This document shows positions 1 to 64,000 of a stretch of 64,000 nt of DNA, one piece after another; within the stretch, counting starts at the first letter, position 1, and every line of letters starts with the position of its first letter. The translations under genes and the position numbers were made by a program. The stretch is from the sequence record OZ035800.1, one strand, 5' to 3'. The DNA comes from Felixounavirus LF82P5. The notes under the pieces are model-generated. The model did not search any database and was not told the origin of the DNA. It saw only the letters and a program-made list of their open reading frames with translations.

Positions 1-1024
1 GTCTAACTTAGATGCTAGATATTTTGTTAAAACTCAGTTATTAAACCAATCCTTAATGACTGTTTCTGTAGATAACCTTGAAAACCCTTCAGGTTTTAAT
101 CTTGGATATTCAGGTTTTGTCAGAAACAATCAGGTTGCTAGTGGACTGAGAGAATTGGCAATTCATGTTGCTCACTCTAATAAGACTGCTGCACATGCAA
201 GAGGAATCTCTTTTGTGTATGGCTCAAATGGACTGGCAACATTTACCTATGCCTATGACAAAAATGGTGACTATGCCGGAGAGGCACAGCTTTACACAAC
301 TGATTTTAAACCAACCCCTTCAGATATCGGTGCATACACTAAAGCTGAAACTGACCAGAAGATTGCACAGGCAGTAAGTGACTCTACAGACCTTAATAAA
401 ATCTACCCAGTTGGTATTGTAACGTGGTTTAACAGTAATGTTGACCCTAATACGGCACTTCCTGGTCTAACTTGGACGTACCTTAACAATGGTGTTGGTA
501 GAACTATCAGGATTGCAGCAGCAAACGGTTCAGATGTTGCTACAACAGGTGGTTCAGATTCTGTGACGCTAGCTGTTGGTAACTTACCATCACACACCCA
601 TAGTTTCTCTGCTACCACTTCATCTTTTGATTATGGTACGAAGAGCACTAATAGTACTGGTGGTCATACTCACTCTGTAAGTGGTACAACAAGTGCTGCT
701 GGTAACCACGCCCACCACTTAGGTCTGCTATTGGTTAATGGTGGTGATGCTCAGTATGGTTACACAACTGTTAGCAATAACAAGACGAGAACTCTTGACT
801 GGCTTGACAGAACTGATAACAAGTTCCCTAACACTAACACAACTGGTAACCATACACACACATGGTCTGGTACTACAAGTAACACTGGTGCTCACACCCA
901 CTCTGTAGGTATTGGTGCTCACACCCATACAGTTAGTGGTAACACTGGTGGTACAGGTTCTGGTTCAGCATTTAGTGTCACTAACCAGTTCTACAAGTTA
1001 ATGGCTTGGGTGAGAACTGCTTAA
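1..1024 (+). CDS. tail fibre protein, C-terminal part (5' end lies outside the window)
   Basis: Reading frame is open from window position 2 with no upstream stop; Gly/Ser/Thr-rich with seven or more HTHS/HTHT/HAHH (HxH) repeats, resembling metal-binding tips of T-even gp37/gp12 fibres. Confidence 0.5.
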   Translation, partial: SNLDARYFVKTQLLNQSLMTVSVDNLENPSGFNLGYSGFVRNNQVASGLRELAIHVAHSNKTAAHARGISFVYGSNGLATFTYAYDKNGDYAGEAQLYTTDFKPTPSDIGAYTKAETDQKIAQAVSDSTDLNKIYPVGIVTWFNSNVDPNTALPGLTWTYLNNGVGRTIRIAAANGSDVATTGGSDSVTLAVGNLPSHTHSFSATTSSFDYGTKSTNSTGGHTHSVSGTTSAAGNHAHHLGLLLVNGGDAQYGYTTVSNNKTRTLDWLDRTDNKFPNTNTTGNHTHTWSGTTSNTGAHTHSVGIGAHTHTVSGNTGGTGSGSAFSVTNQFYKLMAWVRTA

Positions 1025-1103
1025 TCCCTTGTTGACTGATTATTAAGATGGTGTTAATATTCTTTATGGGTATTCTCACCATCTTGGCTGATGAGGTGAT
1101 TAA

Positions 1104-1298
1104 ATGCCTACAATCCTAGCAATTCTTCTAAAAAATCTAGGTAGCTTCTTCTGGAAACTCATTTTATCCCTTCTAAGTGAATACATGATTGAGAAAGTGT
1201 TCTTTAAGCTTGCAAGATACCTTGCGAGTAAAACAGACACACCTATTGATGATGAGTTCGTAGATAACTTAGAAAAAGCTTTTAAGGGGGAGAAATAA
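1104..1298 (+). CDS. small membrane protein (holin-like?)
   Basis: ATG with GAGGTGA Shine-Dalgarno upstream; 64 aa with a hydrophobic N-terminal segment. Confidence 0.45.
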   Translation: MPTILAILLKNLGSFFWKLILSLLSEYMIEKVFFKLARYLASKTDTPIDDEFVDNLEKAFKGEK

Positions 1299-1670
1299 AT
1301 GAAGTGGCTAGAGGAAGCTTTTAAAAATAATATTGGTGCAATTGTAGTTGGTATTTTTAGTGTTATTGGGATGTATACCACTATGCAAGTTTCAAGTGGT
1401 AAGCAAGAAGTGTCTGTCACAACAAAGTTACAGCAGCTAGATAATTATTCCAAAAGTAACTATTCAGCTATTCGTGATTTACAGTCTGACATGAGACTGA
1501 TTCAGCTAGGGATGGAGAACCAGAAAGTTCAGTTAGAGAATGTTAAGGGTGAAAACGCAAAACTTACCAAAACTCTTGATAAATTCTCTGACAGTGTGAA
1601 TAATCTGGCTCAATCAGTATCAGCCCTCCAAGCTATTACTGAAAAGAACACAAAGAATACTGAAAAATAA
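1299..1670 (+). CDS. membrane-anchored coiled-coil protein
   Basis: GGGGAG Shine-Dalgarno; N-terminal TM helix (IGAIVVGIFSVIGMY) then heptad-like charged region; followed by a terminator. Confidence 0.5.
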   Translation: MKWLEEAFKNNIGAIVVGIFSVIGMYTTMQVSSGKQEVSVTTKLQQLDNYSKSNYSAIRDLQSDMRLIQLGMENQKVQLENVKGENAKLTKTLDKFSDSVNNLAQSVSALQAITEKNTKNTEK

Positions 1671-1675
1671 AGTTT

Positions 1676-1708
1676 AAGGCTCCTTTTTACGGGAGCCTTT
1701 TTTGTTTT
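1676..1708 (+). terminator. rho-independent terminator
   Basis: AAGGCTCC / GGAGCCTT stem with 8-nt loop followed by TTTTTTGTTTT. Confidence 0.7.
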
Positions 1709-2606
1709 ACTTACCTACTGACAGAGGTGCTTCAATCTTCCCTGCATGTTGGTAGTTGTTAATGCCACCAATAAAATCACTTGCAGTAAGATGTTTTAAG
1801 TCACTTAAAGTGTTAAGTGGTACACCAATCTCAAAAGTAGGTGCATGGAACTCTTCGTTGTTCATCAGTTCATAAACCTGCTTCATATGATTCTGATAAA
1901 TCTGAGTATCCCCAAAGACACCTATCAAGTATCGTGGAGTGTACCCAGTCATCTTACAAAGAACTTCCAGAATAAAACCATAAGACGCAATATTAAACGG
2001 AAGTCCTAAAAAGGTGTCTACAGAACGTTGATACCATTGTAAGTCAACTTCACCTTCGTTAGTGATATAAATCTGAAACAGAACATGACAAGGTGCTAAA
2101 GCCATCGAGTTGGCTGCAATATCTGCTGCATTCCAAGCATTAACAAGCATGTAACGGTCTGTGATATCACCTTTCATCTTCGTTACTAAGGTCTCTAACT
2201 GGTCTACAACACAACCATTATGACCTTCAAAGTTTCTCCACTGAACCCCGTAGATTCTCCCACCTGCATCCTCTAACCAGTCTTGCTCAGAAGAATAGTT
2301 AGAGCTTAACCAGCGTTTAAAGTCATCTGACCAGATAGTCCAGCGTTCTCCATCATTTTCACCCCAAGTGCGATAACGGAGTTCACCAAGTTTATTCTCA
2401 CCATTCAGGAACCATAAAGCTTCCCCAATAACTTGCCGTGTAAACACCTGTTTAGATGTTAAGAGTGGGAAACCAGTACGCATATCAAAACGAAACTGTG
2501 GTGGAGCAAATGCAGAGATAACATCTCCAGTTCGTGTAGTACGCAGTTCACCAACGGATAAAACATGGTTCAGGATATTTTTGTAACTTGAATCTGCTTG
2601 TGACAT
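1707..2606 (-). CDS. thyA: thymidylate synthase
   Basis: 299 aa; sequence resembles the ThyA family throughout; adjacent to DHFR as in the T4 td-frd pair. Confidence 0.85.
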   Translation of the reverse strand: MSQADSSYKNILNHVLSVGELRTTRTGDVISAFAPPQFRFDMRTGFPLLTSKQVFTRQVIGEALWFLNGENKLGELRYRTWGENDGERWTIWSDDFKRWLSSNYSSEQDWLEDAGGRIYGVQWRNFEGHNGCVVDQLETLVTKMKGDITDRYMLVNAWNAADIAANSMALAPCHVLFQIYITNEGEVDLQWYQRSVDTFLGLPFNIASYGFILEVLCKMTGYTPRYLIGVFGDTQIYQNHMKQVYELMNNEEFHAPTFEIGVPLNTLSDLKHLTASDFIGGINNYQHAGKIEAPLSVGK

Positions 2607-2607
2607 A

Positions 2608-3153
2608 TCAAAAGTGTCCTTTTACTTGTGGAACATAAATTTCAAAAGTTGCTTTACCATCCTCTGATGGTTTTGACTGTACCTTTGTAAATACACGGTT
2701 ATCATACAGCTTCTCAAAGAAGTTTTCAAAAGGTAAATGCACAGTAGCCTCTTCAGTAACTTTATGGAAGACTGTATGGAACACCACACCAGCATACGGT
2801 AAAGCATTGACAAGGACACCTGCACCACCAATTACAAAGACATCTTCATCAATAGAGCTATCAAGATACTTCAAAAATGCTCCAAAGGATTCTTTGCTGG
2901 CCTTAGCATACATTACACCATCTTTGCCAAAATCTATACCTAAGTATGGTACAGAATTTGTTAAGATTAGGTTTGCACGTTCTGGTAGAGGTTTACTACC
3001 CAGAGTCTTAAAAGTCTCATTACCCATGACTACTAAGTTATTTTTAGTGAGTCTCTTAAACTCTTGCATGTCCTGTTTATGTCGAGGCCACGGCATACCA
3101 GTCGGTGTACCAAATTCACCGTTTTCACCACTTGCAAATATTAGTTTAATCAT
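2608..3153 (-). CDS. folA: dihydrofolate reductase
   Basis: 181 aa; DHFR-like N-terminus (MIKLIFA...GxxGxMPW) and size; next to thyA. Confidence 0.8.
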   Translation of the reverse strand: MIKLIFASGENGEFGTPTGMPWPRHKQDMQEFKRLTKNNLVVMGNETFKTLGSKPLPERANLILTNSVPYLGIDFGKDGVMYAKASKESFGAFLKYLDSSIDEDVFVIGGAGVLVNALPYAGVVFHTVFHKVTEEATVHLPFENFFEKLYDNRVFTKVQSKPSEDGKATFEIYVPQVKGHF

Positions 3154-3410
3154 TTTGTAAACCCTTTCTTAATGAACCAGTTGATGACACTCTTCACAAC
3201 TTTACTACGATGGTAGATAAAATGTGGAGATGGTTGGTATGAACCATAAGCCCAGAAAGCGATAATTTCATTACACCCTGTGCATCGGGTACTTTCTTCA
3301 GCAATATGACCGTTGACTATTTCACTTACCTCACCTTGTAAGTCTGTACACCCGCAATGTGGACAACGGATAGGTGTTCCATCAGACTCATAGCAGTGTT
3401 CAATTTTCAT
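3150..3410 (-). CDS. zinc-ribbon protein
   Basis: 86 aa with CPHCGC...CTGC cysteine pairs; ATGA overlap with folA start. Confidence 0.45.
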   Translation of the reverse strand: MKIEHCYESDGTPIRCPHCGCTDLQGEVSEIVNGHIAEESTRCTGCNEIIAFWAYGSYQPSPHFIYHRSKVVKSVINWFIKKGFTK

Positions 3411-3926
3411 CTATTTAACCTCAAAAACTGGTTCAAGAACCAATATAAAGTCTACACAGTCATCTTCTTCATCCAGAATACCATCAAAGTTCTTAGGTAC
3501 AAAGTCGAAGAGGCTCATAGAATATCGGTCAGAAGTAACCCTGATAGTGTTCCCTATATTCTCTACAGTTAATATTGTACGGCTTTCTGTTACCTCACTT
3601 AGAAGATTACTCACAAAGTCATCTAAGAAGTGTTTCATCAGTGACTTGAAGCCTTTAGGGTAATCTGTACCAGAGTATGTTTCAATCTGAGGAACAAGCT
3701 TAACATTTATACTAGTCTTTGTTAAGAACGTTTTAGAGAACATGCTATCAGGTAGCTTACAAACAGTCTTTCCAGTACCTTCATGTTCAATCTCAACAAA
3801 ACCAGCTTCGTCGCCACATGTAACTATTTTAAAAGATGCTTCATTCTCATACTGTGAAGCCATAAACTTTTTAAGCATTTCTTTAAGGAAATCTGCATGA
3901 GCATCTTGTAAGTAGATATCAATCAT
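3411..3926 (-). CDS. hypothetical protein
   Basis: 171-aa ORF tightly packed in the minus-strand operon. Confidence 0.45.
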   Translation of the reverse strand: MIDIYLQDAHADFLKEMLKKFMASQYENEASFKIVTCGDEAGFVEIEHEGTGKTVCKLPDSMFSKTFLTKTSINVKLVPQIETYSGTDYPKGFKSLMKHFLDDFVSNLLSEVTESRTILTVENIGNTIRVTSDRYSMSLFDFVPKNFDGILDEEDDCVDFILVLEPVFEVK

Positions 3927-3939
3927 AGTTAATCACCTA

Positions 3940-4299
3940 TTATGGGAACAAGCACTTAATGTCATCGTTTTTGAAAACAAAACTTGTGTAGTTGTGGCCA
4001 TCAACATCCAACCAAACAGCCTGAACATCCACACCATCAAGATTGTGGTAAAGTTCTTTGATGAAGTGGTCTTTCACAATCTGGCTGCTAGTTGTTTCCA
4101 GCTTAATGTTCGAGATTGCTGAACCTACAGCCATATAGCCCATGACCCGTTTCTTCTCAGTATGCTTAATCTTACCATCTTTGTAAGCCATAATGAGATT
4201 GGAAAGAATTTTTACACCATAATACTTTTCAAGGTGAGTAGGTACACCATAAAAGCCTAATGCGAAGTTTTCAGAGTGGATAATGTTTTCACGTTTCAT
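3940..4299 (-). CDS. hypothetical protein
   Basis: 119-aa ORF, same orientation and packing as neighbours. Confidence 0.45.
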   Translation of the reverse strand: MKRENIIHSENFALGFYGVPTHLEKYYGVKILSNLIMAYKDGKIKHTEKKRVMGYMAVGSAISNIKLETTSSQIVKDHFIKELYHNLDGVDVQAVWLDVDGHNYTSFVFKNDDIKCLFP

Positions 4300-4300
4300 A

Positions 4301-4600
4301 TTAATCTGCCAACCTTAAATTGAAATTAACACCAAATTTTTCACATACTTCCAACATATACTCAAGGGAGACGTTACCAGTGAGATGGATTATGTTGGAT
4401 ACACGAGCCTGAGAGATACCACAAATTTTAGCAACTTGCTCTTGAGAAAGTCCTCTGGATTTAATCTCTCTCTTAAAACGATGTGCAACGAAGTCTCTCA
4501 TTTCGTCTACATCCATTGGACAAATATAACTCTCCATTTCAGCCTCTCTGTCAGCCTCCCAATCATCTTGTGGAGCATAAGGGTCAAAAACCTCATTCAT
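4301..4600 (-). CDS. helix-turn-helix DNA-binding protein (XRE-like)
   Basis: HTH signature LSQEQVAKICGISQARVSNI; start moved to internal ATG with GGAAG Shine-Dalgarno (track start 4630 is TTG). Confidence 0.5.
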   Translation of the reverse strand: MNEVFDPYAPQDDWEADREAEMESYICPMDVDEMRDFVAHRFKREIKSRGLSQEQVAKICGISQARVSNIIHLTGNVSLEYMLEVCEKFGVNFNLRLAD

Positions 4601-4805
4601 CTTTCTTCTTCCGTTTGCGTGAAGTGTCAATCAATGAATCTATGTTTGTAGCCCTAACCTTTTCACGTTCATCATTGAGATAATCATCAAGAGCCTTCTC
4701 AATCTGTGAATCATCTTGACAGATGACTGTAAAGACTGTAAAGCCATCTGTATCATCAATTATATTACCATAACCGCTTCTGGGATGTAACTTTTTAAGA
4801 GCCAT
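4593..4805 (-). CDS. hypothetical protein
   Basis: 70-aa ORF with ATG start and basic C-terminus. Confidence 0.4.
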   Translation of the reverse strand: MALKKLHPRSGYGNIIDDTDGFTVFTVICQDDSQIEKALDDYLNDEREKVRATNIDSLIDTSRKRKKKDE

Positions 4806-4806
4806 A

Positions 4807-5190
4807 TTAGATACCTGTACAGCTTCTGTTTTCTAAGAAATACTCAACACCATACATAGCTTTTTGCATCAAATCTTCTTTAAACTGAATACGATGATTG
4901 AGCATAGTTTGTACATCAATATCGTCATGGTGTTTCTCTTTAATATTTGCAGATTGTAGGAAATACTCTGCAAGAACACGATACTGATAGTCAGTTACCT
5001 TATCAGTCATCTCTGTCAAAGACTCTTCAGAGATTGGTTTAAGTAGCTCACCATTAGCCAGAGCAACACCTTTTACAATCTGGCAAGTGTCTTCTGGAAC
5101 ACCTGATAAGTCTACATTTGGAAGTTCTGTTGCATTGACTGGTAAATTCATTGCCATAACCATTGCAGCGGCTAATAAAATCTTTTTCAT
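4807..5190 (-). CDS. secreted protein of unknown function
   Basis: N-terminal signal peptide MKKILLAAAMVMAMNLPVNA; GAGGT Shine-Dalgarno. Confidence 0.55.
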   Translation of the reverse strand: MKKILLAAAMVMAMNLPVNATELPNVDLSGVPEDTCQIVKGVALANGELLKPISEESLTEMTDKVTDYQYRVLAEYFLQSANIKEKHHDDIDVQTMLNHRIQFKEDLMQKAMYGVEYFLENRSCTGI

Positions 5191-5389
5191 AATGACCTCA
5201 AAGTTATATTAAATTTTGTATTACATTGAGTATAAAAATAAGCTATAACACCTGACTTGTCAACAGATTTTATAGCTTATTTGGCAGATTTTTTATAAGG
5301 CTACTGCCATCCTTCCATACTTTACCGAACATCACCCTACTGAACCCGACCCTACCTCACCCGACCCAACCGAACCGTACCGAGCACAG

Positions 5390-5468
5390 CCTTATTAAAA
5401 GACCCTCTTTAAAGACCTTTTAAAAAGGTAAGTCTCATTTTAATGTAGCTGAGACTAACTACCCATAC
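5390..5468. repeat. repeated intergenic element, copy A
   Basis: About 79 bp: CCTTATTAAAAGACCCTCTTTAAAGACCTTTTAAAAAGG plus hairpin AGTCTCA-12 nt-TGAGACT; near-identical copy at 6788-6866. Confidence 0.6.
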
Positions 5469-5527
5469 CTCACCTTACCACGCCGAACAGCACCGGACTA
5501 TACCAGACCATGCCGAACATTGCCGAG

Positions 5528-5566
5528 CCTTATTAAAAGACCCTCTTTAAAGACCTTTTAAAAAGG
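5528..5566. repeat. repeated intergenic element, partial copy B
   Basis: 39-bp quasi-palindromic core identical to the start of copy A. Confidence 0.55.
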
Positions 5567-5585
5567 AGCCTCCGAAGAGGCTACC
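5555..5585 (-). terminator. rho-independent terminator (minus strand)
   Basis: On the minus strand AGCCTC-UUCG-GAGGCT hairpin followed by a U5 run, immediately downstream of the 5594..6034 stop. Confidence 0.55.
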
Positions 5586-5593
5586 TAGTCAAC

Positions 5594-6034
5594 TTAGAAA
5601 GGTTTTCTACGTTGCTTGTTAATGTTAGCTTTCATAGCAGCTAAATGGTTTTGCTGTTCAATTAGTCGTGAACGTTCTTGATGGCTAAGTACCATAGTGT
5701 TCACATTCTCAATCGCTTGAGTGGCTTGCTTTAAAGCACGACCAATCTTACCAGACATTTTACGTTTTGCAATAGTTGCTTGATGCTTAGGTTCAACCAC
5801 ACGATAACCAACACCCATTGAAGCAACCAGATAAATCTTCTCTTCTTTAAGAAGCTTCTCAATAAACTTCTCAAGTCGATTTAAGCGTGTAAGCGCATAA
5901 GCCTTCATTTCATCTTCGTACTTAACAATGTCACCTTGATAAGTTGGCTTCACAATACCTAAGAAGGTGTCCATCTCAGAATGTGATACAGTGTCACCGT
6001 AACTAAACTTTGCTGCTAATGCTTTTGTATTCAT
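5594..6034 (-). CDS. hypothetical protein
   Basis: 146-aa ORF with ATG start; flanked by repeat elements. Confidence 0.5.
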   Translation of the reverse strand: MNTKALAAKFSYGDTVSHSEMDTFLGIVKPTYQGDIVKYEDEMKAYALTRLNRLEKFIEKLLKEEKIYLVASMGVGYRVVEPKHQATIAKRKMSGKIGRALKQATQAIENVNTMVLSHQERSRLIEQQNHLAAMKANINKQRRKPF

Positions 6035-6036
6035 AA

Positions 6037-6642
<606 letters not shown>

Positions 6643-6787
6643 TTAGTTGATTGTTAAGTTGTTTGTAAAGAACCCTCAACAGAAGACTCTTTAGAAACTT
6701 GGTAGATTTTTAACGTGCATACTACCATCCACCCATACCGTGCCACACCACACCGGACCGTACCATTCCCAACCCTACTACACCAGA

Positions 6788-6866
6788 CCTTATTAAAAGA
6801 CCCTCTCCAAAGACCTTTTAAAAAGGTAAGTCTCATTTTAATGTAGCTGAGACTAACTACCCATAC
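6788..6866. repeat. repeated intergenic element, copy C
   Basis: Near-identical to 5390-5468 (one CC/TT difference); flanked by CA-rich tracts. Confidence 0.6.
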
Positions 6867-6994
6867 ATTACCGCACCATATTATACCCTACCCCACCATA
6901 CTTCACTGCACCGAGCCACGCATTACATCACTTAAAAACCCTTTTCAAAGACTCTTAAGTGATGCTGGTGAGTACCCGTTGGTTTATGATGCTC

Positions 6995-7022
6995 AGTATA
7001 CTCACCAAATTTCCTATGTCAA
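6995..7022 (-). promoter_or_regulatory. sigma70-like promoter (minus strand)
   Basis: Minus-strand TTGACA-16 nt-TATACT upstream of the 6037..6624 gene. Confidence 0.4.
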
Positions 7023-7178
7023 CAACTTTTATAAAAAAGTTCTGATAGCTATATGCGTCACGAAACAAAAGATTGTAAACAAGACACCCATTGCAAAAGA
7101 TGTGTCCAAAAGCTTACTTGCAACGTATGACAATACAAAGACAACCAGTATAAATAGAATGACTGTACTGAACATAGT

Positions 7179-8282
7179 TTACTCATAATCCCTAATAACT
7201 AGCCCTACAGGAAACTGTAAAGAACCTTTACGAGTCATCTTCTGGAACTGAACAGTTAAAGGTTTCCCGATAAACTCTTCAGGATGTTCAGCAAGATACT
7301 GTTTCTTCTCGTGTGTAGTTTTCCATGAAACATCTACAAAGACGTTAGGAAGAGTCTCTACAACGAACTTACCATGACCACGCTTATCGGTCTTTACACC
7401 AGTCACTTTAAACTCTTCAGTGTGCATCTTCTTGTGCTTAATCAAGAAGTATGAACGGTGACAACACTCATAGAAGGAGTCTTCAGAGATTGAACGGTAC
7501 ATTGCACCTTCAAACTTAGCTTCAACCCACTTATCATGAGCTTCATCAAACTCTTCCCAAGAATTTACACGACGAGATTTAACAGGAACAACTTTACAGC
7601 CGTCTCTAAAGTCATTCAATGGTGAAGTCTCAATAATATCTCTACGCTCAGGCCACGTTTTAGTACTGTCACAGATATCATACCAGTAGAACTTAAGTAA
7701 GTGTCTGTCAGGATTGTCTTCATTTTTAATCATAGAGACAATATCTTCTAAGTCCCACCCATGAGCATAAATCTCACCATCAAATTCATCAACATCTTTA
7801 TGGAGCCTCAACATTGCCATAATGTCAGGTATTAGCTCAGTAGGAATTTTATAAATAGTGTTCTCACGAGAATATGCTGTAAATACACTGCCAATGCTTA
7901 AGTGTCTTGAAATTCTACAACGTACACCATCAAGCTTCGGTTGGGCATCAGCAGGGAATTTCAAATACTTTGCATGGCTAACCTTTGCAGTATCATGAGC
8001 AAGCTGTACACCTACCTTCTCAGTATTCTGTGCAGACTCTTTTGTGTAAGCATAACCTTTGCGGTCAACTTGCTTTTTATACTTAGCAGCAACTTCAAAG
8101 AGGGCTTGCTGTTCAGCATTACGCTCATTCTTTTTACCGATGTTTTTAGGTTCTGCTGTATACTCTTCAAACATCATCTTGCCATTTTCTTTACCGTAGG
8201 TTGTAATAACTTTGTCACCTACAGCAACACATGACCAGACGTTAAAAGAGCCGTCTTTATTTTGTTTGTACAGAATTGTCAT
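7179..8282 (-). CDS. ATP-dependent DNA ligase
   Basis: 367 aa; adenylation motif I KLDGVRC; size like T7-type ligases. Confidence 0.75.
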   Translation of the reverse strand: MTILYKQNKDGSFNVWSCVAVGDKVITTYGKENGKMMFEEYTAEPKNIGKKNERNAEQQALFEVAAKYKKQVDRKGYAYTKESAQNTEKVGVQLAHDTAKVSHAKYLKFPADAQPKLDGVRCRISRHLSIGSVFTAYSRENTIYKIPTELIPDIMAMLRLHKDVDEFDGEIYAHGWDLEDIVSMIKNEDNPDRHLLKFYWYDICDSTKTWPERRDIIETSPLNDFRDGCKVVPVKSRRVNSWEEFDEAHDKWVEAKFEGAMYRSISEDSFYECCHRSYFLIKHKKMHTEEFKVTGVKTDKRGHGKFVVETLPNVFVDVSWKTTHEKKQYLAEHPEEFIGKPLTVQFQKMTRKGSLQFPVGLVIRDYE

Positions 8283-8485
8283 TTTCTCTTACCACCAATC
8301 TCTACGTCGATAACTTGAACATCGCCAGCAACATCAAACTTATGTATGATGCTTTCCACAGTATAAGTCCAACCATCAATGCGAACCATCTCACCTTCTC
8401 GTGGAACTATTGGATTACGTTGAGCTACAGTTGTAGTGGAGTGAACAACATCATAACGATAGATATAGTTTACTAGGACTTCCAT
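8279..8485 (-). CDS. hypothetical protein
   Basis: Start moved to internal ATG with GAGG Shine-Dalgarno; stop abuts the ligase start. Confidence 0.4.
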   Translation of the reverse strand: MEVLVNYIYRYDVVHSTTTVAQRNPIVPREGEMVRIDGWTYTVESIIHKFDVAGDVQVIDVEIGGKRK

Positions 8486-8495
8486 CGTGAAAACC

Positions 8496-8756
8496 TCACT
8501 CAATAACCGTAGTATGTGATTGTCCATTTTTGCCATAGCTGTAAGATGTTGTTGTTTGAGAGTTTGGACATCTGACAACAACAATATCTCTGCTTATAGC
8601 ATCACCATGTAACTTGTATACTCTGCAATCTTGCATCTCTGGTGGGAGGCTATAAGAAGCATTTTTATCTTCATAAGAAGGGTTGCAGCCAGATAGAAAA
8701 ATAACACCAAGCGCAATTACCACTTTCCACATAACACTACTCCTATTACTGTTCAC
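8496..8756 (-). CDS. putative lipoprotein
   Basis: Signal sequence with lipobox VIFLSGC. Confidence 0.45.
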   Translation of the reverse strand: MNSNRSSVMWKVVIALGVIFLSGCNPSYEDKNASYSLPPEMQDCRVYKLHGDAISRDIVVVRCPNSQTTTSYSYGKNGQSHTTVIE

Positions 8757-8901
8757 GATGTTCTACTTCTCTGTACGTTCGTCGATAGTATATAATAAGC
8801 TGTGCTAACTCGTTGCTTTTAACATCTGAACGTAGCAGTTGCCAATCAAAACCTTTACCGACTCTTCCATATAAACTAAACAGTTTTACTTTGCGTTTCA
8901 T
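8746..8901 (-). CDS. hypothetical small protein
   Basis: Track ORF trimmed to an internal Met to avoid overlap with the upstream gene. Confidence 0.3.
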   Translation of the reverse strand: MKRKVKLFSLYGRVGKGFDWQLLRSDVKSNELAQLIIYYRRTYREVEHREQ

Positions 8902-8917
8902 TTTGGTATACCAATAC

Positions 8918-9145
8918 TCAGAAGTCAATATTAATACGTTCGCCCTTAAGGACTCCAGTACGGTCTCTTGCAATCTTGCCGTCAACAATAAGGATATGTG
9001 CAGCCCTTAAAGAGTCACTATTAAAAGCTTTTACGAACTTACTAGGCATCACTACAATGGGCATCTCCTGAATCAACTCTGGAGTATAGCAATTGTCGTG
9101 AAGTTGCTGAATAACGTCTGCAAGTGTCATTTTTGATGTCTCCAA
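8918..9145 (-). CDS. hypothetical protein
   Basis: 75-aa ORF in operon context. Confidence 0.4.
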   Translation of the reverse strand: METSKMTLADVIQQLHDNCYTPELIQEMPIVVMPSKFVKAFNSDSLRAAHILIVDGKIARDRTGVLKGERINIDF

Positions 9146-9336
9146 TACTCAATGTCAATAAGTTCTTGTGCAATGCTTTTAAGGTTACCTTTCAAGAAAA
9201 CCTTCTCAGAACCTGAAAGAGATGAATTGTCAATTAACCTGTTCATTCTCTCAAACAACTTCTGCTTACGATTTTTGATAGTCTCCTTTGAAGCACCTTT
9301 CATCATTGCTGCATGGGTTCTTCCACGATGGCTCAT
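9127..9336 (-). CDS. hypothetical protein
   Basis: 69-aa basic ORF. Confidence 0.4.
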   Translation of the reverse strand: MSHRGRTHAAMMKGASKETIKNRKQKLFERMNRLIDNSSLSGSEKVFLKGNLKSIAQELIDIEYWRHQK

Positions 9337-9387
9337 AATCCCTCCTATACAAGATGTAGTATAAGGTACTCTTCCCTGAGCACCTTG

Positions 9388-9903
9388 TCAACTTAGTTTT
9401 GCAAACTCTCCGTGGAGTTTAATAGCAGCTTCACAGTAAGCTTTATGGGCTTCTTCTTCTGTTGTGTATGTTCCTATATGTATGGTCTTGCCATTATGGT
9501 TAATCTGGGCTATCCACTTACCAGACTTGCTTCTACTTGTGCCTTTTAAGTTTTTTGATGTTCTAGGTTGTCTCCTATTAGACATGTTCTGCTCTTTTGT
9601 GGCCTCTCTTAGATTGTCCCAAGCGTTATTCAAACCATCTCCATCTTTGTGGTCAATGTGTTTATCAGGCCACTTACCTGTCATCCAGAACCAAGCAATT
9701 CGGTGATTGCCTGTCCTGTATCCTAAAATCTGTGTGTGCATATACACACCAGACCTTGTGCGCTTAATTGCTCCGGCTTGGCTTCCAATAACCACCCTAC
9801 TACTATGTGGAGGTCTGCCAATCCATGTTAAGACCCCTGTTTCGGGGTCATAATCTAACCAAGACTTTAACTGTTCATGTGTGAATCCACAATCTCTCAT
9901 CAA
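9388..9903 (-). CDS. HNH homing endonuclease with AP2 DNA-binding domain
   Basis: HNH motif HIDHKDGDGLNNAWDNLREATKEQN; C-terminal AP2-like GKWIAQINHNGKTIHIGTYTTEEEA; 4-nt overlap with the polymerase gene. Confidence 0.8.
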   Translation of the reverse strand: MMRDCGFTHEQLKSWLDYDPETGVLTWIGRPPHSSRVVIGSQAGAIKRTRSGVYMHTQILGYRTGNHRIAWFWMTGKWPDKHIDHKDGDGLNNAWDNLREATKEQNMSNRRQPRTSKNLKGTSRSKSGKWIAQINHNGKTIHIGTYTTEEEAHKAYCEAAIKLHGEFAKLS

Positions 9904-12599
9904 TGCACCTCATACCAGCTCTTACCAACCTTACCTGTGCCAGTTACAAGCGTCTCACTCTTCAAACCTAAATTCTTAGATGCCTGACCATACATCCAGT
10001 CAGTTATGGCTTTAACTTCTTGAGTCATACTTTCTGGGCATTCCCAACTGTTTTCATCGTGGTATGCCAGCAAAAGCCTAGCACCGATTGCTGGTTTTCG
10101 TCCATTTAATTTTGTCAACCCTTCTTCACATGCTCTTCTACAAGCAAGGTTAATTGCCTCATTTTGAATCTGAGCCTCCGAACCCATAAGCAAATAATTC
10201 AATAACTTATGTGGAGATTTACACCACAACCAAGCTCCAGCAACCTTTACAAAACCCCCTTTAGAGATTGCAGCAGTCTTACCAAACACCTCTTCAAGTG
10301 CCTTTTTAGTTGCTTTGTAGTCAGCTTCCAAGTCATCTAGCAGCTTCTTAATTTTAGGCAAACGAATAAAGTAAGTCTGTTTAGTCAGCGCACCTTCCTG
10401 AGTAGTTGCAGCTTTAATCGTCTTAGCAAACTTCTCATCACCTGCACCGAACAGTAGTGCATAGATACCATTCTTAGCTTTCTTACGACCTTTGCTAATC
10501 TCATGAAGAAGATTCTCATCCTGAGTAGCTCGACAAGTCAAGATATCCTGCTCATCATTCAAGCTAAAGTAAATACTGTTCAGTGTATGTGCATCAGTCC
10601 CTGAATAGACAACGTACAGGTCATTCTCAGAGTCATAACGAAGGTACTTATCAATCTCTGGGTTGAGGTACTCATCAAAGTGTTTGCAGTAATAGCGTCC
10701 ATCTTCTTGACGAATAAACTCAATCTCTTCTTTACCTTGCGTTACCGCTTTGGTGAACTCTTTATCACCCATAAAGTTACAAAGAAGAACTAGCTGGGCT
10801 GAGTTCATATCTACAGAGACAACGTTAGTACCTTCCTCACAAATCCACACTGCCCTCATTGGTTCCCCATAGACAGCAGCACCAGACGGTACGTTTACAA
10901 TACCATATTGTGTCATACGTCCAGTTGAAGTACCAAATACCATTGCACCAGCACTAAGGCGACCATCTGGACGAATCTGGTTCAGCCAACCTTTCTCGTC
11001 ATCCTTTGAGTTCTCAATAGTTCTGCGTCGGTGCATCAAAGTATAGTACTTAGCAATCTTCTGTCCAAGCTCACCTTCAATCGTATCATAAGATGATTCA
11101 GTAAGTTTTGGTGAAGTACGGATTAAGCAAGGTTCAAGCAAATCTGTGTATTTCTTCACAGACCAGTTATGCTCGATGTACTGTACACCTTCATGTTCAA
11201 CATAACTCAAACCACACCGCTCAACCATTTCCTGCCACTTAGGATGCTTTGTAATCATCTTTTTATTGTCTTTGAAACGACAAACTTTGACAGGGCGACC
11301 ATCTGAGTCTTTCTTGTAGTTCCAGTCATCTGGAATCCAACCAACTGATTTCAAGTAGTCTTTAACAACTGCTACCTGAGTCATACGAGAAACTTCAAAC
11401 TCAATTGGTGTATATGGTGCATCAATCAAACCTGTGTAGCGACTTGACTCAAGTTCAAAGTGGTTAACAACATGACTGTTATAGTACTTCACAGTTTTGA
11501 CTGTTTTTACTGGCTTCCAGTCTTTGCATTTCTTACCAATCTTTGCGTTCAACTCATTGCAAATTGCACGAGCATCCTTCATTGCTACAAAACCTTCCTT
11601 GTACTCTTCACCAGTTACAGAGTTGGTTGGTGTATAGCAATTTCTCTTTTCAATGTTAAAAATCTTTGTAGTTGGTTTACCAAATGGCTTGATTTCGTAT
11701 GTCTGCATCTCACCGTTACGCACCTGCTGACGGTACTTTGTCTTAGGGTACTTGGTAATTCTCTTCAGTCCATCTGCATGACCAAATGTTTCAACATACT
11801 CATTCCAAGCTTTTGCAAACTCTTCTCCAGTCACTTTACCTTTGGTCTTAATAGTTGGTGGAAGGTGTGGTTCAACTTCTGAAGCAAGCTCATTAGTCAA
11901 CTTGTCAAGCTCCTTTACATGGAACTCCATAAGCTCCTTATCAGCTTTCCAACCATTGATAGCTTGTTGACTCATCCAGAAAGATGTTTCTTTAGCTCGC
12001 ATGTAGGTTTCATAAGTATCTACGCCACACTTCTTCAGCTTGAGATATTCATTATCCAGTGCACGTTTAGTTTTGGCGTTAATACGGATATCTTCTACAA
12101 CACGAGTGAAGATTTCTGCATTCCAAACACCCCAATGCTCAATCTCTGGCTTACGAACACCAACACGAGCACCCCATGCAGCCAAGCCATGAGCACCCTT
12201 ATAACCTTTTGGGGTTGGTCTATCCATCCACTGAACACGAGACTGGATAAGAGAATCCTGAAAGAAATTACTCCACGGTTTACACTTTGGATTATCAAAG
12301 TTCCACAAATCAGGTGCAATGTGATTGAAAACCCACCAGTCATAACCCAGACCATTATGGATGCAAAGTCGTTTTGCCTTTAACGCAAACTCAATACCTT
12401 CACGTAAACCGCCTTTGATGTACTTGGTGTATTTGTGACCGAGGATAGGCTCATCTGTAAAGACCCATACAGGTGGCTCTTCATCGTCAGATTTATAGTC
12501 TGCGAAAGCCATTACGTGCACTTTAGTGAACTCAAGGAGTAAACCATCAGTTTCTGTATCACCAACTAAATGTAAGTTTTTAAAATCTATGTTTTCCAT
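9900..12599 (-). CDS. DNA polymerase, family A, with 3'-5' exonuclease domain
   Basis: Exo I DTETDG; Pol A motif A DMNSAQLVLL, motif B RKKAKNGIYALLFGAG, motif C YHDE; start placed at ATG 12599 with GAGGGAG Shine-Dalgarno (track start 12629). Confidence 0.85.
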   Translation of the reverse strand: MENIDFKNLHLVGDTETDGLLLEFTKVHVMAFADYKSDDEEPPVWVFTDEPILGHKYTKYIKGGLREGIEFALKAKRLCIHNGLGYDWWVFNHIAPDLWNFDNPKCKPWSNFFQDSLIQSRVQWMDRPTPKGYKGAHGLAAWGARVGVRKPEIEHWGVWNAEIFTRVVEDIRINAKTKRALDNEYLKLKKCGVDTYETYMRAKETSFWMSQQAINGWKADKELMEFHVKELDKLTNELASEVEPHLPPTIKTKGKVTGEEFAKAWNEYVETFGHADGLKRITKYPKTKYRQQVRNGEMQTYEIKPFGKPTTKIFNIEKRNCYTPTNSVTGEEYKEGFVAMKDARAICNELNAKIGKKCKDWKPVKTVKTVKYYNSHVVNHFELESSRYTGLIDAPYTPIEFEVSRMTQVAVVKDYLKSVGWIPDDWNYKKDSDGRPVKVCRFKDNKKMITKHPKWQEMVERCGLSYVEHEGVQYIEHNWSVKKYTDLLEPCLIRTSPKLTESSYDTIEGELGQKIAKYYTLMHRRRTIENSKDDEKGWLNQIRPDGRLSAGAMVFGTSTGRMTQYGIVNVPSGAAVYGEPMRAVWICEEGTNVVSVDMNSAQLVLLCNFMGDKEFTKAVTQGKEEIEFIRQEDGRYYCKHFDEYLNPEIDKYLRYDSENDLYVVYSGTDAHTLNSIYFSLNDEQDILTCRATQDENLLHEISKGRKKAKNGIYALLFGAGDEKFAKTIKAATTQEGALTKQTYFIRLPKIKKLLDDLEADYKATKKALEEVFGKTAAISKGGFVKVAGAWLWCKSPHKLLNYLLMGSEAQIQNEAINLACRRACEEGLTKLNGRKPAIGARLLLAYHDENSWECPESMTQEVKAITDWMYGQASKNLGLKSETLVTGTGKVGKSWYEVH

Positions 12600-12658
12600 T
12601 TTTACTCCCTCTAAAATCATTAACCTCATACATTACTGCAAAAAATTATAAAAAGCAA

Positions 12659-12683
12659 GTTGACAATGTACTTGACAAGGTGT
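12659..12683 (+). promoter_or_regulatory. conserved tandem-TTGACA module (candidate early promoter or operator)
   Basis: GTTGACAATGTACTTGACAAGGTGT; 24 of 25 nt identical to 56049-56073; both sit in divergent intergenic regions. Confidence 0.45.
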
Positions 12684-12857
12684 TAATCTTTGCGAAGTGG
12701 GTTTTTACTTAAAAGGTTACTTAACAGTTTAACTATACAGATACTTTAAAACTCTTAAAAGATTATTTAATAGCTTTTTAAAAAGCTTTAAAGTATAACG
12801 TATAGAATACGTTAAGATAAAAGATTAAAACTTAATAGTTACTTAAAAGAGGCTTAC

Positions 12858-13280
12858 ATGCAGAAAATGTTTGTTCACCCAGACATAGCTGACTTTGTTA
12901 GAGCTTTGCAGAAGTTGGAAGAACTTGACATTGCTGCTCAACGGGAATATGCTCACCATCACAGGAGAATGGTTGATATACAACATGAAATAGAGTTGTC
13001 TGAAGACTATGAAGATGACTTAAAATGCTCTGTATTTGAGCATATGAAAGATGTTGCTACAGCGAGACGTAAAGCTAAAGACACAGTTGCTTTACTAGAT
13101 TCTCTTAAAAAGAGGTTGCAAAGTGGTACAGACCTGTGTAATCTAGCATCACTGATTAACGATGTTGAAACTTCTTGGGATAGGCACTATTATCCACGTT
13201 CTGAAAAGACACTTGACTTTTCTTCATCCGAAAACTTAAAATGTTCTAGAAAGAAACTTAACCAACTGAGAGAGAAATAA
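12858..13280 (+). CDS. hypothetical protein
   Basis: 140-aa ORF, first gene of the plus-strand block. Confidence 0.5.
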   Translation: MQKMFVHPDIADFVRALQKLEELDIAAQREYAHHHRRMVDIQHEIELSEDYEDDLKCSVFEHMKDVATARRKAKDTVALLDSLKKRLQSGTDLCNLASLINDVETSWDRHYYPRSEKTLDFSSSENLKCSRKKLNQLREK

Positions 13281-13281
13281 T

Positions 13282-14082
13282 ATGAATATCGATGTAGAAA
13301 AGATGCTTGAAGAGAAAGGTGTTGATGAAGCATTCTTAATCAATGCCGTAGAAAGCATGGCTATGATTCTTCGTGGTAATAACTACACAGAACAGTTTAT
13401 GCCTGCAAGCTATAACTTGCCTGAAGACAAGTCTGATAACGGTGCTTTTGCAGAACAGGTTAATATGATGTTGACAGACACTACACTTGCTCTGGCATCT
13501 ATTGCGGTTGGTGTTGATGCACTTGCTGAGTTCATTTTTTATGAAATGCAAAAGAATGACTATATCAGGATGTCAGACGAAGATAAGGAACTGTTGCTGA
13601 CTAAGGACACAGATTTCATTATTGATACGCTTATCTCATCAACGAGTGCTGTTATGGCTGCTCTTGAGAAGCGAATGGAAGAGAAGCTGTCACGATATGA
13701 AAAGCTTGATTGGGGTGTAGAGGAATTAAACCCACGAATCAAAGAGATTATCCAGCAAACCAAAGATTCTTTGGAAGAAGCTGTAAAAAATGATTCTGTA
13801 GCTGACATAGAACCACTTCAGGTGAAAGTTGCATTGATGATTCCAGCCATCTCTACGATGATGAATATCGTTGCACTAATCCAGCTTTCACAGATGATGG
13901 GCACAAGCATTGAGTTCATTGAGAGTATGACTGGTGGTGTTAGTATGCAAGCAATCAATGATGTTCTGGTGAGCATTGGTGCTTCAATCATTGAAGAGAA
14001 GCTTCGCATTAACTTTGGTGATGATTTTGTGAAGCAAATCTCAGCTATGGCTGAAAAAGAGTCTGCTGAGCAACTGCACTAA
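13282..14082 (+). CDS. hypothetical protein
   Basis: 266-aa acidic ORF, 1-nt spacing to the upstream gene. Confidence 0.5.
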   Translation: MNIDVEKMLEEKGVDEAFLINAVESMAMILRGNNYTEQFMPASYNLPEDKSDNGAFAEQVNMMLTDTTLALASIAVGVDALAEFIFYEMQKNDYIRMSDEDKELLLTKDTDFIIDTLISSTSAVMAALEKRMEEKLSRYEKLDWGVEELNPRIKEIIQQTKDSLEEAVKNDSVADIEPLQVKVALMIPAISTMMNIVALIQLSQMMGTSIEFIESMTGGVSMQAINDVLVSIGASIIEEKLRINFGDDFVKQISAMAEKESAEQLH

Positions 14083-14098
14083 GTCTTTATAAATCTTA

Positions 14099-14124
14099 CA
14101 AGCCTCCTTAGTTGGGGGCTTTTT
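14099..14124 (+). terminator. rho-independent terminator
   Basis: AGCCTCC-6 nt-GGGGGCT hairpin followed by TTTTT. Confidence 0.5.
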
Positions 14125-14143
14125 AGTAATTAAGGGAGATAAA

Positions 14144-14887
14144 ATGAGTAATATTATCGCATTTACTGGAAAGGCACGCTCTGGAAAAGACACCTCATGT
14201 TCTATTGTGAAGAACATCTTAGAGGATGAGTACGGCTACAATGTTGCTGTAATGGCCTTTGCAGACAACCTTAAACTGTCTGCATCAAAGATATTTGACC
14301 TGACTTGGAATGACCTGTATGGTGAAACTAAAGAGACTCCACAGGTATTTGACTTATCATATCCTGAACTGATGTTTAAAGTTACGGAAGCTATGGAGTT
14401 CACCTTCAGAGATGAACGTTACCATATGGACTTCAAGCTTATGTCAGAGTTAACCGGACGATTAATCATGGAGCTTAAGAAGGTTGCTAAACCTACCCTA
14501 TTAACACGTCTGGGATTTAGTAAAAAGTATAAATTCTCATCAAGACAAATTCAACAGATTTGGGGTACTGAAGTTGTCCGTAAAGTAATGGGCGACAAGT
14601 TCTGGTCTAAAGACCTTGAAAAAAGAATGGTTAGATTCCATGAAATGTGCTCACTTAGAAATCAATATGGTTTTGTCTTAATCAGTGATTTAAGATTTGA
14701 CTCTGAAGCTGAATGGCTGAGTAGATTTGCACACCAAACTATTGAAGTAAAAAGAGACAATGTGGACAAAGTTTCATCACATGTTTCAGAAAATGGGATT
14801 TCTACAAAATATGAGCGTGACATTATTCATAATAATGGTACTCTTGCAGACCTTGAGAACAAGCTAAGAGCCATCATTAAAGTTTAA
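14144..14887 (+). CDS. deoxynucleoside monophosphate kinase
   Basis: N-terminal P-loop FTGKARSGKDT, closely resembling the T4 gp1 dNMP kinase N-terminus (SGVKRSGKDT). Confidence 0.65.
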   Translation: MSNIIAFTGKARSGKDTSCSIVKNILEDEYGYNVAVMAFADNLKLSASKIFDLTWNDLYGETKETPQVFDLSYPELMFKVTEAMEFTFRDERYHMDFKLMSELTGRLIMELKKVAKPTLLTRLGFSKKYKFSSRQIQQIWGTEVVRKVMGDKFWSKDLEKRMVRFHEMCSLRNQYGFVLISDLRFDSEAEWLSRFAHQTIEVKRDNVDKVSSHVSENGISTKYERDIIHNNGTLADLENKLRAIIKV

Positions 14888-14895
14888 AAGAGAGA

Positions 14896-15096
14896 ATGAA
14901 GATGAGAGTAAAAGACAATTTTAAAGTTATTGACCACCGTTTAGTGGAACTCTCATCTCTTTCCAATGAGGTAATGATTGAACGTCTTAAGAGAGTTGAA
15001 TCACGAAGGAAAGAGATTGCAGATGAAATTCATGAACTGGACAAGATTGAAAATGGATTGAAGGCAGAACTACAACGAAGAGGTGCTAATGTCTAA
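14896..15096 (+). CDS. hypothetical coiled-coil protein
   Basis: 66-aa charged ORF. Confidence 0.4.
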   Translation: MKMRVKDNFKVIDHRLVELSSLSNEVMIERLKRVESRRKEIADEIHELDKIENGLKAELQRRGANV

Positions 15097-17074
15097 GGGT
15101 CGTAAATTGAAAGAGGCTGGTCAGTTTGTTGGTCATTGCGCATGTCCACGTTGTGGTTCATCAGATGCTGGTTCAATCTATCATCATGACGATGGTTCTT
15201 ATTCAATGACTTGCTTTAGTTGTAACAAAGGTTTCCCAGAGTGGGATTTTGATAAAGGACAAATCGTGAGCACTTATTCTACTGGTTCAGACAATAAAAA
15301 CCGTACTTTCCGTGGAATGGATTTAGACGATGTGAAAGAAAACCTTGAAGCAATGGACTTAAAGGACAGGAAGATTCCTGCAAAAGTTCTTGAGCGTTTG
15401 GGTATCAAGGTTGACATTGACAGTGATGGTGAAATTGACGCGCATTTCTACCCAACTTACAAACGCAATGAAGATGGCAAGCTAGAGCATGTTGGCTACC
15501 GTGTTCGTCACCGTTACCCAGAAGACCATCCAAAAGAGCACCTACGAGGTAAGTTAAAAGACTTTTCTGGTGGTGTTGGAGACATTAAAGGTGAACTGGC
15601 AATGTTCGGTTCATGGATTGCTCCAGAAGGTGGTAACCGTCTATTCATCTGGGAAGGTGAGATGGAATGTGCGACAGCAATCTATATGACTTCTCTTGCG
15701 ATTAAGGACAAATCTCGTCGTAAGAATTACTGTCACGTATCTGTTCCATCAGGTGCAAACATCAAGTCTATCAAGGATAACTATCAGTACATTACATCAT
15801 TTGATGAGATTTACTTGTGCTTTGATAACGATGAAGCAGGTGCTAAAGCCACTAAAGAGGCTGCTGGTATCCTACCTATTGAGAAGGTTCGTTTATTCCA
15901 GTATCCAGAAGGTGTAAAAGACCTTAACGAGTGGTGGACAAAGTTCTATAAAGAAAAAGATACAGTTCTGGAAGGATTTAAGCAGCGTATCTACAATGCA
16001 CCCCGTTACTGCCCTGCTGGTATCAAGAACTTCGCAGATGGTTTTGAGGCAATGAAGAATCGTGGTCAGATTCCATTGATTCCTTTCCCAGAATCTTTCG
16101 GAGATTTGAACAGACTGACTTATGGCGGTTATGGTTTAGGTGAGATTACAACTATTGCAGCACCATCTTCAGTAGGTAAGTCAGCTTACACTCGTGAGAT
16201 GATTTACTCAGCTTGGAAAGAAACTGATTATAATATCGGTGTAATTCCTGTAGAAGATACCTATGAAGAGTTGATGGAGATGCTCTGTGCAATCCACCTG
16301 AGCAAGCAGATTTCTGAGATTCCTTATGACGAACGTGATTGGGATGAATTGAAGAAGGCACACGCAGAACTGTCTAAAGGTCGTCGTATCCACATCGTTG
16401 ACCATCAAGGGGCAATTGACCAAGATAACTTGCTGGAGTTTGTTGACTATCTTGTTAACAGCTTAGACTGTAAGATTATTATTCTTGACCCTATCACGTT
16501 AGCCCTGTCACGTTCTGATACGGATGAAGAAGAAGTTTTGTCTGAGCTATTGCGTCGTTGCAAACGCTACCAGTATGCGCAGGTAAACGTATGTCACGTT
16601 CGTAAGAGTGCAGGCGGTCAGAAAGCTAACTCTGAAGGTGGAGATATCTCTGAAGAGGATATCAAAGGTTCTGGTGCGTATTTTCAGATTTCTATGAACA
16701 ACATTCTGTTAATGCGTAACAAGGTTGACCCAGACCCTGTTAAGAAAAACTTGACAAAAATCAAGTTAACTAAGTGTCGTCGTCATGGTAAGTCAACAGG
16801 TATTGCTGGTCATACTTGGTACAATCCAGATACAGGCCGTCTTATCAAAGCTTCTGGATGTGGTGTTGATATTGATGGTGCAGCAGAAAATATTCGCCAG
16901 CAGTTTGGTATTGGTGAAGCTGAAGACCATTACGATGACTCTTTGCCACATTATGAGGACGAAGTGTTTGACCGTGAGACTGGTGAAGTCTATACTGAAG
17001 AGCAGCGTCAAAGCTCAACGATTCCACCTGTATTAAGTGAGGATGCAGATGACTGCCCGTTCGAAACTGAGTGA
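15083..17074 (+). CDS. DNA primase/helicase (T7 gp4-like)
   Basis: N-terminal Cys4 zinc ribbon (CPRCGS...CFSCNKG), TOPRIM glutamate and DxD (CFDNDEAG), Walker A APSSVGKS. Confidence 0.85.
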   Translation: MLMSKGRKLKEAGQFVGHCACPRCGSSDAGSIYHHDDGSYSMTCFSCNKGFPEWDFDKGQIVSTYSTGSDNKNRTFRGMDLDDVKENLEAMDLKDRKIPAKVLERLGIKVDIDSDGEIDAHFYPTYKRNEDGKLEHVGYRVRHRYPEDHPKEHLRGKLKDFSGGVGDIKGELAMFGSWIAPEGGNRLFIWEGEMECATAIYMTSLAIKDKSRRKNYCHVSVPSGANIKSIKDNYQYITSFDEIYLCFDNDEAGAKATKEAAGILPIEKVRLFQYPEGVKDLNEWWTKFYKEKDTVLEGFKQRIYNAPRYCPAGIKNFADGFEAMKNRGQIPLIPFPESFGDLNRLTYGGYGLGEITTIAAPSSVGKSAYTREMIYSAWKETDYNIGVIPVEDTYEELMEMLCAIHLSKQISEIPYDERDWDELKKAHAELSKGRRIHIVDHQGAIDQDNLLEFVDYLVNSLDCKIIILDPITLALSRSDTDEEEVLSELLRRCKRYQYAQVNVCHVRKSAGGQKANSEGGDISEEDIKGSGAYFQISMNNILLMRNKVDPDPVKKNLTKIKLTKCRRHGKSTGIAGHTWYNPDTGRLIKASGCGVDIDGAAENIRQQFGIGEAEDHYDDSLPHYEDEVFDRETGEVYTEEQRQSSTIPPVLSEDADDCPFETE

Positions 17075-17330
17075 TAGCTATAAAAGAGAGGGGTTCACAC
17101 CCTTCTTTGAAGAAAAAAGTTTAAATAAATTTCATGAAGAGTGTTTGACAAAGATTGATAGGTTCTATAGAATGCTCCACATGAAATGCGATGGAGAAGT
17201 TGAAATAGAACAACAGTTCCATCAAAGTATGATTACAGTCATCATTACACTGCCTCAGCATAATATTGGTTGGCTGTTTATAATGAAAGAAAATGTGTTT
17301 GAATATCAAGTATATCGGAGAATATCATGA
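17037..17330 (+). CDS. hypothetical protein
   Basis: 97-aa ORF overlapping the primase-helicase 3' end; ATGA overlap with the next small ORF. Confidence 0.3.
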   Translation: MRMQMTARSKLSDSYKREGFTPFFEEKSLNKFHEECLTKIDRFYRMLHMKCDGEVEIEQQFHQSMITVIITLPQHNIGWLFIMKENVFEYQVYRRIS

Positions 17331-17476
17331 AACACTCTAAAGCATTTGAAAAAGTTTTTGGGGATTCCTTAAAAGCCACTGCTGGAAAACCAGCAAAATA
17401 CTATGAAGAAAAACGTGTAAGAACTGGAAAAACTGCACGTAAAGCAGCTTCTAAAGATAAGCACAACTTCCAGTAA
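17327..17476 (+). CDS. small basic protein
   Basis: 49-codon ORF (MKHSKAFEKVFGDSLK...) with GGAG Shine-Dalgarno; below the ORF-track size cutoff. Confidence 0.3.
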   Translation: MKHSKAFEKVFGDSLKATAGKPAKYYEEKRVRTGKTARKAASKDKHNFQ

Positions 17477-17548
17477 TTAGTATTTGACAATAGAGTATCA
17501 ACAAATTAGAATTGGTACTCTTCATAAATTGAGATAGAGGTTTAAATA

Positions 17549-18406
17549 ATGTCTAAAGTTGTTAAAATGAAAGCTCCGGTAGAGAAGTACAACGGTACTG
17601 AACGTCAAACTCTGCGTTACCTGCTGAAAGATGTCTGGTTTTATTACCTGAACACTTCACCACGTCCGGGTAAAGGTAAATCTATTGACAAGAAATTCCC
17701 AGGAAAAGATTGTAACTACAGCGTATCAATTCTGGCAGAAGACGGTAACAAACTCTTTAAAGAGTTTACTAAGTCTAAGAAGAACCCAGAAGGTTGGGAT
17801 AAAGTTACTACTGAAGCAGTTGATGCAGATGACTTCGAAGAGAAGTTTGGTTGCAAACCACCTTTTGAAGCAGACACTTACTACATCTTGAAAGTAAGTC
17901 GTGCAGCAGCTTATAAAGATGGTGCTGTATGGACAGCTAAACAGTCATTCCCTGTAATGCTGATTGAAGAAGTAAACGGTAAACGTGTAGCTGTTAAACA
18001 GCCGATGAAGAAAATCAAAGCTCAAGCATCTGATAAGCATGAAGATGATAAGAACTATGATGTAATTCATCCAGATATTGCAGTTGGTAACGGTTCTTTT
18101 GGTAGTGTGATTCTTTCTACTCACTTCTACACTTTTGAGAACAATGTTCTGACTAAACCTATTCAGGAACAGTTTATCATTGATACTCTTGTACCTTACA
18201 CTGGTGGTAACGGTGCTAATGGTGAACCTGAACTGGATGAAGATGAACTGGCTATGCTTGGTCTTGATGGTGTCGAAGATAACGGTGAAATCACTGAAGA
18301 AGACGCAACAGACCATAAATCTTCGAATGATTCTGATGATGGTGATGATGAAGATTTGCCAGACCCAGATGACGAAGAGGATGAAGACTTCGATACAGAA
18401 GACTAA
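17549..18406 (+). CDS. single-stranded DNA-binding protein (T7 gp2.5-like)
   Basis: 285 aa with a long acidic C-terminal tail (DDGDDEDLPDPDDEEDEDFDTED); sits between primase-helicase and exonuclease. Confidence 0.55.
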   Translation: MSKVVKMKAPVEKYNGTERQTLRYLLKDVWFYYLNTSPRPGKGKSIDKKFPGKDCNYSVSILAEDGNKLFKEFTKSKKNPEGWDKVTTEAVDADDFEEKFGCKPPFEADTYYILKVSRAAAYKDGAVWTAKQSFPVMLIEEVNGKRVAVKQPMKKIKAQASDKHEDDKNYDVIHPDIAVGNGSFGSVILSTHFYTFENNVLTKPIQEQFIIDTLVPYTGGNGANGEPELDEDELAMLGLDGVEDNGEITEEDATDHKSSNDSDDGDDEDLPDPDDEEDEDFDTED

Positions 18407-18421
18407 TCTCTAAAAGTTACT

Positions 18422-18452
18422 TTAAAGCCCTGTACTTAGTATGGGGCTTTTT
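18422..18452 (+). terminator. rho-independent terminator
   Basis: AAAGCCC-13 nt-GGGCTTT hairpin followed by a T run. Confidence 0.45.
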
Positions 18453-18468
18453 CATATGGAGAGCCATA

Positions 18469-19515
18469 ATGGAGAAGTACACATTAACAAAACTTCCCGA
18501 TTCAGTTACACATGTTTTTATTGACTCTGACAGCATTGCTTATAAAGGTGCTTGTGTAGTTGAGAAAGCAAAATATAAATACGTCAATAAACTCACAGCA
18601 GAAGAATCTGAACCATTTGACAATGCGAAAGATGCTGCAAGATGGTTAGCAGACCAGAGAATCCTTGTGGAAGAACTTGGCCTGACATTTGATGAAGATG
18701 AATGGGAAAGACAGACTTGGAAAGAAGCTAAGAGTGAAAAAGAAGCTATCATGGCTACTCAACAGGTGCTTCAGGAATGGCTTAAGATTGTTGGTAAAGA
18801 AAGAACTTGGGTAGGTTATTTAACAGAGAAAGGTGTGCATAAACATAAAGACATTAAAGGTCTTGAGCACCAATATCAAGGTAACCGTAAAGATGCTGTC
18901 ACACCAACACACTTAGTCGCTTGTCGTGAATACCTTCTGTCAAGACCAGAGTTCAAACTAATTCTTGATGGATTTGAAGCCGATTCTATCGTTATTGCTA
19001 AAGCTGAAAAGATGGGTAAAAAGGCTGCCTTGATGAGTATTGATAAAGACCTTCGCCAAGCTGAAGGGACTTACTGCATTGATATGACCTATGAAAAGTC
19101 GCCTTTGATTTTCATTGCTGACAACAACGTAGGTGAAATTTGGGATTGCCCAATAAAATCAACACCAAAAGCTAAGAAGACAGTTGGTGTAGGTTTTAAA
19201 TTCCTTTGTTATCAAGCTGTGGCTGGTGACAATGCTGATAATTATTTTGGTTTAAAGGGTGTTGGTAAGGCTACTGTAATGAAAGCCCTTGAAGGTAAAA
19301 ATACTTATAAAGAGTGTCTTGATGCTATCTATGAACTTTATGCTAAGAAAGAGTCATACACTTATGTATCATGGGATGGTCAAACAATTACCAGAACACC
19401 TTTAGAGTTAATGCAGCAACACTTTTTCTTAGCTTATCAGGAAAGAAACAAGAAAGACGATTTCACTTTTGATAAGTATGGGTGGACACCAAATGTTAAC
19501 TCAACAAACTCTTAA
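18469..19515 (+). CDS. 5'-3' exonuclease (T7 gp6 / FEN-like)
   Basis: Motifs SIDKDLRQ and QAVAGDNADNYFGLKGVG match the T7 gene 6 signatures (SCDKDFKT, KGDITDGYSGIAGWG). Confidence 0.7.
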   Translation: MEKYTLTKLPDSVTHVFIDSDSIAYKGACVVEKAKYKYVNKLTAEESEPFDNAKDAARWLADQRILVEELGLTFDEDEWERQTWKEAKSEKEAIMATQQVLQEWLKIVGKERTWVGYLTEKGVHKHKDIKGLEHQYQGNRKDAVTPTHLVACREYLLSRPEFKLILDGFEADSIVIAKAEKMGKKAALMSIDKDLRQAEGTYCIDMTYEKSPLIFIADNNVGEIWDCPIKSTPKAKKTVGVGFKFLCYQAVAGDNADNYFGLKGVGKATVMKALEGKNTYKECLDAIYELYAKKESYTYVSWDGQTITRTPLELMQQHFFLAYQERNKKDDFTFDKYGWTPNVNSTNS

Positions 19516-19993
19516 AGAATACCTGCACTATGACCCCGAAACAGGGGTCTTTACTTGGTTAGTTGGTAGAAGAGGTAAGGCCAAAGCTGGCTCAGTAGCA
19601 GGTCTTAAACACCATAGTGGTTATATCTATATAAAACTCTTCGGAAAAAGATATGCAGCACACAGACTGGCATTCTTGTATATGAAAGGCTACCTCCCAA
19701 AATTTGTTGACCACAAGAATGGTATCAGGCACGACAACTGGTTCGACAATTTGAGAGAGTGTAGCAGGTCAGACAACAACTGCAATGCAGTCAAAAGAAA
19801 AGATAATAAGTCTGGTGTGAAGGGTGTATATTACCACAAGCAAAGAGGTAGATGGGCTGCACAAGTCAAGCATAATAAAGTATGCTACCATCTAGGTTTA
19901 TTTGACTCTATCACTGAGGCTGAATCAGTTGTCAAAAAGAAAAGAGAAGAACTACATAAAGAGTTTTCAAATCACGGAGAAGCTTATGAATGA
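19469..19993 (+). CDS. HNH homing endonuclease with AP2 domain
   Basis: HNH motif VDHKNGIRHDNWFDNLRE...DNNCN; AP2-like GVKGVYYHKQRGRWAAQV; N-terminal YDPETGV motif shared with 9388..9903. Confidence 0.8.
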   Translation: MISMGGHQMLTQQTLKEYLHYDPETGVFTWLVGRRGKAKAGSVAGLKHHSGYIYIKLFGKRYAAHRLAFLYMKGYLPKFVDHKNGIRHDNWFDNLRECSRSDNNCNAVKRKDNKSGVKGVYYHKQRGRWAAQVKHNKVCYHLGLFDSITEAESVVKKKREELHKEFSNHGEAYE

Positions 19994-20487
19994 AGATTAA
20001 AGGATTTGGCAATTGCCCTACCTATGGTCATTGGGTGTCTTTATGTGGGGAAGTTGACCCCACTAAACATTTTGGCTTTGTCTATTTAGTGCACTGTAAG
20101 AAGACTGGACAATATTATATCGGAAAGAAACAGCTTAACAGTGTGACCAAAAGAAAAGTTGCTGGGAAGACTCGGAAGAAGGTAGTCACTAAGGAAAGTG
20201 ATTGGATGACTTATGAGACTTCTTCCGAGTATATTAAAAAAGATATTGAGAGCTTTGGAAAAGAATTTTTTGACTTTTACATTATTCAGACCTACTACAC
20301 AAAAGGTGGCCTAGTCTATGGTGAAGCAAACCTTCAACATAAATTCGATGTAATGACAAAAAGGATTGACTCGAAGCTCAGACTCTTCTACAATGCCAAT
20401 ATTGCAGCAATTAAGTTTATCACTAAAGAAACTTATGAAGATGCTGAAAAAAGAATCCATAAGGTAATGAAAGCAAATTGTGCTTGA
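19990..20487 (+). CDS. possible GIY-YIG-like nuclease
   Basis: FVYLVHCKKTGQYYIGKK fits the G-I-Y...Y-I-G spacing with an Arg about 10 aa later; weak. Confidence 0.35.
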   Translation: MKIKGFGNCPTYGHWVSLCGEVDPTKHFGFVYLVHCKKTGQYYIGKKQLNSVTKRKVAGKTRKKVVTKESDWMTYETSSEYIKKDIESFGKEFFDFYIIQTYYTKGGLVYGEANLQHKFDVMTKRIDSKLRLFYNANIAAIKFITKETYEDAEKRIHKVMKANCA

Positions 20488-20508
20488 TAACTATTGAGAG
20501 AGAATAAA

Positions 20509-20739
20509 ATGTTTAACAAAAGCAAAGCTGTGAGTCATGTAGCAAAAGTTGACAGCAAGATTGAAGAACTTGAGCGCATCCTTGCAAATGCTAGAGAGTC
20601 AATAATCAAAGAAGTTGAAGCTGTTGAATCTCAAATGCAGCACCTAATGCTTAAACGTCAAGAGCTACGTGAGCATCTAGAATATATTGAAACACGAGAG
20701 CTAAAAGTTAACAGATTTTTAAGGAGTCCAAATGTTTAA
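20509..20739 (+). CDS. hypothetical coiled-coil protein
   Basis: Track start 20494 is TTG; moved to ATG 20509 with GAGAG Shine-Dalgarno. Confidence 0.45.
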   Translation: MFNKSKAVSHVAKVDSKIEELERILANARESIIKEVEAVESQMQHLMLKRQELREHLEYIETRELKVNRFLRSPNV

Positions 20740-21487
20740 CTCAAGAGAAGCAGTAAAAAACTGGAATCTTCGTTGTGGAAACACTCAAAAGCAACCTTAC
20801 AGTTATGAGTATTGGGAATCTTTAAAATCCCAGTCTCTGTGTATGCTGGAAGAAGCAAAAGAGCTTGTAAAAGCAATTGAAGAGAAAGACCCCATTGAGA
20901 CACTGGATGCTCAGGCAGATTTGCAATATGTTCTTGATGGTCTGATTTATCTGTCACAACATGACCATAACGGTGCTATGAAAGCTGTTTGCCATAATAA
21001 TGACCTGAAGTACACAGATGACTATGAAGAAGCTTTAAAACGTCTTGCAGACATTGAAAAGCGTACTGGTCAAGAGTGTGTTATCAGAATGTCAGTAGTT
21101 GATGGTAAAGAGTGGTATGCGATTGTCCGTGCAGCCGATGGGAAGATTATGAAGCAATCAAATCTCCCTAAAGTACAGCTTGGTGAATACATTGTAGAAC
21201 TTGAAAGCCAAGAACTTTTTGTGGTAGTATCTGAGACATGCGTTATCTGCAAAGGTATTGTAGGTAGCTTAAAGGATTTGGGTGTAGATGGTTTTGTAGA
21301 AGTTAATCCAATTACCTCTAAAGCAGATAAAGATTTCTGTAAAGAGAATGGACTATGGATTGCAGATATTATCTACTATGATGGTGAGCAGTTCCATGTA
21401 ACCTCATACCCGAAACTGAATTATGATGCTAATAACCTGAAGTGTTGGTTAAAAGGGGTTGGTTATAATGGATTCACAGAACATTAA
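20732..21487 (+). CDS. MazG-like nucleotide pyrophosphohydrolase domain protein
   Basis: N-terminal EExxE...E.LD..ADL pattern (LEEAKELVKAIE...ETLDAQADLQYVLDGL). Confidence 0.35.
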   Translation: MFNSREAVKNWNLRCGNTQKQPYSYEYWESLKSQSLCMLEEAKELVKAIEEKDPIETLDAQADLQYVLDGLIYLSQHDHNGAMKAVCHNNDLKYTDDYEEALKRLADIEKRTGQECVIRMSVVDGKEWYAIVRAADGKIMKQSNLPKVQLGEYIVELESQELFVVVSETCVICKGIVGSLKDLGVDGFVEVNPITSKADKDFCKENGLWIADIIYYDGEQFHVTSYPKLNYDANNLKCWLKGVGYNGFTEH

Positions 21488-21791
21488 TAAAGAGGGTGTG
21501 GCTCAGAAGAGCCACTTCTCAAACTACAATATTTCTATGACGGTGTTTATGAATGACCCGTTACTAGAAAAATATGGTGAGACTCCAGATACACTTCTGG
21601 ACAATGAACAAGTTTTAAAAGCAGTCCTGTACAAATATGGGATTGATATTGAGAAAGAGTATTCTTTTGAAATCTGCCAACACAGAAATACTTTTGGGAA
21701 AGTTGTAATGGCTCCACTCTTCATGGGTGTAGAAAGGACTGACTATGGTTGGTTATATCTAAAAAGAAACTTGGAGAAATACCGTGTCTAA
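21459..21791 (+). CDS. hypothetical protein
   Basis: 110-aa ORF. Confidence 0.4.
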   Translation: MVIMDSQNINKEGVAQKSHFSNYNISMTVFMNDPLLEKYGETPDTLLDNEQVLKAVLYKYGIDIEKEYSFEICQHRNTFGKVVMAPLFMGVERTDYGWLYLKRNLEKYRV

Positions 21792-22119
21792 AACAAAAAA
21801 GCTATCTTATGATGACATTATCTCAGGTGCTAAGTTAGGTGTTGACAGTATCGGACAAGATATCAAGCACGGAGACACAGTCATGTACTGTGATGACCGA
21901 AGAGGAAGAAGTGCAATCTTGTTTGGAAGGATTGTTTGCAAGATGCGAGGTAATTACGTTGTTGCAGACATGGATGTGAACGTTACACAAAAACTTGAAA
22001 CAATTATGGATGATAATACATCATCATGGCTCCTGAATTGTATGCACACTTCTTCAGTCACAAAAGTAAGTGATAAGTTTTACGATATGTGGCAGAATGA
22101 GCAAATTTTCAAGATTTAA
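21784..22119 (+). CDS. hypothetical protein
   Basis: 111-aa ORF followed by a terminator. Confidence 0.45.
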   Translation: MSKTKKLSYDDIISGAKLGVDSIGQDIKHGDTVMYCDDRRGRSAILFGRIVCKMRGNYVVADMDVNVTQKLETIMDDNTSSWLLNCMHTSSVTKVSDKFYDMWQNEQIFKI

Positions 22120-22125
22120 ACTAGG

Positions 22126-22147
22126 GAGCCTCTTCGGAGGCTCTTTT
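22126..22147 (+). terminator. rho-independent terminator
   Basis: GAGCCTC-TTCG-GAGGCTC hairpin followed by TTTT. Confidence 0.65.
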
Positions 22148-22165
22148 CATCTGTAGGATTCGAAA

Positions 22166-24400
22166 ATGATTAAGACAATTAAAAAATCAAATGGTACAGT
22201 AGTAAGCTTTGACCCAGAAAGACTGAATAAGTGGGCATCATGGGCAGATAAACGTGGAATTATCTGGTCAGAAGTCACTATGGAAGCTATGAAACGTGTC
22301 TATGAAGGTTGCACTACAAAAGAGATGCACCAAGCCATGATTGATGTTTGTGTTGATAAACAAACTCAAGAGTACTCAGATATGGCTGGACGACTGCTTT
22401 TGGGTATTATCTACAAAGAAGCCTTTGGAGGCTTTACTAAGGTTCCTACGCTGATTACCTTCGTTAAAAATATGGAGAGAGCAGGACTTTGGGAGAAGAT
22501 GGATTATTCACAGGAAGAGCTTGAATACCTGCAAGGTTACATCGTGCACTCAAAAGATATCTCTTACGGTTATGCAGTCTTGAAACAGTTCAGAGACAAG
22601 TACGGCATCCGTGATATTAAAACGGGAAGACTGTTTGAGTCACCACAATTTATGTTTATGGGTATGGCTATGAAAGCCTTTGAGAAGCAACCAAAGCACC
22701 GTAGACTGCAAGATGTTATCAAGCTGTACACTTACCTATCTGACCTGAAGATTAACGCTCCTACGCCTTATTTAAACGGTTTAAGAGCCACCAAGTCAGG
22801 CTATGCGTCATGCTGTTTGATTAAGGCAAATGATACTGCTGAATCACTTGGTATTGCTGCAAAGGTTGCTTATGATATGACTACAAAGCAAGCTGGTATT
22901 GGTATGCTGATGGAGACTCGCACTATTGGTGATGGTATCCGTCAAAATACTATTGAGCACATGGGTAAACTACCTTATTACAAGCTTGTACGTTCATCTG
23001 TAGAGGCAAACAAACAGAAGAGTCGTGGTGGTTCAGCTAATAACTTCTACACTGCTCTAGACCCGCAGATTGAAGATTTACTGCGTTTGAAGCACCCTAC
23101 AACGGTTCCTTCTAAACGTATTAATGAGATGGACTACTCATTCGGCACAAACGATTATTTCTGGCAGTGTGTTCAGTATGATACAGATTGGTTGCTATTC
23201 TCTTACAAAGATGCACCAAAACTCTATGACATGTTCTACACAGCATCTGCTGATGAGTTTGCTATGGCAGTTGGTCATGCAGTACATTCAGGTGTTAAGC
23301 ACAGACGGGTAAAGGCTCGTGAAATTGCTAAGCTGTTTATTCAACAGCGTTATGCTACAGGTCGTGTGTATCCATTCTTCACTAACAATGCAAACACACA
23401 TACACCATTTAAAGAACCATTGAAGATGTCAAATCTTTGTATGGAAATTGTATTGCCAGTGTATGGTTTTGAGAAAGAGACAGACCTTTACAGATATGAT
23501 GCTGTGAAAGAGGATGGTGAGGTGGCTCTTTGCTTCCTAGCTAGTTTGGTTGCAGGGAGAATTTCAGAAGATGAATACGCTGACGTTGCTTATTATGCTC
23601 TTGCAATGGTTGACTCCGTTATTGACCTTATGGATTATCCGTATCCGTCGATGCGTAACCACGTTCAGAAGCGTCGTTCTGTTGGGATTGGCCTTACAAA
23701 TGTGGCTCATTACCTTGCGAAGAACTACGTGAACTACTCTTCACGAGCAGGTAAAACGAAACTTCATGAACTGGCAGAGATGCACTCTTACTATCTGCAT
23801 GAAGCCTCTCTGAGACTTGCTAAAGAGCGTGGCGTTCCAGAATACATGAAGTTCACTAAGTATCCTGAAGGCTGGGTTCCTCCAAAGACAGCTAACAAGA
23901 AGATTGATGAAAAGCATGATGCAAAACTACGATATGATTGGGATGACTTAGCACAACGTATCAAAGAAAATGGTGGAATCCGAAACTCTGTATTAGAAGC
24001 TTACATGCCTAATGAGAGTTCTTCACTGGCAACCAATACGACAAATGGCTTGTATCCAATTCGTGACTTTATTTTAACTAAAAAGTCTGCAACTGGTAAC
24101 GTACTGTTTATTGTTCCAGATTATGAAGAGTTGAAGTATGTATATGAAATTGCTTGGGGTATTGACACCTTTGATATGATTGATTGTTATGCAATTGTTC
24201 AAAAGTTCACTGGTCAAGCTATCTCTTCAGACTTCTATGTTGACTATGCAAAGTCTAAGAAGGTATCATTGGCTCAAGCTCTGAAGTACATGATTTATGC
24301 CAACTCGGTAGGTATGAAAACCATGTACTATCTGAACAGCCGTATCGGTGTAGGTAAATCTGCACTGCAAGATGCTTATTGCGAGGGTTGTGGTGTTTAG
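22166..24400 (+). CDS. nrdA: ribonucleoside-diphosphate reductase, large subunit
   Basis: 744 aa; class I RNR large-subunit-like sequence; followed by nrdB. Confidence 0.85.
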   Translation: MIKTIKKSNGTVVSFDPERLNKWASWADKRGIIWSEVTMEAMKRVYEGCTTKEMHQAMIDVCVDKQTQEYSDMAGRLLLGIIYKEAFGGFTKVPTLITFVKNMERAGLWEKMDYSQEELEYLQGYIVHSKDISYGYAVLKQFRDKYGIRDIKTGRLFESPQFMFMGMAMKAFEKQPKHRRLQDVIKLYTYLSDLKINAPTPYLNGLRATKSGYASCCLIKANDTAESLGIAAKVAYDMTTKQAGIGMLMETRTIGDGIRQNTIEHMGKLPYYKLVRSSVEANKQKSRGGSANNFYTALDPQIEDLLRLKHPTTVPSKRINEMDYSFGTNDYFWQCVQYDTDWLLFSYKDAPKLYDMFYTASADEFAMAVGHAVHSGVKHRRVKAREIAKLFIQQRYATGRVYPFFTNNANTHTPFKEPLKMSNLCMEIVLPVYGFEKETDLYRYDAVKEDGEVALCFLASLVAGRISEDEYADVAYYALAMVDSVIDLMDYPYPSMRNHVQKRRSVGIGLTNVAHYLAKNYVNYSSRAGKTKLHELAEMHSYYLHEASLRLAKERGVPEYMKFTKYPEGWVPPKTANKKIDEKHDAKLRYDWDDLAQRIKENGGIRNSVLEAYMPNESSSLATNTTNGLYPIRDFILTKKSATGNVLFIVPDYEELKYVYEIAWGIDTFDMIDCYAIVQKFTGQAISSDFYVDYAKSKKVSLAQALKYMIYANSVGMKTMYYLNSRIGVGKSALQDAYCEGCGV

Positions 24401-24455
24401 TTTTAACAACTATGAGGGTCGTAAAAGACCCTCTAAAAATAACTTTGGAGAGAGT

Positions 24456-24713
24456 ATGAAGGACTTAATAGCAAATCATGAGTGGCCAATTTATCTGCTC
24501 TACAAACCTCGGAAAACGTTGTACTATGTAAGTAGTACAGATATGATGATAAAACAAAATGATGACTCATGGGTCGATGGTGTGTCATACATCTCTACAG
24601 CAGATGGTAAAATCTATGCAAGACCATATGAGATGTTCAATGAAGAAAATTGGGAAGTTCTAGACCGAAAACAAGCCTTAGAAATGATAAAGAAAGGAGA
24701 AATCACACTATGA
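24456..24713 (+). CDS. hypothetical small protein between nrdA and nrdB
   Basis: Track ORF trimmed to ATG with GGAGAG Shine-Dalgarno; ATGA overlap with nrdB start. Confidence 0.4.
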   Translation: MKDLIANHEWPIYLLYKPRKTLYYVSSTDMMIKQNDDSWVDGVSYISTADGKIYARPYEMFNEENWEVLDRKQALEMIKKGEITL

Positions 24714-25783
24714 TTAACCAACACCCAATCTTTTTAGGTGGTGAGAGAAAGACATTTGACTCACTTAATAAACACTACCCAAAAATCTTTGAGCTTTATA
24801 AACAACAAAAAGCACAAGATTGGTCAGAAGATGAGTTCCCTTTTGAACAATCACGTCTTGATTTTGAGAGTGTCCCAGCATCAATGTCAGGTGTAATGCT
24901 TGAGATTCTTAAGTGGCAGTGGGAAGCAGATACCCAAGTTGCTAAGAGCTTGGCATTCGCCTTTGCACCATTCATCTCTGATGACATCTATGCAACTGCA
25001 ATTATGAAGCAGTCTGAGATTGAAAACCTACATGCTCTTACTTACTCAGAGATTGTAAGGCAATGTATTAAAAACCCTGAAACAATCTTAGATGAGATTA
25101 ACCAGAATGTTGCTGTGCAAGACCGATTAAAAACTGTGAATCGTGTTCTTGAAGAATTACTGGATGAAGGCATAAACTATCGTCTCAGTTATGTGCGTGA
25201 CTCACTTCTGGACAAAGACCCATTACACTTCCATAAAGTGATTCTAAAAGGTCTATTTGCAGTGACTGCACTTGAAGGTATTTCCTTCATGGCATCCTTT
25301 GCATGTACCTTTGCACTTGATGCTCAGGATAAATTTCAGGGTATTGCTCAAGCTGTCCAGAAAATTATGCTTGATGAAATCCTTCACACTAAAATTGATA
25401 TTGAAGTTTTAAAAGAAACTTTAAGAGATGATGAGTGGCAGAAAGCTTTTCAACAAATTCTTCCAGAGATTAAAGTAATCTTAGATGAAGTAGTTGAAAG
25501 TGAAGAGAAATGGTCGTATTATATCTTCTCCGAAGGACGTGCTGTAGTTGGCTTAAATACAAAGCTTCTTCATGAGTGGGTTTACTATAATGCTGCCCCA
25601 CTGTATGATATGTTTGGAATTCCCAGAGATTTTGTAGCTCCTAAAGAACCACCTTTGAAGTACATGATTAAGAAGATGGAAATTGATAAAGAGCAGAATG
25701 CTAATCAGGAGCAACAGAACGGTGCGTACCTGTTGAATACTGTTGTAGATGATTTGAATAGTGGATTTTTAGAGGTTCCTTAA
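24710..25783 (+). CDS. nrdB: ribonucleoside-diphosphate reductase, small subunit
   Basis: Start moved to ATG (MINQHPIF) with AGGAGA Shine-Dalgarno; class I R2-like sequence. Confidence 0.85.
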   Translation: MINQHPIFLGGERKTFDSLNKHYPKIFELYKQQKAQDWSEDEFPFEQSRLDFESVPASMSGVMLEILKWQWEADTQVAKSLAFAFAPFISDDIYATAIMKQSEIENLHALTYSEIVRQCIKNPETILDEINQNVAVQDRLKTVNRVLEELLDEGINYRLSYVRDSLLDKDPLHFHKVILKGLFAVTALEGISFMASFACTFALDAQDKFQGIAQAVQKIMLDEILHTKIDIEVLKETLRDDEWQKAFQQILPEIKVILDEVVESEEKWSYYIFSEGRAVVGLNTKLLHEWVYYNAAPLYDMFGIPRDFVAPKEPPLKYMIKKMEIDKEQNANQEQQNGAYLLNTVVDDLNSGFLEVP

Positions 25784-26025
25784 TGACTTATGTAATTTAC
25801 TCCAAAACTGGATGCCCTCAGTGTGAGACTGCAAAGAATTTTGCAAAAGCTCGTGGTATTGACCATGTTGTGAGAATGTTAGGGCAGGACTATGAACTAT
25901 CAGACCTGATGGATATTGCACAGATGCCAGTGCGTCAGATGCCATTCATCATGAAAACTGATGGGCAAAACCTAAAGCCTGTTGGAACGCTACAGAATTT
26001 TATGGCAGAGGTGAATAATGCTTAA
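25783..26025 (+). CDS. nrdH: glutaredoxin-like protein (NrdH/NrdC-like)
   Basis: 80 aa with CPQC redox motif near the N-terminus; sits between nrdB and nrdD. Confidence 0.7.
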   Translation: MTYVIYSKTGCPQCETAKNFAKARGIDHVVRMLGQDYELSDLMDIAQMPVRQMPFIMKTDGQNLKPVGTLQNFMAEVNNA

Positions 26026-26224
26026 ACGCCTTTGGGAAGGTTTGGTTGTTGATGCACCAGCTATTGTGATTGGTATGCTTATTGTTAACCTATTTACTGA
26101 CTTTGAACAAGGTTCATTGTTTGGAGCTATGTTACTATGGGTTATCTTCGAAATATTAGAGATACAGTTAGGTATCACTGAAAAACTAAGAGAACTCTTT
26201 TCGAAGTTTTCTAAAAAGATTTAA
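26018..26224 (+). CDS. small membrane protein
   Basis: 68 aa with two hydrophobic segments. Confidence 0.35.
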   Translation: MLKRLWEGLVVDAPAIVIGMLIVNLFTDFEQGSLFGAMLLWVIFEILEIQLGITEKLRELFSKFSKKI

Positions 26225-26231
26225 AATGAAA

Positions 26232-26253
26232 GGGTCTCTTCGGAGACCTTTTT
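26232..26253 (+). terminator. rho-independent terminator
   Basis: GGGTCTC-TTCG-GAGACC hairpin followed by TTTTT. Confidence 0.6.
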
Positions 26254-26272
26254 AGCATGTAAAGGGGCAATA

Positions 26273-28417
26273 ATGAACAAAGTACAGATTATTAAAAAGA
26301 ACGGCTCACTTGAAGAACCTGATATCAAAAAAGTTTTAGCAGCAGTCACAAAGTCAGCTAACAGAGTTGGTTATAAAGAGCTTCCACCAGATGTTACTCA
26401 AGCTCTTGAGTCAGCATTTATGAGGATTCTGGTAAAGTCCACTAAGCAGAATAATTTGCTAATTTCTGTAAATGATATTCACAGTATTGTTGAGGGTGCT
26501 TTGGCAGAAGTCAATCACGAGATTTATGAGTCTTACTCAACATATAGAAATTACCGTAAAGAAGTTGCTCAAAATTGGGATGAGCTTTACCAGAAGACCA
26601 AAGATACACTCTTCTTAGGTGACCGAGAAAACGCTAATTTTGACAGCAGTTTAATTTCTACAAAAGGTTCAATTATTCGTGGTTATCTGACTAAAGAAAT
26701 CTTTAAACAGTACCACTTAACACCAGAGGAACTTGAAGCCATTGAAAAAGGGTTTATCTATATCCATGATTTAAGAGACCTAATTTTTGGTGGTATCAAC
26801 TGTTGCCTGTTTGACATTGGTAAAGTCCTGAAAGGTGGCTTTGAAATGTCTGGCATCGAATATTGTGAACCGAAGTCTGTACTGTCAGCCTTACAGGTTA
26901 TTGGTGATGTAGTTCTTTCAGCAACTGCACAGCAATTTGGTGGCTTTACTTTAGCAGAGATTGATAAGGTACTCATACCGTATGCTAAGAAGTCTCTACG
27001 CTATCATGCTGAGAAAGCAGCATCTTATGGTATTCCTAAAGAACATTACCACAATTATGTCATGGAGCAGCTACAGATTGAACTGACTCAAGGTTTCCAG
27101 TCACTTGAAATGAAACTAAACACTGTACCTTGTAGTCGTGGGGATTTTGCATTTACAACTTTGACATTTGGTTTACTTGATTCAGATATGTCCAATGAAG
27201 ATAACCGACTGCAATATATGATTGCAAGTACTCTCCTAGATGTTCGTATTAATGGACAAGGTAAGAGCAAGAAACCTGTTGTATTCCCTAAACTGGTTTA
27301 TATTTATGACCAGAAGAGACATAATGAGAATATCTGTCAAGGCCACCTGTACAGTAAAGCTATTGAGTGTTGCTCTAAAGCAATGTACCCAGATTTCTTA
27401 AGTGTGTCTGGTCATGGTGCTGTAGCAGGGGCTTTTGAGCGTTCTGGCAAGGTAATTTCACCGATGGGTTGCAGAGCTTTCTTATCCCCATATCTTAACG
27501 AGAATGGAGAAGAGTTCTACGTTGGTCGTGCTAATATTGGTGCTGTATCTTTGAACTTACCAATGATTTACCAGTATTCTAAAGAGAATGGTTTAGATTT
27601 CTGGAAAGAGCTTGATAAGTACCTAGAGATGATTCGTAGTTTCCACAAGAAACGTTACGAAATGATTGCTAATATGCCAGCAAGTTCTAACCCTCTTGCA
27701 TTTACACAAGGTGGTCTGTACAAAGGAACTAAGAAGCCTACTGACAAGGTTGGTTGGGATATTGTGAAGTCCTTCACAGCTTCTTTTGGTGTTACTGCGC
27801 TTGATGAGCTATCTGTTCTTGCTGAAGGTAAACGACTTCATGAAGTTGGAAGCTGTAGTTTTGCATACGATGTTCTGGCATACATCAACATGAAAACTGA
27901 AGAGTTTAAAAATGAAGATGGCTTCTTATATGCCGTCTATGGTACTCCAGCAGAATCACTTTGCGGAACTCAGTTAAAACAGTTCAGAGATATGTTTGGC
28001 GTTATCAAAGGTGTTTCTGATAAGGAATACTTTACAAACAGTTTCCATATGAATGTTGCAGCAGACATCTCACCATTTAAGAAGCAGGACTTAGAAGAGC
28101 CATTCTTCCATATCTGTAGAGGTGGCAGAATCCAGTATGTCAGGGTAGCTAACCCAGAAAACTTACCAGCACTTAAAAGCTGTATTACCAGAGGGATGTT
28201 GAAAGGTTTCTATCAGGGACTTAACTTTGACTTAGCAATCTGTGAACATTGTGGTAACAGACCAAAATCAGATGTTGAAGAGTGTGAAGTTTGTCACTCA
28301 CATGATATCTCTGTGATTAACAGGGTGTGTGGTTATCTTGGATGGACTAAGATTAAAGGTGAATCACGAATGAATGATGCAAAAATCGCTGAGATTCGTG
28401 ACAGAGTTTCTATGTAA
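26273..28417 (+). CDS. nrdD: anaerobic ribonucleoside-triphosphate reductase
   Basis: 714 aa; C-terminal glycyl-radical motif RVCGYLG and zinc-ribbon cysteines CEHCGN...CEVCHSH. Confidence 0.85.
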   Translation: MNKVQIIKKNGSLEEPDIKKVLAAVTKSANRVGYKELPPDVTQALESAFMRILVKSTKQNNLLISVNDIHSIVEGALAEVNHEIYESYSTYRNYRKEVAQNWDELYQKTKDTLFLGDRENANFDSSLISTKGSIIRGYLTKEIFKQYHLTPEELEAIEKGFIYIHDLRDLIFGGINCCLFDIGKVLKGGFEMSGIEYCEPKSVLSALQVIGDVVLSATAQQFGGFTLAEIDKVLIPYAKKSLRYHAEKAASYGIPKEHYHNYVMEQLQIELTQGFQSLEMKLNTVPCSRGDFAFTTLTFGLLDSDMSNEDNRLQYMIASTLLDVRINGQGKSKKPVVFPKLVYIYDQKRHNENICQGHLYSKAIECCSKAMYPDFLSVSGHGAVAGAFERSGKVISPMGCRAFLSPYLNENGEEFYVGRANIGAVSLNLPMIYQYSKENGLDFWKELDKYLEMIRSFHKKRYEMIANMPASSNPLAFTQGGLYKGTKKPTDKVGWDIVKSFTASFGVTALDELSVLAEGKRLHEVGSCSFAYDVLAYINMKTEEFKNEDGFLYAVYGTPAESLCGTQLKQFRDMFGVIKGVSDKEYFTNSFHMNVAADISPFKKQDLEEPFFHICRGGRIQYVRVANPENLPALKSCITRGMLKGFYQGLNFDLAICEHCGNRPKSDVEECEVCHSHDISVINRVCGYLGWTKIKGESRMNDAKIAEIRDRVSM

Positions 28418-28571
28418 AACTTGACATGGTGGTGTGAGTCTTGATAGGCTTACATCACCTTTTTTATTGGATGTTAGATATGGCAGAGAGTATTATTGGG
28501 TTGTTCATAGGTTCTGTCTTACTAGGGTTCTTTTTAGGACTCTCTTATTGTGAATTAAGAGGCAAGTTAAA

Positions 28572-28772
28572 ATGTTTAAAATATCAAAAGCGTTGATATA
28601 CATTCTCCACATTCTAATCTTCTTATTTGGGGTTAGTGTTATGGTATGGGGTTTTTCAGACCCACAATGGAGTTTCGCATATCAGGGTCAGATGGATTTA
28701 TGGTCATGCTTCAAACCATTTTTAGGGTTAGTCATAGCATTCAGTGCATTGCCAACTAAGGTGAAATTATGA
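28572..28772 (+). CDS. small membrane protein
   Basis: 66 aa with two predicted TM helices. Confidence 0.4.
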   Translation: MFKISKALIYILHILIFLFGVSVMVWGFSDPQWSFAYQGQMDLWSCFKPFLGLVIAFSALPTKVKL

Positions 28773-29164
28773 TTAAGTTGAACAAAAAACAGTTAGAGTG
28801 GATTAAAGATTATGCCTCAGAGTGTGGCTCTTGCGAAAAGAATCACGTAAGATATTCAACATTCCATACGACCTTCACATTGTACCTCAGCGACAACGTT
28901 CTAAGTGATTCCGTAGAAGATGGTGTAGCGTTACCTAATGAATTGCTTGACAAATTAGCTGTAGTCTCTGGAACTTGGTCTGAAGAAGACGGTCATGAAT
29001 TATCTAACGATGTTGTCTTCTACACTCTTGAAAACATTATGAATCCAGAGTACATTATACTAATGACTTGTGCACAAGATTGTGTGCCATTACAAAACTT
29101 CATTAAAGAACACTGCGAAGAATTTATTACTAAACAGGTTCCTTGTCAGGTGGTGTTTGAATGA
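28769..29164 (+). CDS. hypothetical protein
   Basis: 131-aa Cys-rich ORF. Confidence 0.4.
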   Translation: MIKLNKKQLEWIKDYASECGSCEKNHVRYSTFHTTFTLYLSDNVLSDSVEDGVALPNELLDKLAVVSGTWSEEDGHELSNDVVFYTLENIMNPEYIILMTCAQDCVPLQNFIKEHCEEFITKQVPCQVVFE

Positions 29165-29460
29165 GTAAAACAATTCGAAGAAAAGGTTTAAAGAACGTTC
29201 ATGGACTCTATGAGTGGAGAAATGAGGTACGTAACAGAGAAAATGCTTCAGATGTCTACTTCCATTCTGATATGATGTCCAGAAAAGGTGGCTCTTACGA
29301 CTTCACAAGCCAGCCTTGTAGAGAGATTAAGAAGGCCACTAAACGTCTTACAAGAACACAAATAAGGCAGCTTTCTAAGACATCCTTCTTAGATGAAGAT
29401 TTTGATATTGATAGCAAGTCTCCAAAGAAAGCCGCTAAGAACACTTATATGTATTGGTGA
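29161..29460 (+). CDS. hypothetical protein
   Basis: 99-aa basic ORF. Confidence 0.4.
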   Translation: MSKTIRRKGLKNVHGLYEWRNEVRNRENASDVYFHSDMMSRKGGSYDFTSQPCREIKKATKRLTRTQIRQLSKTSFLDEDFDIDSKSPKKAAKNTYMYW

Positions 29461-29469
29461 GGTAACTAG

Positions 29470-29955
29470 ATGAATTACATGGAGATTCGACCATTTGACA
29501 CAGCTAATGGTGAAGGGGTTCGTGTAAGCCTCTTCGTAGCTGGTTGTAAGCATCACTGTGAAGGTTGCTTTAATAAGGAATCTTGGAAGTTTAATGCTGG
29601 TAAAGAGTTCACTTATGCAAACCTTTATGGCATCATTAAGTTAATGGATGATAATGCCATCAGTGGGCTGTCAATACTTGGTGGAGAACCTCTGGATGAT
29701 AGAAACATTCAAGAGGTTACCAACATATGCAAACGTATTAAAACCGTTTACCCAGAAAAATCTATCTGGCTCTGGACAGGTTTTCAGTTACATGAAAAAA
29801 TTCACCTTGATGTGATGAAATATGTTGACGTGGTGATTGATGGTAAGTATGATTCATCTAAACCAACAGTTAAACCGTATCGTGGTTCAGATAACCAAAA
29901 CCTCTGGAGAAAAGAGTACGGATGGCAAGGTGATTGTCAGTGGAGAGCAGAGTGA
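29470..29955 (+). CDS. nrdG: anaerobic ribonucleotide reductase activating protein (radical SAM)
   Basis: 161 aa; cysteine cluster CKHHCEGC near the N-terminus; downstream of nrdD. Confidence 0.8.
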   Translation: MNYMEIRPFDTANGEGVRVSLFVAGCKHHCEGCFNKESWKFNAGKEFTYANLYGIIKLMDDNAISGLSILGGEPLDDRNIQEVTNICKRIKTVYPEKSIWLWTGFQLHEKIHLDVMKYVDVVIDGKYDSSKPTVKPYRGSDNQNLWRKEYGWQGDCQWRAE

Positions 29956-30051
29956 TTATTCTGGCAAATGGACTAAGGTATAACTCCAATTGGTATCACT
30001 GAAGAAGAACTTCATAAGTTCTGTATTAAACTTTAATGAGAGAGACTAAAA

Positions 30052-30318
30052 ATGGGAATTTTAGGTAATATGAAAGCTGGATTCTTGAAGGCACTGGAAA
30101 AAGCAGCAGCAATTGTTTCTATGACTGGAAAGCAGGTCGGTGTAGATGCTTCAGCGGTTGCACAGGTTCTTGCAAGCCAAATTGAACAGCAGCCTTACAT
30201 CTACGTAGGACGTGGTAAAGGTGGTAAGAAACAAGCCCACCGCCAATCTGGTGCAGCAGCTATTAAACGAGCAGCTAAGAAAGCTCGTAACCGTAAACGT
30301 AACAAGAAGGTTAAATAA
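30052..30318 (+). CDS. hypothetical protein with basic C-terminus
   Basis: 88 aa ending in a Lys/Arg-rich tail. Confidence 0.4.
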   Translation: MGILGNMKAGFLKALEKAAAIVSMTGKQVGVDASAVAQVLASQIEQQPYIYVGRGKGGKKQAHRQSGAAAIKRAAKKARNRKRNKKVK

Positions 30319-30320
30319 CC

Positions 30321-30641
30321 ATGAGCAAAGTTTATAACACTCGTAAATTACAGATTTTCGTACTGTGCCAGTTTATGGCTAAAGAATACAACTTCTACTA
30401 TTGTGGTACAGGTTTTATTAGCGATGATGATGGCTCATACCTCCCATTCAAAGAAGCTGTAAAACTCTTTAATGAAGAGAAAAGCTCTAAGAAAGATATT
30501 GAAAAGGTTAAGCTAACCTACAGCAAGAAAGATAAGAAGATTATCTGCCTAGATAACTTTGTGAAAGTTACTAGAGAAGCAAAAGAGTTTATGGATGAGA
30601 GTGATATTTCATTCACAAGCATCTTGAAAGTAGCTCAGTAA
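30321..30641 (+). CDS. hypothetical protein
   Basis: 106-aa ORF. Confidence 0.4.
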   Translation: MSKVYNTRKLQIFVLCQFMAKEYNFYYCGTGFISDDDGSYLPFKEAVKLFNEEKSSKKDIEKVKLTYSKKDKKIICLDNFVKVTREAKEFMDESDISFTSILKVAQ

Positions 30642-30692
30642 ACAGATACTATAAGGGGACTGTAAAGGTTCCCTTTTTATTTTGGAGGTAAA

Positions 30693-31208
30693 ATGTATCT
30701 GTCAAACCTGAAACGTTCGGTTGCAATGTCAGTTCTAAGACTCAGCTTTGATGAGCGTCAAGAGTTTATAGACTCCCACAAATATGACCCTTCAAATTCT
30801 AATCACATGGTTCTTTGGAATCGTGATAACTTCCGTGAAAGAGCACTTGTCCGTTATTACCCACACTACACAATAGATAACCTGTATGAATGGTGTGTTG
30901 TGAAGAACACCATTGCAACACTGAACAATCTTTGCAGGTATACGGGTAAGCAAACATTTACATTAGGTCATCACAAACCTGTTACAAAAGGTGGTGAACA
31001 TCACTGTGCAAACTGGTTTATCCAAACTAAAACTGATAACCAGAAGCAAGGAGATAGCCTCCTAAGTATCCCTAAGATGACCTATGAAGAGCAAGAGAAA
31101 TATATCAAAAATAATATGCCAGATGTGCTTGACAACAACTATACAGATTTGGCAATATCTCTCCTGTTGAAGTTCGAGACAGTTTATAGGGCAACTTATA
31201 ATGGCTAA
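30693..31208 (+). CDS. HNH-like endonuclease
   Basis: TLGHHKPVTKGGEHHCANWFIQTKTDNQKQGD resembles HNH (His-His...Asn...Asn) nuclease motifs. Confidence 0.45.
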   Translation: MYLSNLKRSVAMSVLRLSFDERQEFIDSHKYDPSNSNHMVLWNRDNFRERALVRYYPHYTIDNLYEWCVVKNTIATLNNLCRYTGKQTFTLGHHKPVTKGGEHHCANWFIQTKTDNQKQGDSLLSIPKMTYEEQEKYIKNNMPDVLDNNYTDLAISLLLKFETVYRATYNG

Positions 31209-31479
31209 AGAAAAGTGGGAGATTTTACCATTAGTCAGTGAAGGAGGTAATGGTTGTGAAATGTACATGATACGTGGTCATGTTCCAGAGCCAATTGCAC
31301 TTGAGATGGTAAACAACTTTACAGATGGTTCTTACAAAGACTTAGGCGAACCAACTGTCAAGCAACAATGGGTTAAACCTGTACCAGACAGCACAGGTAA
31401 CTGTAGTGTACTTTATCACGTTGTAGACCCTGCAAAATGCAAATCTGCAATGGCAGTAACAAACGTAACTTTTGATTGA
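31201..31479 (+). CDS. hypothetical protein
   Basis: 92-aa ORF. Confidence 0.4.
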   Translation: MAKEKWEILPLVSEGGNGCEMYMIRGHVPEPIALEMVNNFTDGSYKDLGEPTVKQQWVKPVPDSTGNCSVLYHVVDPAKCKSAMAVTNVTFD

Positions 31480-31490
31480 GAGAGAAAACT

Positions 31491-32372
31491 ATGAAAACAT
31501 CTATCCGTGTTACAGTTCATTCACCAACTAAAGGAACTCATGAAGAAGAGTTTAACATCATCCAATTTCCTTCTGGTGAGATTGGTGGACACTTTTCTCC
31601 AGAGTTTGTTGATTTCACTGCTTATGCAGCATCATCCATCAACAATGTGATTATGATTGTAAAAGGTTATGATAAGGATACATTGTTTGCTGTGGCACTT
31701 GCTAAAGAAGCAATTGATGATTTAATTCCTCATGATTATGCTTTAAAGACTGTCATCTTTTACTACTTACCAAATGCACGTTATGACCGTCACATGTTTA
31801 AAGGCGACGCAGCAGCTTTAAAGGTTTTTGCTAAACAGGTAAATGCAATGGGATTTGGTGCAGTCTGTGCAGTTGACCCTCACAGTTACGTTCCAGATAA
31901 CCTGTTTAACTGCTTCCAGAGTATTCCTCAAAAGGAGATTGCAGTTCACTACGCAAATGACCCACTGATTGATTACTTAGTAGCCCCAGATGCAGGTGCT
32001 GCTAAGAAGATTGCAGAGACTGCTAAAGAGGTGGATAAACCATACATCACAATGTCTAAGGTGCGTAACCTTAAGACTGGTGAAATTACTGGTATGCGAA
32101 TCCTTGACGATGTTGATTTGACAGATAAAACTGTCATGATTCTGGATGATATTTGTGATGGAGGTCGAACCTTCATAGAAGCAGCCAAACATCTTCGTGA
32201 AGCAGGTGCAAAACGTGTGGAACTCTATGTAACTCATGGTATTTTCTCTAAAGATGTTGAAAACTTGCTTGACAATGGTATTGACCATATCTACACTACA
32301 AACTCTTTAGGGGAAGCTAAAGACCGTGGCTTAACACATTATAGCCAAGTTACTGTAGCAAACCTTGATTAA
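31491..32372 (+). CDS. prs: ribose-phosphate pyrophosphokinase (PRPP synthetase)
   Basis: PRTase-type motif MILDDICDGGRT and VDPHS-type element; start moved to ATG with GAGAGAG Shine-Dalgarno. Confidence 0.65.
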   Translation: MKTSIRVTVHSPTKGTHEEEFNIIQFPSGEIGGHFSPEFVDFTAYAASSINNVIMIVKGYDKDTLFAVALAKEAIDDLIPHDYALKTVIFYYLPNARYDRHMFKGDAAALKVFAKQVNAMGFGAVCAVDPHSYVPDNLFNCFQSIPQKEIAVHYANDPLIDYLVAPDAGAAKKIAETAKEVDKPYITMSKVRNLKTGEITGMRILDDVDLTDKTVMILDDICDGGRTFIEAAKHLREAGAKRVELYVTHGIFSKDVENLLDNGIDHIYTTNSLGEAKDRGLTHYSQVTVANLD

Positions 32373-32381
32373 AACTTTATA

Positions 32382-32402
32382 GGGGCTTCCAAGCCCCATT
32401 TT
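32382..32402 (+). terminator. hairpin (weak terminator)
   Basis: GGGGCTT-CC-AAGCCCC hairpin followed by ATTTTG. Confidence 0.35.
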
Positions 32403-32417
32403 GAGAGAGATTAAAAG

Positions 32418-34199
32418 ATGACTAAATCACTTTATGCAGTACCAGCAGGTTTAAATGCAGATGCTTACAAATCTGGTCATGTTTACCAGTATCCTAGCGC
32501 AACAGAGTACTTGATGTTCAATCTGACACCACGTAGCGACAAATGGTTTAACAGCCCCTTAGCAATTGACGGTGTAGTGGCTTTTGGTATTCAACGTTTT
32601 GTTAAAGATTACTTGATAGACCACTGGAATGCCACTTTCTTTGAACGTGATAAAAAAGAAGCAATTGACGAAATCTTAGAAGTCATGAATGGTGTTCTGG
32701 GCAAAGATGCTATCGGTCGAGAGCATTGGGAAGCACTCCACGATTTAGGTTATCTACCAGTTGAAGTATATGCTGTAGAAGAAGGTACAGTTGTCCCGAT
32801 GCGTGTCCCAATGATTGTCTTCCAGAACACTGTTTCAGGCTTCCATTGGGTAGCAGGTTATCTGGAAGATGCTTTCTCTGCTGAGATTTGGAAGGCTTGC
32901 ACCATTGCGACTATTGCATTGCACTACAAACGTATATGTAAGAAGTGGGCTGACCTTACTTGTGACAATGACCTACATTTACCTTATCAGTGTCACGACT
33001 TTGCTATGCGTGGTATGTCCGGCTTTACTGATGACGCATTTAACGCTGTAGGTCACTTAACCAGCTTTAAAGGAACCGATAGCTTCCCTGCTGTATACAC
33101 GGCTAAACGCATCTATGGACAGTCTTACCCAATCTCTGATATTGGTAGTTCTGTACCAGCCACTGAACACTCTGTAATGTGTGCAAACATTGCTTGGGAA
33201 GGTGGTAATGAGTTGATTGAAGAAGAAAGACGCTTTAAAGGTGAGTTACAAACCTTCCGTCGTTTCTTAACAGAAACTTACCCAACAGGTATTGCAAGCA
33301 TTGTTTCAGATACTTATAACTTCTGGAGAACTGTGTCAGAAATCTTACCAGCACTTCGTAAAGAAATTATGGAACGTGATGGCAAACTGGTAATTCGCCC
33401 TGACTCTGGAGACCCTGTACATATTGTCACAGGTTATAAAGCAATCCACTTAGAATGTGCTAAGAAGGCTTATTACGAGCACCTAAGCAAGCTGGAAGCC
33501 AGTGACACAATGTTGAATGCTGTTCTGAACATGAAGCTTGAGAACATCAACTATGGTATTGCTGGATGGCTACTGTCAGAAGGCTACGAGATGGTTGTTG
33601 ACAGAGAAGACTTTGAAGTTGCTGATACAGTGATGTTGAAAAATGCTTATATGGTTGGTTCTGCAAACGTTGTAACACGTCCTGTAGCTGAGATTGATGG
33701 AGCTATTAAGACACTGTACAACATCTTTGGGGGAACTATTAACTCTAAAGGCTTTAAAGTACTGGATGAGCATATTGGACTTATTTATGGCGACTCTATC
33801 ACGTTGGAACGTGCAAATGAAATACTGAAGCGTTTGTATGAAATGGGTTTTGCAAGCTCTAACGTAGTGTTTGGTGTAGGTTCTTACACTTACCAGTACA
33901 TGACTCGTGACACCTTTGCATTTGCTGTCAAAGCAACCCTTGCAAGCATTGGTGGTAAAGAGATTATGCTTGCAAAAGACCCTAAAACAGATAGTGGTGT
34001 TAAGAAGTCTGCTTTTGGTGGTGTAGCACCTATGTGGGATGGTGAAAATCTGAAAGCTGTAGATGGCTATGGGTTCCAGAGCTTTGCAGATGCACTTGAA
34101 CATCCAGCTTGTGCTTTACGTCTAGTCTTTAGTGACTCTGAGCAGTTCGGCTACACAACTCTTGGTGATATTCGAAATAATATTGACAAGCAGCTTTAA
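32418..34199 (+). CDS. nadV: nicotinamide/nicotinate phosphoribosyltransferase family protein (NadV-like)
   Basis: N-terminal DAYKSGH motif typical of the NAPRTase/NAMPT family; sits next to prs. Confidence 0.6.
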   Translation: MTKSLYAVPAGLNADAYKSGHVYQYPSATEYLMFNLTPRSDKWFNSPLAIDGVVAFGIQRFVKDYLIDHWNATFFERDKKEAIDEILEVMNGVLGKDAIGREHWEALHDLGYLPVEVYAVEEGTVVPMRVPMIVFQNTVSGFHWVAGYLEDAFSAEIWKACTIATIALHYKRICKKWADLTCDNDLHLPYQCHDFAMRGMSGFTDDAFNAVGHLTSFKGTDSFPAVYTAKRIYGQSYPISDIGSSVPATEHSVMCANIAWEGGNELIEEERRFKGELQTFRRFLTETYPTGIASIVSDTYNFWRTVSEILPALRKEIMERDGKLVIRPDSGDPVHIVTGYKAIHLECAKKAYYEHLSKLEASDTMLNAVLNMKLENINYGIAGWLLSEGYEMVVDREDFEVADTVMLKNAYMVGSANVVTRPVAEIDGAIKTLYNIFGGTINSKGFKVLDEHIGLIYGDSITLERANEILKRLYEMGFASSNVVFGVGSYTYQYMTRDTFAFAVKATLASIGGKEIMLAKDPKTDSGVKKSAFGGVAPMWDGENLKAVDGYGFQSFADALEHPACALRLVFSDSEQFGYTTLGDIRNNIDKQL

Positions 34200-34213
34200 A
34201 AGTATATGATAAG

Positions 34214-34235
34214 AGGCTCCTACGGGAGCCTTTTT
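34214..34235 (+). terminator. rho-independent terminator
   Basis: AGGCTCC-TACG-GGAGCCT hairpin followed by a T run. Confidence 0.6.
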
Positions 34236-34252
34236 AATTTCTGGAGAAAACT

Positions 34253-34588
34253 ATGAAAATCAAAGAGATGAACATCAACATTGTCTTAGAAGAACGTTGG
34301 GAGAACATCAAGAAGCCTGAAGATGGCCATAAGTTTCTTAACAAAATTTTAGTAGCAGCTAAAGAAGAACTGACTGGCAAGGTCGCAGCAGCAATTACAA
34401 TAAAGGTCTGTGTAAAAGGTCTTCCAGATAATCACCAATTTGCACTTGACGAGTTTAAAGAAAGCTTCTACAATCCAAACAAACAGATGCTTGAAAGTAA
34501 CTTTGCAGTATCTACAAGTATCGTCCATGACAGAAGCTTTATCCTTTACAAGAATATGAGAGGTGAGTCATGCAAGCATATTGGATAG
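34253..34588 (+). CDS. hypothetical protein
   Basis: 111-aa ORF. Confidence 0.45.
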   Translation: MKIKEMNINIVLEERWENIKKPEDGHKFLNKILVAAKEELTGKVAAAITIKVCVKGLPDNHQFALDEFKESFYNPNKQMLESNFAVSTSIVHDRSFILYKNMRGESCKHIG

Positions 34589-34746
34589 AAATTTTACTGT
34601 CACTTGGTGGCGTAGCAGTGTTTGTTTACCTTCTTTGTAAGTACTATGCAGAGCACAAAAAATGTGACTACTGTAATGGGGAAGGTTATACAAGAGCAGG
34701 TTGTTGCCCTATGTGTGGTGGTTCTGGTAAAATGTTTAACAAGTAA
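34570..34746 (+). CDS. small membrane-anchored zinc-ribbon protein
   Basis: 58-codon ORF (below track cutoff): hydrophobic helix then CDYCNGEGY...CPMCGGSG. Confidence 0.3.
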   Translation: MQAYWIEILLSLGGVAVFVYLLCKYYAEHKKCDYCNGEGYTRAGCCPMCGGSGKMFNK

Positions 34747-34774
34747 TTTAACAGTAAACTAAGAGGAAAGTATT

Positions 34775-37141
34775 ATGCGCATGGTAAACGACCACGCAGA
34801 AGTGATTAAGAGTTCAACTTCTTTAGAGACGTCTCAAGCACAGATTACAATGACACCTGAAATGTTCAGCCTTTTGAGTTCTGGTGTATATACCTTTAAA
34901 GAAAGGGCAGTGATTCGTGAACTGTCATGTAACGCAGTAGATGCTCAGAAAGAGGCTGGAAAAGAGAACATCCCGTTCCATGTGCATTTGCCTACTCGTT
35001 TTGAGCCTTACTTTGAAGTTCGTGATTTTGGAACTGGATTAACTCATGACAAAGTTATGAGCTTGTACCTAAACTACGGGGCTTCTACAAAGAATGACTC
35101 CAATGACTACATTGGTGCAATGGGTATCGGCTCAAAGTCACCATTTGCAATTGCTCAGTCATTCACAGTATCTAGCTATGTTGATGGTGTTGTTAATAAG
35201 TACTCTGTTTACCTTGAGAATGGTATCCCTCAAGTAACTAAGCTGACAACTAACCCAACAAAAGAACCTAATGGTTTAGCTGTACGTGTGGCAGTTGCTG
35301 ACCACCGTATCTCAAAGTTCTTTGAAGAGGCTGGTCACGTATACTCATACTTTGCTGTAAAACCAGAGAGTAATGTGGAGTATAATGATATATTAGCAGA
35401 TATGGATGTGATTGCTCGTGAAGAAGGTGTCTATGATGCCATGACTCATAAGCATAGCTGGCGTTCAAGCAGCAATAGAACAGAGTTTAACGTGGTTATG
35501 GGTAATATTGCCTACCCAGTTAATATGGAGGCATTACTTGGTGATGATTTCTTCAAAGTATTACCAGAATTTTTCCGCAGGAGCATAGACCTTGTAAACA
35601 TCTACATGCCTATTGGTTCAGTTGCTATTGCAGCTTCTCGTGAAGCATTGCAGATGAATGACACGACAAAAAATGTTATCATCGAGGCTACTAAAAAGAT
35701 AACTGAAGCAATTACAAAGGATGTTATCAAGAAAGTTAATAGTCAACCTACACTCATGGATGCTGCACAGGCTTATGCTGAGTTACGCTTAAACTCACGA
35801 GAGATGTTTAATGTTGTGTGTCCAAAGCTAGAGTGGGGAGGTGTTAAGCTTGATTCTCTGGAAGAAGAATTACTAAACATTCGTCGTGGAATTATCTACG
35901 CAGAAGACGGCTCAGTCATTTATGAACGTGACGGCAAAGGCAATATTAAGGTTGATAGGAACGGGAACAATATTCCTAAAGTAGATTATCTTTATGACCC
36001 AGTTGCTTATGTCAAATTCAACTCTTTAGAGAGTAAGATTCGTGCAACATCGCTTTCCTACACTCAAGAGGCAAGCATGTTCAATATCTTTGGCGCAATG
36101 CGTAAAAGCCAAATTGAACAGTTTTTGTTTGTTATAAATGACCGTCGCAATAAAAACGGTACTGAGAAGACTGTAGGACGCAATCAAATCTTGCGTGGTG
36201 CATGTCGAGACTATGCCAGTGAGTCTAGTCTGTTTCACAGATACAATGGTATTGTATTTGTATTCTCGACTGAAAAAGAGCTAGATGACTTAGTCAATCT
36301 ACACAAACTTGATAAAAGCTTGTTAAAGATTGTGAAGATGTCTGAGAAGGAACACCATTATCAGCGTAAAGAAGCTGTAAGAGGTGTTGTAAAACTCTGG
36401 AAAGCTGTTCCAGCAGAAGGTGTAGCTTCCTATAAAGAGGTTTCAGAGGACTTTGATACAATTGAAGAGCCTCAGCTTTACATTAAGGCAGTTGGTGATA
36501 CAGTTGATGGTAGATGTTTTTGCTCATCTCCAGAAGATGTAGCTAAGTCAGTTGCTAATGTTACAGGTAAGACAGTCTATGTTTTCCGAAAAGCAAATTG
36601 GAAAAAGATACCAGAAGATTGGATTGAAGTAGATGAGAAACTCTTGAACGACAGCTTAACTGATGTTCACTGGATTAACCATAACAGATATATGACGCGT
36701 ATCTATATGAATGGTGTCCTTGACCTTACAAGCAGTTGGATTATTGCCAGAAACTTTACGTTTAATAACAGGAAGATTTCTCGCGGGTATTGTTATTCAA
36801 GGGATACTATTAAGACAATCTTCTTAGAAGGGAATGAAGATGCTGTTGAGGCAATGTTTGGTAAGATTCAGTATGTGGCTGCACCGTTTGCATACACTTA
36901 CACTATCAGTGTTCTTCAGGATTTGAAGTCATGCCTTGATAATGACACAAAACTGTACAAAAAGATTAAGAAAGCAGGTGACCGCATGGTTATCAAGCTG
37001 ACAAACTATCTTTCAAAAAGAAAACAAGAAAACTTCTTGCTTTCACACTTAGATTGGAATAAAGTATCACCTATCGAAGTGAGTAAGTTTTTAGGCTTTG
37101 ATGTGAAGTGTGTTCCAGAAGGGACTACAATTTACGATTAA
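34775..37141 (+). CDS. rIIA: rIIA-like protein with GHKL-type ATPase domain
   Basis: 788 aa; Bergerat-fold motifs N-box ELSCNAVDA, G1 DFGTGL, G2 GAMGIGSKS at the N-terminus; followed by an rIIB-sized gene. Confidence 0.55.
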   Translation: MRMVNDHAEVIKSSTSLETSQAQITMTPEMFSLLSSGVYTFKERAVIRELSCNAVDAQKEAGKENIPFHVHLPTRFEPYFEVRDFGTGLTHDKVMSLYLNYGASTKNDSNDYIGAMGIGSKSPFAIAQSFTVSSYVDGVVNKYSVYLENGIPQVTKLTTNPTKEPNGLAVRVAVADHRISKFFEEAGHVYSYFAVKPESNVEYNDILADMDVIAREEGVYDAMTHKHSWRSSSNRTEFNVVMGNIAYPVNMEALLGDDFFKVLPEFFRRSIDLVNIYMPIGSVAIAASREALQMNDTTKNVIIEATKKITEAITKDVIKKVNSQPTLMDAAQAYAELRLNSREMFNVVCPKLEWGGVKLDSLEEELLNIRRGIIYAEDGSVIYERDGKGNIKVDRNGNNIPKVDYLYDPVAYVKFNSLESKIRATSLSYTQEASMFNIFGAMRKSQIEQFLFVINDRRNKNGTEKTVGRNQILRGACRDYASESSLFHRYNGIVFVFSTEKELDDLVNLHKLDKSLLKIVKMSEKEHHYQRKEAVRGVVKLWKAVPAEGVASYKEVSEDFDTIEEPQLYIKAVGDTVDGRCFCSSPEDVAKSVANVTGKTVYVFRKANWKKIPEDWIEVDEKLLNDSLTDVHWINHNRYMTRIYMNGVLDLTSSWIIARNFTFNNRKISRGYCYSRDTIKTIFLEGNEDAVEAMFGKIQYVAAPFAYTYTISVLQDLKSCLDNDTKLYKKIKKAGDRMVIKLTNYLSKRKQENFLLSHLDWNKVSPIEVSKFLGFDVKCVPEGTTIYD

Positions 37142-37220
37142 AGTGTTTGACAAGGGGCTTCAAAGCCCCTTAGAATAGCCTCACAAATTGATTGATTAAC
37201 TAACAAGAGAGAGTAATAAG

Positions 37221-38330
37221 ATGACTACTAAAACTAAAGCACAGATTGACGCAGAAATTTACAAACTGGTTAAAGAAGGTAAGCTGACCAAAACAGCTAT
37301 TGCACAGAAATTTAACACTTCAACCCGTTCAGTTGGTCGTGCTGTAGAGCGTCATGAAGCAACCTTAAAAGGGAAGAAGAAGGTGACTTCTACACCAGCT
37401 ACGAAGACTTTGAAGCAAGTTGCTAAGACTTTTAAAAAGAAAGCTGGCAAACCAGTTGAAAAGGTCGTTAAAGACGCTGTACAGAAAGCTCCAGTAAATA
37501 AACTGCACGAAGCTATGCAGAAAGATGACAAGATTGAGTACATGATTACTGGTGATTCTGTAATTATGACTTATGGTTCAGAATCTGAAATTGTTGAGTC
37601 TACTCATCCGAACTATCAAGAGATTGTAGTTCATGTTGTGAAAGGTGAGTTCAAGAAAGCATTTGAACTGATGAACATTCGTAAGTCTATCGAAAACTTC
37701 ACTCAGGGTGCTATCACAATCAAAGGCGACAAGCTATTCTACGGTGCTGTTGAGATGCGTTCTACTCTGGTTGACCGTATTCTTCACATGATGAAAACTG
37801 GCGATAAAGGTTTTGAACGACTTGTAATGTTCTTCGAAAAACTGATGGAAAACCCATCTAAAGATTCTGTAGAACAACTTTGGGGATTTGTATCTCACCT
37901 TGATGTTGAAATTGATGAAGAAGGCTACATCATTGGTTGGAAGAAAGTCTCTACTCGTGAAGGCAAGCTGGTTGACTCTCACACCTACAAAGTGCCTAAT
38001 GATTTGGGTAACATTGTAGAAATGCCACGTTGGATGGTTGATAATAACCGTAACGTAACTTGCTCTCAAGGTCTTCATGTTGGTGCTTGGGATTATGTTC
38101 GTTGCTTCTCAGGTGATACAATCCTGAAGGTTCGCGTACATCCACGAGATGTTGTATCTGTTCCAACTGATTACAACGATATGAAGATGCGTTCCTCTCG
38201 TTATGAAGTTGCAGCAATCGTTGATAATCAACGTAAAGTGCTGGAAGCATGGGACGGTAAGACTGAAGCTTTGCATGTCATCGTTGGCACTGCTGGTGAA
38301 CTCATCTCTCAACGTAAACGTGAAATCTAA
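37221..38330 (+). CDS. rIIB: rIIB-like protein
   Basis: 369 aa directly downstream of the rIIA-like gene; N-terminal HTH-like segment and Lys-rich linker; assignment by context. Confidence 0.45.
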   Translation: MTTKTKAQIDAEIYKLVKEGKLTKTAIAQKFNTSTRSVGRAVERHEATLKGKKKVTSTPATKTLKQVAKTFKKKAGKPVEKVVKDAVQKAPVNKLHEAMQKDDKIEYMITGDSVIMTYGSESEIVESTHPNYQEIVVHVVKGEFKKAFELMNIRKSIENFTQGAITIKGDKLFYGAVEMRSTLVDRILHMMKTGDKGFERLVMFFEKLMENPSKDSVEQLWGFVSHLDVEIDEEGYIIGWKKVSTREGKLVDSHTYKVPNDLGNIVEMPRWMVDNNRNVTCSQGLHVGAWDYVRCFSGDTILKVRVHPRDVVSVPTDYNDMKMRSSRYEVAAIVDNQRKVLEAWDGKTEALHVIVGTAGELISQRKREI

Positions 38331-38345
38331 TAAGTAATTTCTTAA

Positions 38346-38368
38346 AAGGCTGCTTCGGCGGCCTTTTT
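38346..38368 (+). terminator. rho-independent terminator
   Basis: GGCTGC-TTCG-GCGGCC hairpin followed by TTTTTT. Confidence 0.55.
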
Positions 38369-38370
38369 TA

Positions 38371-38398
38371 TTTGTATTTTGTGCAGAGTGCTGTATAA
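38371..38398 (+). promoter_or_regulatory. sigma70-like promoter
   Basis: Perfect -10 TATAAT with a weak -35; the spacer contains the TTGTGCAG motif also found in the 42540-42719 repeats. Confidence 0.4.
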
Positions 38399-38430
38399 TT
38401 GTTGTCACGATAAACTAAACAGGAGAACCA

Positions 38431-38979
38431 ATGAAGAAATTGATTCTAGGTTTGTGCTTAATGTTTACAGCACACTTATCTTATGCAGTTGACTGCCCAG
38501 AGCTATCAATTAGCCAAAAAGTGAACATGTTAAAAGCTTACCAGTATGGTGAGAATAACATGGGTAAAGGTTGGGGTATCACTCTAGCAGCTATAGCCTT
38601 ACAAGAGTCAGAGTTAGGTCTGAAGGTAGAAAATAAAAAGACCCATGACTATGGTATCTTCCAGAATCACTTGAAGACTGTTGTAAAGCGTAACAAAATT
38701 AGTCCTAATGTTGCTAAAAAGAAACTCTTAAAAGACTTTGACTATGCTGCGAAGGAAACTCACAAAGAGCTTGAGTTTTGGACAAAGGTGCATGGTCAGC
38801 CAAAGTCAAAGAAGACTTTACAAAAAGTTTTAGCATCATATAATGCTGGGTATTCGTACAGAATCCCTAAAGCTAAGAAATATTCTCAAGATGTCTATAA
38901 CAACATGAAAGTTATTGCTCAATGTGAATTTGCAACAAACATTTCTAAGGTAAACCATGAAAAAATTAAAAAAGTCTGA
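38431..38979 (+). CDS. secreted lytic transglycosylase-like protein
   Basis: Signal peptide MKKLILGLCLMFTAHLSYA; SLT-like catalytic segment ALQESELG...YGIFQN. Confidence 0.5.
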   Translation: MKKLILGLCLMFTAHLSYAVDCPELSISQKVNMLKAYQYGENNMGKGWGITLAAIALQESELGLKVENKKTHDYGIFQNHLKTVVKRNKISPNVAKKKLLKDFDYAAKETHKELEFWTKVHGQPKSKKTLQKVLASYNAGYSYRIPKAKKYSQDVYNNMKVIAQCEFATNISKVNHEKIKKV

Positions 38980-39652
38980 TGAAGTACTGTGTCATGCTTA
39001 CGACTTACATCCTCATGAGTTAGGTCTTGATTCCTGTGTATGGACTCCAGAACAGTGTAGGGATTTTGAAGACACTGCAAGAGAAGTTGTATGTTCACTC
39101 GAAGAGTTCCACACATCAGAACCAATTGTGAATGTTGTAGATAAAGAGACTGGACAAACTATAGGTGTAAGTCGTGATAGCTTAGTCATAGTCAATAAAG
39201 ACCTTGTAGAAAAAGGGAATCTCATCTTAGCAGATATTGATGGTGTTCTTACAAATTTTAATCACGAAGATTGTTCAACGGAATTGACTGACGGTTCATT
39301 CTCGCAGTACACTAATCTTCTTGACTCTGTAAGAGCAAAACCAACGTATGTTTTCAATATCATTGATGCAATTGCTAATCATGCTGCTGTTGGACTCTTG
39401 ACAGCGAGAGGTGAATCTCAGAGAATACCTACTGAGATGTTTTTAAGGCATAACACAGAGCATGACTACATGCTTTTTATGCGTGGTTTTGGGACTAACT
39501 CTATAAGCGCAGAAAGTTTGAAAGTGAGGATGATTCAGTCTTGCATTCTGCCTTACTTTAATATAGTATGTTTTATAGAAGACACAGAGAAGAATGTGCA
39601 GAAGGTGAACAGAATCCTTCCACACATTAAAACCATGTTAGTTAAACATTGA
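38957..39652 (+). CDS. HAD-superfamily phosphatase (5'-nucleotidase-like)
   Basis: HAD motif I LILADIDGVLTNF (DxDGxL). Confidence 0.4.
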   Translation: MKKLKKSDEVLCHAYDLHPHELGLDSCVWTPEQCRDFEDTAREVVCSLEEFHTSEPIVNVVDKETGQTIGVSRDSLVIVNKDLVEKGNLILADIDGVLTNFNHEDCSTELTDGSFSQYTNLLDSVRAKPTYVFNIIDAIANHAAVGLLTARGESQRIPTEMFLRHNTEHDYMLFMRGFGTNSISAESLKVRMIQSCILPYFNIVCFIEDTEKNVQKVNRILPHIKTMLVKH

Positions 39653-39662
39653 GAGAAAACTT

Positions 39663-40127
39663 ATGAACAATATCATTACGGTAGCACTGGACGATACGGT
39701 AAACAAATCTGCAATAGTTCGTAAAATGATTCAAGGTAACTTTGAAGGTAAAATTTTTCGTGCTGTTAATGTAAAAGCTGATGGCAGCATTCGTGAATAT
39801 CGTGCATTATTGAATGTTAAAAAACACGTAAAAGGTGCTGGTTCAACTACTGCACACAAAGAAAACCTGATGACTATCTATGATATGGGCAAGGCTTCAG
39901 AGTTAGGTGCTGAAGGTATCGTTAAAGAAGGTGCTCCGTATCGCTCTTTCAATCTGGAAACTACTCTTATGCTTTCCTTTACAAGTGGTTCTAAAACAAT
40001 CACTTATCTCTTTACTGATGCTGCAACGGTATCTGCTATTAAGGATAGCACTGTCAAAGCTGGCGTAGTTGCTGCTGCAAAAGCTTCTTCGATGGCTGCG
40101 AATATCCTTGCTAAAGTCCTCGGTTAA
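39663..40127 (+). CDS. hypothetical protein
   Basis: 154-aa Ala/Lys-rich ORF followed by a terminator. Confidence 0.45.
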   Translation: MNNIITVALDDTVNKSAIVRKMIQGNFEGKIFRAVNVKADGSIREYRALLNVKKHVKGAGSTTAHKENLMTIYDMGKASELGAEGIVKEGAPYRSFNLETTLMLSFTSGSKTITYLFTDAATVSAIKDSTVKAGVVAAAKASSMAANILAKVLG

Positions 40128-40138
40128 GGTTAAGATAC

Positions 40139-40160
40139 AGGCTCCTTCGGGAGCCTTTTT
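40139..40160 (+). terminator. rho-independent terminator
   Basis: AGGCTCC-TTCG-GGAGCCT hairpin followed by TTTTT. Confidence 0.65.
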
Positions 40161-40179
40161 CATTTTAGGAGATTGTTAA

Positions 40180-40527
40180 ATGACATTTAAAGAGTTCTGT
40201 CAAGCTACTTTCATAATTGTTTTCTTAGTTGGTGCAGGTGTCTGGGGAGGATACTCTTACAGAGACTATCAAGTTGCTGAAACTGAGCTAAATAATGAGA
40301 AACTAATAAGTGTTGCTAAAGATGCTTATCAGGAAGGTTTAGCCACACTCAGCACCAATTACAAAAATGATTTGAAAGATGTGCTTGCTAAGAATAAGCA
40401 TACAAAAGAGGTACTAACATATGAAAAAACTAAGCCAGAGTTTTATAATGTTTGTGTTACTGATAACTATGTCAGGGTGTTCAACGAACAAAGTGAGCAG
40501 TACATTCAAAAACTCCCAAGTAAGTGA
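40180..40527 (+). CDS. i-spanin-like protein
   Basis: 115 aa: N-terminal TM helix then charged periplasmic-type region; a lipoprotein ORF overlaps its 3' end in another frame. Confidence 0.35.
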   Translation: MTFKEFCQATFIIVFLVGAGVWGGYSYRDYQVAETELNNEKLISVAKDAYQEGLATLSTNYKNDLKDVLAKNKHTKEVLTYEKTKPEFYNVCVTDNYVRVFNEQSEQYIQKLPSK

Positions 40528-40690
40528 GGGTGATAAGTACACCCAAGAAGAATCACGGTATATCATCAAAGGCAACACAGGCAGCGATGTAGCAGCAGCC
40601 CTTGAGTTCTATCGTGACGGCTTTTACCAGTGCACAATCAAAGCTAACAACCTTATTGACATGATTTTATTAGGGAATAAGCAGCAATGA
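40421..40690 (+). CDS. o-spanin-like lipoprotein
   Basis: Signal plus lipobox LLITMSGC; ATG with AGAGG Shine-Dalgarno; overlaps 40180..40527 by about 107 nt. Confidence 0.35.
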   Translation: MKKLSQSFIMFVLLITMSGCSTNKVSSTFKNSQVSEGDKYTQEESRYIIKGNTGSDVAAALEFYRDGFYQCTIKANNLIDMILLGNKQQ

Positions 40691-40956
40691 CAGAGAATCA
40701 AGATACTTTTTACGTAGAAGGGTACTTACTGTTACCACGACCAAAAGAGACTTATATGCGAATTGATTTCTCACCAACCATTATGGATAATGTGATGTGC
40801 CATATCTTTATGCAAGGTGTCACAGCACAGCTTAAACATGTTGGTAAAGAGTGCAAAATAAAGGTTGACACTCATCCAGAAATCAAAGAGAATCACTACA
40901 CATGGTTCTTACCAGATTCTAAAGAAATCTTAGCAGTTCTTAAAACGAGGAAGTAA
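40687..40956 (+). CDS. hypothetical protein
   Basis: 89-aa ORF. Confidence 0.4.
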   Translation: MTENQDTFYVEGYLLLPRPKETYMRIDFSPTIMDNVMCHIFMQGVTAQLKHVGKECKIKVDTHPEIKENHYTWFLPDSKEILAVLKTRK

Positions 40957-40958
40957 CT

Positions 40959-41285
40959 ATGCAGATTAATGGAAGAGACTTTGTAGCCGTTTACTATGAG
41001 AAAGGTAAAGAAGTTGGCGTAGCACAAGTATCTTACGGCAATGGTAAGTGGCTATATGGAACAATCGCAGTAGTAGGAACAAGAAGTGATACAAAAACCT
41101 TTAAAGATTGTGTTGACCTTCTTGAAGAATCCATCCAGAATCATTGGTGTCTGATATGGATGACTGATAACGAAGTGATGGAGCGTTTCAAAAAGATTGA
41201 TATCAACATTGACAGTATTGAGCATGTTGATTTATATGAACTAACTGAGAAGGTAAACTATGAAAGTAATACTAGCCAGAGATAA
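40959..41285 (+). CDS. hypothetical protein
   Basis: 108-aa ORF. Confidence 0.4.
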   Translation: MQINGRDFVAVYYEKGKEVGVAQVSYGNGKWLYGTIAVVGTRSDTKTFKDCVDLLEESIQNHWCLIWMTDNEVMERFKKIDINIDSIEHVDLYELTEKVNYESNTSQR

Positions 41286-41487
41286 AAAGACACGAAAACT
41301 TATAAGGTCAGCAGTATTCATTGGACGAAATGAGGTCATCCCATTTACAGCAAATGATGTGATAGCTTACAGGAAGAACTTAGTATTCACTGACTGCTTA
41401 CGTGGCTTCATCTCTGAACCATTGGAAGACTTTAAAAGTCGTTGTGGTAAAGGTATCATCATTCAAGAGGCAATTATTCATGGCTGA
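41260..41487 (+). CDS. hypothetical protein
   Basis: 75-aa ORF. Confidence 0.35.
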   Translation: MKVILARDKKTRKLIRSAVFIGRNEVIPFTANDVIAYRKNLVFTDCLRGFISEPLEDFKSRCGKGIIIQEAIIHG

Positions 41488-41680
41488 CTTCTGTAAAGAC
41501 TGTTCTATCGAAATGTTCGGACGTGATACAGGTGACTTAAAAGGTCTTATCACTGAAGATGATTTTAAAGCTGGTTATGCAATGCCAGTAATCTGTGAAG
41601 GTTGTGGGTGCATCTGGGTAGACCATGAGGGGCAACGTGTAAAACCTTCAGAAGATAAAGAATCTTGGGAGAGATGCTAA
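41480..41680 (+). CDS. small zinc-binding protein
   Basis: Track ORF trimmed to internal ATG; cysteine pairs CKDC...CEGCGC. Confidence 0.35.
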   Translation: MADFCKDCSIEMFGRDTGDLKGLITEDDFKAGYAMPVICEGCGCIWVDHEGQRVKPSEDKESWERC

Positions 41681-42466
41681 ATGGGTATTGTAAAAATCAT
41701 CAATGGTGATATCTTTGCTGCATTTGATAAAGGTAAGTTTGACATCATTGGTCATGGTTGTAACTGCATGAACCTAATGGGCGCAGGTATCGCTGACAAG
41801 ATTTCTAAACTTTACCCAAAAGCATATGAGACCGATACAGAAGTTTATCTCTATGCAGGTGGTATAGGTCACAAACCCTGTGAGAATTTACTAGGTAATT
41901 TCTCTGTAGCACGCTTAAAACAAGGTCGTATAGCTAACCTTTACACTCAGCTTAAGACTGGTAAAGATGCCCGATACAGTGCTTTAGAGTCATCTTTGAA
42001 ACAGCTTAACAGATACTGTGAAGTTAATCAGTTGAAGAAAGTTGGTTTACCTATGATTGGTGCAGGTATCGGTGGACTTGACCCTCAAGCCATCACAGTT
42101 ATCATCAATCAGGTGATGAAGAGTGTAGATGTTTATCTGTATGTCTATGAAGGCGAGATGTACCACAAGTTACGCTCAGGTTGGAAGAACTACTGTGAAC
42201 CAGAATACTTTGCAGGTGTAGCAGTGTTCACAGATAACGCAGTTACCCTCTTCAGACGAAGAAAAGGTAAGATACATCAAAGTAACCCTCCGGTTGAAAA
42301 GATGTCTCTAAGTAACGCTCTAGTTACCCACCTGTCAAAGAGCAATCACAGAATTGCTGTAACATTTGGTAGTGATGCAGAAGCTTATATCTATGCAAGA
42401 ACTGATGAGGATATCGAGGCAATCTTCTCTTCACCAGAAGTTACCTTCTTAGACGCAAAGAACTAA
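41681..42466 (+). CDS. macro-domain protein (putative ADP-ribose-binding/hydrolase)
   Basis: N-terminal GDI...DII.HGCNCMNLMGAGIA and GLPMIGAGIGGL resemble macro-domain signatures (GDIT...VNAAN.LLGGGGV; FPAISTGVYG). Confidence 0.45.
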   Translation: MGIVKIINGDIFAAFDKGKFDIIGHGCNCMNLMGAGIADKISKLYPKAYETDTEVYLYAGGIGHKPCENLLGNFSVARLKQGRIANLYTQLKTGKDARYSALESSLKQLNRYCEVNQLKKVGLPMIGAGIGGLDPQAITVIINQVMKSVDVYLYVYEGEMYHKLRSGWKNYCEPEYFAGVAVFTDNAVTLFRRRKGKIHQSNPPVEKMSLSNALVTHLSKSNHRIAVTFGSDAEAYIYARTDEDIEAIFSSPEVTFLDAKN

Positions 42467-42539
42467 GAAACTCTGTAGGATATTCACAATAGCCTAAGCC
42501 TTTCTTATCTGGTAAATTTTTCAGGTAAGGAGGGCTTTT

Positions 42540-42561
42540 TCATTTTAGAATTGTGCAGGTA
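42540..42561 (+). repeat. iteron-like direct repeat R1
   Basis: TCATTTTAGAATTGTGCAGGTA; identical to R4. Confidence 0.6.
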
Positions 42562-42612
42562 GAGTTCTGTAGAGAAATCTGTAGAGAGAATTTTGAACTC
42601 CAAAGAGAAAAT

Positions 42613-42634
42613 TCATTTTCAAACTGTGCAGGTA
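42613..42634 (+). repeat. iteron-like direct repeat R2
   Basis: TCATTTTCAAACTGTGCAGGTA. Confidence 0.6.
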
Positions 42635-42651
42635 ATCTCCAAAGAGCTTTT

Positions 42652-42673
42652 TCATTTTCAAAACGTGCAGACC
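42652..42673 (+). repeat. iteron-like direct repeat R3
   Basis: TCATTTTCAAAACGTGCAGACC. Confidence 0.55.
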
Positions 42674-42696
42674 CCGCTCAGGTCGGGCAAGAAAAA

Positions 42697-42718
42697 TCAT
42701 TTTAGAATTGTGCAGGTA
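42697..42718 (+). repeat. iteron-like direct repeat R4
   Basis: TCATTTTAGAATTGTGCAGGTA. Confidence 0.6.
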
Positions 42719-42733
42719 GGTTTTTATAGACAG

Positions 42734-42772
42734 CCAGCCCAACCCCTCTCCCCCTCTTACTCCCCCTCTCCC
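42734..42772 (+). other. polypyrimidine (C-rich) tract
   Basis: CCAGCCCAACCCCTCTCCCCCTCTTACTCCCCCTCTCCCC, strongly out of character for a roughly 39% GC genome. Confidence 0.6.
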
Positions 42773-42894
42773 CAAAAGTCAAGAGAAAAATTTGTAGCGG
42801 ATTGAAAAATAATTCTTGATTTGCGTTCTGTTTTGTGGTAGTCGTGCGCACCCGTTTCATTACAGTTTTGCCAAAAATATTTTTAAAATTTTTA

Positions 42895-42986
42895 TTGACT
42901 CTTTGAACGTGGTTATCTAATATTTACATCAACGGGGAGGGAATGACCTTCCCCACTAAATAAAATCCTAAACTGGAGATTCAAAA
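42895..42986 (+). promoter_or_regulatory. promoter-hairpin-RBS cassette, copy 1
   Basis: TTGACT-17 nt-TAATAT, then GGGGAGGGAATGACCTTCCCC hairpin, then ...CCTAAACTGGAGATTCAAAA-ATG. Confidence 0.6.
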
Positions 42987-43175
42987 ATGGCATCAAGAAA
43001 AATTAAAGTTGGCGATGAGGTTAACATTAAGCACGAATACTCTTACAAAATGCTAACTATACGCTCTTATAAGGTTTATCAGGTGGAAGCTATCCACAAA
43101 GATAATACTTTTTCCTTAAAAGGGTATAGCGAACGTTTCCCTGCTGAACTCTTTGAGAAATGGAGCGCGAAATAA
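42987..43175 (+). CDS. hypothetical small protein
   Basis: 62-aa ORF driven by cassette copy 1. Confidence 0.5.
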   Translation: MASRKIKVGDEVNIKHEYSYKMLTIRSYKVYQVEAIHKDNTFSLKGYSERFPAELFEKWSAK

Positions 43176-43381
43176 TGCTTTACAGTCGCGAATTGATGGT
43201 TACAACTAACGTTAACACAAAGGCAAAACGTTTTTACATGCAAATCTGTGGCGTATGGTCCAGAATATCAGAAGCTGACTATTGCAACTATGTAGAAACA
43301 GCTATAAACTCTAATTGCTACCTTACAAGAAATACTAAAAAATTTACGAGACAGACAGCAATTTACTACTACGATAAATAA
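43175..43381 (+). CDS. hypothetical small protein
   Basis: Start at ATG overlapping the upstream stop (TAATG); 68 aa. Confidence 0.4.
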   Translation: MLYSRELMVTTNVNTKAKRFYMQICGVWSRISEADYCNYVETAINSNCYLTRNTKKFTRQTAIYYYDK

Positions 43382-43395
43382 AAAGTACTTTACAA

Positions 43396-43424
43396 GGGGC
43401 TTATAGTTCGATAAAGTAAGCCCC
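43396..43424 (+). other. intergenic hairpin upstream of conserved leader
   Basis: GGGGCTTA-13 nt-TAAGCCCC then the conserved leader ...CCTTAAACTAGGAGATTCAAAA-ATG; no T run. Confidence 0.4.
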
Positions 43425-43467
43425 AGATAAAGAGCTTTACACAATCCTTAAACTAGGAGATTCAAAA

Positions 43468-44010
43468 ATGAAATGCTATCACGGAACTACTCAAGAAAAT
43501 TTCCTCAACCTGATTAATAACGGTGATAAACCATCAGGCGCATGGAATTGTTCGGATATGGACGGCAATTTTTACGTGTATCCAGAAAATAAAATCTATG
43601 GCGACGATGAGGAAGAAATAGCATCAGAGGGCATTCAGCAAGCTCTAGGCAATGCCACTATCACCGCAGCTTTTCAGATGAAGACTCAAAATATTGTTAT
43701 CTTAGAACTCGATATTCCAGAGGATGAGCTAAATGATGATTATTCTTGTGATAATATGTCGAGTGTAGCAAGTTTTACAGAGTACTTTGATGTAAATTGG
43801 ATTAAAAAGGTCTATACAACAGAGTTTAACGCTATGTATTCACCTTTTTGTCTTCCTTCATTGGATAACCCAAATTTAAACTATCTTGATGAGTCTCTGG
43901 AGCTTCTTGCTAAAAGTGTTCAACAGTCGGACAGTATTCAGGTTTATTGTGACATCATGGATACACTGACAGGAAACATTGCAGAAGAGGATTTAAAGAG
44001 CTTTTTCTAA
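43468..44010 (+). CDS. hypothetical protein
   Basis: 180-aa acidic ORF with conserved leader and RBS. Confidence 0.5.
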   Translation: MKCYHGTTQENFLNLINNGDKPSGAWNCSDMDGNFYVYPENKIYGDDEEEIASEGIQQALGNATITAAFQMKTQNIVILELDIPEDELNDDYSCDNMSSVASFTEYFDVNWIKKVYTTEFNAMYSPFCLPSLDNPNLNYLDESLELLAKSVQQSDSIQVYCDIMDTLTGNIAEEDLKSFF

Positions 44011-44041
44011 AAACCTATGCAATCACCTTATAAACACTAAT

Positions 44042-44062
44042 CAGCCCCTTGTAGGGGCTTTT
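44042..44062 (+). terminator. hairpin (weak terminator)
   Basis: AGCCCC-TTGTA-GGGGCT followed by TTT. Confidence 0.35.
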
Positions 44063-44076
44063 AGAGGGCTTAAATC

Positions 44077-44310
44077 ATGCTTACAACCATTTACCTCATC
44101 CTTTCCATCTGTAATGGTCATTCATGTGATTTTAAAGGGCTTGAAGAGTTTACAGGAAGTAAAGAAAATGCTATTCAAGTTTGCCAGATAGCAAGACAAG
44201 ACTATCCCGCTAGTGATGATATACAATGTTACTTTAAGACAGAAGATGAAGACGGTATCTATTTTGACAGCGTAGATGGTCAGTATGAAATTATCATTGA
44301 AAAAGACTAG
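44077..44310 (+). CDS. hypothetical small protein
   Basis: 77-aa ORF. Confidence 0.45.
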   Translation: MLTTIYLILSICNGHSCDFKGLEEFTGSKENAIQVCQIARQDYPASDDIQCYFKTEDEDGIYFDSVDGQYEIIIEKD

Positions 44311-44401
44311 ACAAGCCTGATAAAAATCTGTAAATTGTCAATCAACGGGGAGGGAATGACCTTCCCCACTAAGTACAATCCTTAAACTAGGAGATTCAAA
44401 A
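44308..44401 (+). promoter_or_regulatory. promoter-hairpin-RBS cassette, copy 2
   Basis: TAGACA-17 nt-TAAATT, the same GGGGAGGGAATGACCTTCCCC hairpin, AGGAG RBS; -35 overlaps the upstream stop codon. Confidence 0.55.
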
Positions 44402-44743
44402 ATGGCTTATGTAACCGTAATTACCGATAAAGAAAATTCATCTTGGTCAACTCAAGTAAGTGATAAGATGTCACCTATGCAGTGCCTAAAATACTTTGAA
44501 CAGTGGAACAAAGGCGAGGACACAAGCCCCTTTCAAGTGATGCAGATTATCCATGTAGATAACGAAGGGAATAAAACGGTTTTAAATAGTGAGTACTACG
44601 CAAGCCGTTTTGAAACGAGAAGTAAAACAATGAAGCTTTTACGTGAATCCGGTTATGCCCATATCGCCGCGTTAATCTGGGATGACCTGCTAAAAAACCA
44701 ACGTATCAGCTATGTAAAACCTGAAAAAATATTCATCAGTTAA
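44402..44743 (+). CDS. hypothetical protein
   Basis: 113-aa ORF driven by cassette copy 2. Confidence 0.5.
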   Translation: MAYVTVITDKENSSWSTQVSDKMSPMQCLKYFEQWNKGEDTSPFQVMQIIHVDNEGNKTVLNSEYYASRFETRSKTMKLLRESGYAHIAALIWDDLLKNQRISYVKPEKIFIS

Positions 44744-44774
44744 TCAATAACTTACAAAAAACTTTTAAAAAAAT

Positions 44775-44796
44775 GTTGACAATACCCCTTGACATT
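44775..44796 (+). promoter_or_regulatory. tandem TTGACA module (third copy, divergent)
   Basis: GTTGACAATACCCCTTGACATT; same tandem -35-like architecture as 12659 and 56049. Confidence 0.35.
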
Positions 44797-44872
44797 GGTA
44801 ACTTTGTTCGAGGGGGTTTATCTAAAAGGGATTCACTTAAAAGATTCTTTATAGATAAGCTCAAAAAATTAC

Positions 44873-44966
44873 TTGCAATCAGCTATCAAAACAAGTAAAT
44901 TACTAATCAACGGGGAGGGAATGAACTTCCCCACTAAACAAAGCCCTTAAACTAGGAGATTCTAAA
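44873..44966 (+). promoter_or_regulatory. promoter-hairpin-RBS cassette, copy 3
   Basis: TTGCAA-17 nt-TAAATT, hairpin GGGGAGGGAATGAACTTCCCC, AGGAG RBS. Confidence 0.55.
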
Positions 44967-45497
44967 ATGAACAAGTTCAAAGCTATCAACTACATCCGTT
45001 CAAATGCTGTAATGTCTAAGCCTGTAAAAGATACATACGAATTTCGTTGTAATGGGGTACACTTTGCAACCATCACTAAGTCAGAAAACGGGGCTTATTA
45101 TGTACATCGTCGTAATGTTGCAACCGTTGTAGTCTCTCACTTTATGCAAGCTGTAGCGGAATTATTACCGTTATTCTTAGAGATTTACTTAAATGAGTGT
45201 AAAAACGTTCACAACCACGTTAAAAACCTTTTAAACGGTTATAAAATGGCTTATGAACGCTCTATCAAGTCACTAAACAAGTTTTACAATGCACCTGCAA
45301 ATACTGTTTCAATGGCTTATGATGTAAACGGTGAGTTAGTTAGTCTCTTTAAAGTGGAAGAGATTAAACTGTATAATTTACGTCCTAGTGGTTACTCTAA
45401 GACTCTTGGTGAAGGTTTAACGTTCAATATCAAGAACTTAGAAAAAACTTTAAAAGATATTGAAAAAGATATTGACGAGACACTTAAAAGTCTGTAA
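44967..45497 (+). CDS. hypothetical protein
   Basis: 176-aa ORF driven by cassette copy 3. Confidence 0.5.
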   Translation: MNKFKAINYIRSNAVMSKPVKDTYEFRCNGVHFATITKSENGAYYVHRRNVATVVVSHFMQAVAELLPLFLEIYLNECKNVHNHVKNLLNGYKMAYERSIKSLNKFYNAPANTVSMAYDVNGELVSLFKVEEIKLYNLRPSGYSKTLGEGLTFNIKNLEKTLKDIEKDIDETLKSL

Positions 45498-45563
45498 ATT
45501 GTCAATCAACGGGGAGGGAATGACCTTCCCCACTAAATAAAGTCCTAAACTGGAGTTATCAAG
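45472..45563 (+). promoter_or_regulatory. promoter-hairpin-RBS cassette, copy 4
   Basis: TTGACG-17 nt-TAAATT where TAA is the stop codon of the upstream gene; same hairpin; GGAG RBS. Confidence 0.6.
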
Positions 45564-45827
45564 ATGGAAAACGTAGAATTAACCACACTTTTACAAATTG
45601 CAACCGACAAAGAAAACGTAGCTTTATTTCACCGCATCGAAAGTGATTTGTTCAATGGTGAAATCATCAAAGAGTCTTACGAGGTTGTTGGATTCAAAGA
45701 TGGTAAAACATTTGGATTCTTTGACCTCGAAAAAGGCAACGCTGTTACAAAATATGATGTTTTATCTTGTGAGATTCTTACAAAATACAACGAAAAAAGG
45801 CTTGCAACATACGCTAATATGCAGTAA
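45564..45827 (+). CDS. hypothetical small protein
   Basis: 87-aa ORF driven by cassette copy 4. Confidence 0.5.
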   Translation: MENVELTTLLQIATDKENVALFHRIESDLFNGEIIKESYEVVGFKDGKTFGFFDLEKGNAVTKYDVLSCEILTKYNEKRLATYANMQ

Positions 45828-45893
45828 ATTACTAATCAACGGGAGGCGATAACCTCCCCACTAAATAAAACCCTTAAACTAGGAGATTCAAAA
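45802..45893 (+). promoter_or_regulatory. promoter-hairpin-RBS cassette, copy 5
   Basis: TTGCAA-17 nt-TAAATT (TAA is the upstream stop), variant hairpin GGGAGGCGATAACCTCCCC, AGGAG RBS. Confidence 0.55.
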
Positions 45894-46142
45894 ATGGCAA
45901 CTATCCGCGCTACTGTTAACGAGTTCGGTTTTTCCTCTCTGGATGTTAAATTTGACATTGCAGGCACTGATAACGCCTTTGAAATGGTGAAAGGTCTTAT
46001 CAGTCAGACCATCAAAGACTATAATCCTTCTGATGAGTTCTGGAAAGAAACAAAACAGGAAGTTCTCAAAGAGGGTTATTCTTATCACTATTGGGGTGAA
46101 AAAATTGTCTCTCTGTACTACGACAAAGAAGGCACTAACTAA
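45894..46142 (+). CDS. hypothetical small protein
   Basis: 82-aa ORF driven by cassette copy 5. Confidence 0.5.
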   Translation: MATIRATVNEFGFSSLDVKFDIAGTDNAFEMVKGLISQTIKDYNPSDEFWKETKQEVLKEGYSYHYWGEKIVSLYYDKEGTN

Positions 46143-46182
46143 ACGCCGCAGCGGGGCTAAATAGCCCCAGATACCTTTATAC

Positions 46183-46204
46183 AGCCCCTCATAGGGGCTT
46201 TTTT
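46183..46204 (+). terminator. rho-independent terminator
   Basis: AGCCCC-TCAT-AGGGGCT followed by TTTTTT; preceded by a second hairpin GGGGCT-AAAT-AGCCCC. Confidence 0.7.
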
Positions 46205-46205
46205 A

Positions 46206-47801
46206 CGTCTATCCAATCCTTATACAATCCCTTTCCCTTTCCTTTCCAGAATCTTATCAGACCTTAAAAACAATAACTCTATAGTCTACTCTATAACCCT
46301 TTATCAAATCAACTTAAATATAAGCCCATAACCCGAAAGGGAAGGGCAACCATTAAAACGCTCTATAAAGCTCTATAACAGCCTTATCAACCTAACTTAA
46401 GGGATTGCATTAACCTATCTTAAAAAGCTCTTTACAGGGCTTTATAGAGCCTTAAAAGAATCTTATAAGGGTGTAAGCTTTATCATCTCGTTAGCTATCT
46501 TGTGAATAACTAAAAAGGGCTATGAGATAGGAATCTATCGAATCCTATTGATAGTGTCTAAAAAGTATGTTATAGGGGCTATAAAGTTACTTTGAAGTAG
46601 CTTAAAAGTTACGTAAATGCTAGCCCCCTTAACATTCTCTTAACAAATTCTTAACAATCCCTACATAGTTATGCTTGTTAGCAACTTGTTAGCCCCTTGT
46701 TAAATCTCTGTTAAGACCACGTAAAAGCCTTGTAAGAGCCTTTGACATAGCCTTAAAAGCTCCTGTAAAGCCCTATAAAGAGCTTTCTTCATAGTTGGGG
46801 TGTAATTACTAGGAAGAGCCTTAAAAGAGCTTACAAGGAGCTATAGAGAGCTTTTAAGAGGTATGTTTAAAGAGTCACTAAGAGGGAAAGGGAACGATAA
46901 GAAAAGAGATAGTGACCATGTTAATAGCTTGTTAAAAAGATTAAATACTTGTTAGAAACTTGTTAATTATCTTAACAAAATAACTCTTTAAAATTAACTT
47001 GTTAGCTCTTGTTAGTCATCTGTTAAGCCTCTGTAAAGACTATTCAGCAACTGTTAAGAAACTGTTACAGCCTTGTTAGTTCTGTTAAGAATCTGTTAAG
47101 ACCTTTGAAGAGCTGTTAAGAAGATGTGAGAACTGTTAAGAGATTGTTAAGGATATTTTAAAATTTTGCAAAGTACTTGTAAGGGAGCTGTTAAGGGCTA
47201 CCAAGCAGATATACATCTTCTACAGATATTTTTGAGTTCCTTCAAAGACCCTAAAAAATGACTTGACAGTCCTATTTTATAAAAATTTTAAGATTCTGAA
47301 TAATTACCTATACAGTCTTTTAAAAATACAGGTAGAAACAGGTTTATAAGATACCTTGTTAGTACCGTGTTAGACCTTGTGAGATAAGGTCTGTAAAGAT
47401 ATTCCTGTTAAGTTTGTTAAAACAGTCTATATAGAGGCTTAGTAATACCTAGTGAACACCTATAGAGAGTGTCATAGCTTACATAGAGATTAAGAGGTGT
47501 ATAGGAGCTTCTAAGAGTGTGTAGAGAGATGGTTAAGATGATTGTATAGGTTGTTTAGAAGGCTTGTTAGAAGAGTGTTTAGATGGCTATTTAGAAGGGC
47601 TATACAGAGGGCTATTAAGACCACTAGATAGTTGCTAAGATACTATATAGTACTATATAACTATATAGAGAGTAAGATTAAGAAGGTTGTTAAGAAGGGT
47701 AGATATTTTGTTCACATATGATGGTGACCCAGAGGTTGGGACAACCGATAAAATTTTATAAAAATTAAAAAGCCCCCAATTAAGGAGGCTCTTAAGATAT
47801 T
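46206..47801. other. 1.6-kb repeat-dense region with no ORF of 60 codons or more
   Basis: No track ORF on either strand; dense short direct and inverted repeats (CTGTTAAG, CTTGTTAG, AGCCTTAAAAG, CTATAAAGAGC, TTTAGAAGG, ACTATATA). Confidence 0.6.
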
Positions 47802-48425
47802 TTAAATCAGTGTTTCCAGAACTGTCTTCAGTGATGACTTGGTTGTCTGATAAAAATGAGTAAATCCATTGTTGTTATCGAATATCTGCATCATGATATC
47901 ATCTCCCTTGATTGGGTACACTCGGATATCATAGTGAAAACCATTAAAGACACAAGAACCACTACAGAATGCACTAAAGTCAGCCACTGAGATGTACTCT
48001 TCATGACCTGTGATTTTTATACAGACACCCTTACTTGGTCTCTTAGGGTTGATATCTTCCATCACAGACATACTCTGTCCACCAAGAGATACCATAGTGA
48101 CCACTTTACGGTTCTTCTGTCTAAAGTACATCTTAACTTTCTGTAAAGTGTCTTCATAGAACGGATAAGACCTTTCTACAAAGATTCCTTCAAGTGGCTC
48201 TTTACCATTTTCAACTTCTCGGTTATGCCGTACTGCAAAGATAATTTGTTCGAACCAGTCAAGATTTTCTTCGGAGAGTGCTTCTCGAACATCACTCCAG
48301 TCAAGTACTAGGTAGTTACCTTCAACTTCTTTTAAGTTATCTTTTTCCATAGATATCACACCATTATCGTAAAACTTGATATTCTGGTACTGCGAATTTA
48401 TTACTATTGTTCTTGATGAGGTCAT
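47802..48425 (-). CDS. hypothetical protein
   Basis: 207-aa ORF, last gene of a compact minus-strand block. Confidence 0.45.
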   Translation of the reverse strand: MTSSRTIVINSQYQNIKFYDNGVISMEKDNLKEVEGNYLVLDWSDVREALSEENLDWFEQIIFAVRHNREVENGKEPLEGIFVERSYPFYEDTLQKVKMYFRQKNRKVVTMVSLGGQSMSVMEDINPKRPSKGVCIKITGHEEYISVADFSAFCSGSCVFNGFHYDIRVYPIKGDDIMMQIFDNNNGFTHFYQTTKSSLKTVLETLI

Positions 48426-48828
48426 CCTCTGAAACTAAAAATGTAATACCACATAAGTGTCTGTAACGACTATCATACTCGAATATCTTAAACAGATATT
48501 TACCATCATGATAAACCTGTTGCACTTCACCTTCTGCAACAATCTCGCCTGTAATAAAATTTTTTAGTTTATACACATTACCAACTTTAGGTACTGTTTT
48601 CATCTCAGGCTCTTTTAGTGCTACACCTATTTTTGCATCACCGAGTAAATGAGAACTCTCAAAAGCTACGTGTTTCATATAAGCTTCTGAACATTCCCAA
48701 ATAAAACAATGTACAAGAATCTTAGCAGCATGTCTTGAACAGTTCAACTTATCACAAATTTCTGTGTACATCTCATCTTTAGTGGAATTGTCAAGCATTG
48801 CTCTTTGCACTACTTCTTTAATTTTCAT
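48364..48828 (-). CDS. hypothetical protein
   Basis: 154-aa ORF. Confidence 0.45.
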   Translation of the reverse strand: MKIKEVVQRAMLDNSTKDEMYTEICDKLNCSRHAAKILVHCFIWECSEAYMKHVAFESSHLLGDAKIGVALKEPEMKTVPKVGNVYKLKNFITGEIVAEGEVQQVYHDGKYLFKIFEYDSRYRHLCGITFLVSEDDLIKNNSNKFAVPEYQVLR

Positions 48829-49246
48829 AAGCTCTCCGAATAACCCTATTAAGCATCTCTAAAGTCAGCTTTCCAGATTCTAAATGCGGCATAACAAGCT
48901 TTAAAGCTTTTTCAACATCATGCACAACATCTATTATACCTTCTGCATAGGCTTCCACAAGGATATCTTTTACGTTTTGTGGATTACCTTTTTGTGGTAT
49001 CACTAGGCACATATCAAACTCATTTGCTTGAGGATGGTTCTTACCACGCCAGTAACCATCTTTGTTAAAGCTGATGTAGTCACCGTGGTAAAAGTGTACA
49101 CCATTAGCTTTAAACTTCTCCAGCACAAGGCATTGAATTGGGTATTCAGTATTCCACTCCCTGACTCCTATAACCTTCACTGTTGCGATGTACTCCTGTG
49201 TTTTTGCATCTATGATGTCAAGTTCTTGACCAGCAATGATTTGCAT
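48818..49246 (-). CDS. hypothetical protein
   Basis: 142-aa ORF. Confidence 0.45.
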   Translation of the reverse strand: MQIIAGQELDIIDAKTQEYIATVKVIGVREWNTEYPIQCLVLEKFKANGVHFYHGDYISFNKDGYWRGKNHPQANEFDMCLVIPQKGNPQNVKDILVEAYAEGIIDVVHDVEKALKLVMPHLESGKLTLEMLNRVIRRAYEN

Positions 49247-49299
49247 ATTCGCTACCTTCTAAGTTTCTACAAAGGGGCTATCAAGTAACCCCTAAGTTA

Positions 49300-49524
49300 T
49301 TACTCAGACTTTTCAGTCTTCTTATCGGATTTCTTACTAGTCTTCTTCTCAGCCTTCTGCTCAGGTTCCTTCTCAGAAGTTGCCTTGATAACCATATCAA
49401 GAAGCTCTGATAAGTCACTCTTCAGCAAAGTAACAGGCTGCTCGTTGTAGAAGTTTTTGTCAAGATAAACTTTGAACTCTTCTATAGAAGGAAATCCAAA
49501 AATTGGTACAGGTGTCTTAATCAT
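49300..49524 (-). CDS. hypothetical protein
   Basis: 74 aa with Lys/Ser-rich C-terminus. Confidence 0.4.
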   Translation of the reverse strand: MIKTPVPIFGFPSIEEFKVYLDKNFYNEQPVTLLKSDLSELLDMVIKATSEKEPEQKAEKKTSKKSDKKTEKSE

Positions 49525-49600
49525 TACTTAGTCTCTCCATAGGCATCTTTTAAGATTGCCTTGTTAATCATTTCAGCGATTGCAAAACGAACACATACAG

Positions 49601-50134
49601 CTATAATTGTAGGTTGCATTCTTTACTTACCTCTTCAAGTTTAACCTCAGAATCCTTAAGTCGTTTCTTATAAACTCTGAACCTCATTAGTGAGATGATG
49701 ATACCAGCTAAAGGAACAACATACAAGTACCAGACATCATGCAACTTTGCAGTAATCTGTGTAATGGTCAAGTCTTGAGCTATACAACTGATTGCTGATA
49801 CTACCAGTAACATTGCTAAGAAGAACGCCAATACCATAACAATACTTAGGCATCCTCTGGCATGGTGTTCATGCTTAATACACTTGTTCTTTTCATCAAC
49901 AACCATGTTGTAGTCGTTTGTAAAGTCTCTGTAGAAAGCTTTCAAGTATTCTTGACTGTAGCCCTCAAAGCAACCTGTACCGTACCAATAATCACCACCA
50001 AAATGTGCTATGATACCGGTATCTCCATTCGGTTTGGTTACTCTAAGAGAAGTATGATGACCAGTCTTCTGGTAATCTATTTTGTATCTTTCTTCGTAAA
50101 TCATTTCCCAACCCCTCTCAATCGTTTGTTCCAC
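49601..50134 (-). CDS. membrane protein of unknown function
   Basis: 177 aa with two hydrophobic helices in the C-terminal half. Confidence 0.45.
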   Translation of the reverse strand: MEQTIERGWEMIYEERYKIDYQKTGHHTSLRVTKPNGDTGIIAHFGGDYWYGTGCFEGYSQEYLKAFYRDFTNDYNMVVDEKNKCIKHEHHARGCLSIVMVLAFFLAMLLVVSAISCIAQDLTITQITAKLHDVWYLYVVPLAGIIISLMRFRVYKKRLKDSEVKLEEVSKECNLQL

Positions 50135-50319
50135 TCAAGGTCAACAAGCCTTTGCAGGACTTTCCCTCTAGGTGTTACACCCTTTAAATCTGCATCGTAG
50201 CAACGGTAAAAGTCACCTTCAGCGTGTTTACCATAGCATTTTCTGATATTCTGGCTCCTACGATACTGCTCTAACAGGGACAGTTTGTAGTAGTTTTCAA
50301 CTGTAGTTAGTTTTTTCAT
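50101..50319 (-). CDS. hypothetical protein
   Basis: 72-aa ORF. Confidence 0.35.
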   Translation of the reverse strand: MKKLTTVENYYKLSLLEQYRRSQNIRKCYGKHAEGDFYRCYDADLKGVTPRGKVLQRLVDLEWNKRLRGVGK

Positions 50320-50861
50320 TCTTTCACCATAGCATTTCTGAACTGGCGTTGAGTCTCTCTTGTAATTTCGTTTGGAGTAAACCCTGCTTTTAGCATATCT
50401 CTGAAAAGAACTTCTAAATGGTTCCTCTCAATGATGTAAATGGCATTCTGAATAGCTGTTTTGCGCTCCTTCAGGTCACTACTAATCTCTTCGCACTTAC
50501 TGGTAAGTTCTGTGTCAACTTTCTTATAGACTGGCATAACATGTGCGTAGCAACCTTTATTAGTCTCCATGAAAAATTTAAAAGATTCTTCAGAGTCCTT
50601 TAGAGCAATCCCTATAAAGTTTTTGTAAGCACCTGTGAAAGATAAGGAATCAATCTCAGCAGTTGAGTATACAGTCCCTGCACACAGTCTTGCAGAAGTA
50701 CTGAATGTGTGGTTTGGTGTTGTGTCAAAGTCTAAGTTCTTCAGTGGTCGGAAATAAACTGTACCATTGTGTGAGATGTGTGTTACAACAGCCTCAACAC
50801 TCTTTGAAGGATTCTGTTTAACATACAAAATAATTTTATCGTGTTCTTTCACTTTAGCCAT
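50316..50861 (-). CDS. hypothetical protein
   Basis: 181-aa ORF. Confidence 0.45.
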   Translation of the reverse strand: MAKVKEHDKIILYVKQNPSKSVEAVVTHISHNGTVYFRPLKNLDFDTTPNHTFSTSARLCAGTVYSTAEIDSLSFTGAYKNFIGIALKDSEESFKFFMETNKGCYAHVMPVYKKVDTELTSKCEEISSDLKERKTAIQNAIYIIERNHLEVLFRDMLKAGFTPNEITRETQRQFRNAMVKE

Positions 50862-50933
50862 ATCTATTCTCCAGAAACTAAAAAGGGAACTACCTCTCGA
50901 TAGCTCCCATCATAATCAATATTGTATACTCGG

Positions 50934-51515
50934 TCAAGAGTATTTTTTAGGCAGCAATGCACTGCGCTTGTTGCTCTCTTCACTCAATAGTGCAATGAAA
51001 TCATCACTTTTACCTTTCCACGGGCTGAATGAAGGGATATGTTCACGGATAGCCTCGATAACCGTCTTAAGTGCCGTGTTCTTCATCCACCAATCAGAAT
51101 CTGCTGATGCCACCACGTAGTATCCACCGTCATCAGTTAAAATTGGCTCTGAAATACATGGTGAAATCAAAGTGGTGATAATTGAACCATTGTTCATGTA
51201 GTATGTGCGTTTCATAACCTTTTCAAGAAGCTTGTGAAGGTCGCCAAACAATGTTACAAGTTCTTTGTGGTCAATATCTTTTTCGAGGTTTGCTCGATAC
51301 TTCAATAGTGCAGCATCAACCTCTCTGTCATTGAACTTGAAATATTGAACCTCTTCAACAAGGCAAACACTGATATTGTTGACATTCATAGTCAACTTGC
51401 AAACTTTTACAGGAGAGTTGATATTTGGTTGAAAAAGTGCAATACAACCTTCAATATTTCCAAAATGTTGTACCAGTGTTACTTGTGGAGTAATATTCTG
51501 TTGCTCTTCGGACAT
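50934..51515 (-). CDS. hypothetical protein
   Basis: 193-aa ORF. Confidence 0.45.
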   Translation of the reverse strand: MSEEQQNITPQVTLVQHFGNIEGCIALFQPNINSPVKVCKLTMNVNNISVCLVEEVQYFKFNDREVDAALLKYRANLEKDIDHKELVTLFGDLHKLLEKVMKRTYYMNNGSIITTLISPCISEPILTDDGGYYVVASADSDWWMKNTALKTVIEAIREHIPSFSPWKGKSDDFIALLSEESNKRSALLPKKYS

Positions 51516-51859
51516 TACAGTTTCCTCATTAAATACTTTTTAAGTTGTGTGTTAGGTTTCTCAAAAACTTCTATAGAAGATATCTTGACAGATTCACCTC
51601 GCATACCAGTATGTTTGAATATGTAATACTCTAACATCCCTATGTACTTTGCTGGTAAGTCATGCTTGACATACACCGTTACAGAATCTTCAAATTCGAC
51701 AACCTTCGTACCATCTTTGTAGTTAAACTCTTTAGGATGGTTGTAGTTATCTATGTCGTACATTAAAAATAGTCTTTTACGTTGTAAGTCAAGCTTATTT
51801 GTTAAAGACTCTTTGATATCTGAGAAGTTTTTGTAAACTGTGACATGGAGCTTACTCAT
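51515..51859 (-). CDS. hypothetical protein
   Basis: 114-aa ORF; 1-nt overlap with neighbour. Confidence 0.45.
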   Translation of the reverse strand: MSKLHVTVYKNFSDIKESLTNKLDLQRKRLFLMYDIDNYNHPKEFNYKDGTKVVEFEDSVTVYVKHDLPAKYIGMLEYYIFKHTGMRGESVKISSIEVFEKPNTQLKKYLMRKL

Positions 51860-52145
51860 CGTTAAACTCTCTGACGAAGAAATAGTTGACTTTATTATTA
51901 CCTACCATAAGGTCAAAGCAGGTATTCTCAAAAGGTTTGTTGTAGGCATCATATGAAACGTATGGGTCAGATACTTGCTTAGTACTTAACTTCTTACTTG
52001 ATGGGTTTAAGAGGCCACCATACAGCTTCTTGATAGCCTCTTCTACAACAGACCAGATAATTTCGTCAGTAATTTCTTCGTACAGGTCAAGTTCACGCTC
52101 TAGTGAGAAGTCACAAATAGGGAAAACAACCTGTACTTTACTCAT
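51852..52145 (-). CDS. hypothetical protein
   Basis: 97-aa ORF. Confidence 0.45.
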   Translation of the reverse strand: MSKVQVVFPICDFSLERELDLYEEITDEIIWSVVEEAIKKLYGGLLNPSSKKLSTKQVSDPYVSYDAYNKPFENTCFDLMVGNNKVNYFFVREFNDE

Positions 52146-52534
52146 TAACGAATCACCTGTGAGACTTGAATTGCTTCAGTTACTGACAAGTCACCTACTT
52201 TCTCTTCTTTGATAAAAGTGAAGGTGAGTTCAACAGGCTCTTGCTCTTCTTGCTCAACTGGAATGCCATTAAGCTCATCGCGGATTGATTGAGTTGTCCA
52301 GTCTTCTCCACCATCTGGATAATGGATGGCGTAACGAGGAAACTCCATATCATACCAGCCAAATACAGGACAACCATCTTCATCATCTCGCATTCTGCGA
52401 AGGGTGCTACCTGAGCCTGTAAAGCGAAGACTAATATTCCCATTACACTCAAAAATCACTGCGTCGGCAAGTCCAGCATCTTCTCGACCATCATGTCCAA
52501 AAGTGTCAACTTTTACTTGAATCTCTTTATTCAT
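52145..52534 (-). CDS. hypothetical protein
   Basis: 129-aa acidic ORF. Confidence 0.45.
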   Translation of the reverse strand: MNKEIQVKVDTFGHDGREDAGLADAVIFECNGNISLRFTGSGSTLRRMRDDEDGCPVFGWYDMEFPRYAIHYPDGGEDWTTQSIRDELNGIPVEQEEQEPVELTFTFIKEEKVGDLSVTEAIQVSQVIR

Positions 52535-52925
52535 AAAAACCTCTCTCTGCTTGTTCGATTTTTGCTCTTAAAACTTCACAACGTTCTATGTGATATCTGG
52601 CCTCATGCTCATGTGTTGCCAAAGTCCTTTCAAGAACTGTTTTATAGTAACTCGCAAGCTGCTCTCTTGTCAAGGGGTGTTCTGAAATAATATCAAGGCC
52701 ACTTTCCCCTAGAGTATTAAACTGCCCGTGTTCATTTACATGGTAAGTCTCAAACTTGAACAGGCCGTTGTTAGCAGATTCAATAGGTGATAGTTCAGCC
52801 AACTCAACAGTGAACATTGTGTGTACCCTATCACCAATTGTAACAATGTTACTCCCAATGATTCTCACCATTGAGCCATTGCGAGTGTACTTAAAAGCCC
52901 CAACATCATCAGCCCAAAGTTTCAT
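52527..52925 (-). CDS. hypothetical protein
   Basis: 132-aa ORF. Confidence 0.45.
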   Translation of the reverse strand: MKLWADDVGAFKYTRNGSMVRIIGSNIVTIGDRVHTMFTVELAELSPIESANNGLFKFETYHVNEHGQFNTLGESGLDIISEHPLTREQLASYYKTVLERTLATHEHEARYHIERCEVLRAKIEQAERGFYE

Positions 52926-52943
52926 AGTTTTCTCCTTAGAAAA

Positions 52944-52967
52944 TAAAAAAGGCTCCCGAAGGAGCCT
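52944..52967 (-). terminator. rho-independent terminator (minus strand)
   Basis: On the minus strand AGGCTCC-UUCG-GGAGCCU hairpin followed by a U6 run, downstream of the endolysin stop. Confidence 0.6.
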
Positions 52968-52976
52968 ATGAAGATA

Positions 52977-53441
52977 TTACTTTGGGTATACACTGTCAAG
53001 ATAAATGTCAGCTTCCATTCTACGTCTGTTTTTCAGGCCGTTTGAAGTGACCTTCTTACCTTTGACTGTAACCTTGTTCCACCACTGCATAGCTTCTGCA
53101 CAACCGACCTTATTACCAGCATTGTGGCGCTTGATAAATGTGGAATCCTGCATAGCTGTGATACCGATGTTGTATGTTTCACTTACAAGTGCATCAAACT
53201 CGTTCTGAGAAGTTGGAACCTTGATGGCTTTATTCACTGCTGCAACGAATTTTTCAACATCTGCAAGAAGATACTGTTCAGCTTGTTCAGCAGTAATTTT
53301 CATACCCATCTTAACAGGTTTTCCGTCAATACGGATTGTTCCATAACCGATTGTTGGGATTCCGGCAGAGTCTTCGTAAGCCTCTAACTTCAGACCTTCA
53401 AAGAACTTAATAGCCTCTAAACCTTTTCTTGAGAGTTGCAT
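52977..53441 (-). CDS. endolysin, T4-lysozyme-like (GH24)
   Basis: 154 aa; GLKLEAYEDSAGIPTIGYG contains the Glu-8 aa-Asp-5 aa-Thr catalytic arrangement of T4 lysozyme. Confidence 0.7.
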   Translation of the reverse strand: MQLSRKGLEAIKFFEGLKLEAYEDSAGIPTIGYGTIRIDGKPVKMGMKITAEQAEQYLLADVEKFVAAVNKAIKVPTSQNEFDALVSETYNIGITAMQDSTFIKRHNAGNKVGCAEAMQWWNKVTVKGKKVTSNGLKNRRRMEADIYLDSVYPK

Positions 53442-54574
53442 TATGCCTCCCCTGCTGGATTAACTGTAACTGTTGCTGCGTTAGATGTTACAGAGCCACC
53501 TGCACCAGTAACTACACAGGTGTAGCTTCCTGAATCAGCAGCGGTTGCACCTTCTTTGGTGTAAGTTGCAGTAGTTGCATCGAGGATGTCTTCCTCACCT
53601 TTCTTCCACTGGTAACTTGTTGCACCTGTTGCCACAACATTCAGCGTTAAGGTATCACCTTCAGTGATTCCTTGATTGGTTGGCTGTTGAGTGATTACTG
53701 GAAGTGCGTTCACAGTTACTACAGCAGCATTAGATTCCACTGCACCACCTGCACCTGTTACAACGCAAGTGTATGAACCTGCATCTGCTGGCAGAGCACC
53801 AGACTTGCTATAGGTGGCATCTGTAGCCGAAGGAATGTCAGAGCCATCTTTCTTCCACTGATAACCTGTTGCACCTGTTGCAGTCACTTCCAAGTTGATG
53901 TTTCCACCCTCATTGATAGTCTGGCTAGAAGGTTGTTGTGTAATCACAGGTAGTGCGTTCACAGTCACTGTTGCTGCATCTGAGGTAACACTTGTTCCAC
54001 CCTCTCCAGATACAACACAAGTATAAGAACCAGCATCAGAAGGTGCTACAGACTGTTTTGTGTAGGTTGCAGATGTGGCGCTAGTGATATCCTCACCATC
54101 CTTTTTCCATTGATATCCAGTGGCATTAGTTGCAATAATGCTTAGGGTAAGTGTACCACCTTCATTTACTGTTTGATTGGTTGGTTGCTGAGTAATTGAT
54201 GGTGGCTTGATAGCGTCCTTCAACTTAGCATTCAACATTGAGAATGGTTTAACTCTTGCCAGCCATTCACAATAAACTGTATCAACGTCTTTACCATTGA
54301 TAATTGCATATTGTAAGTCCATGAAGAAGTCAGAAGTTCTCATTTGAGCACCAACGCTATAAAGCAACTCATCACTAAATGGAACTTTGTAGTCTGGTTT
54401 GTAGTCAAACTTCTCAACTTCTGCGATATCAGCTTCAGGCCAATATGAGCTATAGGTGAGTGGTAAAATAGCCTCTTGATATGTTCTAAAATCATATCTC
54501 TTACCAGCCTTTACATTTGCAATGAAGCCCTTCACAAACTCTTTGAAGTCTGGGTAAGTCTTTGCTTTAATCAT
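53441..54574 (-). CDS. protein with three tandem Ig-like domains
   Basis: N-terminal roughly 130-aa domain plus three repeats of about 80 aa (ITQQP...YQWKKDG...AGSYTCVV...VTVN). Confidence 0.55.
   Translation of the reverse strand: MIKAKTYPDFKEFVKGFIANVKAGKRYDFRTYQEAILPLTYSSYWPEADIAEVEKFDYKPDYKVPFSDELLYSVGAQMRTSDFFMDLQYAIINGKDVDTVYCEWLARVKPFSMLNAKLKDAIKPPSITQQPTNQTVNEGGTLTLSIIATNATGYQWKKDGEDITSATSATYTKQSVAPSDAGSYTCVVSGEGGTSVTSDAATVTVNALPVITQQPSSQTINEGGNINLEVTATGATGYQWKKDGSDIPSATDATYSKSGALPADAGSYTCVVTGAGGAVESNAAVVTVNALPVITQQPTNQGITEGDTLTLNVVATGATSYQWKKGEEDILDATTATYTKEGATAADSGSYTCVVTGAGGSVTSNAATVTVNPAGEA
53460..54200. repeat. tandem DNA repeats (three units of about 250 bp) encoding the Ig-like domains
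   Basis: Repeated blocks on the plus strand such as CACCTGCACCAGTAACTACACAGGTGTAGCTTCCTG / CACCTGCACCTGTTACAACGCAAGTGTATGAACCTG. Confidence 0.5.
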
Positions 54575-54942
54575 TTCTTTTTAGCCTCTAAATGTGCGTT
54601 TAGTCTAAAATAACCTTTGTGATGCGGAGATACATCACCAACAACAATACCTTTAACCTTATAACCTTTACCAATTACATACTGGATATCCATAAGGAAT
54701 CTTCCAAGACCAACAATATGGAACATTGGATATAATAGATTCTCAGAATCTGGAATATTGATTTCAGGTTTGTAGGTACGCTGTTCGCTTGTTGGTGTAA
54801 TATCTTCTTCAGGCCACTTACTGAGTCTCCATGTCAAAGGTGTTGGGATAACATCATTAAGGTTGTACCTTTCACCATTTTGCACGGAATTGATATAGGA
54901 TTGTAGGAAGCAATAAAAGTCTTTTGCACTCTTAGCTTTCAT
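54571..54942 (-). CDS. paralogue of the N-terminal domain of 53441..54574
   Basis: MKAKSAKDFYCFLQSYINSVQNGERY... aligns with MIKAKTYPDFKEFVKGFIANVKAGKRY...; shared ...FLMDIQYVI motif. Confidence 0.45.
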   Translation of the reverse strand: MKAKSAKDFYCFLQSYINSVQNGERYNLNDVIPTPLTWRLSKWPEEDITPTSEQRTYKPEINIPDSENLLYPMFHIVGLGRFLMDIQYVIGKGYKVKGIVVGDVSPHHKGYFRLNAHLEAKKK

Positions 54943-54989
54943 TAAATATCCTTATAAATAGTTAAAGGGGCATCAGCCCCTATTCACAC

Positions 54990-55580
54990 TTAAGCTTTGG
55001 TCTTAAGTAGGTTCTTAAGTTTTTTAAGATTCATACTCTCATCAAACTTAAAACCAAATCCATTGACATAATCAATGAACTCGGATTTCTTACTAAGTGA
55101 CAATGCGTAACTCATATCAAAGTTCTTACTTGTTTCTGCGTCTGGACTAGAGTTCACATCAAATGAAATTTCTGTAGGCTCTTGCTTACTTTTTCTCATA
55201 TTATCAACCAACAAACATGTATAGTTTGCTGGATAGAAGTTTACACTACCATCAACGTAGCTGTACTTATTATTATGGATAAGGTTGGAAAATACCTTAA
55301 GAAATGTTTCTGAGTCGTGGCAAACAAGTTTGAATTGGCTGCTCTCTCCAAGCGCAACTAATGAGTACGGACTTTCACTATCAAAGTCATAATTTGGATT
55401 CGATGCCGTCACTGTTACACGCATCAAGTTATTAGCAATAGTCTTCTGTTTAAAAGAATTTTGAACATAGTGAAGACCTCTATCACACTGATTGACTAGC
55501 TCTTTAAGTAGGTCATTTGCATATGGTGAATTAATTGATACAGAGCCATCACTATTGTAATTAAAACTTACTGTTAACAT
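54990..55580 (-). CDS. hypothetical protein
   Basis: 196-aa ORF. Confidence 0.45.
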   Translation of the reverse strand: MLTVSFNYNSDGSVSINSPYANDLLKELVNQCDRGLHYVQNSFKQKTIANNLMRVTVTASNPNYDFDSESPYSLVALGESSQFKLVCHDSETFLKVFSNLIHNNKYSYVDGSVNFYPANYTCLLVDNMRKSKQEPTEISFDVNSSPDAETSKNFDMSYALSLSKKSEFIDYVNGFGFKFDESMNLKKLKNLLKTKA

Positions 55581-55807
55581 TTTTCAGTTCTCCTGCGATT
55601 TATAATTTTGCTGCAATAGAGAAACGAAGTAAACTCACTGGAAGAAACCATCAAGTGTTGTTCACTAGATTGAGCCATTGCCCTGAAATACATTCCAGTC
55701 AAAGCATCATAGTGACTATTCTTTCCAATTGAGGTTATATAGCCATGACTCTTTGCAGTTTGATATAAATCTATAATATCTGCGATTTCTAATTGGGAAC
55801 TACACAT
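55574..55807 (-). CDS. hypothetical protein
   Basis: 77-aa ORF. Confidence 0.35.
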   Translation of the reverse strand: MCSSQLEIADIIDLYQTAKSHGYITSIGKNSHYDALTGMYFRAMAQSSEQHLMVSSSEFTSFLYCSKIINRRRTEKC

Positions 55808-55971
55808 AGATAATCCTCTTGTCTTCTGTAATTTTGAAAGAACAGGTACAGACCAATTTCAGAGGATGAATAGTAGATTAACTCTACCCTTTTTGATTCC
55901 TTACAGTGATTGGTATTCTTACCTTTCTTCGGTTTATTTGATTTTCTCATTAAGTCTCCTTTGTAGAACAA
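55789..55971 (-). CDS. hypothetical small basic protein
   Basis: 60-aa ORF, first gene of the minus-strand block. Confidence 0.3.
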   Translation of the reverse strand: MFYKGDLMRKSNKPKKGKNTNHCKESKRVELIYYSSSEIGLYLFFQNYRRQEDYLCVVPN

Positions 55972-56048
55972 GGCAGACCTACAGCTTTAAGTAAGATGGT
56001 ACAGTAATCCATACAACAAGTCAAGAACTATTGCAAGTTAAAAAAGTT

Positions 56049-56073
56049 GTTGACAAAGTACTTGACAAGGTGT
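56049..56073 (+). promoter_or_regulatory. conserved tandem-TTGACA module (second copy)
   Basis: GTTGACAAAGTACTTGACAAGGTGT; downstream shares ACTTAAAAGGTT with the 12659 copy; TATAAATA at about 56079. Confidence 0.45.
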
Positions 56074-56199
56074 AGGCTTATAAATACTTAGAAGATAACT
56101 TAAAAGGTTCCTCTAAAAAGGCTATTTAAACAGATATCTTTCTGGATATCTATCTTTTATCTTAAAAGCCTTTTAAGAGGTCTTATAAGAGGCATACCA

Positions 56200-56571
56200 A
56201 TGAAAAACAGAACAAACAAAGGCCAGTTTAAAAAAGGCCAGTCTGGAAACCCATCTGGAAGACCGAAAGGCTCTCGTAACAAAAGCTCACTCGTAAAAGC
56301 TCAACTGACCATTGATAATTCTGCTGAGTTTGCTGCAAAGTTGTTTGAGGCAATTGTTACAAGGGACGCTGCTAAGCTTGCAGAGTTCGGTTTAAACACA
56401 GATGACGTAACCATCAAGAGCATGATTGAGGTCGGTAAAACTATCTTTACTCACTCAGCAGGTGAGATGAAGGCACTTGCAGCAGACACTAAGAAGACTC
56501 CTGATAATGGTGGTCAACAACAGACAGATAACAAACCAACGTTCTCTGCTGTAGCGACTCTCAAAAAATAA
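56200..56571 (+). CDS. hypothetical protein with GNPSGRPKG motif
   Basis: 123 aa; N-terminal basic KGQFKKGQSGNPSGRPKGSRNK. Confidence 0.45.
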   Translation: MKNRTNKGQFKKGQSGNPSGRPKGSRNKSSLVKAQLTIDNSAEFAAKLFEAIVTRDAAKLAEFGLNTDDVTIKSMIEVGKTIFTHSAGEMKALAADTKKTPDNGGQQQTDNKPTFSAVATLKK

Positions 56572-56652
56572 TTTTAAAAGGTGTTGACAGACTCTACAAA
56601 GTTGCTCTAAAGTCTGTCACATCAAACAACAGATGAGAGAAGAGAGTAAAAT

Positions 56653-58068
56653 ATGAGCGAGTTATTTAAACATGCGCACCTTCATGCAGGTCGAACTGAA
56701 AATGGTGCTGTAAACCATACTTCATCAATGTCTGCTCTGGTAGACTTCTACAAAGCCGCTGGCTCAAGCCGTAGCAATGTAGAAATCTTACCAGACCTGT
56801 TCTACAAAGCTTTGCGTGAGGATGTTGATGTTGCAGTTCGTATTTTACTGCATATGCGAGATGTACGAGAAGGTATGGGTGAGCGTAAAGCTTTCCGAAC
56901 TGTTTTACTTCAAGCGATTGAAGATAAAGTTTTAGAGCCTACACAGGTTCTTCGCATTATGGACAAGATTGCAGAACTTGGTCGTTTTGATGACTTCAAA
57001 ATCTTCGTAGGTACTCGTTTCGAGACAGATGCCTTCAAACATTTAGAAGCAGCATTACTAGACCCTGCAACAGCAGGTTTAGCAGCTAAGTGGTTGCCAC
57101 GAGTAAAACCACGCCACAAACAGTTTGTAAAACGTTTCTGTAAGTTTGCAAACTTAAGTGAGAAGGAGTATCGCACACTGTTATCTGCACTGTCTGATAC
57201 GGTTGAGCAAAAAATCTCTGCGAATGAGTTTGGTAAGATTGACTACAGCAAGATTCCTTCACTCGCTGCTGCACGTTACCAAAAACTCTTTAACCGTAAA
57301 GATGGGGAACGTTACAAAGCTTACATCGAGTCACTCTCAAAAGGTGAGTCTAAGATTAACGCTGGTGCTGTTTACCCATACGATGTGATTAAATCTATTA
57401 AGTATGGTAATGCAGATGTTGCTAATGAGCAGTGGAAAGCACTTCCAAACTGGATGGCAGAAGGTGAAAACATCTTGTGTATGACTGATGTTTCAAGCTC
57501 AATGTCTTGGGTGAATCTTGGCTCAATTACTGCCCTTGATATTGGTGTATCACTTGCCTTATATGTAGCAGAACGCAATACAGGTTGCTTTAAAGATGAG
57601 TTAATGGTCTATTCAACAAACCCTCATTTCATTGAACTGAGTGGTGATTTACGAAACCGTCATCGTCAGGTAATGCGTCATGTTGAATATGGTTCAACTA
57701 ACTTACAAGCAGCTTTTGACCGTATTCTTGAGATAGGTAAGAGAAACAACTTGACTCAGAAAGATATGCCAAGTAAGCTTATCATCTTCTCCGATATGGA
57801 GTTCAATCAGGTTGATGGAGCTAACGGTCGTACAAACTTTGAAGCAATTCAGAGTAAGTACAAAAAAGCTGGATATGAGATGCCACAACTAGTATTCTGG
57901 TACTTAGCAAACCGTAATGGTACTTGCGAAGTGTCTGTTAAGGATAATGGTGTAGCAATGGTATCAGGGTTCTCTCCAGCCACTTTAAAAGCTCTGCTTG
58001 GTGGTGAGAAGTTTGACCCAATCAGCGTAATGCTCAAAGCAGTAATGATTGACCGTTACATCTGGTAA
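56653..58068 (+). CDS. vWA-domain protein with N-terminal helical domain (possibly Ro60/TROVE-like)
   Basis: 471 aa; MIDAS-type DxSxS (MTDVSSSMS) with downstream Thr and LIIFSDMEF; helical N-terminal half; directly upstream of the tRNA array. Confidence 0.45.
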   Translation: MSELFKHAHLHAGRTENGAVNHTSSMSALVDFYKAAGSSRSNVEILPDLFYKALREDVDVAVRILLHMRDVREGMGERKAFRTVLLQAIEDKVLEPTQVLRIMDKIAELGRFDDFKIFVGTRFETDAFKHLEAALLDPATAGLAAKWLPRVKPRHKQFVKRFCKFANLSEKEYRTLLSALSDTVEQKISANEFGKIDYSKIPSLAAARYQKLFNRKDGERYKAYIESLSKGESKINAGAVYPYDVIKSIKYGNADVANEQWKALPNWMAEGENILCMTDVSSSMSWVNLGSITALDIGVSLALYVAERNTGCFKDELMVYSTNPHFIELSGDLRNRHRQVMRHVEYGSTNLQAAFDRILEIGKRNNLTQKDMPSKLIIFSDMEFNQVDGANGRTNFEAIQSKYKKAGYEMPQLVFWYLANRNGTCEVSVKDNGVAMVSGFSPATLKALLGGEKFDPISVMLKAVMIDRYIW

Positions 58069-58086
58069 AAAGTTTTAAAAAGGGTA

Positions 58087-58115
58087 TTGACAATGTGTTT
58101 GATACCCTTTAATAT
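58087..58115 (+). promoter_or_regulatory. sigma70-like promoter for the tRNA array
   Basis: TTGACA-17 nt-TAATAT; the -35 is embedded in the inverted repeat AGGGTAT...ATACCCT. Confidence 0.55.
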
Positions 58116-58233
58116 GTTCTACATAGAAACGAAATGAGAGCTTTTCTAAGATACTGAAAAATATTTTAAAAAAGTTCTTGACAACCACTAAAAAATAATG
58201 TTAAAGTGGTTACATAGAGTTTGAAAAGTTTAT

Positions 58234-58310
58234 CTCTGTTTAGCTCAGCTTGGTAGAGCGTTCCGTTTGGGGCGGTAAGGCCGGAGGTTCAAGTCCTCCA
58301 ACAGAGACCA
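58234..58310 (+). tRNA. tRNA-Pro (anticodon TGG)
   Basis: Hand-folded cloverleaf: acceptor CTCTGTT/AACAGAG, D-stem GCTC/GAGC, anticodon loop TTTGGGG, T-arm GGAGG-TTCAAGT-CCTCC, encoded CCA. Confidence 0.6.
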
Positions 58311-58317
58311 AATTAAT

Positions 58318-58395
58318 GTTCCAGTAGACAAAATGGTAAAGTCACCACTCTTTCAAAGTGGATATTTGAGGGTTCAAATCCCTTCTGGAACGCCA
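58318..58395 (+). tRNA. tRNA-Glu (anticodon TTC)
   Basis: Acceptor GTTCCAG/CTGGAAC, anticodon stem CCACT/AGTGG, loop CTTTCAA, T-loop TTCAAAT, CCA. Confidence 0.65.
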
Positions 58396-58402
58396 GTTTT
58401 GA

Positions 58403-58475
58403 CAGAAGACCAATTGCAGCAAACTTAATCTTATTCATCTGACACGAAATCGGACAAAGAAGAGATTTGGTCTGG
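58403..58475 (+). ncRNA. stem-closed structured element E1 (candidate small RNA)
   Basis: 5' CAGAAGACCAATTGCAGCAA ... 3' TTTGGTCTGG; 7-bp closing stem AGACCAA/TTGGTCT. Confidence 0.35.
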
Positions 58476-58486
58476 TCATTAAGAAT

Positions 58487-58563
58487 TGCGGGTATAGAGA
58501 AAGGGCGTCTCACATGTCTCATTAGCATGGTATCGGCAGGTTCGACTCCTGCACCCGCCTCCA
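58487..58563 (+). tRNA. tRNA-Met (anticodon CAT)
   Basis: Anticodon stem CATGT/GCATG, loop CTCATTA, T-arm GCAGG-TTCGACT-CCTGC; U1-C72 mismatch in the acceptor stem. Confidence 0.55.
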
Positions 58564-58569
58564 ATTTTG

Positions 58570-58629
58570 CAGAAGACCGTATTCAGCAACAAAATACTTT
58601 TTGCGGATAAAAGAAAAAACACGGTCTGG
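58570..58629 (+). ncRNA. stem-closed structured element E2
   Basis: 5' CAGAAGACCGTATTCAGCAA ... 3' CACGGTCTGG; closing stem AGACCG/CGGTCT. Confidence 0.35.
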
Positions 58630-58640
58630 CAATGTATTAA

Positions 58641-58717
58641 GGTTAGGAAGCACATAAGGTATGTGCGGTCGCCTGTTAAGCGAATGGCACAGGGTTCGAA
58701 TCCCTGACTAACCGCCA
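58641..58717 (+). tRNA. tRNA-Asn (anticodon GTT)
   Basis: Acceptor GGTTAGG/ACTAACC, D-stem GCAC/GTGC, loop CTGTTAA, T-arm CAGGG-TTCGAAT-CCCTG, CCA. Confidence 0.6.
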
Positions 58718-58726
58718 AATTTAAAT

Positions 58727-58814
58727 GTGTCGTTATCCCGTAGATGGTAGCGGTGGGGACTGTAAATCCCTTGTCATTGAGACTCGGTAGGTTCGACTCC
58801 TACACGGCACACCA
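58727..58814 (+). tRNA. tRNA-Tyr (anticodon GTA), long variable arm
   Basis: Anticodon stem GGGGA/TCCCT, loop CTGTAAA, 14-nt variable arm, T-arm GTAGG-TTCGACT-CCTAC, CCA. Confidence 0.6.
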
Positions 58815-58820
58815 AATAAA

Positions 58821-58898
58821 GGTTATGTAGTTTAATCTGGTTAAAATACTCCCCTGTCACGGGAGATGATGAGGGTTCAAATCCCTTCGTAACCGCCA
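58821..58898 (+). tRNA. tRNA-Asp (anticodon GTC)
   Basis: Anticodon stem CTCCC/GGGAG, loop CTGTCAC, T-arm GAGGG-TTCAAAT-CCCTT, CCA. Confidence 0.65.
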
Positions 58899-58985
58899 AA
58901 TTATAATAAGTATTTCAAGATGATGTTTTGAGATGGCTATTTAGCCCCTCCCTTAAAGAGTTCTTACGAGTATTCTTTAAAGGAG

Positions 58986-59062
58986 CAGAAGACCAAATTC
59001 AGCAAGTACGTATGATATTTTCAAGCCAATTTAATTTTGAAAAAATTTAAAACTTGGTCTGG
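58986..59062 (+). ncRNA. stem-closed structured element E3
   Basis: 5' CAGAAGACCAAATTCAGCAA ... 3' ACTTGGTCTGG; 7-bp closing stem. Confidence 0.35.
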
Positions 59063-59075
59063 CTCAACAAATTTA

Positions 59076-59207
59076 CAGAAGACCGTTTACAGCAAAACTT
59101 AAACAATCTATTTCTCCGGTAAAGAAAAGGCGAAGGTTCGATTCCTTCACTCGGCAGATGTCGAGTTGGTGTAATGGTAGCACTTAAGATGATAAACAAC
59201 GGTCTGG
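59076..59207 (+). ncRNA. stem-closed element E4 with embedded permuted tRNA-like module (candidate Y-RNA-like RNA)
   Basis: 8-bp closing stem AGACCGTT/AACGGTCT; inner helix CTTAA/TTAAG; T-arm GAAGG-TTCGATT-CCTTC; acceptor-like helix ACTCGGC-AGAT-GTCGAGT capped by a 4-nt loop; D-arm GTGT-AATGGTA-GCAC. Confidence 0.4.
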
Positions 59208-59356
59208 TAATTATCTTTGTAGATAAGTTATTAAGCTTACCTGTGAGTATGCGACCACAAAGGGTGAAAGGGTAAATTCTAGATTTAAACCCAACAAGGC
59301 ACATCGCTACAGACCTTAAGCAAGTCTGGGTAGCTTATCTACAAAGATAATTTAAT

Positions 59357-59432
59357 GGAAGTGTAGCAGAATGGTGATGCGGCAGACTTTTAATCTGACA
59401 GGCGATGGGTTCGAATCCCTCCACTTCTACCA
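59357..59432 (+). tRNA. tRNA-Lys (anticodon TTT)
   Basis: Acceptor GGAAGTG/CACTTCT, anticodon stem CAGA/TCTG, loop CTTTTAA, weak T-stem, CCA. Confidence 0.5.
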
Positions 59433-59436
59433 ATAT

Positions 59437-59513
59437 GGTTCAGTCGCAGATAAGGTAATGCAGGGGTCTCATAAGCCCTATGAATGTGGGTTCGATTCCC
59501 ATCTGAACCTCCA
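59437..59513 (+). tRNA. tRNA-Met or tRNA-Ile2 (anticodon CAT)
   Basis: Acceptor GGTTCAG/CTGAACC, loop CTCATAA, T-arm GTGGG-TTCGATT-CCCAT, CCA. Confidence 0.55.
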
Positions 59514-59514
59514 A

Positions 59515-59590
59515 GCTGGTATAGTTAAGAAGGTTATAACACTCCCCTGATAAGGGAACATCGGTGGTTCGATTCCACCTACCAGTACCA
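59515..59590 (+). tRNA. tRNA-Ile (anticodon GAT)
   Basis: D-stem GTTA/TAAC, loop CTGATAA, T-arm GGTGG-TTCGATT-CCACC, CCA. Confidence 0.6.
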
Positions 59591-59605
59591 ATTTCAATAA
59601 AGTTG

Positions 59606-59634
59606 TTGACATTGAGATGTGACCACTTTATAGT
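59606..59634 (+). promoter_or_regulatory. internal sigma70-like promoter within the tRNA array
   Basis: TTGACA-17 nt-TATAGT. Confidence 0.5.
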
Positions 59635-59837
59635 AACCTTAGTTTTCGTTGCGTAGCGTCTATTTTGCAAATTTAAAATAAATGCAAACGACAATGTTTT
59701 TCTGGCAGTAGCTTGATAGGCTAAACACCAGTGAGGTCTTCCAATCCCTCATCAAAGAATTTGGCGTACTCGCCCACGGTATGATTAATAAGGTGGGCAT
59801 CTTTAAGGGCTTTCTAAGAGAGTCTTTAAAGATTAAT

Positions 59838-59914
59838 GCACCCTTAGTTCAATTGGATAGAGCAACGGTCTTCTAAATCGTTAGTTACAGGTTCGAATCC
59901 TGTAGGGTGTGCCA
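59838..59914 (+). tRNA. tRNA-Arg (anticodon TCT)
   Basis: Acceptor GCACCCT/AGGGTGT, D-stem GTTC/GAGC, loop CTTCTAA, T-arm ACAGG-TTCGAAT-CCTGT, CCA. Confidence 0.65.
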
Positions 59915-60062
59915 AATAGTTAGCAGATTGCTTAGACGACCTTATCGGGTCTCCGTGTAAGGAGGTGGTCTGTATCTCATGTTTTCCAGAACATGTAAAT
60001 AATCTGAGAAGGGGCTTTACAGTGTTGCGAAAATACGGTAAGCTTCGAATTATAGTTTTAAT

Positions 60063-60133
60063 AGGGGTGAGCTATGGCAGCAATAGAGTCTCCAAAATTC
60101 TTGATTAGAGTTCGAATCTCTACACCCCTGCCA
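60063..60133 (+). tRNA. tRNA-like sequence with degenerate anticodon arm (possible pseudogene)
   Basis: Good acceptor AGGGGTG/CACCCCT, D-stem CTAT/ATAG and T-arm TAGAG-TTCGAAT-CTCTA, but no pairable anticodon stem and only about 68 nt. Confidence 0.3.
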
Positions 60134-60147
60134 GAACAGGTGCTTGT

Positions 60148-60552
60148 ATGAAACTTTGTAGAAAATGTTCTCAAGAAAAGCCTTTAAGCTGCTTTCATAA
60201 AAGAGGTAATGGCTATCAGTCTGCTTGCAAAGATTGTAAAGCTAAGTACTCAGCAAAGAGATACAAAGAAGACCCTACTTATAAAGCAAAAAGAAAAGTT
60301 AGGGCGAAATATGACAAAAAGAGGAACAGAGAGTTCCTTAGTAGATATAAAAAGTTTTGCAAATGCAGAATATGTGGCGAATCTGAGCCAGTAGCTTTGG
60401 ATTTTCATCACTTAGACCCTAAAGAGAAAGATTTTGCTCCAAGCAATCTTAAGACTTACTCTAGAGGCACTATTAAGCGTGAAGTCCGTAAGTGTGTTGT
60501 GCTTTGTTCAAACTGTCATAGGAAAGTTCATGCAGGACTGTTAAGTATTTAA
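60148..60552 (+). CDS. HNH endonuclease embedded in the tRNA array
   Basis: 134 aa; Cys-rich zinc-binding N-terminus and HNH core DFHHLDPKEKDF...CSNCHRKVH. Confidence 0.7.
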   Translation: MKLCRKCSQEKPLSCFHKRGNGYQSACKDCKAKYSAKRYKEDPTYKAKRKVRAKYDKKRNREFLSRYKKFCKCRICGESEPVALDFHHLDPKEKDFAPSNLKTYSRGTIKREVRKCVVLCSNCHRKVHAGLLSI

Positions 60553-60565
60553 CAGTCTTATTAGG

Positions 60566-60655
60566 GGTAGGTAGCGGCTAATGGCAGCCAAACAGTCTTG
60601 AAAACTGTTGCCACTGTAGAGATACGGTGAGGGTTCGACTCCTTTACTTACCGCC
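60566..60655 (+). tRNA. tRNA-Ser (anticodon TGA), long variable arm
   Basis: Anticodon stem ACAGT/ACTGT, loop CTTGAAA, roughly 20-nt variable arm, T-arm GAGGG-TTCGACT-CCTTT. Confidence 0.6.
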
Positions 60656-60811
60656 TAATAAGATTTAAAGCCAAGCTTCATTCGGATGTTGCTTTGGTAT
60701 CCCTCGTGTATTGTCGTACACGCACAGTAAAGCACCTAGTAGGTGTCACGGAGAAGAGATAATATCAAGCTCTCCAAAGGTTCTAGTCACCGGATTAAAC
60801 AAGACTATGCA

Positions 60812-60832
60812 AAGACCAAATTAGGTCTTTTT
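60812..60832 (+). terminator. hairpin plus T run inside the tRNA array
   Basis: AGACC-AAATTA-GGTCT followed by TTTTT. Confidence 0.4.
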
Positions 60833-60911
60833 AGAGGGCTTCTAAGGTTATTACAGCTTGTTGTGGAACCTTGTTGCTTAGGTTCTTAGAAGTTCTCTAA
60901 AAAGATTTAAT

Positions 60912-60988
60912 GCACCTATAGCCCAATTGGTAGAGGCAGCAGACTTAGAATCTGCTCAGTGTGAGTTCGAATCTCTCTAGGTGTACCA
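60912..60988 (+). tRNA. tRNA with Leu-type anticodon TAG, short variable arm
   Basis: Acceptor GCACCTA/TAGGTGT, Leu-like D-arm GCC-CAATTGGTAGA-GGC, 6-bp anticodon stem AGCAGA/TCTGCT, loop CTTAGAA, 5-nt variable region. Confidence 0.45.
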
Positions 60989-60995
60989 AATTAAT

Positions 60996-61071
60996 GCAGG
61001 TGTAGCAAAATGGTTATGCGGCTGACTCTTAATCAGTAAGACGATGGGTTCAATTCCCTCCACCTGTACCA
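60996..61071 (+). tRNA. tRNA-Lys (anticodon CTT)
   Basis: Acceptor GCAGGTG/CACCTGT, loop CTCTTAA, same weak T-arm as the other Lys tRNA, CCA. Confidence 0.5.
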
Positions 61072-61077
61072 AACATT

Positions 61078-61153
61078 GGGGTCATAGTTTATATGGTTAA
61101 AATTCGAGTTTTGCAAACTTGGGAACTGAGTTCAATTCTCAGTGACTCCACCA
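61078..61153 (+). tRNA. tRNA-Ala (anticodon TGC)
   Basis: Anticodon stem CGAGT/ACTTG, loop TTTGCAA, T-arm CTGAG-TTCAATT-CTCAG, CCA. Confidence 0.55.
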
Positions 61154-61159
61154 ATTAGT

Positions 61160-61234
61160 GCATCCATAGTTTAAACGGGAAAATTACAGTCTTCCAAACT
61201 GAGGTTGAGGGTTCGATTCCCTCTGGATGCTCCA
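61160..61234 (+). tRNA. tRNA-Gly (anticodon TCC)
   Basis: Acceptor GCATCCA/TGGATGC, loop CTTCCAA, T-arm GAGGG-TTCGATT-CCCTC, CCA. Confidence 0.6.
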
Positions 61235-61241
61235 AATTAAT

Positions 61242-61317
61242 GCTCCTATCGTATAATTGGCTATTACGGTTGCCTTGTAAGCAACTTATCAGGGTTCGAA
61301 TCCTTGTGGGAGCACCA
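61242..61317 (+). tRNA. tRNA-Thr (anticodon TGT)
   Basis: Anticodon stem GTTGC/GCAAC, loop CTTGTAA, T-arm CAGGG-TTCGAAT-CCTTG, CCA. Confidence 0.65.
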
Positions 61318-61321
61318 ATTC

Positions 61322-61408
61322 AGAGGTCAAGTGAAAGACCGCTTTGAGTCAACTGAAGACCGTAACAAATCCCACGGAGTTGAGTTAGCGGCACAACTTC
61401 AGACCTCT
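61322..61408 (+). ncRNA. stem-closed structured element E5
   Basis: Perfect 7-bp closing stem AGAGGTC/GACCTCT enclosing about 73 nt with two AGACCG motifs and internal hairpins; no T-loop. Confidence 0.3.
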
Positions 61409-61413
61409 TTCAT

Positions 61414-61488
61414 ACTCGCTTAGTTTATATGGTAAAACATCACCCTTACAAGATGAAGAAAAAGGTTCAAGTCCTTTAGTGAGTACCA
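61414..61488 (+). tRNA. tRNA-Val (anticodon TAC)
   Basis: D-stem GTTT/AAAC, loop CTTACAA, T-arm AAAGG-TTCAAGT-CCTTT, CCA. Confidence 0.55.
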
Positions 61489-61489
61489 T

Positions 61490-61567
61490 GTTCCAGTATC
61501 CCAATTGGCAGAGGATGCAAGCTCAAACCTTGTACTAGTGACGGTTCGAATCCGTCTTGGAACACCA
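61490..61567 (+). tRNA. tRNA with Leu-type anticodon CAA, short variable arm
   Basis: Leu-like D-arm TCC-CAATTGGCAGA-GGA, anticodon stem GCAAG/CTTGT, loop CTCAAAC, T-arm GACGG-TTCGAAT-CCGTC, CCA. Confidence 0.45.
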
Positions 61568-61572
61568 ATTTT

Positions 61573-61648
61573 GCAGGATTAGTTCAAATGGATAGAGCAA
61601 CAGTCTACGAAGCTGTTAATAGGGGTTCGAATCCCTTATCCTGCGCCA
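61573..61648 (+). tRNA. tRNA-Arg (anticodon ACG)
   Basis: Acceptor GCAGGAT/ATCCTGC, loop CTACGAA, T-arm AGGGG-TTCGAAT-CCCTT, CCA. Confidence 0.6.
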
Positions 61649-61667
61649 ATTTAAAGAGGCTATTTAG

Positions 61668-62225
61668 ATGAGATATTTGAAGTATGCTTCATGGATTTTC
61701 TTAGCTTTGTTAGAGCCATTTGCAGCAATCTTAGCAGTTATCTTAGCACCTTTCGTAGTTCCATTCTACAGTGAGAAGAAAGGACATCTCCCTTTTGGAT
61801 TCAGATGGATGGAGACATATGACAACCAAATTGATGGTGATAAAGGTCATGTCGAACGATGGGCTAAGATTAGAAAGATTGGTAAGCTTGGTGTCTATAT
61901 GCAGAGAGTTGGTTGGCTCTGGAGAAACAAAGCTTATAACTTCTCTTACCATGTGTTAGGAAGAGATGTAAAAGATGTTACTAAGTGGAAAGGCAATATC
62001 AATGTAAGTTCTAACCCTGAAGATAATCAGACAGGTTATCTCCTAATGTGGAACAGTAATGCTTGGGGATTATTCGCTTTTGTACCATCAATTAAAATCT
62101 TTGGTAAACAATTCTACTGGAGAATTTATGTTGGGTGGAAACTTAAAAGTGTTGTCCCAGAAGAAAGGGCATTCTCAAGGGAAAGAGTTATGTTGGCATT
62201 CTTTATTCATCCACTAAGAAAATAA
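61668..62225 (+). CDS. membrane protein of unknown function embedded in the tRNA array
   Basis: 185 aa with AGAGG Shine-Dalgarno; hydrophobic N-terminus (WIFLALLEPFAAILAVILAPFVVPF). Confidence 0.5.
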   Translation: MRYLKYASWIFLALLEPFAAILAVILAPFVVPFYSEKKGHLPFGFRWMETYDNQIDGDKGHVERWAKIRKIGKLGVYMQRVGWLWRNKAYNFSYHVLGRDVKDVTKWKGNINVSSNPEDNQTGYLLMWNSNAWGLFAFVPSIKIFGKQFYWRIYVGWKLKSVVPEERAFSRERVMLAFFIHPLRK

Positions 62226-62233
62226 AGATTTAA

Positions 62234-62309
62234 AGGGGATTAGTTTACAAGGTTAAAACCTCGGTCTTTGAAATCGAAGAAGTTGGTTCAATTCCAACAT
62301 CCCCCGCCA
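62234..62309 (+). tRNA. tRNA-Gln (anticodon TTG)
   Basis: D-stem GTTT/AAAC, anticodon stem TCGGT/ATCGA, loop CTTTGAA, T-arm GTTGG-TTCAATT-CCAAC, CCA. Confidence 0.55.
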
Positions 62310-62311
62310 AT

Positions 62312-62390
62312 GCTCCATTACTCCAATTGGCAGAGAGGCCAGACTTAAAATCTGTGTTATGTATCGGTTCGAATCCGATATGGAGTACCA
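62312..62390 (+). tRNA. tRNA with Leu-type anticodon TAA, short variable arm
   Basis: Leu-like D-arm CTC-CAATTGGCAGA-GAG, anticodon stem CAGA/TCTG, loop CTTAAAA, T-arm ATCGG-TTCGAAT-CCGAT, CCA. Confidence 0.45.
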
Positions 62391-62395
62391 AATTT

Positions 62396-62471
62396 AGCGG
62401 TATAGCATAACTGGCAATGCAACAGTCTCTGAAGCTGTCTTATTAAGGTTCAAATCCTTATGCCGCTGCCA
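62396..62471 (+). tRNA. tRNA-Gln (anticodon CTG)
   Basis: D-stem GCAT/ATGC, anticodon stem ACAGT/GCTGT, loop CTCTGAA, T-arm TAAGG-TTCAAAT-CCTTA, CCA. Confidence 0.55.
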
Positions 62472-62502
62472 CTTCTAAGGGTTCTTACGAGAGTCCTTAA
62501 AT

Positions 62503-62578
62503 GTGGCCTTATCATAAATGGTAATGACCCATGCTGTGAACATGGTCTATACGGGTTCAAATCCCGTAGGTCACCCCA
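62503..62578 (+). tRNA. tRNA-His (anticodon GTG)
   Basis: Anticodon stem CCATG/CATGG, loop CTGTGAA, T-arm ACGGG-TTCAAAT-CCCGT, CCA. Confidence 0.6.
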
Positions 62579-62583
62579 ATTTA

Positions 62584-62658
62584 TAGTCCAAGTAGCTTAT
62601 ATGGTTAAAGCGCGTGTCTGAAAAACATGAGAAGAGGGTTCAAATCCCACTGGACTAC
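62584..62658 (+). tRNA. tRNA-Phe (anticodon GAA)
   Basis: Perfect acceptor TAGTCCA/TGGACTA, loop CTGAAAA, T-loop TTCAAAT; D-arm register uncertain. Confidence 0.45.
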
Positions 62659-62676
62659 CAATTTCAAAGGTGCTTA

Positions 62677-63411
62677 ATGAAAGAGATGACAGAACAAGGT
62701 AAGGAGATTTTTAATCTCTTAAAAACCGGTAGAGGGTTTTCTAATCCCCTTATTACTGGTGCAGCAGTTCTCGGTGGAACCGTAGCTGCCTCTACATCAC
62801 TTGTAAGCTCTATTAGCTCTGTATCAGACCCTACAGTAAAGGATAAGCTTGTTGCTGCTGGACTTACAACAGTTCTGCTTAACAGCTTTACCACGAGTCT
62901 GACAAGCACTACATCAACTACCAAAACACTAACAGATTACGGTCAAAAGTCCATTGATGAGTTTTCATCACGTATGCAGGTAGCAAAAGGTTACTCTAAT
63001 GTTATGGGTGCAGCAGGTGAACAAGTTGGCTGTACACCATTTAGTGGTATTATGGGTGTTGCTACAGAGTATGGTCAAAAAGCTATTGACACGATTAACA
63101 GTACACTAGATAGTGTTAACGATGTGTTAAGTGACTTACAAGATGCTATTGATAAGGGTCTTGATACTGTTTCTGATTTAGCTAACCAAGCTGTTAGTAA
63201 GATTAATGAAGGTATCTCAAAGATTACAGCTTATGCAGATGAAGTTGTGCAGATGATTGAAGAAGAAGCTGCCCTTATTGCAGAGTACCTTAAAACGAAT
63301 ATCAATGGGTTCTTAGCAGGTATCTTACCAGACTGGTTTGATGATGCCTGTAAAACTGGTGTAATTGACACTATTGCAACACCAGAAATGAAGAGCGCAT
63401 TACAGAAATAA
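62677..63411 (+). CDS. Ser/Thr-rich protein of unknown function
   Basis: Track ORF begins with GTG inside tRNA-Phe; start moved to ATG 62677 with AAAGG Shine-Dalgarno. Confidence 0.45.
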   Translation: MKEMTEQGKEIFNLLKTGRGFSNPLITGAAVLGGTVAASTSLVSSISSVSDPTVKDKLVAAGLTTVLLNSFTTSLTSTTSTTKTLTDYGQKSIDEFSSRMQVAKGYSNVMGAAGEQVGCTPFSGIMGVATEYGQKAIDTINSTLDSVNDVLSDLQDAIDKGLDTVSDLANQAVSKINEGISKITAYADEVVQMIEEEAALIAEYLKTNINGFLAGILPDWFDDACKTGVIDTIATPEMKSALQK

Positions 63412-63412
63412 T

Positions 63413-63505
63413 GGAAGATTAACCCTAAAAGGTAAGGGAGCAGTTTGCTAAACTGCCAGTAGCTGAGAAATCGGTGTACCAGTTCAAGTCTGGTATCTTC
63501 CTCCA
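63413..63505 (+). tRNA. tRNA-Ser (anticodon GCT), long variable arm
   Basis: Perfect acceptor GGAAGAT/ATCTTCC, anticodon stem GCAGT/ACTGC, loop TTGCTAA, 20-nt variable arm, T-arm ACCAG-TTCAAGT-CTGGT, CCA. Confidence 0.65.
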
Positions 63506-63509
63506 ATTT

Positions 63510-63585
63510 GAATCCGTGACAGAAATGGATATGTACCTGTCTGCAAAACAGGTTTATAAGGGTTCGAGTCCCTTCGGATTCTCCA
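63510..63585 (+). tRNA. tRNA-Cys (anticodon GCA)
   Basis: Perfect acceptor GAATCCG/CGGATTC, anticodon stem CCTGT/ACAGG, loop CTGCAAA, T-arm AAGGG-TTCGAGT-CCCTT, CCA. Confidence 0.65.
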
Positions 63586-63621
63586 AGTTATTTTACTCTC
63601 TCTCAATTAAAATAATAATAA

Positions 63622-63681
63622 TGCCCTGCTATAAGTATTCTTCCTTTCGCTACCGAAGAGTATTTTTAGACAGGGCTTTTT
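63622..63681 (+). terminator. large hairpin terminator closing the tRNA array
   Basis: GCCCTG...CAGGGC stem enclosing an imperfect inner hairpin, followed by TTTTTT. Confidence 0.5.
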
Positions 63682-63807
63682 TACAGAGTTATACTTTATA
63701 GGAAGACTTATACAGTATGTCTCTGACGTACATTGTGGTTTCTCCTTGACGGTCTCTGTGCCGTCTTTTTTAAGGGGAAACATGGTTAATTATTTGGAGA
63801 AAACATA

Positions 63808-64000
63808 ATGAGCGAGACCGTTTACAAAGAACTTTATGAAGCTAATAAAAAGCTAGAATTTATGCAGAACACTATCATGGCAATTGCAGATAGATTATCT
63901 GTAGCAACAGGTATTGATATTAAAGAAGCATCTATGGATGCACTTCTTGATGCTGTTGATGAAAAGTTCGAAGTTAAGAAAGAAGAGACTGCTACAGACT
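63808..64000 (+). CDS. hypothetical protein (3' end outside the window)
   Basis: ATG with GGAGA Shine-Dalgarno; frame open to the window end (MSETVYKELYEANKK...). Confidence 0.4.
   Translation, partial: MSETVYKELYEANKKLEFMQNTIMAIADRLSVATGIDIKEASMDALLDAVDEKFEVKKEETATD

Follow-up and report, generated by a model that had tools for sequence, protein, structure and literature searches.

Complementary rare codons form an invariant hairpin stem in the HNH-AP2 endonuclease genes of Felix O1-like phages

Two paralogous HNH-AP2 endonuclease genes of Felixounavirus LF82P5, one behind the DNA polymerase gene and the other behind an exonuclease gene, contain the same short hairpin, whose stem shows constraint at the nucleotide level in every allele of the genes. 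The constraint probably acts on the RNA, with termination or attenuation as its probable effect. The window, that is, the whole stretch of DNA analysed, comprises 64,000 nt from sequence record OZ035800.1, and the following of its features are discussed here.

9363..9386, minus strand: host-flank hairpin, AAGGUGCUC-AGGGAA-GAGUACCUU, just past the HNH1 stop codon
9388..9456, minus strand: 3'-terminal block of HNH1, near base-for-base the same in all post-polymerase alleles (families A, D, E and F)
9388..9900, minus strand: HNH1, free-standing HNH_3+AP2 homing-endonuclease gene of allele family A (Pfam, PHROG 99)
9830..9852, minus strand: segment copy 1, coding YDPETGV of HNH1
9832..9849, minus strand: hairpin 1, beginning at +52 nt in HNH1, 50 nt past the polymerase stop codon
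9900..12629, minus strand: family A DNA polymerase, upstream of HNH1 (Pfam DNA_pol_A; relatives annotated DNA polymerase)
18469..19515, plus strand: 5'-3' exonuclease, upstream of HNH2 (weak Pfam 5_3_exonuc; relatives annotated exonuclease)
19493..19993, plus strand: HNH2, free-standing HNH_3+AP2 homing-endonuclease gene of allele family B (Pfam, PHROG 99)
19529..19551, plus strand: segment copy 2, an exact match to copy 1, coding YDPETGV of HNH2
19532..19549, plus strand: hairpin 2, with stem and loop as in hairpin 1, beginning at +40 nt in HNH2
19990..20487, plus strand: SegE-like GIY-YIG gene (Pfam SegE_GIY-YIG 9.4e-28, 97.4 bits, cut-off 25)
20045..20063, plus strand: hairpin 3, inside the GIY-YIG gene, GTGGGG-AAGTTGA-CCCCAC, a perfect 6-bp stem 56 nt from the ATG
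30693..31208: putative HNH gene (no Pfam match; weak HNH PHROG match, 2e-6)
60148..60552: HNH endonuclease of a different family (PHROG 2255, 1.5e-45)

The initial annotation had called HNH1 and HNH2 HNH-AP2 genes, and the domain searches agree. HNH1 matches Pfam HNH_3 (1.3e-14, above cut-off) and AP2 (2e-09, 38.1 bits with a cut-off of 33.3 bits); HNH2 matches HNH_3 above cut-off (1e-12), while its AP2 match (2.2e-07, 31.5 bits) is just below the 33.3-bit cut-off, and it aligns with HNH1 across the AP2 region. PHROG 99 is matched at 4e-64 by HNH1 and 6e-76 by HNH2. The two proteins are 37% identical, and outside the motif treated below the genes are roughly half-identical in DNA sequence. A possible GIY-YIG gene had likewise been named, correctly, and is of the SegE type; two further HNH genes had been proposed as well, of which that at 60148..60552 holds and that at 30693..31208 stays putative. 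The ATGs at 9900 (HNH1) and 19493 (HNH2) are the likely start codons, more so than the TTGs of the open reading frame list. The HNH1 ATG overlaps the polymerase stop codon (TGATG, 9898-9902), and HNH2 overlaps the 3' end of the exonuclease gene by 23 nt (19493-19515) and the start of the GIY-YIG gene by 4 nt. At the polymerase site the insertion consists of the HNH1 ORF only; the HNH2 insertion is bounded at about 19484-19984, and the exonuclease C-terminus is altered.

The 23-nt segment that had been noticed in both genes, TATGACCCCGAAACAGGGGTCTT, has two exact matches in the window, at 9830-9852 (minus strand) and 19529-19551 (plus strand), with no further match in the window at up to three mismatches and none in 100 shuffles. 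In both ORFs it consists of the Y-D-P-E-T-G-V codons (TAT, GAC, CCC, GAA, ACA, GGG, GTC) followed by TT. The hairpin reported within it is there: 18 nt forming a perfect inverted repeat, GACCCC-GAAACA-GGGGTC, with a 6-bp stem (five of six pairs GC) and a 6-nt loop. Hairpin 1 has a local folding energy of -12.9 kcal/mol (z -4.0) and also folds in a 146-nt context; hairpin 2 has -12.6 kcal/mol (z -4.2). We rejected a larger conserved RNA structure, as the 146-nt folds do not surpass those of shuffled sequences (z -1.0 and +0.1) and the 6-bp stem alone is common to both. There were no Rfam matches in 9300-20600 at E values up to 1. Programmed frameshifting was also rejected, with no slippery heptamer seen by eye at a fitting distance upstream of either hairpin, as was an enrichment of restriction sites or half-sites, GACCCC and GGGGTC each occurring only four to five times in the window, without pattern.

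YDPETGV is a deeply conserved motif of the protein family, and the identity might simply come from the conserved peptide. The codons chosen argue otherwise. The genome prefers T-ending codons, and within their codon families CCC has a share of 2.5%, GGG of 6.5% and GTC of 10%; GAC, at 37%, is not rare. Given identical amino acids, the chance that two genes use the same seven codons is 0.0034, and the chance that both use precisely these rare ones is about 5e-11. Outside the motif, HNH1 and HNH2 share the codon at 20 of 48 identical degenerate residues, which is the chance level. Because CCC, GGG and GTC are rare and codon sharing elsewhere is at chance, the identity of the segment is not a codon effect; it exceeds codon constraint. 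Homologues elsewhere, moreover, use all codon combinations. Chance or codon constraint as the explanation is refuted, and we give it practically no weight.

We took a census of related contigs, locating the sites by their flanking host genes so that codon use could not bias the count; it covered 32 polymerase and 28 exonuclease sites. A nuclease gene was present at 18 of the 32 post-polymerase sites (14 were empty) and at 12 of the 28 post-exonuclease sites, a sporadic distribution at fixed positions between conserved genes. Site-specific cleavage or nicking of the empty allele, with super-Mendelian inheritance, is a predicted property of HNH1 and HNH2. The GIY-YIG gene adjoins the exonuclease gene in all 28 contigs, at filled and empty HNH2 sites alike. 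The 30 nuclease copies sort into eight divergent allele families. Across both loci the stem, GAC CCC / GGG GTC, is kept in 29 of the 30; the lone copy without it has a 1-nt deletion and is frameshifted. The loop comes in five versions (GAAACA, GATACA, GAAATA, TTAACA and GACAAA), its residues varying accordingly (ET, DT, EI, LT and DK) between constant stem arms, and family A has synonymous changes directly beside the 18-mer. An alignment of the 28 distinct sequences from the eight families has 26 columns with an invariant degenerate amino acid, of which five use a single codon: the four stem codons and one catalytic Asp. The probability that all four stem columns would fall within the single-codon set by chance is 3.3e-4. 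In low-identity GenBank matches, too, mismatches fall outside the stem. The same 18 nt occur in orthologues of both genes across many other phages and genera, among them Felixounavirus, Suspvirus-like and Mooglevirus orthologues, and HNH1 is present at full length in 49 GenBank phage records.

The initial annotation had offered two explanations, a recent gene conversion and selection acting on the nucleotides themselves. Selection is upheld by the invariant arms amid varying loops and synonymous sites; a recent conversion between HNH1 and HNH2 is not. The orthologues of each gene in other phages all have these bases, which makes the identity old; and as the arms do not change where the loops between them do, a contiguous conversion tract is not supported. 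Recombination among HNH-AP2 genes is nevertheless real, with alleles at one site having end blocks in common. The 3' block of HNH1 is found in all post-polymerase alleles (A, D, E and F) despite their differing cores, with exact runs of 56 nt between A and D and of 33 and 30 nt between A and E; many GenBank records match HNH1 at query positions 443-512 only, and the block is missing from empty sites. We found no site that passes a promoter scan within this block, and thus rejected a promoter there of the kind known from mobE; the TTGACA at the HNH1 stop codon is host flank and lacks a well-spaced -10.

Such shared blocks and mosaic alleles might suggest concerted evolution only, in which repeated short gene conversions among paralogues maintain a patch that has no function of its own, and gene conversion linked to homing endonucleases is frequent in large phages (bioRxiv 10.1101/2021.03.08.434280). 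We consider this very improbable. The arms are identical around loops that differ at one to three positions, flanking codons vary, and the patch is too short, and its flanks too dissimilar, for homologous exchange confined to 18 nt. The identity is common to orthologues in several genera. Conversion would also leave unexplained why the fixed codons are both complementary and rare.

HNH-AP2 homing endonucleases of phages in general resemble these two in their domains, their length of about 170 aa, their sporadic presence at fixed intergenic sites and their N-terminal YDPETG, found in thousands of genes; we found relatives of the family in 2,814 phage records, and the motif is encoded in a relative in 428 IMG/VR stretches. 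What sets the Felix O1-like group apart is that only there are the complementary rare codons fixed, although a scattered few copies outside the group carry them as well. We rejected the hairpin as a general trait of the protein family: the YDPETGV codons vary freely across IMG/VR homologues, and of 71 homologues from beyond the Felix O1-like group, not one carries the complete stem. Those of other low-GC phages have GAT CCT/CCA ... GGT GTT/GTA, and the hairpin is absent from the Erwinia Kolesnikvirus and Guernseyvirinae homologues. In unrelated phages, the same stem followed by T-runs forms obvious intergenic terminators.

We propose that the hairpin, placed early in the nuclease gene, works in the RNA as an attenuator or weak terminator, comparable to that of T4 mobE, and we see the case for this as evenly poised. 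A cis-acting stem-loop would be encoded in a conserved protein turn, with D-P-x-x-G-V written as GAC CCC nnn nnn GGG GTC. Since the HNH-AP2 insertions directly follow essential replication genes and their starts overlap the gene upstream, they would most probably be transcribed by read-through from it. A promoter scan detected no strong promoter-like site directly upstream of HNH1 or HNH2; a sequence scan cannot prove promoter absence. A G+C-rich RNA hairpin would then form 17-50 nt past the stop codon of the upstream gene (for hairpin 2, 16 nt separate the exonuclease stop codon from the stem), and might serve as a leaky intrinsic terminator, an attenuator or a structure protecting the 3' end. 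The essential upstream message would thereby gain a structured end and the nuclease message would be kept scarce. A replacement terminator is not obviously needed, because phages with an empty site already have a post-polymerase hairpin: the host-flank hairpin, which folds both in the window and in an empty-site locus (L333), directly follows the polymerase stop codon in such phages.

The precedent is well described. T4 mobE has no promoter of its own; its AUG overlaps the stop codon of nrdA, and about 30% of transcripts terminate at a stem-loop 27 nt past that AUG. A similar 5' terminator is reported for segF of T4 (Wilson & Edgell 2009, PMC2790892; Edgell, Gibb & Belfort 2010, PMC2988022). 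Like HNH1 and HNH2, mobE is a free-standing HNH endonuclease gene between essential genes, with a start overlapping the upstream stop (UAAUGA in T4, UGAUG here) and a G+C-rich stem-loop a few tens of nucleotides past the AUG (27 in mobE, 40 and 52 here) that arrives with the endonuclease gene and persists in every phage carrying it. The U-tract is short in mobE and, where present, here; that of mobE is a real poly(U) after a 9-bp stem and 4-nt loop, whereas here a 6-bp stem and 6-nt loop precede a tail that is weak or not U-rich. The Felix O1-like stem further differs in being encoded in a conserved protein motif and in being identical over eight divergent allele families at two loci. In mobE, termination has been measured; at the Felix O1-like hairpin it is a prediction. 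RNA hairpins also sequester the ribosome-binding site of T4 I-TevI, I-TevII, I-TevIII and segB and of Aeh1 mobE (PMC2988022). In these, as we propose here, local RNA structure limits homing endonuclease expression from a long polycistronic message; they cover the Shine-Dalgarno sequence or start codon, however, whereas hairpins 1 and 2 lie 40-52 nt into the ORF and cannot occlude the start.

Hairpin 2 heads the list of terminator-like sites in a scan of 8500-21500, with six pairs, five of them GC (the most G-C pairs), and five T in eight; its 3' tail is TTTACTTGGT. Hairpin 1, whose tail UUAACAUGG is not U-rich, is absent from that list. By allele, the HNH2-type tract UUUACUUGG passes the scan (five T in eight), and UUAACAUGG of HNH1 and UUCUACAAC of allele F fail it; as RNA the tract is UUUACUU in most alleles, which is weak, and UUAACAU in family A and UUCUACA in family F, which is essentially none. 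The remaining perfect GC-rich hairpins of the window are mostly intergenic and just 3' of genes, several with T-runs. At least one, at 40139-40156, is the rho-independent terminator t5 listed for Felix O1 (Whichard et al. 2010, PMC3185647, Table 2), and the window's intergenic hairpins resemble t5 in style. Hairpins 1 and 2 share with the listed terminators a short G+C-rich stem and a loop within their range of 4-8 nt, but the listed ones are intergenic and have clear T-runs. Since only intergenic sites were considered in that study (PMC3185647), an intragenic hairpin would have gone unreported there. Our searches of the literature on Felixounavirus and on HNH/AP2/hairpin found nothing on a hairpin in HNH-AP2 genes.

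An early hairpin is also present in the neighbouring GIY-YIG gene. Hairpin 3 likewise uses the rare GGG and CCC codons, and in orthologues 97% of cells are paired. One of its pairs is U-A in five sequences and C-G in six, a compensatory change that is probably a single event. The attenuator is thus favoured by the stem constraint, the restriction to one phage group, the likeness to terminators, this early hairpin and the mobE precedent. Against it stand the weak or essentially absent U-tract and the failure of hairpin 1 in the terminator scan. A 6-bp stem is also short for an intrinsic terminator. The stem pairs of hairpins 1 and 2 are invariant and so lend no covariation support, the sole compensatory change being that in the GIY-YIG hairpin; and G-U wobble variants (GAT, CCT, GTT) in the stem are found in none of the 28 distinct sequences despite the preference for T-ending codons, an absence that a DNA-level or sequence-specific constraint would explain as well as one on RNA.

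A possible objection is that the 18-bp palindrome acts in double- or single-stranded DNA, which we think unlikely, though the least so of the alternatives. It may be a crossover point for swapping endonuclease cores between alleles or loci, or a symmetric operator to which a dimeric protein would bind, perhaps the endonuclease or a regulator of the phage. The strict Watson-Crick pairing suits such an element, as do the exact matches of 18-36 nt, with the hairpin at their centre, between all pairs of families. At the exonuclease site, alleles B, C and C' are DNA-identical from upstream through the hairpin and TTTACTTGG and then fall to 25-45% identity, a drop that resembles a crossover, and the end blocks common to alleles of one site imply that cassette-like exchange occurs. 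A crossover hot spot, however, follows from conservation and does not cause it, and selection for exchangeability would be weak. The post-polymerase alleles (A, D, E and F) already diverge at the first codon, and their left junction is thus not the hairpin; the pairing of the GIY-YIG hairpin, kept via a compensatory change, favours structure over sequence recognition; and we found no candidate binding protein. In a stronger form, to which we give rather less credence, the palindrome would be the mobile element's own DNA part and not an expression signal: a hairpin or cruciform site for strand exchange or template switching, or one bound by a dedicated phage factor. Homing-endonuclease genes would then carry a common recombination or recognition site within their own coding sequence, which may let cores swap between alleles and between both loci.

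A translation-level device has a similarly low standing with us. Here the rarest codons (CCC, GGG, GTC) and the RNA hairpin at codons 14-23 would together slow early elongation, so that less of a toxic nuclease may be made by translational coupling, or the N-terminal turn may be helped to fold. The three codons are indeed among the rarest of the genome, the element always lies 40-56 nt past a start codon, the starts overlap upstream genes, and the GIY-YIG gene has GGG and CCC at an equal distance. Yet GAC is not rare, and selection for rare codons would also permit CCG, GGC and GGA and need not yield complementary arms, whereas every family has precisely the complementary set. Elongating ribosomes, furthermore, are not halted by a 6-bp hairpin.

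Endonuclease turnover could be studied in a natural setting at these two sites, both of which occur with several allele families and in empty form, and the 18-mer can be used as a marker of these HNH-AP2 genes. The genes also provide a case of dual coding: the D-P-x-x-G-V turn happens to have a self-complementary codon spelling, and the phage has fixed the rare codons needed for the RNA or DNA hairpin. Terminator and annotation pipelines confined to intergenic sequence overlook such elements. If the attenuator reading is true, Felix O1-like phages would be a second, unrelated phage lineage with a hairpin brake inside the start of a homing-endonuclease gene, like T4, and such a brake would be a general way to tolerate selfish nucleases behind essential genes.

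The window is 93-97% identical to many Felix O1-like phages and 100% identical to the LF82P5 record OZ035761. It holds two exact copies of the 23-mer TATGACCCCGAAACAGGGGTCTT, at 9830-9852(-) and 19529-19551(+), and no third copy within it was found with up to 3 mismatches allowed. Each encodes Y-D-P-E-T-G-V close to the N-terminus of a small ORF, bearing out the initial annotation, which had reported a 23-nt segment identical in both HNH-AP2 genes. The two genes are:

9388-9900, minus strand: HNH1, behind the DNA polymerase gene, its ATG overlapping the polymerase stop codon (TGATG)
19493-19993, plus strand: HNH2, behind the exonuclease gene, with a 23-nt overlap with the exonuclease 3' end and a 4-nt overlap with the start of a SegE-type GIY-YIG gene

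Both are ordinary members of the HNH-AP2 family of free-standing endonucleases (domain order HNH_3, then AP2; PHROG 99), and their proteins share 37% identity. The central 18 nt of the 23-mer form a perfect 6-bp stem, GACCCC/GGGGTC, with five G-C pairs and a 6-nt loop, which we call hairpin 1 in HNH1 and hairpin 2 in HNH2. This stem folds alone and within a 146-nt context (-12.6 and -12.9 kcal/mol, z about -4), and it starts 17 nt past the exonuclease stop codon (hairpin 2) and 51 nt past the polymerase stop (hairpin 1).

We exclude codon constraint or chance as the source of the 23-nt identity. In this genome of 39% G+C, CCC accounts for 2.5% of the codons for Pro, GGG for 6.5% of those for Gly and GTC for 10% of those for Val. 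With the amino acids taken as identical, HNH1 and HNH2 would agree in all seven codons with a probability of 0.0034, and both would have exactly these seven with a probability of about 5e-11. Of the 48 identical degenerate residues outside the motif, 20 are encoded by the same codon in both genes. This is the chance level, so their synonymous sites are saturated. The identity thus goes beyond codon expectation, the explanation that the initial annotation had set against its own reading.

An exact 18-mer search of IMG/VR found several further divergent HNH-AP2 genes, on 81-94-kb contigs of 39% G+C. Because such a search finds the hairpin by construction, we anchored a census of related contigs on the conserved flanking host genes instead, covering 32 polymerase sites and 28 exonuclease sites. 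An HNH-AP2 gene occupies the post-polymerase site of 18 of the 32 contigs, the other 14 having an empty site; at the post-exonuclease site the gene is present in 12 of 28, with the GIY-YIG gene lying directly behind the exonuclease in the other 16. At both sites the inserted DNA is the ORF alone. Together with the window's two genes, the census copies amount to 28 distinct sequences in eight families at 80% amino-acid identity, with core DNA identity between families of 25-65%. Across this divergence GAC CCC ... GGG GTC is kept in 29 of 30 census copies; the exception, an HNH2-type gene on a phage Si3-like IMG/VR contig (L359), has lost one C from its C4 run (GACCC-GAAACAGGGGTC) and is frameshifted; it may represent a genuine pseudogene or a sequencing error in the homopolymer. 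GenBank Si3 is annotated with two hypothetical proteins at this frameshifted gene.

The loop comes in five versions, all of them protein-changing: GAAACA (ET), GATACA (DT), GAAATA (EI), TTAACA (LT) and GACAAA (DK). Within family A, a post-polymerase family, synonymous differences occur in three codons touching the 18-mer (TAT/TAC, TTA/TTG, ACA/ACT) and none within the 18-mer itself. An invariant degenerate amino acid occupies 26 alignment columns. Two to five codons occur in 21 of them, and the remaining five, with one codon each, are the four stem codons and one catalytic Asp; the probability of all four stem columns landing in the single-codon set is 3.3e-4.

Recent gene conversion, which the initial annotation had offered as one explanation of the identity, is excluded between HNH1 and HNH2, since orthologues from several genera have the same bases and the arms stay unchanged around divergent loops. 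Recombination among HNH-AP2 genes is nevertheless real and shows in their ends. The post-polymerase alleles A, D, E and F are near-identical in DNA over their last 56-70 nt (window 9388-9456(-); L129, L140, L289, L294), whereas their cores are only 25-60% identical; this common 3' block is missing from the empty site and yielded no promoter. Alleles B, C and C' of the exonuclease site have their first ~66 nt in common, everything up to TTTACTTGG, and B and C' also share 3' ends. The shared end blocks at both sites point to cassette-like replacement of the core.

A 36-nt query containing the hairpin matched GenBank phages at 265 places in 212 records, including Felix O1 (70394-70429 of AF320576), and among the matches listed nearly all fall under HNH-endonuclease annotations. 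We inspected five low-identity matches: Michonne, Meda and PHB11 keep an intact stem, with their mismatches elsewhere; GE_vB_NS7 (L385, an UNVERIFIED assembly) has homopolymer-length differences in both arms (C5 and G3) that are probably sequencing errors; and the Guernseyvirinae phage Shemara is without the hairpin. Staphylococcus phage SA1 (GU169904) and Campylobacter phage A132 (MG065664) contain DNA ~93-100% identical to Felix O1-like phages and are probably mixed or mislabelled assemblies.

The HNH-AP2 protein family extends to 2,814 phage records, and outside the Felix O1-like group all codon combinations are used for this same peptide. A complete scan for YDPETGVFTW showed GAT CCT/CCA ... 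GGT GTT/GTA in other low-G+C phages, and the full stem was found in 0 of 71 other close homologues. The Kolesnikvirus HNH gene (Erwinia phages Omen, L287, and SunLIRen, L288) lies upstream of the DNA polymerase, not downstream. Its motif reads YNPDTGLFTW or YRKSTGEFIW, and the 6-bp hairpin is absent. A few scattered copies of the stem occur elsewhere, in a 49% G+C group, one 45% contig and some high-G+C phages. In these scattered higher-G+C carriers the GAC CCC / GGG GTC codons are not rare. HNH-AP2 genes of unrelated groups with the same stem (L300, L308, L311, L313 and L315, 49% G+C, 30-47 kb; L139, 45% G+C) have the loop GTCACA (YDPVTGVFTW) or GAAACA (YDPETGVVTR) and start a few nucleotides past the upstream gene's stop.

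The window's other perfect G+C-rich hairpins are mostly intergenic and just behind genes, several with T-runs; at least one of them, at 40139-40156, is identical to the rho-independent terminator t5 listed for Felix O1, a listing limited to intergenic sites (PMC3185647). Three hairpins lie near the genes discussed here:

20045-20063, plus strand: hairpin 3, GTGGGG-AAGTTGA-CCCCAC, perfect, inside the GIY-YIG gene (19990-20487), 56 nt past its ATG
9363-9386, minus strand: 9-bp hairpin AAGGUGCUC-AGGGAA-GAGUACCUU, with one G-U pair, right behind the HNH1 stop
21498-21515, plus strand: perfect G+C-rich hairpin GTGGCTC-AGAA-GAGCCAC, 11 nt past the stop of gene 20732-21487

Hairpin 3 is also built of rare GGG and CCC codons (C-G-E-V-D-P-T), and in empty-site phages it falls ~50 nt past the exonuclease stop. 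It is conserved in orthologues, with one compensatory pair change (U-A to C-G), apart from one orthologue with a mismatch (CCA) and one with a shortened stem. A perfect TTGACA stands just upstream of the 9363-9386(-) hairpin, at the insertion junction. The 21498-21515 hairpin also falls within the opening ~50 nt of an overlapping ORF, 21459-21791, a placement suggesting that terminator-like hairpins embedded at the beginning of a following ORF may also occur outside endonuclease genes here.

As for neighbouring genes named in the initial annotation, the possible GIY-YIG gene at 19990-20487 is indeed of SegE type, and 60148-60552 encodes an HNH endonuclease that belongs to another family (PHROG 2255) and has neither the YDPETG motif nor the hairpin; the HNH label given to 30693-31208 is unjustified, the product being of PHROG 3500 (unknown function) with only a weak HNH-like match. 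In several Salmonella Felixounaviruses the DNA polymerase is annotated as two CDS and the region matching window 9900-12629 is ~800 bp longer, which suggests a further insertion (endonuclease gene or intron) within the polymerase gene.

The terminator-style hairpins of the window, the placement of hairpins 1 and 2 and the architecture of T4 mobE favour a role in RNA. In T4, mobE encodes a free-standing HNH endonuclease, has no promoter of its own and starts at an AUG overlapping the nrdA stop. Within its ORF, at 27 nt, lies a stem-loop that terminates ~30% of transcripts and is confined to phages carrying mobE (PMC2790892), and segF is reported to be similar (PMC2988022). By analogy, the hairpin may be an RNA attenuator, weak terminator or 3'-end structure that would limit endonuclease expression and close the upstream essential message, a proposal to which we give an even chance. 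In a terminator scan hairpin 2 was the first-listed terminator-like site of its region, with the most G-C pairs, and hairpin 1 was unlisted because of its tail, UUAACAU; in unrelated phages the identical stem with T-runs forms obvious intergenic terminators. The RNA reading is weakened in that some alleles have a weak U-tract or none, the stem is short, and empty-site phages already have a hairpin behind the polymerase stop, namely the 9-bp hairpin, which lies right behind that stop (L333, ~1713-1736). Furthermore, G-U variants of the stem are completely absent although the genome prefers T-ending codons, so a DNA-level or sequence-specific role fits as well as RNA. Of the rival readings, we consider a recombination or binding site in the DNA unlikely and a pause of translation, at rare codons or at the hairpin, rather improbable.

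As an RNA element, the hairpin's putative function is most like that of the mobE/segF internal terminator. Unlike that terminator, it coincides with the codons of a conserved protein turn, is the same in eight allele families at two loci, and is without canonical poly(U). The literature searched yielded no description of the HNH-AP2 hairpin.

The peptide YDPETGV(F/L)TW (window 9832-9852 and 19529-19558) comes close in sequence to chignolin (GYDPETGTWG), a designed mini-protein that forms a very stable beta-hairpin turn. Such a turn would explain the deep amino-acid conservation of the peptide, and the same bases would then encode both a protein hairpin and a nucleic-acid hairpin.

What the first reader, a model, noticed from the sequence alone, without database searches (positions are those of the whole stretch)
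12655..12715. Conserved tandem-TTGACA module at two divergent intergenic regions
GTTGACAA(T/A)GTACTTGACAAGGTGT is 24 of 25 nt identical at 12659-12683 and 56049-56073, with a shared downstream ACTTAAAAGGTT box; a looser third copy is at 44775-44796. Both full copies sit where minus- and plus-strand gene blocks diverge. Neither has a strong -10 at canonical spacing, so this may be a tandem operator or a phage-specific promoter and not a plain sigma70 promoter.
Basis: seen in the sequence. Interest (0 to 1): 0.5.

Follow-up and report, generated by a model that had tools for sequence, protein, structure and literature searches.

The report
Twin TTGACA phage early promoters
Three promoters of a Felix O1-type phage carry a second, strictly conserved copy of the host polymerase's "-35" recognition word inside the promoter spacer; they are most likely ordinary host-polymerase promoters with an extra, unexplained control site.

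Summary
The window is a Felixounavirus. GTTGACAA(T/A)GTACTTGACAAGGTGT sits at 12659-12683 and 56049-56073 (24/25 identical; no such repeat in 20 surrogate sequences). A looser copy lies at 44775-44799.

All three face rightward. The two full copies sit where gene blocks diverge.

Every copy, in three genera, has TAnnnT 17-18 bp after the FIRST TTGACA, preceded by TGn at two of the three sites and by an A-rich UP-like tract. In that register the sites rank in the top 0.04% of sigma70 scores in the window. In the second register they are unremarkable.

The best reading is therefore host sigma70 promoters heading the main rightward transcription units.

The second TTGACA, 12-13 bp downstream and inside the spacer, is unusual. 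Flank-anchored scans show both hexamers essentially invariant across Felixounavirus, Suspvirus and Mooglevirus, while the 3-5 bases between them vary freely. Its role is unknown. It could be a regulator site, a second sigma region 4 site, or a twin promoter.

The ACTTAAAAGG box belongs to a separate family of CTWWAWAG boxes. They fill the leaders and a 1.66 kb non-coding stretch.

No transcript-start data were found in the searched literature. Verdict: a new variant of a known kind, of moderate interest.

The parts
12640..12654 (+). S1 A-rich UP-like tract (AAAAAATTATAAAAA) just upstream of hexamer 1
   Evidence: CAAAAAGCAAG is kept in Suspvirus and Mooglevirus. The UP-element consensus is recalled from memory.
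12660..12665 (+). S1 hexamer 1, TTGACA, the inferred -35
   Evidence: Invariant in 8 distinct variants across 33 loci found by a flank-anchored scan.
12672..12677 (+). S1 hexamer 2, TTGACA, inside the spacer (about -24 to -19). Function unknown.
   Evidence: Invariant while the 3-4 nt between the hexamers vary: TGT, TGC, TTC, ATC, AGC, ACT, TAC. The register-2 promoter score is unremarkable.
12681..12689 (+). S1 extended -10, TGT+TAATCT, 18 bp after hexamer 1
   Evidence: Mooglevirus has TGT/TGG+TAGTCT, so TGnTAnnnT is kept.
12695..12697 (+). S1 predicted transcription start (inferred only), followed by GTGGGTTTTT
   Evidence: Inferred from -10 geometry. CGAAGTGGGTTTT is conserved. A similar start region occurs at S3.
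12707..12849 (+). S1 leader. It holds the ACTTAAAAGGTT box (12707-12718) and an array of about 9 CTWWAWAG boxes spaced 10-13 nt apart, up to the ribosome-binding site of the ORF at 12858.
   Evidence: Boxes drift within the consensus across genera (CTTAAAAG to CTTAATAG; CTTAACAG to CTTTACAG or CTTTATAG).
12630..12658 (-). Candidate leftward (DNA polymerase) promoter, TTGCTT-N17-TAATGT, back to back with hexamer 1
   Evidence: Read by eye on the alignment. Mooglevirus has TAGGGT and a divergent spacer. The score is weak (below the threshold used). Tentative.
56040..56045 (+). S2 A-tract upstream of hexamer 1
56050..56055 (+). S2 hexamer 1, TTGACA, the inferred -35. This is P41 of the Felix O1 paper.
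56062..56067 (+). S2 hexamer 2, TTGACA, in the spacer
   Evidence: Invariant in 9 Felix-like variants, while the inter-hexamer bases are free: AAGTAC, AAGGAC, AAGCAC, AATGAC, TTCCTC, AGGGGA.
56073..56078 (+). S2 -10, TAGGCT, 17 bp after hexamer 1
   Evidence: TAGGCT, TAGCCT and TAGTGT across lineages, so TAGnnT is kept and the inner bases are free.
56083..56088 (+). S2 possible second -10, AATACT, 15 bp after hexamer 2 (candidate overlapping promoter, seen at S2 only)
   Evidence: SUSP2 has AACACT at 16 bp.
56098..56190 (+). S2 leader, with the ACTTAAAAGGTT box (56098-56109), further CTWWAWAG boxes and a short hairpin (AGATATC/GATATCT)
55996..56024 (-). Leftward partner promoter of S2, TTGACT-N17-TACCAT, with TTGCAA 12 bp upstream (56031-56036)
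   Evidence: Invariant in three genera.
44755..44773 (+). S3 UP-like tract, CAAAAAACTTTTAAAAAAA
44776..44781 (+). S3 hexamer 1, TTGACA (TTGACG in Suspvirus EP1)
44789..44794 (+). S3 hexamer 2, TTGACA, 13 bp after hexamer 1
   Evidence: Kept in EP1, Maleficent and Sf13.
44796..44804 (+). S3 extended -10, TGG+TAACTT, 17 bp after hexamer 1
   Evidence: Mooglevirus has TGTTAACTT; EP1 has TACATT.
44810..44854 (+). S3 start region GAGGGGGTTTA and boxes TCTAAAAG, CTTAAAAG and CTTTATAG

Best explanation
S1, S2 and S3 are promoters read by the host sigma70 RNA polymerase. They head the two large rightward transcription units (S1: replication and nucleotide-metabolism genes; S2: DUF5681, a Ro-like protein, the tRNA cluster and then structural genes) and a small-gene cluster (S3).

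The FIRST TTGACA is the -35. An A-rich tract upstream acts as an UP-like element. A weak -10 of the form TAnnnT lies 17-18 bp downstream, with TGn (extended -10) at S1 and S3. Transcription is inferred to start about 7 nt after the -10 and to run into a 110-160 nt leader full of CTWWAWAG boxes.

The SECOND TTGACA lies in the spacer, 4-6 bp upstream of the -10. It is a separately selected element. Because exactly the -35 consensus word is conserved, I think it is read either by sigma70 region 4 in an alternative docking register or by a phage protein with that specificity. Either way it would tune or switch these promoters, which depend on the -35 and have a poor -10.

Shown: the sequence anatomy, its conservation pattern, and its position at the heads of operons. 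Inferred: polymerase use, the start sites, the timing, and any role for hexamer 2.
For: The window is a Felixounavirus.

Register-1 scores rank 33rd, 47th and 17th of 127,936 positions for S1, S2 and S3. Register-2 scores rank beyond 1,000th.

The phylogenetic footprint fits a sigma70 promoter. In Felixounavirus, Suspvirus and Mooglevirus both hexamers are essentially invariant; the single change is TTGACG in hexamer 1 of S3 in EP1. T-12, A-11 and T-7 of the -10 are kept while its inner bases change (TAATCT/TAGTCT; TAGGCT/TAGCCT/TAGTGT; TAACTT/TACATT). The 3-5 nt between the hexamers vary freely.

A-tracts abut hexamer 1, not hexamer 2.

Erwinia phage phiEa21-4 carries an independent tandem, TTGACA-N6-TTGACA-N5-TAAAGT. 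Its -10 is again 17 bp from hexamer 1, and GGGTTTTCTCTTAA follows, resembling S1 and S3.

GenBank records AYO145A and ASO1A annotate S1 and S2 as consensus-predicted promoters. The Felix O1 paper lists the S2 homologue as P41 and states that the phage encodes no RNA polymerase.

ORF22, downstream of S3 in Felix O1, peaked at 5 min in RT-PCR.
Against: No transcript-start, footprint or RNA-seq data for any Felix O1-like phage turned up in the searchable literature.

The -10 hexamers match the consensus at only 3 of 6 positions. At S2 the TG sits one base too close to the hexamer to count as a canonical extended -10.

A plain promoter model does not explain why hexamer 2 is conserved.

In Kolesnikvirus the S1 and S2 equivalents use a single -35 that aligns with hexamer 2, not hexamer 1.

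Felix O1 ORFs 41, 42 and 97-99 peaked at 25 min, not 5 min, in end-point RT-PCR. 'Early' is therefore not established for S1 and S2.

My scoring matrix and the UP-element consensus come from memory.
Confidence: 0.6

Rival explanations
1. The module is a tandem operator. The two TTGACAA words are half-sites for a phage-encoded DNA-binding protein, either the HTH_3 protein at 4301-4630 or one of the many unknown small early proteins. This protein binds over the -35 and spacer of the three promoters and shuts them off (or activates them) at a set time. The doubled site lets it tell these promoters from single -35 promoters.
For: Hexamer 2 is conserved with no -10 of its own at S1 and S3. Only these promoters pair a doubled hexamer with a weak -10, whereas single-hexamer promoters in the window have strong -10s such as TAGAAT, TATAGT and TATACT. 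The phage encodes an Xre-type regulator. The Felix O1 paper says temporal control is unexplained.
Against: The conserved core is exactly the 6-7 nt of the -35 consensus, with no wider footprint. It is a direct repeat, not the dyad usual for HTH_3 proteins. The spacing is 12 bp at S1 and S2 but 13 bp at S3, and the distance to the -10 varies from 4 to 6 bp. No protein has been linked to it. Pfam scans of 40 proteins and PHROGs scans of 10 (overlapping) proteins found no other regulator.
Confidence: 0.2
2. These are twin overlapping sigma70 promoters. Each TTGACA is the -35 of its own promoter, giving two start sites 10-12 nt apart. Alternatively, the downstream register is a non-productive polymerase docking site that modulates firing of the upstream one.
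For: At S2, hexamer 2 is followed at 15 bp by AATACT (AACACT at 16 bp in SUSP2). In Erwinia phages the hexamer aligned with hexamer 2 is the working -35, as TTGACA-N17-TACATT and TTTACA-N17-TGcTACACT. What is conserved is exactly the -35 word.
Against: At S1 and S3 nothing resembling a -10 lies 15-19 bp after hexamer 2 (AAGTGG, GGGGGT). Register-2 scores are at background level. A 15 bp spacer is poor.
Confidence: 0.12
3. Hexamer 2 is an alternative landing site for sigma region 4 on a remodelled polymerase, or a loading site for an antiterminator. A phage factor would detach region 4 from its normal geometry, as lambda Q does at PR', where a second TTGACT is used. Polymerase leaving these promoters could then read through the many terminators of the long operons.
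For: The modules head long operons that contain many intrinsic terminators, and how these are read through is an open question in the Felix O1 paper. The second word is a -35 word placed close to the -10. The box-rich leaders are specific to these promoters. The lambda PR' analogy is recalled from memory.
Against: No -10-like pause element lies in the first 25 transcribed nucleotides. No Q-, N-, AsiA- or MotA-like protein was recognised. The geometry differs from lambda PR'. There is no experimental support.
Confidence: 0.05
4. The second hexamer is an inert relic of a 12 bp duplication or of an ancestral promoter, and the S1/S2 similarity reflects shared ancestry.
For: The module reads as two 12 bp units, TTGACAAnGTnn twice. 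Kolesnikvirus uses the downstream hexamer.
Against: Both hexamers are essentially invariant across three genera, while the bases between them and beside them change. S1 and S2 differ in those free positions within each genome, so this is not gene conversion.
Confidence: 0.03

Closest known systems
Strong sigma70 early promoters of virulent coliphages (the -35/-10 class with an UP element, such as T5 and T7 A-type early promoters) and E. coli rrn P1
   Same: A consensus TTGACA -35, an A/T-rich upstream tract, a 17-18 bp spacer, TAnnnT at the -10, a position at the head of an operon, and a phage with no RNA polymerase of its own.
   Different: The -10 is weak (3/6), and a second, perfectly conserved TTGACA lies in the spacer. 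I found no description of such a spacer element. One literature query and my own recall turned up nothing.
Extended -10 (TGnTATAAT) promoters
   Same: S1 (TGTTAATCT) and S3 (TGGTAACTT) carry TG at -15/-14, and it is conserved in Mooglevirus.
   Different: S2 has TG directly abutting the hexamer (TGTAGGCT). All three sites also have a consensus -35, which extended -10 promoters do not need.
Lambda PR' and the Q antiterminator (a second TTGACT used by sigma region 4 in the paused complex)
   Same: A phage promoter with a second -35-like word downstream of the true -35, heading a long operon interrupted by terminators.
   Different: In lambda the second word lies after the -10, 1 bp before a -10-like pause element in the transcribed region. 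Here it lies in the spacer and no pause element is seen. No Q homologue was recognised.
Direct-repeat activator sites overlapping the -35 region: the PhoB pho box (CTGTCAT twice, 11 bp period) and lambda CII (TTGC-N6-TTGC)
   Same: Two short direct repeats about one helical turn apart at or near the -35. The bottom strand of the module reads TTGTCAA twice, sharing the TGTCA core of the pho box.
   Different: The period is 12-13 bp rather than 10-11. The orientation is wrong for the rightward promoter. At S1 the leftward TATAAT that would fit a pho-box geometry is not conserved in Suspvirus or Mooglevirus.
T4 middle promoters (MotA box at -30 plus a sigma70 -10)
   Same: A TAnnnT -10, often with TGn, plus a second conserved upstream word, in a phage that relies on the host polymerase.
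   Different: A canonical -35 is present, whereas T4 middle promoters lack one. The extra word is TTGACA centred near -20, not TGCTTtA at -30. No MotA or AsiA homologue was recognised.

Membership tests
sigma70 -35/-10 promoter | -35 hexamer close to TTGACA | tested here: met
   6/6 at S1, S2 and S3. Essentially invariant in three genera.
sigma70 -35/-10 promoter | -10 hexamer with A-11 and T-7, 16-18 bp downstream of the -35 | tested here: met
   TAATCT at 18 bp, TAGGCT at 17 bp, TAACTT at 17 bp. TAnnnT is conserved while the inner bases drift. The match is weak (3/6).
sigma70 -35/-10 promoter | Transcription initiates there with the sigma70 holoenzyme | not testable with these tools
   No start-site or RNA-seq study of a Felix O1-like phage was found. 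Only end-point RT-PCR per ORF exists.
UP-element promoter | A/T-rich tract at about -40 to -60 | tested here: met
   AAAAAATTATAAAAA, AAAAAA and AAAAAACTTTTAAAAAAA lie directly upstream of hexamer 1. The consensus is recalled from memory.
Extended -10 promoter | TG at -15/-14 | tested here: inconclusive
   Met at S1 and S3 and in their Mooglevirus homologues. Not met at S2 or at S3 of EP1.
Dyad operator of an HTH_3 (Xre/Cro) repressor | Inverted repeat of about 14-20 bp | tested here: not met
   The module is a direct repeat. Only a 9 bp palindrome, CTTGACAAG, is present, and it is broken in S3 and in Mooglevirus S2.
Dyad operator of an HTH_3 (Xre/Cro) repressor | Binding by the phage HTH protein | not testable with these tools
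   The protein exists, but there are no binding data.
Lambda Q-type promoter-proximal antitermination site | -10-like pause element in the initial transcribed region next to a -35-like word, plus a Q protein | tested here: not met
   No TAnnnT or AAnnnT lies within about +1 to +25 at S1 or S3 (reading). No Q family hit among 40 proteins scanned against Pfam. About 59 predicted proteins in the window were not scanned.
Pho box | Two CTGTCAT repeats with 11 bp periodicity, 10 bp upstream of a -10 | tested here: not met
   The period is 12-13 bp. The leftward TATAAT at 12650-12645 is not conserved.
T4-type late promoter (TATAAATA) | Conserved TATAAATA at -10 | tested here: not met
   TATAAATA at 56079-56086 becomes TCTAAATA, AATAAATA or AATAAAAC in relatives.

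The most novel reading that the evidence does not exclude
The second TTGACA is a switch element. A so far unrecognised Felix O1-type factor would use it to turn the three master promoters off or on, or to load read-through competence. That factor could be a small protein that remodels sigma70 region 4, or a DNA-binding protein with -35 specificity. This would be the missing temporal control of a phage family that encodes no RNA polymerase, sigma factor or known anti-sigma. The CTWWAWAG box arrays in the leaders and in the 1.66 kb non-coding region would belong to the same circuit.
Probability: 0.15. Interest if true: 0.65.

Novelty: new variant of a known kind. Interest (0 to 1): 0.38.

Why it matters
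Felix O1-type phages are classic Salmonella typing phages and widely used biocontrol and therapy phages. How they time their transcription is still unknown. The 2010 genome paper says so explicitly, and it found no promoter in the DNA polymerase intergenic region where S1 lies.

This analysis assigns likely promoters to the heads of the main rightward units. It also defines a small, sharply conserved extra element (hexamer 2) and a box family that are simple to mutate. That makes the timing question directly testable.

For promoter biology, a -35 word kept under selection inside a spacer would be an unusual natural design.

Tried and rejected
1. An IMG/VR scan for TTGACA-N6-TTGACAAGG gave about 120 hits. 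Outside Felix-like contigs they are coding (VDKxLDKV-type) or chance. L126, which looked related, is a T4-like cyanophage contig.

2. A scan for the Erwinia upstream word ATGGTGA was run with an 8 nt gap where 7 was needed. It returned only chance hits, so that scan was wasted.

3. Hexamer 2 as the -35 fails for S1 and S3, because no -10 follows it.

4. The bottom-strand TTGTCA words as the -35 for the leftward DNA polymerase promoter fail. The spacers to TATAAT are 10 and 22 bp, and that TATAAT is not conserved.

5. The T4-late-like TATAAATA at S2 is not conserved.

6. The site at 58087, TTGACAATGTGTTTGATA, looked like a fourth tandem. Its second word is TTAATA in Felix O1 and forms the 3' arm of terminator t42/t43, so I treat it as coincidental.

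7. Rfam finds only tRNAs in the window and nothing in the leaders.

8. No E. coli genome contains the module.

9. PDB sequence search and PHROGs gave no function for the first genes downstream of S1 and S3.

10. CRP, FNR, Fis, sigma32, sigma54, MerR-type, P2 Ogr-type and DnaA consensus sequences were compared by eye from memory. None fitted.

11. Literature searches for start-site or RNA-seq data on Felix O1-like phages, and for '-35-like elements in spacers', gave nothing useful.

Full report
WHAT THE WINDOW IS. A 3 kb piece around the first site is 100% identical to Felixounavirus LF82P5 and 90-99% identical to more than 200 Felix O1-like phages of E. coli, Salmonella, Shigella and Citrobacter. 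The window has the four-block layout described for Felix O1: a minus block ending with the DNA polymerase gene (about 1.7-12.6 kb), a plus block (12.9-46.1 kb), a minus block (47.8-55.95 kb), and a plus block that starts with a DUF5681 gene, a Ro-like gene and 27 tRNA genes.

CHECK OF THE OBSERVATION. S1 is GTTGACAATGTACTTGACAAGGTGT at 12659-12683. S2 is GTTGACAAAGTACTTGACAAGGTGT at 56049-56073, 24/25 identical. ACTTAAAAGGTT follows 23 and 24 nt later. S3 is GTTGACAATACCCCTTGACATTGGT at 44775-44799, with hexamers 13 bp apart rather than 12.

A 25-mer repeated at >=24/25 never arose in 20 first-order Markov surrogates of the window. Exact tandem TTGACA pairs occur only at these three places. 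S1 and S2 do lie where gene blocks diverge. S3 lies inside the plus block, upstream of the homologue of Felix O1 ORF22.

ANATOMY. Each site shares four features.
- An A-rich tract ends 2-5 nt before the first hexamer.
- The first hexamer is a perfect TTGACA.
- The second TTGACA starts 12 or 13 bp later.
- TAnnnT lies 17-18 bp after the FIRST hexamer: TGT-TAATCT at S1, TAGGCT at S2, TGG-TAACTT at S3.

I scored both registers with a rough sigma70 matrix built from frequencies I recalled from memory. The hexamer 1 register ranks 33rd, 47th and 17th of 127,936 positions in the window. The hexamer 2 register ranks beyond 1,000th, and at S1 and S3 nothing resembling a -10 follows it (AAGTGG, GGGGGT). 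It overlooks that the three decisive -10 positions are in place at canonical spacing, with TGn at two sites.

COMPARATIVE FOOTPRINT. I aligned the S1 and S2 intergenic regions from Felixounavirus, Suspvirus and Mooglevirus. I then scanned IMG/VR with patterns anchored only in the flanks, so the module itself was unconstrained.
- S1, 8 distinct variants in 33 loci. Both hexamers never change. All module variation falls in the 3-4 nt between them (TGT, TGC, TTC, ATC, AGC, ACT, TAC). The -10 varies only inside (TAATCT/TAGTCT), and TGn is kept (TGT/TGG).
- S2, 9 Felix-like variants. Both hexamers never change. The inter-hexamer bases are free (AAGTAC, AAGGAC, AAGCAC, AATGAC, TTCCTC, AGGGGA). The -10 is TAGGCT, TAGCCT or TAGTGT.
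- S3. TTGACA (TTGACG in EP1), 13 bp spacing, a second TTGACA, and TAACTT or TACATT.

Within one genome S1 and S2 differ at the free positions. The similarity is therefore maintained by selection, not by gene conversion. This is the pattern expected of a sigma70 promoter whose -35 is hexamer 1. In addition, hexamer 2 is itself under purifying selection.

MORE DISTANT RELATIVES. In Erwinia phages (Kolesnikvirus) the S1 and S2 equivalents have a single -35 that aligns with hexamer 2 and has its own -10: TTGACA-N17-TACATT and TTTACA-N17-TGcTACACT. Only a degenerate word (GTGAAA, ATGAAA, GTGATC) sits 12-13 bp upstream.

Yet phiEa21-4 has a perfect tandem elsewhere, CCCTTGACATTCTACTTGACAGGGGCTAAAGT, at the left edge of its non-coding box region. 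Its -10 (TAAAGT) is again 17 bp from hexamer 1. GGGTTTTCTCTTAA follows, closely resembling the start regions of S1 (GGGTTTTTACTTAA) and S3 (GGGGGTTTATCTAA). The tandem design is thus a recurring promoter form in the subfamily, not an accident of one locus.

WHAT IS ALREADY KNOWN. The Felix O1 genome paper (PMC3185647) lists the S2 homologue as P41 (TTGACA-N15-TATAGG). It states that no other promoter was found in the 40-41 or 96-97 intergenic regions; the latter is where S1 lies. It notes that the phage has no RNA polymerase and no recognised modifier of host polymerase. It also says that read-through of the many terminators and the temporal regulation are unexplained.

Two GenBank records (AYO145A, ASO1A) mark S1 and S2 as consensus-predicted promoters. 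I found no start-site or RNA-seq study of this phage group. The only expression data are end-point RT-PCRs per ORF. ORF22 (after S3) peaks at 5 min. ORFs 41, 42 and 97-99 (after S2 and S1) peak at 25 min. Nobody appears to have described the tandem hexamer or its conservation.

MECHANISM. I commit to host sigma70 promoters with hexamer 1 as the -35 (confidence about 0.6).

The role of hexamer 2 is open. Three facts constrain it.
- What is conserved is exactly the -35 word, with no wider footprint.
- Its distance to hexamer 1 (12 or 13 bp) and to the -10 (4-6 bp) is not rigid.
- It accompanies weak -10s, whereas single-hexamer promoters in the window have strong ones (TAGAAT, TATAGT, TATACT).

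These facts fit a reader with sigma region 4-like specificity acting on promoters that depend on the -35.

At S2 alone a second promoter is plausible, because AATACT lies 15 bp after hexamer 2. The only regulator-like protein found among 40 proteins scanned against Pfam and 10 (overlapping) proteins scanned against PHROGs is the HTH_3 protein at 4301-4630. Nothing ties it to the module.

THE DOWNSTREAM BOX. CTTAAAAG occurs 28 times against 5.3 expected. It is one member of a degenerate family, CTWWAWAG: CTTAACAG, CTAACAAG, CTTTACAG, CTTTATAG and others. The family is enriched 5- to 40-fold in intergenic DNA.

The boxes form arrays spaced 10-13 nt apart in the leaders after S1, S2 and S3, and they pack the 1.66 kb non-coding stretch at 46143-47801. 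They are co-oriented with local transcription. They drift within the consensus across genera and persist in the Erwinia phage leaders and array.

In the S1 leader RNAalifold pairs box 2 (CUUAAC) with GUUAAG 90 nt downstream, with two compensatory pairs. The energies are weak, though.

The shared ACTTAAAAGGTT is therefore part of a second, independent system, not part of the promoter core. Its function is unknown. A resemblance to boxA or nut sequences is only a lead from memory.

DIVERGENT PARTNERS. At S2 a conserved leftward promoter, TTGACT-N17-TACCAT, lies 26 bp from hexamer 1. At S1 no good leftward sigma70 promoter exists. The best candidate is TTGCTT-N17-TAATGT (TAGGGT in Mooglevirus), back to back with hexamer 1. 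It is tentative.

VERDICT. The feature is real and conserved. It is best explained as a known kind of element, a host-polymerase phage promoter. It carries one new and unexplained feature, a selected second -35 word in the spacer, and it sits beside a separate box system. Interest is moderate.

Noticed in passing
46143-47801: A 1.66 kb non-coding stretch between the convergent plus and minus blocks is packed with dozens of 8-mer boxes (CTTAACAG x9, CTAACAAG x8, CTTTACAG, CTTTATAG, CTTAAAAG, CTTTTAAG). They are spaced about 11-13 bp apart and nearly all point in the minus orientation. Erwinia phage phiEa21-4 has an equivalent region (L284 2473-3660), whose left half uses a different box (TTCTAAG/A) and is preceded by a tandem TTGACA promoter. 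Function unknown.
   Followed up: partly
5191-5593 and 6837-7028 (minus block): Repeat families D1, D6 and D9. On the plus strand they are about 60 nt runs of ACC/CCG-rich 5-6 nt periodic sequence, followed by CCTTATTAAAAGACCCTCTTTAAAGACCTTTTAAAAAGG. Four copies in two pairs.
   Followed up: no
42907-45896: A repeated cassette, ATCAACGGGGAGGGAATGACCTTCCCCACTAAA (hairpin) plus CCTTAAACTAGGAGATTCAAAAATG (ribosome-binding site and start), precedes four or five small genes. This looks like a duplicated translation-initiation or processing module.
   Followed up: no
42467-42986: Three tandem repeats of about 40 nt (CTCCAAAGAG..TTCATTTTCAAACTGTGCAG) and a C-rich tract lie in a 520 bp non-coding gap.
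   Followed up: no
12799-12817: The hairpin AACGTAT-AGA-ATACGTT in the S1 leader becomes TATGTAT-AAC-ATACATA in Mooglevirus, with two compensatory pairs. The same columns can instead pair with box 2 (12720-12725), so two alternative structures are possible.
   Followed up: partly
12600-12660 (minus strand): No conserved good sigma70 promoter is present for the DNA polymerase gene block. The perfect TATAAT at 12650-12645 has no -35 at a usable distance and is not conserved in Suspvirus or Mooglevirus.
   Followed up: partly
56200-56571: The first gene after S2 is a DUF5681 protein with an N-terminal GNPSGRPKG motif. From memory, this motif resembles small terminase-like proteins, and Felix O1 is reported to lack an identified small terminase. 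Not tested.
   Followed up: no
58084-58109: A bidirectional terminator hairpin (t42/t43 of Felix O1) contains a full promoter, TTGACA-N17-TAATAT. Terminator and promoter overlap just upstream of the tRNA cluster.
   Followed up: partly
1-60 and 44560-45160 versus OZ035761.1: The window is not collinear with LF82P5 throughout. Its first 60 nt are not at the expected place in that record, and the S3 region matches at only 98.5% with an insertion. The source is therefore a close relative or a mosaic, not that exact record.
   Followed up: no
9380-9404 (minus strand): TTGCAA-N7-TTGACAAGGTG-N12-TACCTT lies at the 3' end of an HNH/AP2 homing-endonuclease gene. It shares the TTGACAAGGTG word with S1 and S2, but here the downstream hexamer has the -10.
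   Followed up: no

Follow-up and report, generated by a model that had tools for sequence, protein, structure and literature searches.

The closest described system is NARP1 (NAD+ reconstitution pathway 1) of Escherichia phage JohannRWettstein (Bas63), encoded by bas63_0079 and bas63_0080. [quoted passage not shown] In another study, deletion of g79 or g80 lowered plating on Sir2-HerA by 10^4-10^6, and complementation restored it (bioRxiv 10.1101/2024.10.10.617714). The evidence for Bas63 is thus from genetics and infected cells, and the enzymology in vitro is from the SpbetaL1 and ICP1 homologues. [quoted passage not shown] According to the literature, no less than 4% of sequenced phages carry NARP1, and 97% of the genes in the Adps clade are next to a Namat gene.

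Several residues of these enzymes have described roles. In ICP1 Adps, the K185A substitution abolished ADPR-PP formation, and roles were described for D212, D213, D216 and the PP loop (PMC13586617). In SpbetaL1 Namat, roles were described for D13, Y15 and the catalytic histidine (PMC12774641), and R306A/G led to loss of activity (bioRxiv 10.1101/2024.02.11.579819). Selectivity is attributed to a clamp. Its helix motif (SCH) has the published consensus GSX-phi-X-phi-X-phi-TRD, in which the third and seventh positions are aromatic, and in the published description of Bas63 Namat the position in the clamp loop (SCL) is Lys/Tyr, with the next residue stacking on the adenine. A variant operon, NARP1-AP, and its Adpp from Vibrio phage Gary have also been described (bioRxiv 10.64898/2026.01.28.702374).

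We analysed a window of 64,000 nucleotides from Felixounavirus LF82P5 (OZ035800.1), in which an adjacent gene pair had been read from its motifs as a PRPP synthetase and a NadV-like phosphoribosyltransferase making PRPP and then NMN. The analysis covers the gene structure, the orthology and synteny with Bas63, the conservation of residues for catalysis and specificity, and fold prediction. With a probability of about 0.93, the locus is a NARP1 counter-defence operon, its activities being inferred from orthologues and homologues.

Organization of the locus

The ORF list contains both genes of the pair on the (+) strand (Table 1). The window DNA is that of a Felixounavirus, with 98.8% identity to LF82P5, and 257 phage records match it. 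The longest ORF of adps spans 31476..32372 (+) and encodes 298 aa from a TTG codon. The ATG at 31491 is preceded by GAGAGAA, is the start annotated in Bas63 as well, and gives 293 aa. The interval of the original prediction, 31491-34199, runs exactly from this first ATG to the stop codon of namat. A GAGAGAG motif is also located upstream of namat.

Table 1. Features of the adps-namat locus, in window coordinates.
Feature	Position	Strand	Basis
Shine-Dalgarno-like GAGAGAA 5' of the adps ATG	31480..31486	+	read directly
adps, ADP-ribose pyrophosphate synthetase (PRPS-like), 293 aa	31491..32372	+	ORF, phrog_619, Bas63_0079 alignment
Codons 1-180 of adps, diverged from Bas63 as a mosaic patch	31491..32030	+	DNA identity, dS
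Adps Lys190, equivalent of catalytic Lys185 of ICP1 Adps	32058..32060	+	alignment
DDICDGGRT, Adps residues 219-227: putative acceptor-ribose aspartates D219, D220, D223 and PP loop	32145..32171	+	alignment; roles from PMC13586617
Stem-loop GGGGCU-UCCA-AGCCCC then UUUU, between adps and namat	32382..32402	+	
namat, nicotinamide ADP-ribose transferase (NAMPT-like), 593 aa	32418..34199	+	ORF, Bas63_0080 alignment, AF2 model
DAYKSGH, Namat residues 15-21: D15, Y17, putative nicotinamide binding, supplied to the partner protomer's site	32460..32480	+	mapped to SpbetaL1 D13, Y15
Selectivity-clamp loop (SCL), PRSDKWFNSPLAI, with K42-W43	32529..32567	+	mapped to SpbetaL1 R40
His251 in ATEHS, conserved catalytic histidine of the NAMPT core	33168..33170	+	invariant in alignment
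Namat insertion 1, residues about 258-278, helical, length-variable in relatives	33189..33251	+	alignments, model
RPDSG: R327, D329, ribose-binding catalytic residues	33396..33410	+	mapped to SpbetaL1 R306, D308
Namat insertion 2, residues 340-427, lineage-specific alpha/beta subdomain	33435..33698	+	alignments, model
Selectivity-clamp helix motif (SCH) GSYTYQYMTRD, residues 488-498	33879..33911	+	Namat consensus match
Terminator-like hairpin and T-run, directly 3' of namat	34211..34240	+	10-bp stem, 5 GC pairs, TTTTTAATTT tail

The two genes are separated by a 45-nt spacer that holds a stem-loop (region MFE of -12.8 kcal/mol; z=-2.2). This element might act as a weak attenuator or in RNA stability. 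The operon is bounded by flanking terminators at 30653 and 34234, and no Rfam match at E<=0.1 was present in 29900-35000. The antisense ORFs at 33576-34103, 31977-32288 and 31973-32188 had no PHROG hits and were treated as mechanical.

Profile scores place both proteins in their families far beyond chance. Adps matches PF00156, PF14572 and phrog_619 (E=4.7e-97), and Namat matches PF04095 (E=6.8e-35), NF006629 (469 bits against a cut-off of 405) and phrog_448 (E=3.6e-202). Among the Prs models, however, Adps passes the cut-off of the broad subfamily model TIGR01251 alone (123.6 bits versus 113). The NCBIfam Prs equivalog models are all far under their cut-offs, the best being NF002095 with 103.6 bits versus 296, and the Pfam profile search gave no match of Adps to PF13793, the N-terminal domain of Prs. 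In public records, the pair is labelled "ribose-phosphate pyrophosphokinase" and "nicotinamide phosphoribosyltransferase".

Conserved residues and alleles of Adps

Residues of Adps were mapped by alignment with the genome-derived ICP1 ORF228 sequence and E. coli Prs. R87, H121, D161, K185, D212, D213 and D216 of ICP1 Adps correspond to the same residue types in the window, namely R97, H131, D167, K190, D219, D220 and D223, and the equivalent of C215 is also kept. The PP loop reads CDGGRTF in the window, CDGAASF in ICP1 and IDTGGTL in E. coli Prs, and is therefore Adps-like. F18 and F92, which contact the adenine in ICP1 Adps, align with H17 and M102 (F103 is adjacent), in a poorly aligned region of proteins with 29% identity. 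The canonical C-terminal α11-α12 module of PRPS is absent: a gap of 17 columns lies opposite the C-terminal segment of E. coli Prs. Thus, the profile searches and alignments proposed as a check of the original prediction did find the catalytic residues, but in an Adps without several hallmarks of canonical Prs.

The two parts of adps differ in their relation to Bas63. The 5' part shows 67-80% DNA identity to Bas63, compared with 93-97% in the flanks. The N-terminal 180 residues are 68% identical (dS=1.8; dN/dS=0.13), whereas the C-terminal 113 residues are 95% identical. A second adps allele class is also observed, and relatives have matches that start at position 69 or 291 of the query. The dN/dS of 0.13 with saturated dS ruled out diversifying selection in the divergent half. 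These values point instead to an old adps allele exchanged by recombination; judging from the sequence comparison, the 5' part is an old alternative allele that recombines within Felixounaviruses. Purifying selection is strong on both genes, with dN/dS of 0.03 for namat and 0.13-0.07 for adps.

Catalytic core and selectivity clamp of Namat

The catalytic core of Namat is intact: D15, Y17, F195, R198, D221, A248, H251, R327, D329, G458, D459 and R497 are conserved. The catalytic role of His251 also agrees with what is established for NAMPT. The motifs on which the original prediction was based, DDICDGGRT and DAYKSGH, are indeed present in the first and the second protein, respectively. Of the 20 published ligand contacts of Namat, 16 are identical in the window, and the remaining four are compatibly replaced (S190A, A362S, F392Y, and R40K with W43 adjacent). 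The AF2 model has a pLDDT of 93.5, and in the structure comparison it most resembles SpbetaL1 Namat (9w5x/9w5w), with a TM of 0.95 on the target length.

Both elements of the clamp are found in the window. In the SCL, K42-W43 aligns with R40-V41 of SpbetaL1, and the loop sequence is the same as in Bas63. The adenine-stacking residue from this loop is Arg in some Namats and the residue after Lys/Tyr in others; the window would have the Lys-type arrangement, of which Bas63 is the published example. The SCH agrees with the Namat consensus, with aromatic side chains at both of its positions 3 and 7. In contrast, true Nampts have no aromatic clamp at this position, as seen in GAQTYQRNTRD of HdNadV and GGALLQKVDRD of Xcc Nampt.

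Insertions in Namat

Namat consists of 593 aa, as against 465-500 aa for the profiles and relatives, so that the observation of about 100 aa of excess length for a NAMPT was correct (about 95-100 aa). Compared with the crystal-structure sequence of SpbetaL1 Namat, the extra residues are at 46-49 (4 aa), 258-278 (about 15 aa), 340-427 (about 77-88 aa) and 563-569 (7 aa). A terminal domain, an intein and a split gene were ruled out as the origin of the extra length, as the additional residues are all internal. The main insertion, with about 88 aa, accounts for most of the excess and is well under the usual size of an intein. Interruption of the gene was suspected because the N- and C-terminal halves have separate PHROG families and relatives have an HNH endonuclease. 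However, phiWec172 carries its HNH gene as a free-standing unit between adps and an intact namat, and the HNH insertion of relatives is missing from the spacer in the window.

Insertion 1 overlaps model helices 251-262 and 268-287, and this region has 12 aa in short forms and 26-50 aa in long forms. Insertion 2 is present in Bas63, absent in SpbetaL1 Namat, HdNadV and human NAMPT, and confined to Ounavirinae-like phages. Its pLDDT is 92-97 in the full model, and the segment folded alone gave a pLDDT of 87.9 and a pTM of 0.77; it is therefore predicted to be an autonomously folding α/β subdomain. Structure comparison detected no fold relatives of it. The extra domain that had been suspected is thus borne out as a predicted folded subdomain of about 88 aa, although the additional sequence is distributed over internal insertions and is not terminal. 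Insertion 2 is under purifying selection (dN/dS of 0.085). It could dock Adps, so that the hydrolysis-prone intermediate ADPR-PP is handed over directly, or it could regulate Namat or shield it from a host factor.

Proposed reactions and alternative pathways

A host NADase effector (e.g. SIR2-HerA/Nezha, type I Thoeris, DSR1/2 or SEFIR) would cleave NAD+ into ADP-ribose and nicotinamide. Adps, a repurposed PRPP-synthetase fold, would then transfer the β-γ pyrophosphate of ATP to the 1'' hydroxyl group of ADP-ribose, giving ADPR-pyrophosphate. In Namat, a repurposed NAMPT fold, nicotinamide would displace the pyrophosphate of ADPR-PP, giving NAD+ in one step; this would proceed without PRPP and without an NMN adenylyltransferase. 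Both reactions and the counter-defence phenotype are taken from published work on orthologues and homologues, and by analogy the window enzymes, including Adps with its non-Bas63 N-terminal allele, probably act in the same way.

An extension of NARP1 by a third, unlinked gene seems possible, but improbable. A Poa1p-like Macro phosphatase encoded at 41681-42466 might convert ADPR-1''-phosphate to ADPR and so protect against aRES-type defence. In a pairwise alignment (E=2e-13), residues 3-154 of this protein are 27% identical to the characterised Adpp of Vibrio phage Gary over the full 158 aa of the latter, and the protein matches phrog_335, annotated "phosphatase" (E=5.5e-113), and Pfam Macro above the cut-off. 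However, about 7.5 kb and about 10 genes separate it from namat, which places it outside the operon, and no Macro-domain Adpp gene was found in the operon as delimited by its terminators (30653 and 34234). The protein has a C-terminal extension of 105 aa, and its family comprises 2849 phage records, including T4-like phages without known NARP1. Furthermore, the supplementary files of the NARP1-AP study, including the table of operon-associated Macro proteins, contain no Escherichia or Salmonella phages (bioRxiv 10.64898/2026.01.28.702374). A dispersed NARP1-AP acting against aRES through this putative Adpp-like protein is therefore a tentative proposal from sequence; it is an alternative to the likewise doubtful idea that insertion 2 is a functional module and not a neutral decoration.

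The chemistry of the original prediction fares considerably worse. It corresponds to the literal annotation, in which a PRPP synthetase and a NadV-type transferase make NMN and the host NadR or PncC routes lead on to NAD+. The labels in public records and the passing of the broad thresholds (TIGR01251 and NF006629, as described above) agree with it, and Namat homologues still form NMN from PRPP in vitro if ADPR-PP is absent (bioRxiv 10.1101/2024.02.11.579819). But this model was experimentally rejected for the orthologous Bas63 operon, and the window pair combines a Namat bearing the ADPR-PP selectivity clamp with an Adps that has neither the signature of the Prs N-terminal domain nor a DTxGT loop nor the Prs C-terminal helices. 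The literal annotation is thus very unlikely. Since the homologues retain this activity, some NMN synthesis by the window Namat may nevertheless occur alongside NAD+ formation.

Less probable still is a NARP2-like route, known in about 1% of phages and exemplified by Vibrio phage KVP40, in which a NAMPT-like enzyme makes NMN and a phage NMN adenylyltransferase finishes NAD+: the NAMPT catalytic core of Namat would suit it, but NARP2 Nampts are a separate clade from phages without Adps in the literature, adps here adjoins a namat with an SCH motif of the Namat type, and a scan of 40 further ORFs of at least 150 aa detected no NMN adenylyltransferase or nucleotidyltransferase domain in the window, which covers all but about 23 of the approximately 87 kb of the genome.

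NARP1 thus remains the preferred reading, and the original prediction as a whole is partly supported. Its assignment of the pair to NAD+ supply agrees with the NARP1 orthologues in Bas63, and its link to NAD-depleting defence agrees with the SIR2-HerA sensitivity of Bas63 without them; the proposed route through PRPP and NMN has to be given up. Because the pair is NARP1 and not a PRPP-to-NMN salvage pathway, the finding is real but already explained: NARP1 has been described, and the window, as a further copy of the operon in which the pathway was discovered, adds no new biology. Viruses have in NARP1 a general response to NAD+-depleting immunity, and this locus is a cautionary case in which annotation labels and the reading of motifs predict the wrong substrates and products. 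Three modest leads are undiscussed in the accessible literature, i.e. the conserved insertion subdomain in the Namat of Ounavirinae, the two anciently diverged alleles for the N-terminus of Adps, and the unlinked Adpp-like Macro protein.

Comparison with known systems

The window is most similar to Bas63 (MZ501086), a phage of the same genus: gene order and neighbours are shared, and the DNA is collinear at 93-97% identity. Adps is identical to Bas63_0079 in 230 of 293 positions (78%), and Namat to Bas63_0080 in 585 of 593 (99%), both without gaps. The protein lengths (293 and 593 aa), both Namat insertions and both clamp elements are common to the two phages. The differences are an extra small gene in Bas63, bas63_0081 (about 350 bp), directly 3' of namat, about 157 bp of additional sequence upstream near nrdG, and the anciently diverged allele of the N-terminal 180 residues of Adps.

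SpbetaL1 Namat (PDB 9W5W/9W5X; 38% identity) and ICP1 Adps (NrsA; PMC13586617; 29% identity) have folds, catalytic residues including the catalytic Lys, the SCH motif and the PP-loop type in common with the window proteins. Compared with SpbetaL1, the window Namat has the subdomain of about 88 aa and the helical insertion of about 15 aa in addition, and K42-W43 instead of R40 in the SCL. In the alignment, the aromatic adenine contacts of ICP1 Adps fall opposite non-aromatic residues of the window Adps, in the poorly aligned region described above.

E. coli Prs and the Nampt/NadV enzymes (HdNadV, Xcc Nampt, human NAMPT and the NARP2 Nampt of KVP40) belong to the same two superfamilies. The core chemistry is shared: a pyrophosphoryl group of ATP is transferred to the C1 hydroxyl of a ribose, and nicotinamide then displaces the pyrophosphate. 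In the literature, NARP1 differs in that the acceptor is ADP-ribose, not ribose-5-phosphate, and the product is NAD+, not NMN. Correspondingly, the window Adps has DDICDGGRT where E. coli Prs has DDMIDTGGT, and is without the C-terminal helices and the PF13793 match; the window Namat differs from true Nampts by the aromatic residues of its clamp motif.

Finally, NARP1-AP of Vibrio phage Gary, with the operon order Adps-Adpp-Namat, resembles the window in its Adps and Namat core and in the presence of an Adpp-family Macro protein in the genome. It differs in that the window Macro gene is located about 7.5 kb outside the operon and encodes a protein about 100 aa longer.

Gene pair and orthology with phage Bas63

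The ORF listing and the protein sequences placed a PRPP-synthetase-like gene (adps) and a NAMPT-like gene (namat) exactly where the original prediction had them, together with both of its motifs: DDICDGGRT is residues 219-227 of the first protein, Adps, and DAYKSGH residues 15-21 of the second, Namat. In profile searches, the first protein fell into the PRPP-synthetase superfamily and the second into the NAMPT superfamily, both with highly significant scores. The region was 98.8% identical to the Felixounavirus LF82P5 record and matched 257 phage records, nearly all of them Felixounavirus, with Escherichia, Salmonella, Shigella and Citrobacter as hosts. Public annotation labels the products "ribose-phosphate pyrophosphokinase" and "nicotinamide phosphoribosyltransferase".

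Coordinates of the gene pair and of other features of the window
Feature	Position	Strand	Remarks
Homing-endonuclease-like gene	9388-9903	-	
Homing-endonuclease-like gene	19469-19993	+	
Homing-endonuclease-like gene	19990-20487	+	
MazG-like nucleotide pyrophosphohydrolase	20732-21487	+	directly upstream of nrd cluster; phrog_2144, E=1e-100; Pfam PRA-PH
Terminator-like hairpin, upstream	30653-30675		
Small gene	30693-31208	+	171 aa
Small gene	31201-31479	+	92 aa; phrog_4726
adps ORF	31476-32372	+	ORF listing; TTG at 31476 overlaps stop codon of upstream gene
adps from ATG	31491	+	GAGAGAA ahead of ATG; 293 aa; equals annotated start in Bas63 orthologue
namat ORF	32418-34199	+	ORF listing; 593 aa
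Terminator-like hairpin	34211-34234		directly after namat
rIIA/rIIB orthologues	34775-37141, 37221-38330	+	Bas63 g84/g85
Macro-domain protein	41681-42466	+	261 aa; PF01661; phrog_335 'phosphatase'; ~7.5 kb downstream of namat
Phage lysozyme gene	52977-53441		
Immunoglobulin-like protein	53441-54574	-	377 aa; three tandem domains; adjoins lysozyme gene

Genes 79 and 80 of Bas63 (MZ501086) have exactly the same lengths as adps and namat. Ungapped comparison gave 585/593 identical residues for Namat and 230/293 for Adps. The neighbours are also common to both phages: nrdG and small ORFs upstream, and small ORFs followed by rIIA/rIIB downstream. Over 8.5 kb, the DNA of the two phages aligns collinearly and is 93-97% identical except in three places. 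Within 31393-31992 identity falls to 67-80%, and two short segments occur in Bas63 only. Bas63 (L004) carries ~157 bp extra after nrdG (bas63_0074 region; window ~29974) and ~350 bp extra directly past the namat terminator (bas63_0081, hypothetical; window ~34246). Because of the latter difference, phages fjerdesal and typing phage 1 match in two pieces.

The corresponding two-gene operon of the BASEL phage Bas63 (JohannRWettstein), likewise a Felixounavirus, was the starting point of Osterman et al. (bioRxiv 10.1101/2024.02.11.579819). Synthesis of PRPP and then NMN, as in the original prediction, was also those authors' initial assumption, made from Pfam annotations. In the same study, a Bas63 deletion mutant became sensitive to NAD+-depleting SIR2-HerA, protection did not depend on PncC and NadR, with which the host converts NMN to NAD, and ADPR-pyrophosphate (ADPR-PP) appeared as a new metabolite in infected cells. 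The purified first enzyme of SpbetaL1 pyrophosphorylated ADP-ribose and was named Adps; in a canonical Prs-type control reaction it yielded nothing measurable. The second enzyme, Namat, formed NAD+ from ADPR-PP and nicotinamide, favouring ADPR-PP over PRPP. This pathway, NARP1 (NAD+ reconstitution pathway 1), overcomes type I Thoeris, DSR1, DSR2, SIR2-HerA and SEFIR (Osterman et al.). In independent genome-wide Bas63 knockouts, loss of g79 or g80 lowered plating on Sir2-HerA by 10^4-10^6, and complementation restored it (bioRxiv 10.1101/2024.10.10.617714).

Sequence features bearing on the specificity of Namat and Adps

SpbetaL1 Namat was solved with NAD+ by Lan et al. (PMC12774641), who described a "selectivity clamp" that separates Namat from Nampt. 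One part is a helix motif, GSX-phi-X-phi-X-phi-TRD, whose positions 3 and 7 are aromatic; the other, a variable loop, gives one more stacking residue. The helix reads GSYTYQYMTRD in the window Namat, whereas the solved true Nampts have GAQTYQRNTRD (HdNadV) and GGALLQKVDRD (Xcc). The loop carries K42-W43 in place of R40 of SpbetaL1, in agreement with the published account of Bas63 (PMC12774641). Of the 20 published ligand-contact residues of SpbetaL1 Namat, 16 are identical in the window protein and four compatibly substituted (S190A, A362S, F392Y, and R40K with W43 adjacent); the catalytic His251 is kept. The AlphaFold2 model, which is of high confidence (pLDDT 93.5, pTM 0.91), best matched the Namat structures 9w5x and 9w5w in the PDB, with a TM of 0.95 on target length.

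Namat-type proteins of 495-496 aa with the motif GS[FY]TYQYNTRD, and Adps-like proteins of 283-286 aa, are also encoded on chromosomal contigs of Klebsiella, Cronobacter, Phytobacter, Kosakonia and Superficieibacter (e.g. P0072, P0085, P0197, P0224). This agrees with the report by Lan et al. of NARP1 homologues in bacteria.

The window Adps was aligned with Bas63 Adps, ICP1 Adps (ORF228), whose structure was reported by Liu et al. (PMC13586617), and E. coli Prs. The catalytic Lys190 and the acceptor-site residues R97, H131, D167, D219, D220 and D223 are kept. The PP loop, CDGGRTF, is of the Adps type (CDGAASF in ICP1), in contrast to IDTGGTL of E. coli Prs, and the C-terminal helices of canonical Prs are lacking. 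For the aromatic adenine contacts of ICP1 Adps, F18 and F92, the alignment shows no clear conservation. Profile searches gave no match between this protein and the N-terminal domain family of Prs, and its scores were far under the cut-offs of all Prs equivalog models. Only the broad TIGR01251 passed, narrowly, which explains the public Prs annotation.

As a side activity, Namat may make NMN from host PRPP, since Namat homologues do so in vitro. Two other models are disfavoured: a literal Prs and NadV pair, and a NARP2-like route in which a Nampt is combined with a phage NMN adenylyltransferase. Against both stand the experiments on Bas63, the clamp motif, the adjacency of adps to namat, and the lack of an NMN adenylyltransferase domain in the 40 other ORFs of at least 150 aa within the 64-kb window. 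The link to NAD in the original prediction holds; its chemistry was rejected experimentally for the Bas63 operon and does not fit the clamp motif.

Extra length of Namat

The excess of about 100 aa noted originally is real: Namat has 593 aa, whereas the profiles that match it span 465-500 positions and the solved structures 480-500 aa. Compared with SpbetaL1 Namat it carries four insertions, the large one being residues 340-427. In the full model this segment is a beta-alpha-alpha-alpha-beta-beta-alpha-beta unit with pLDDT 92-97. Because it still folds when predicted alone (pLDDT 87.9, pTM 0.77), it is described as an autonomous subdomain that interrupts the barrel after the RPDSG strand, ahead of the helix that follows. 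All long-form homologues from phage contigs of ~84-92 kb have the insert, even those with only 46% identity overall. Its sequence has diverged faster than the core: it is 20-37% identical where whole proteins are 46-60% identical. Across the Namat clade, insertions recur in this loop, a hotspot whose length ranges from 13 to 96 aa and which in other lineages is filled by unrelated sequences. The term "insertion" is absent from the Namat structure paper (PMC12774641). Between the window and Bas63, dN/dS of the insert is 0.085, indicating purifying selection. The Bas63 insert is of equal length and 98% identical, so NARP1 can work in vivo with the insert present.

Allele mosaic of adps

In codons 1-180 of adps, 30% of the nucleotides are not those of Bas63 (dS 1.8, dN/dS 0.13), whereas codons 181-293 and the whole of namat are nearly identical. 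By protein search, Adps of Felixounaviruses falls into two allele classes: that of the window, with 791 sequences clustered at 97%, and that of Bas63, at 78-81%. Matches of several relatives start only at query position 69 or 291. The 5' half of adps is an old allele, kept under purifying selection and exchanged in mosaic fashion; rapid diversification is rejected.

Operon context and neighbouring genes

The two small genes, adps and namat lie in this order between the terminator-like hairpins, and the small genes apparently form one transcription unit with adps. Within the adps-namat spacer, UUUU follows a short hairpin rich in GC. In some relatives the spacer contains a free-standing HNH homing endonuclease: about nine of the Felixounavirus relatives listed have a ~490-bp HNH gene in the 45-nt spacer (phiWec172, L007:1506-1997). 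It is missing from the window spacer (32373-32417) and from Bas63. There were no Rfam matches around the locus, and antisense ORFs inside the genes had no family support.

The 171-aa protein shares 89% identity with Bas63_0077, reported in the PhageMaP study to counter retron Ec67 with a 10-fold effect and there called GIY-YIG; in PHROGs, the only match of the 171-aa protein is weak and HNH-like. Bas63 g84/g85 counter the QatABCD defence (PhageMaP study). With rIIA/rIIB, g77 and NARP1, this stretch is rich in counter-defence genes. Elsewhere in the window, the homing-endonuclease-like genes, two encoding HNH_3 and AP2-domain proteins and one a SegE-like GIY-YIG protein, lie among DNA-metabolism genes.

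Adpp, an ADPR-1''-phosphate phosphatase, turns NARP1 into NARP1-AP against the aRES defence (bioRxiv 10.64898/2026.01.28.702374). The Macro-domain protein could, judging from homology, be an unlinked component of NARP1-AP. Over its first ~155 residues (3-154) it shows homology to the characterised Adpp from Vibrio phage Gary, with 27% identity and E=2e-13; the C-terminal extension of ~105 aa is unmatched. This is only a lead, given that the gene lies outside the operon and belongs to a very widespread family (2849 phage records, including T4-like phages). It joins the Namat insertion subdomain and the Adps allele mosaic as the remaining leads. The locus itself is one more instance of the prototypic NARP1 operon.
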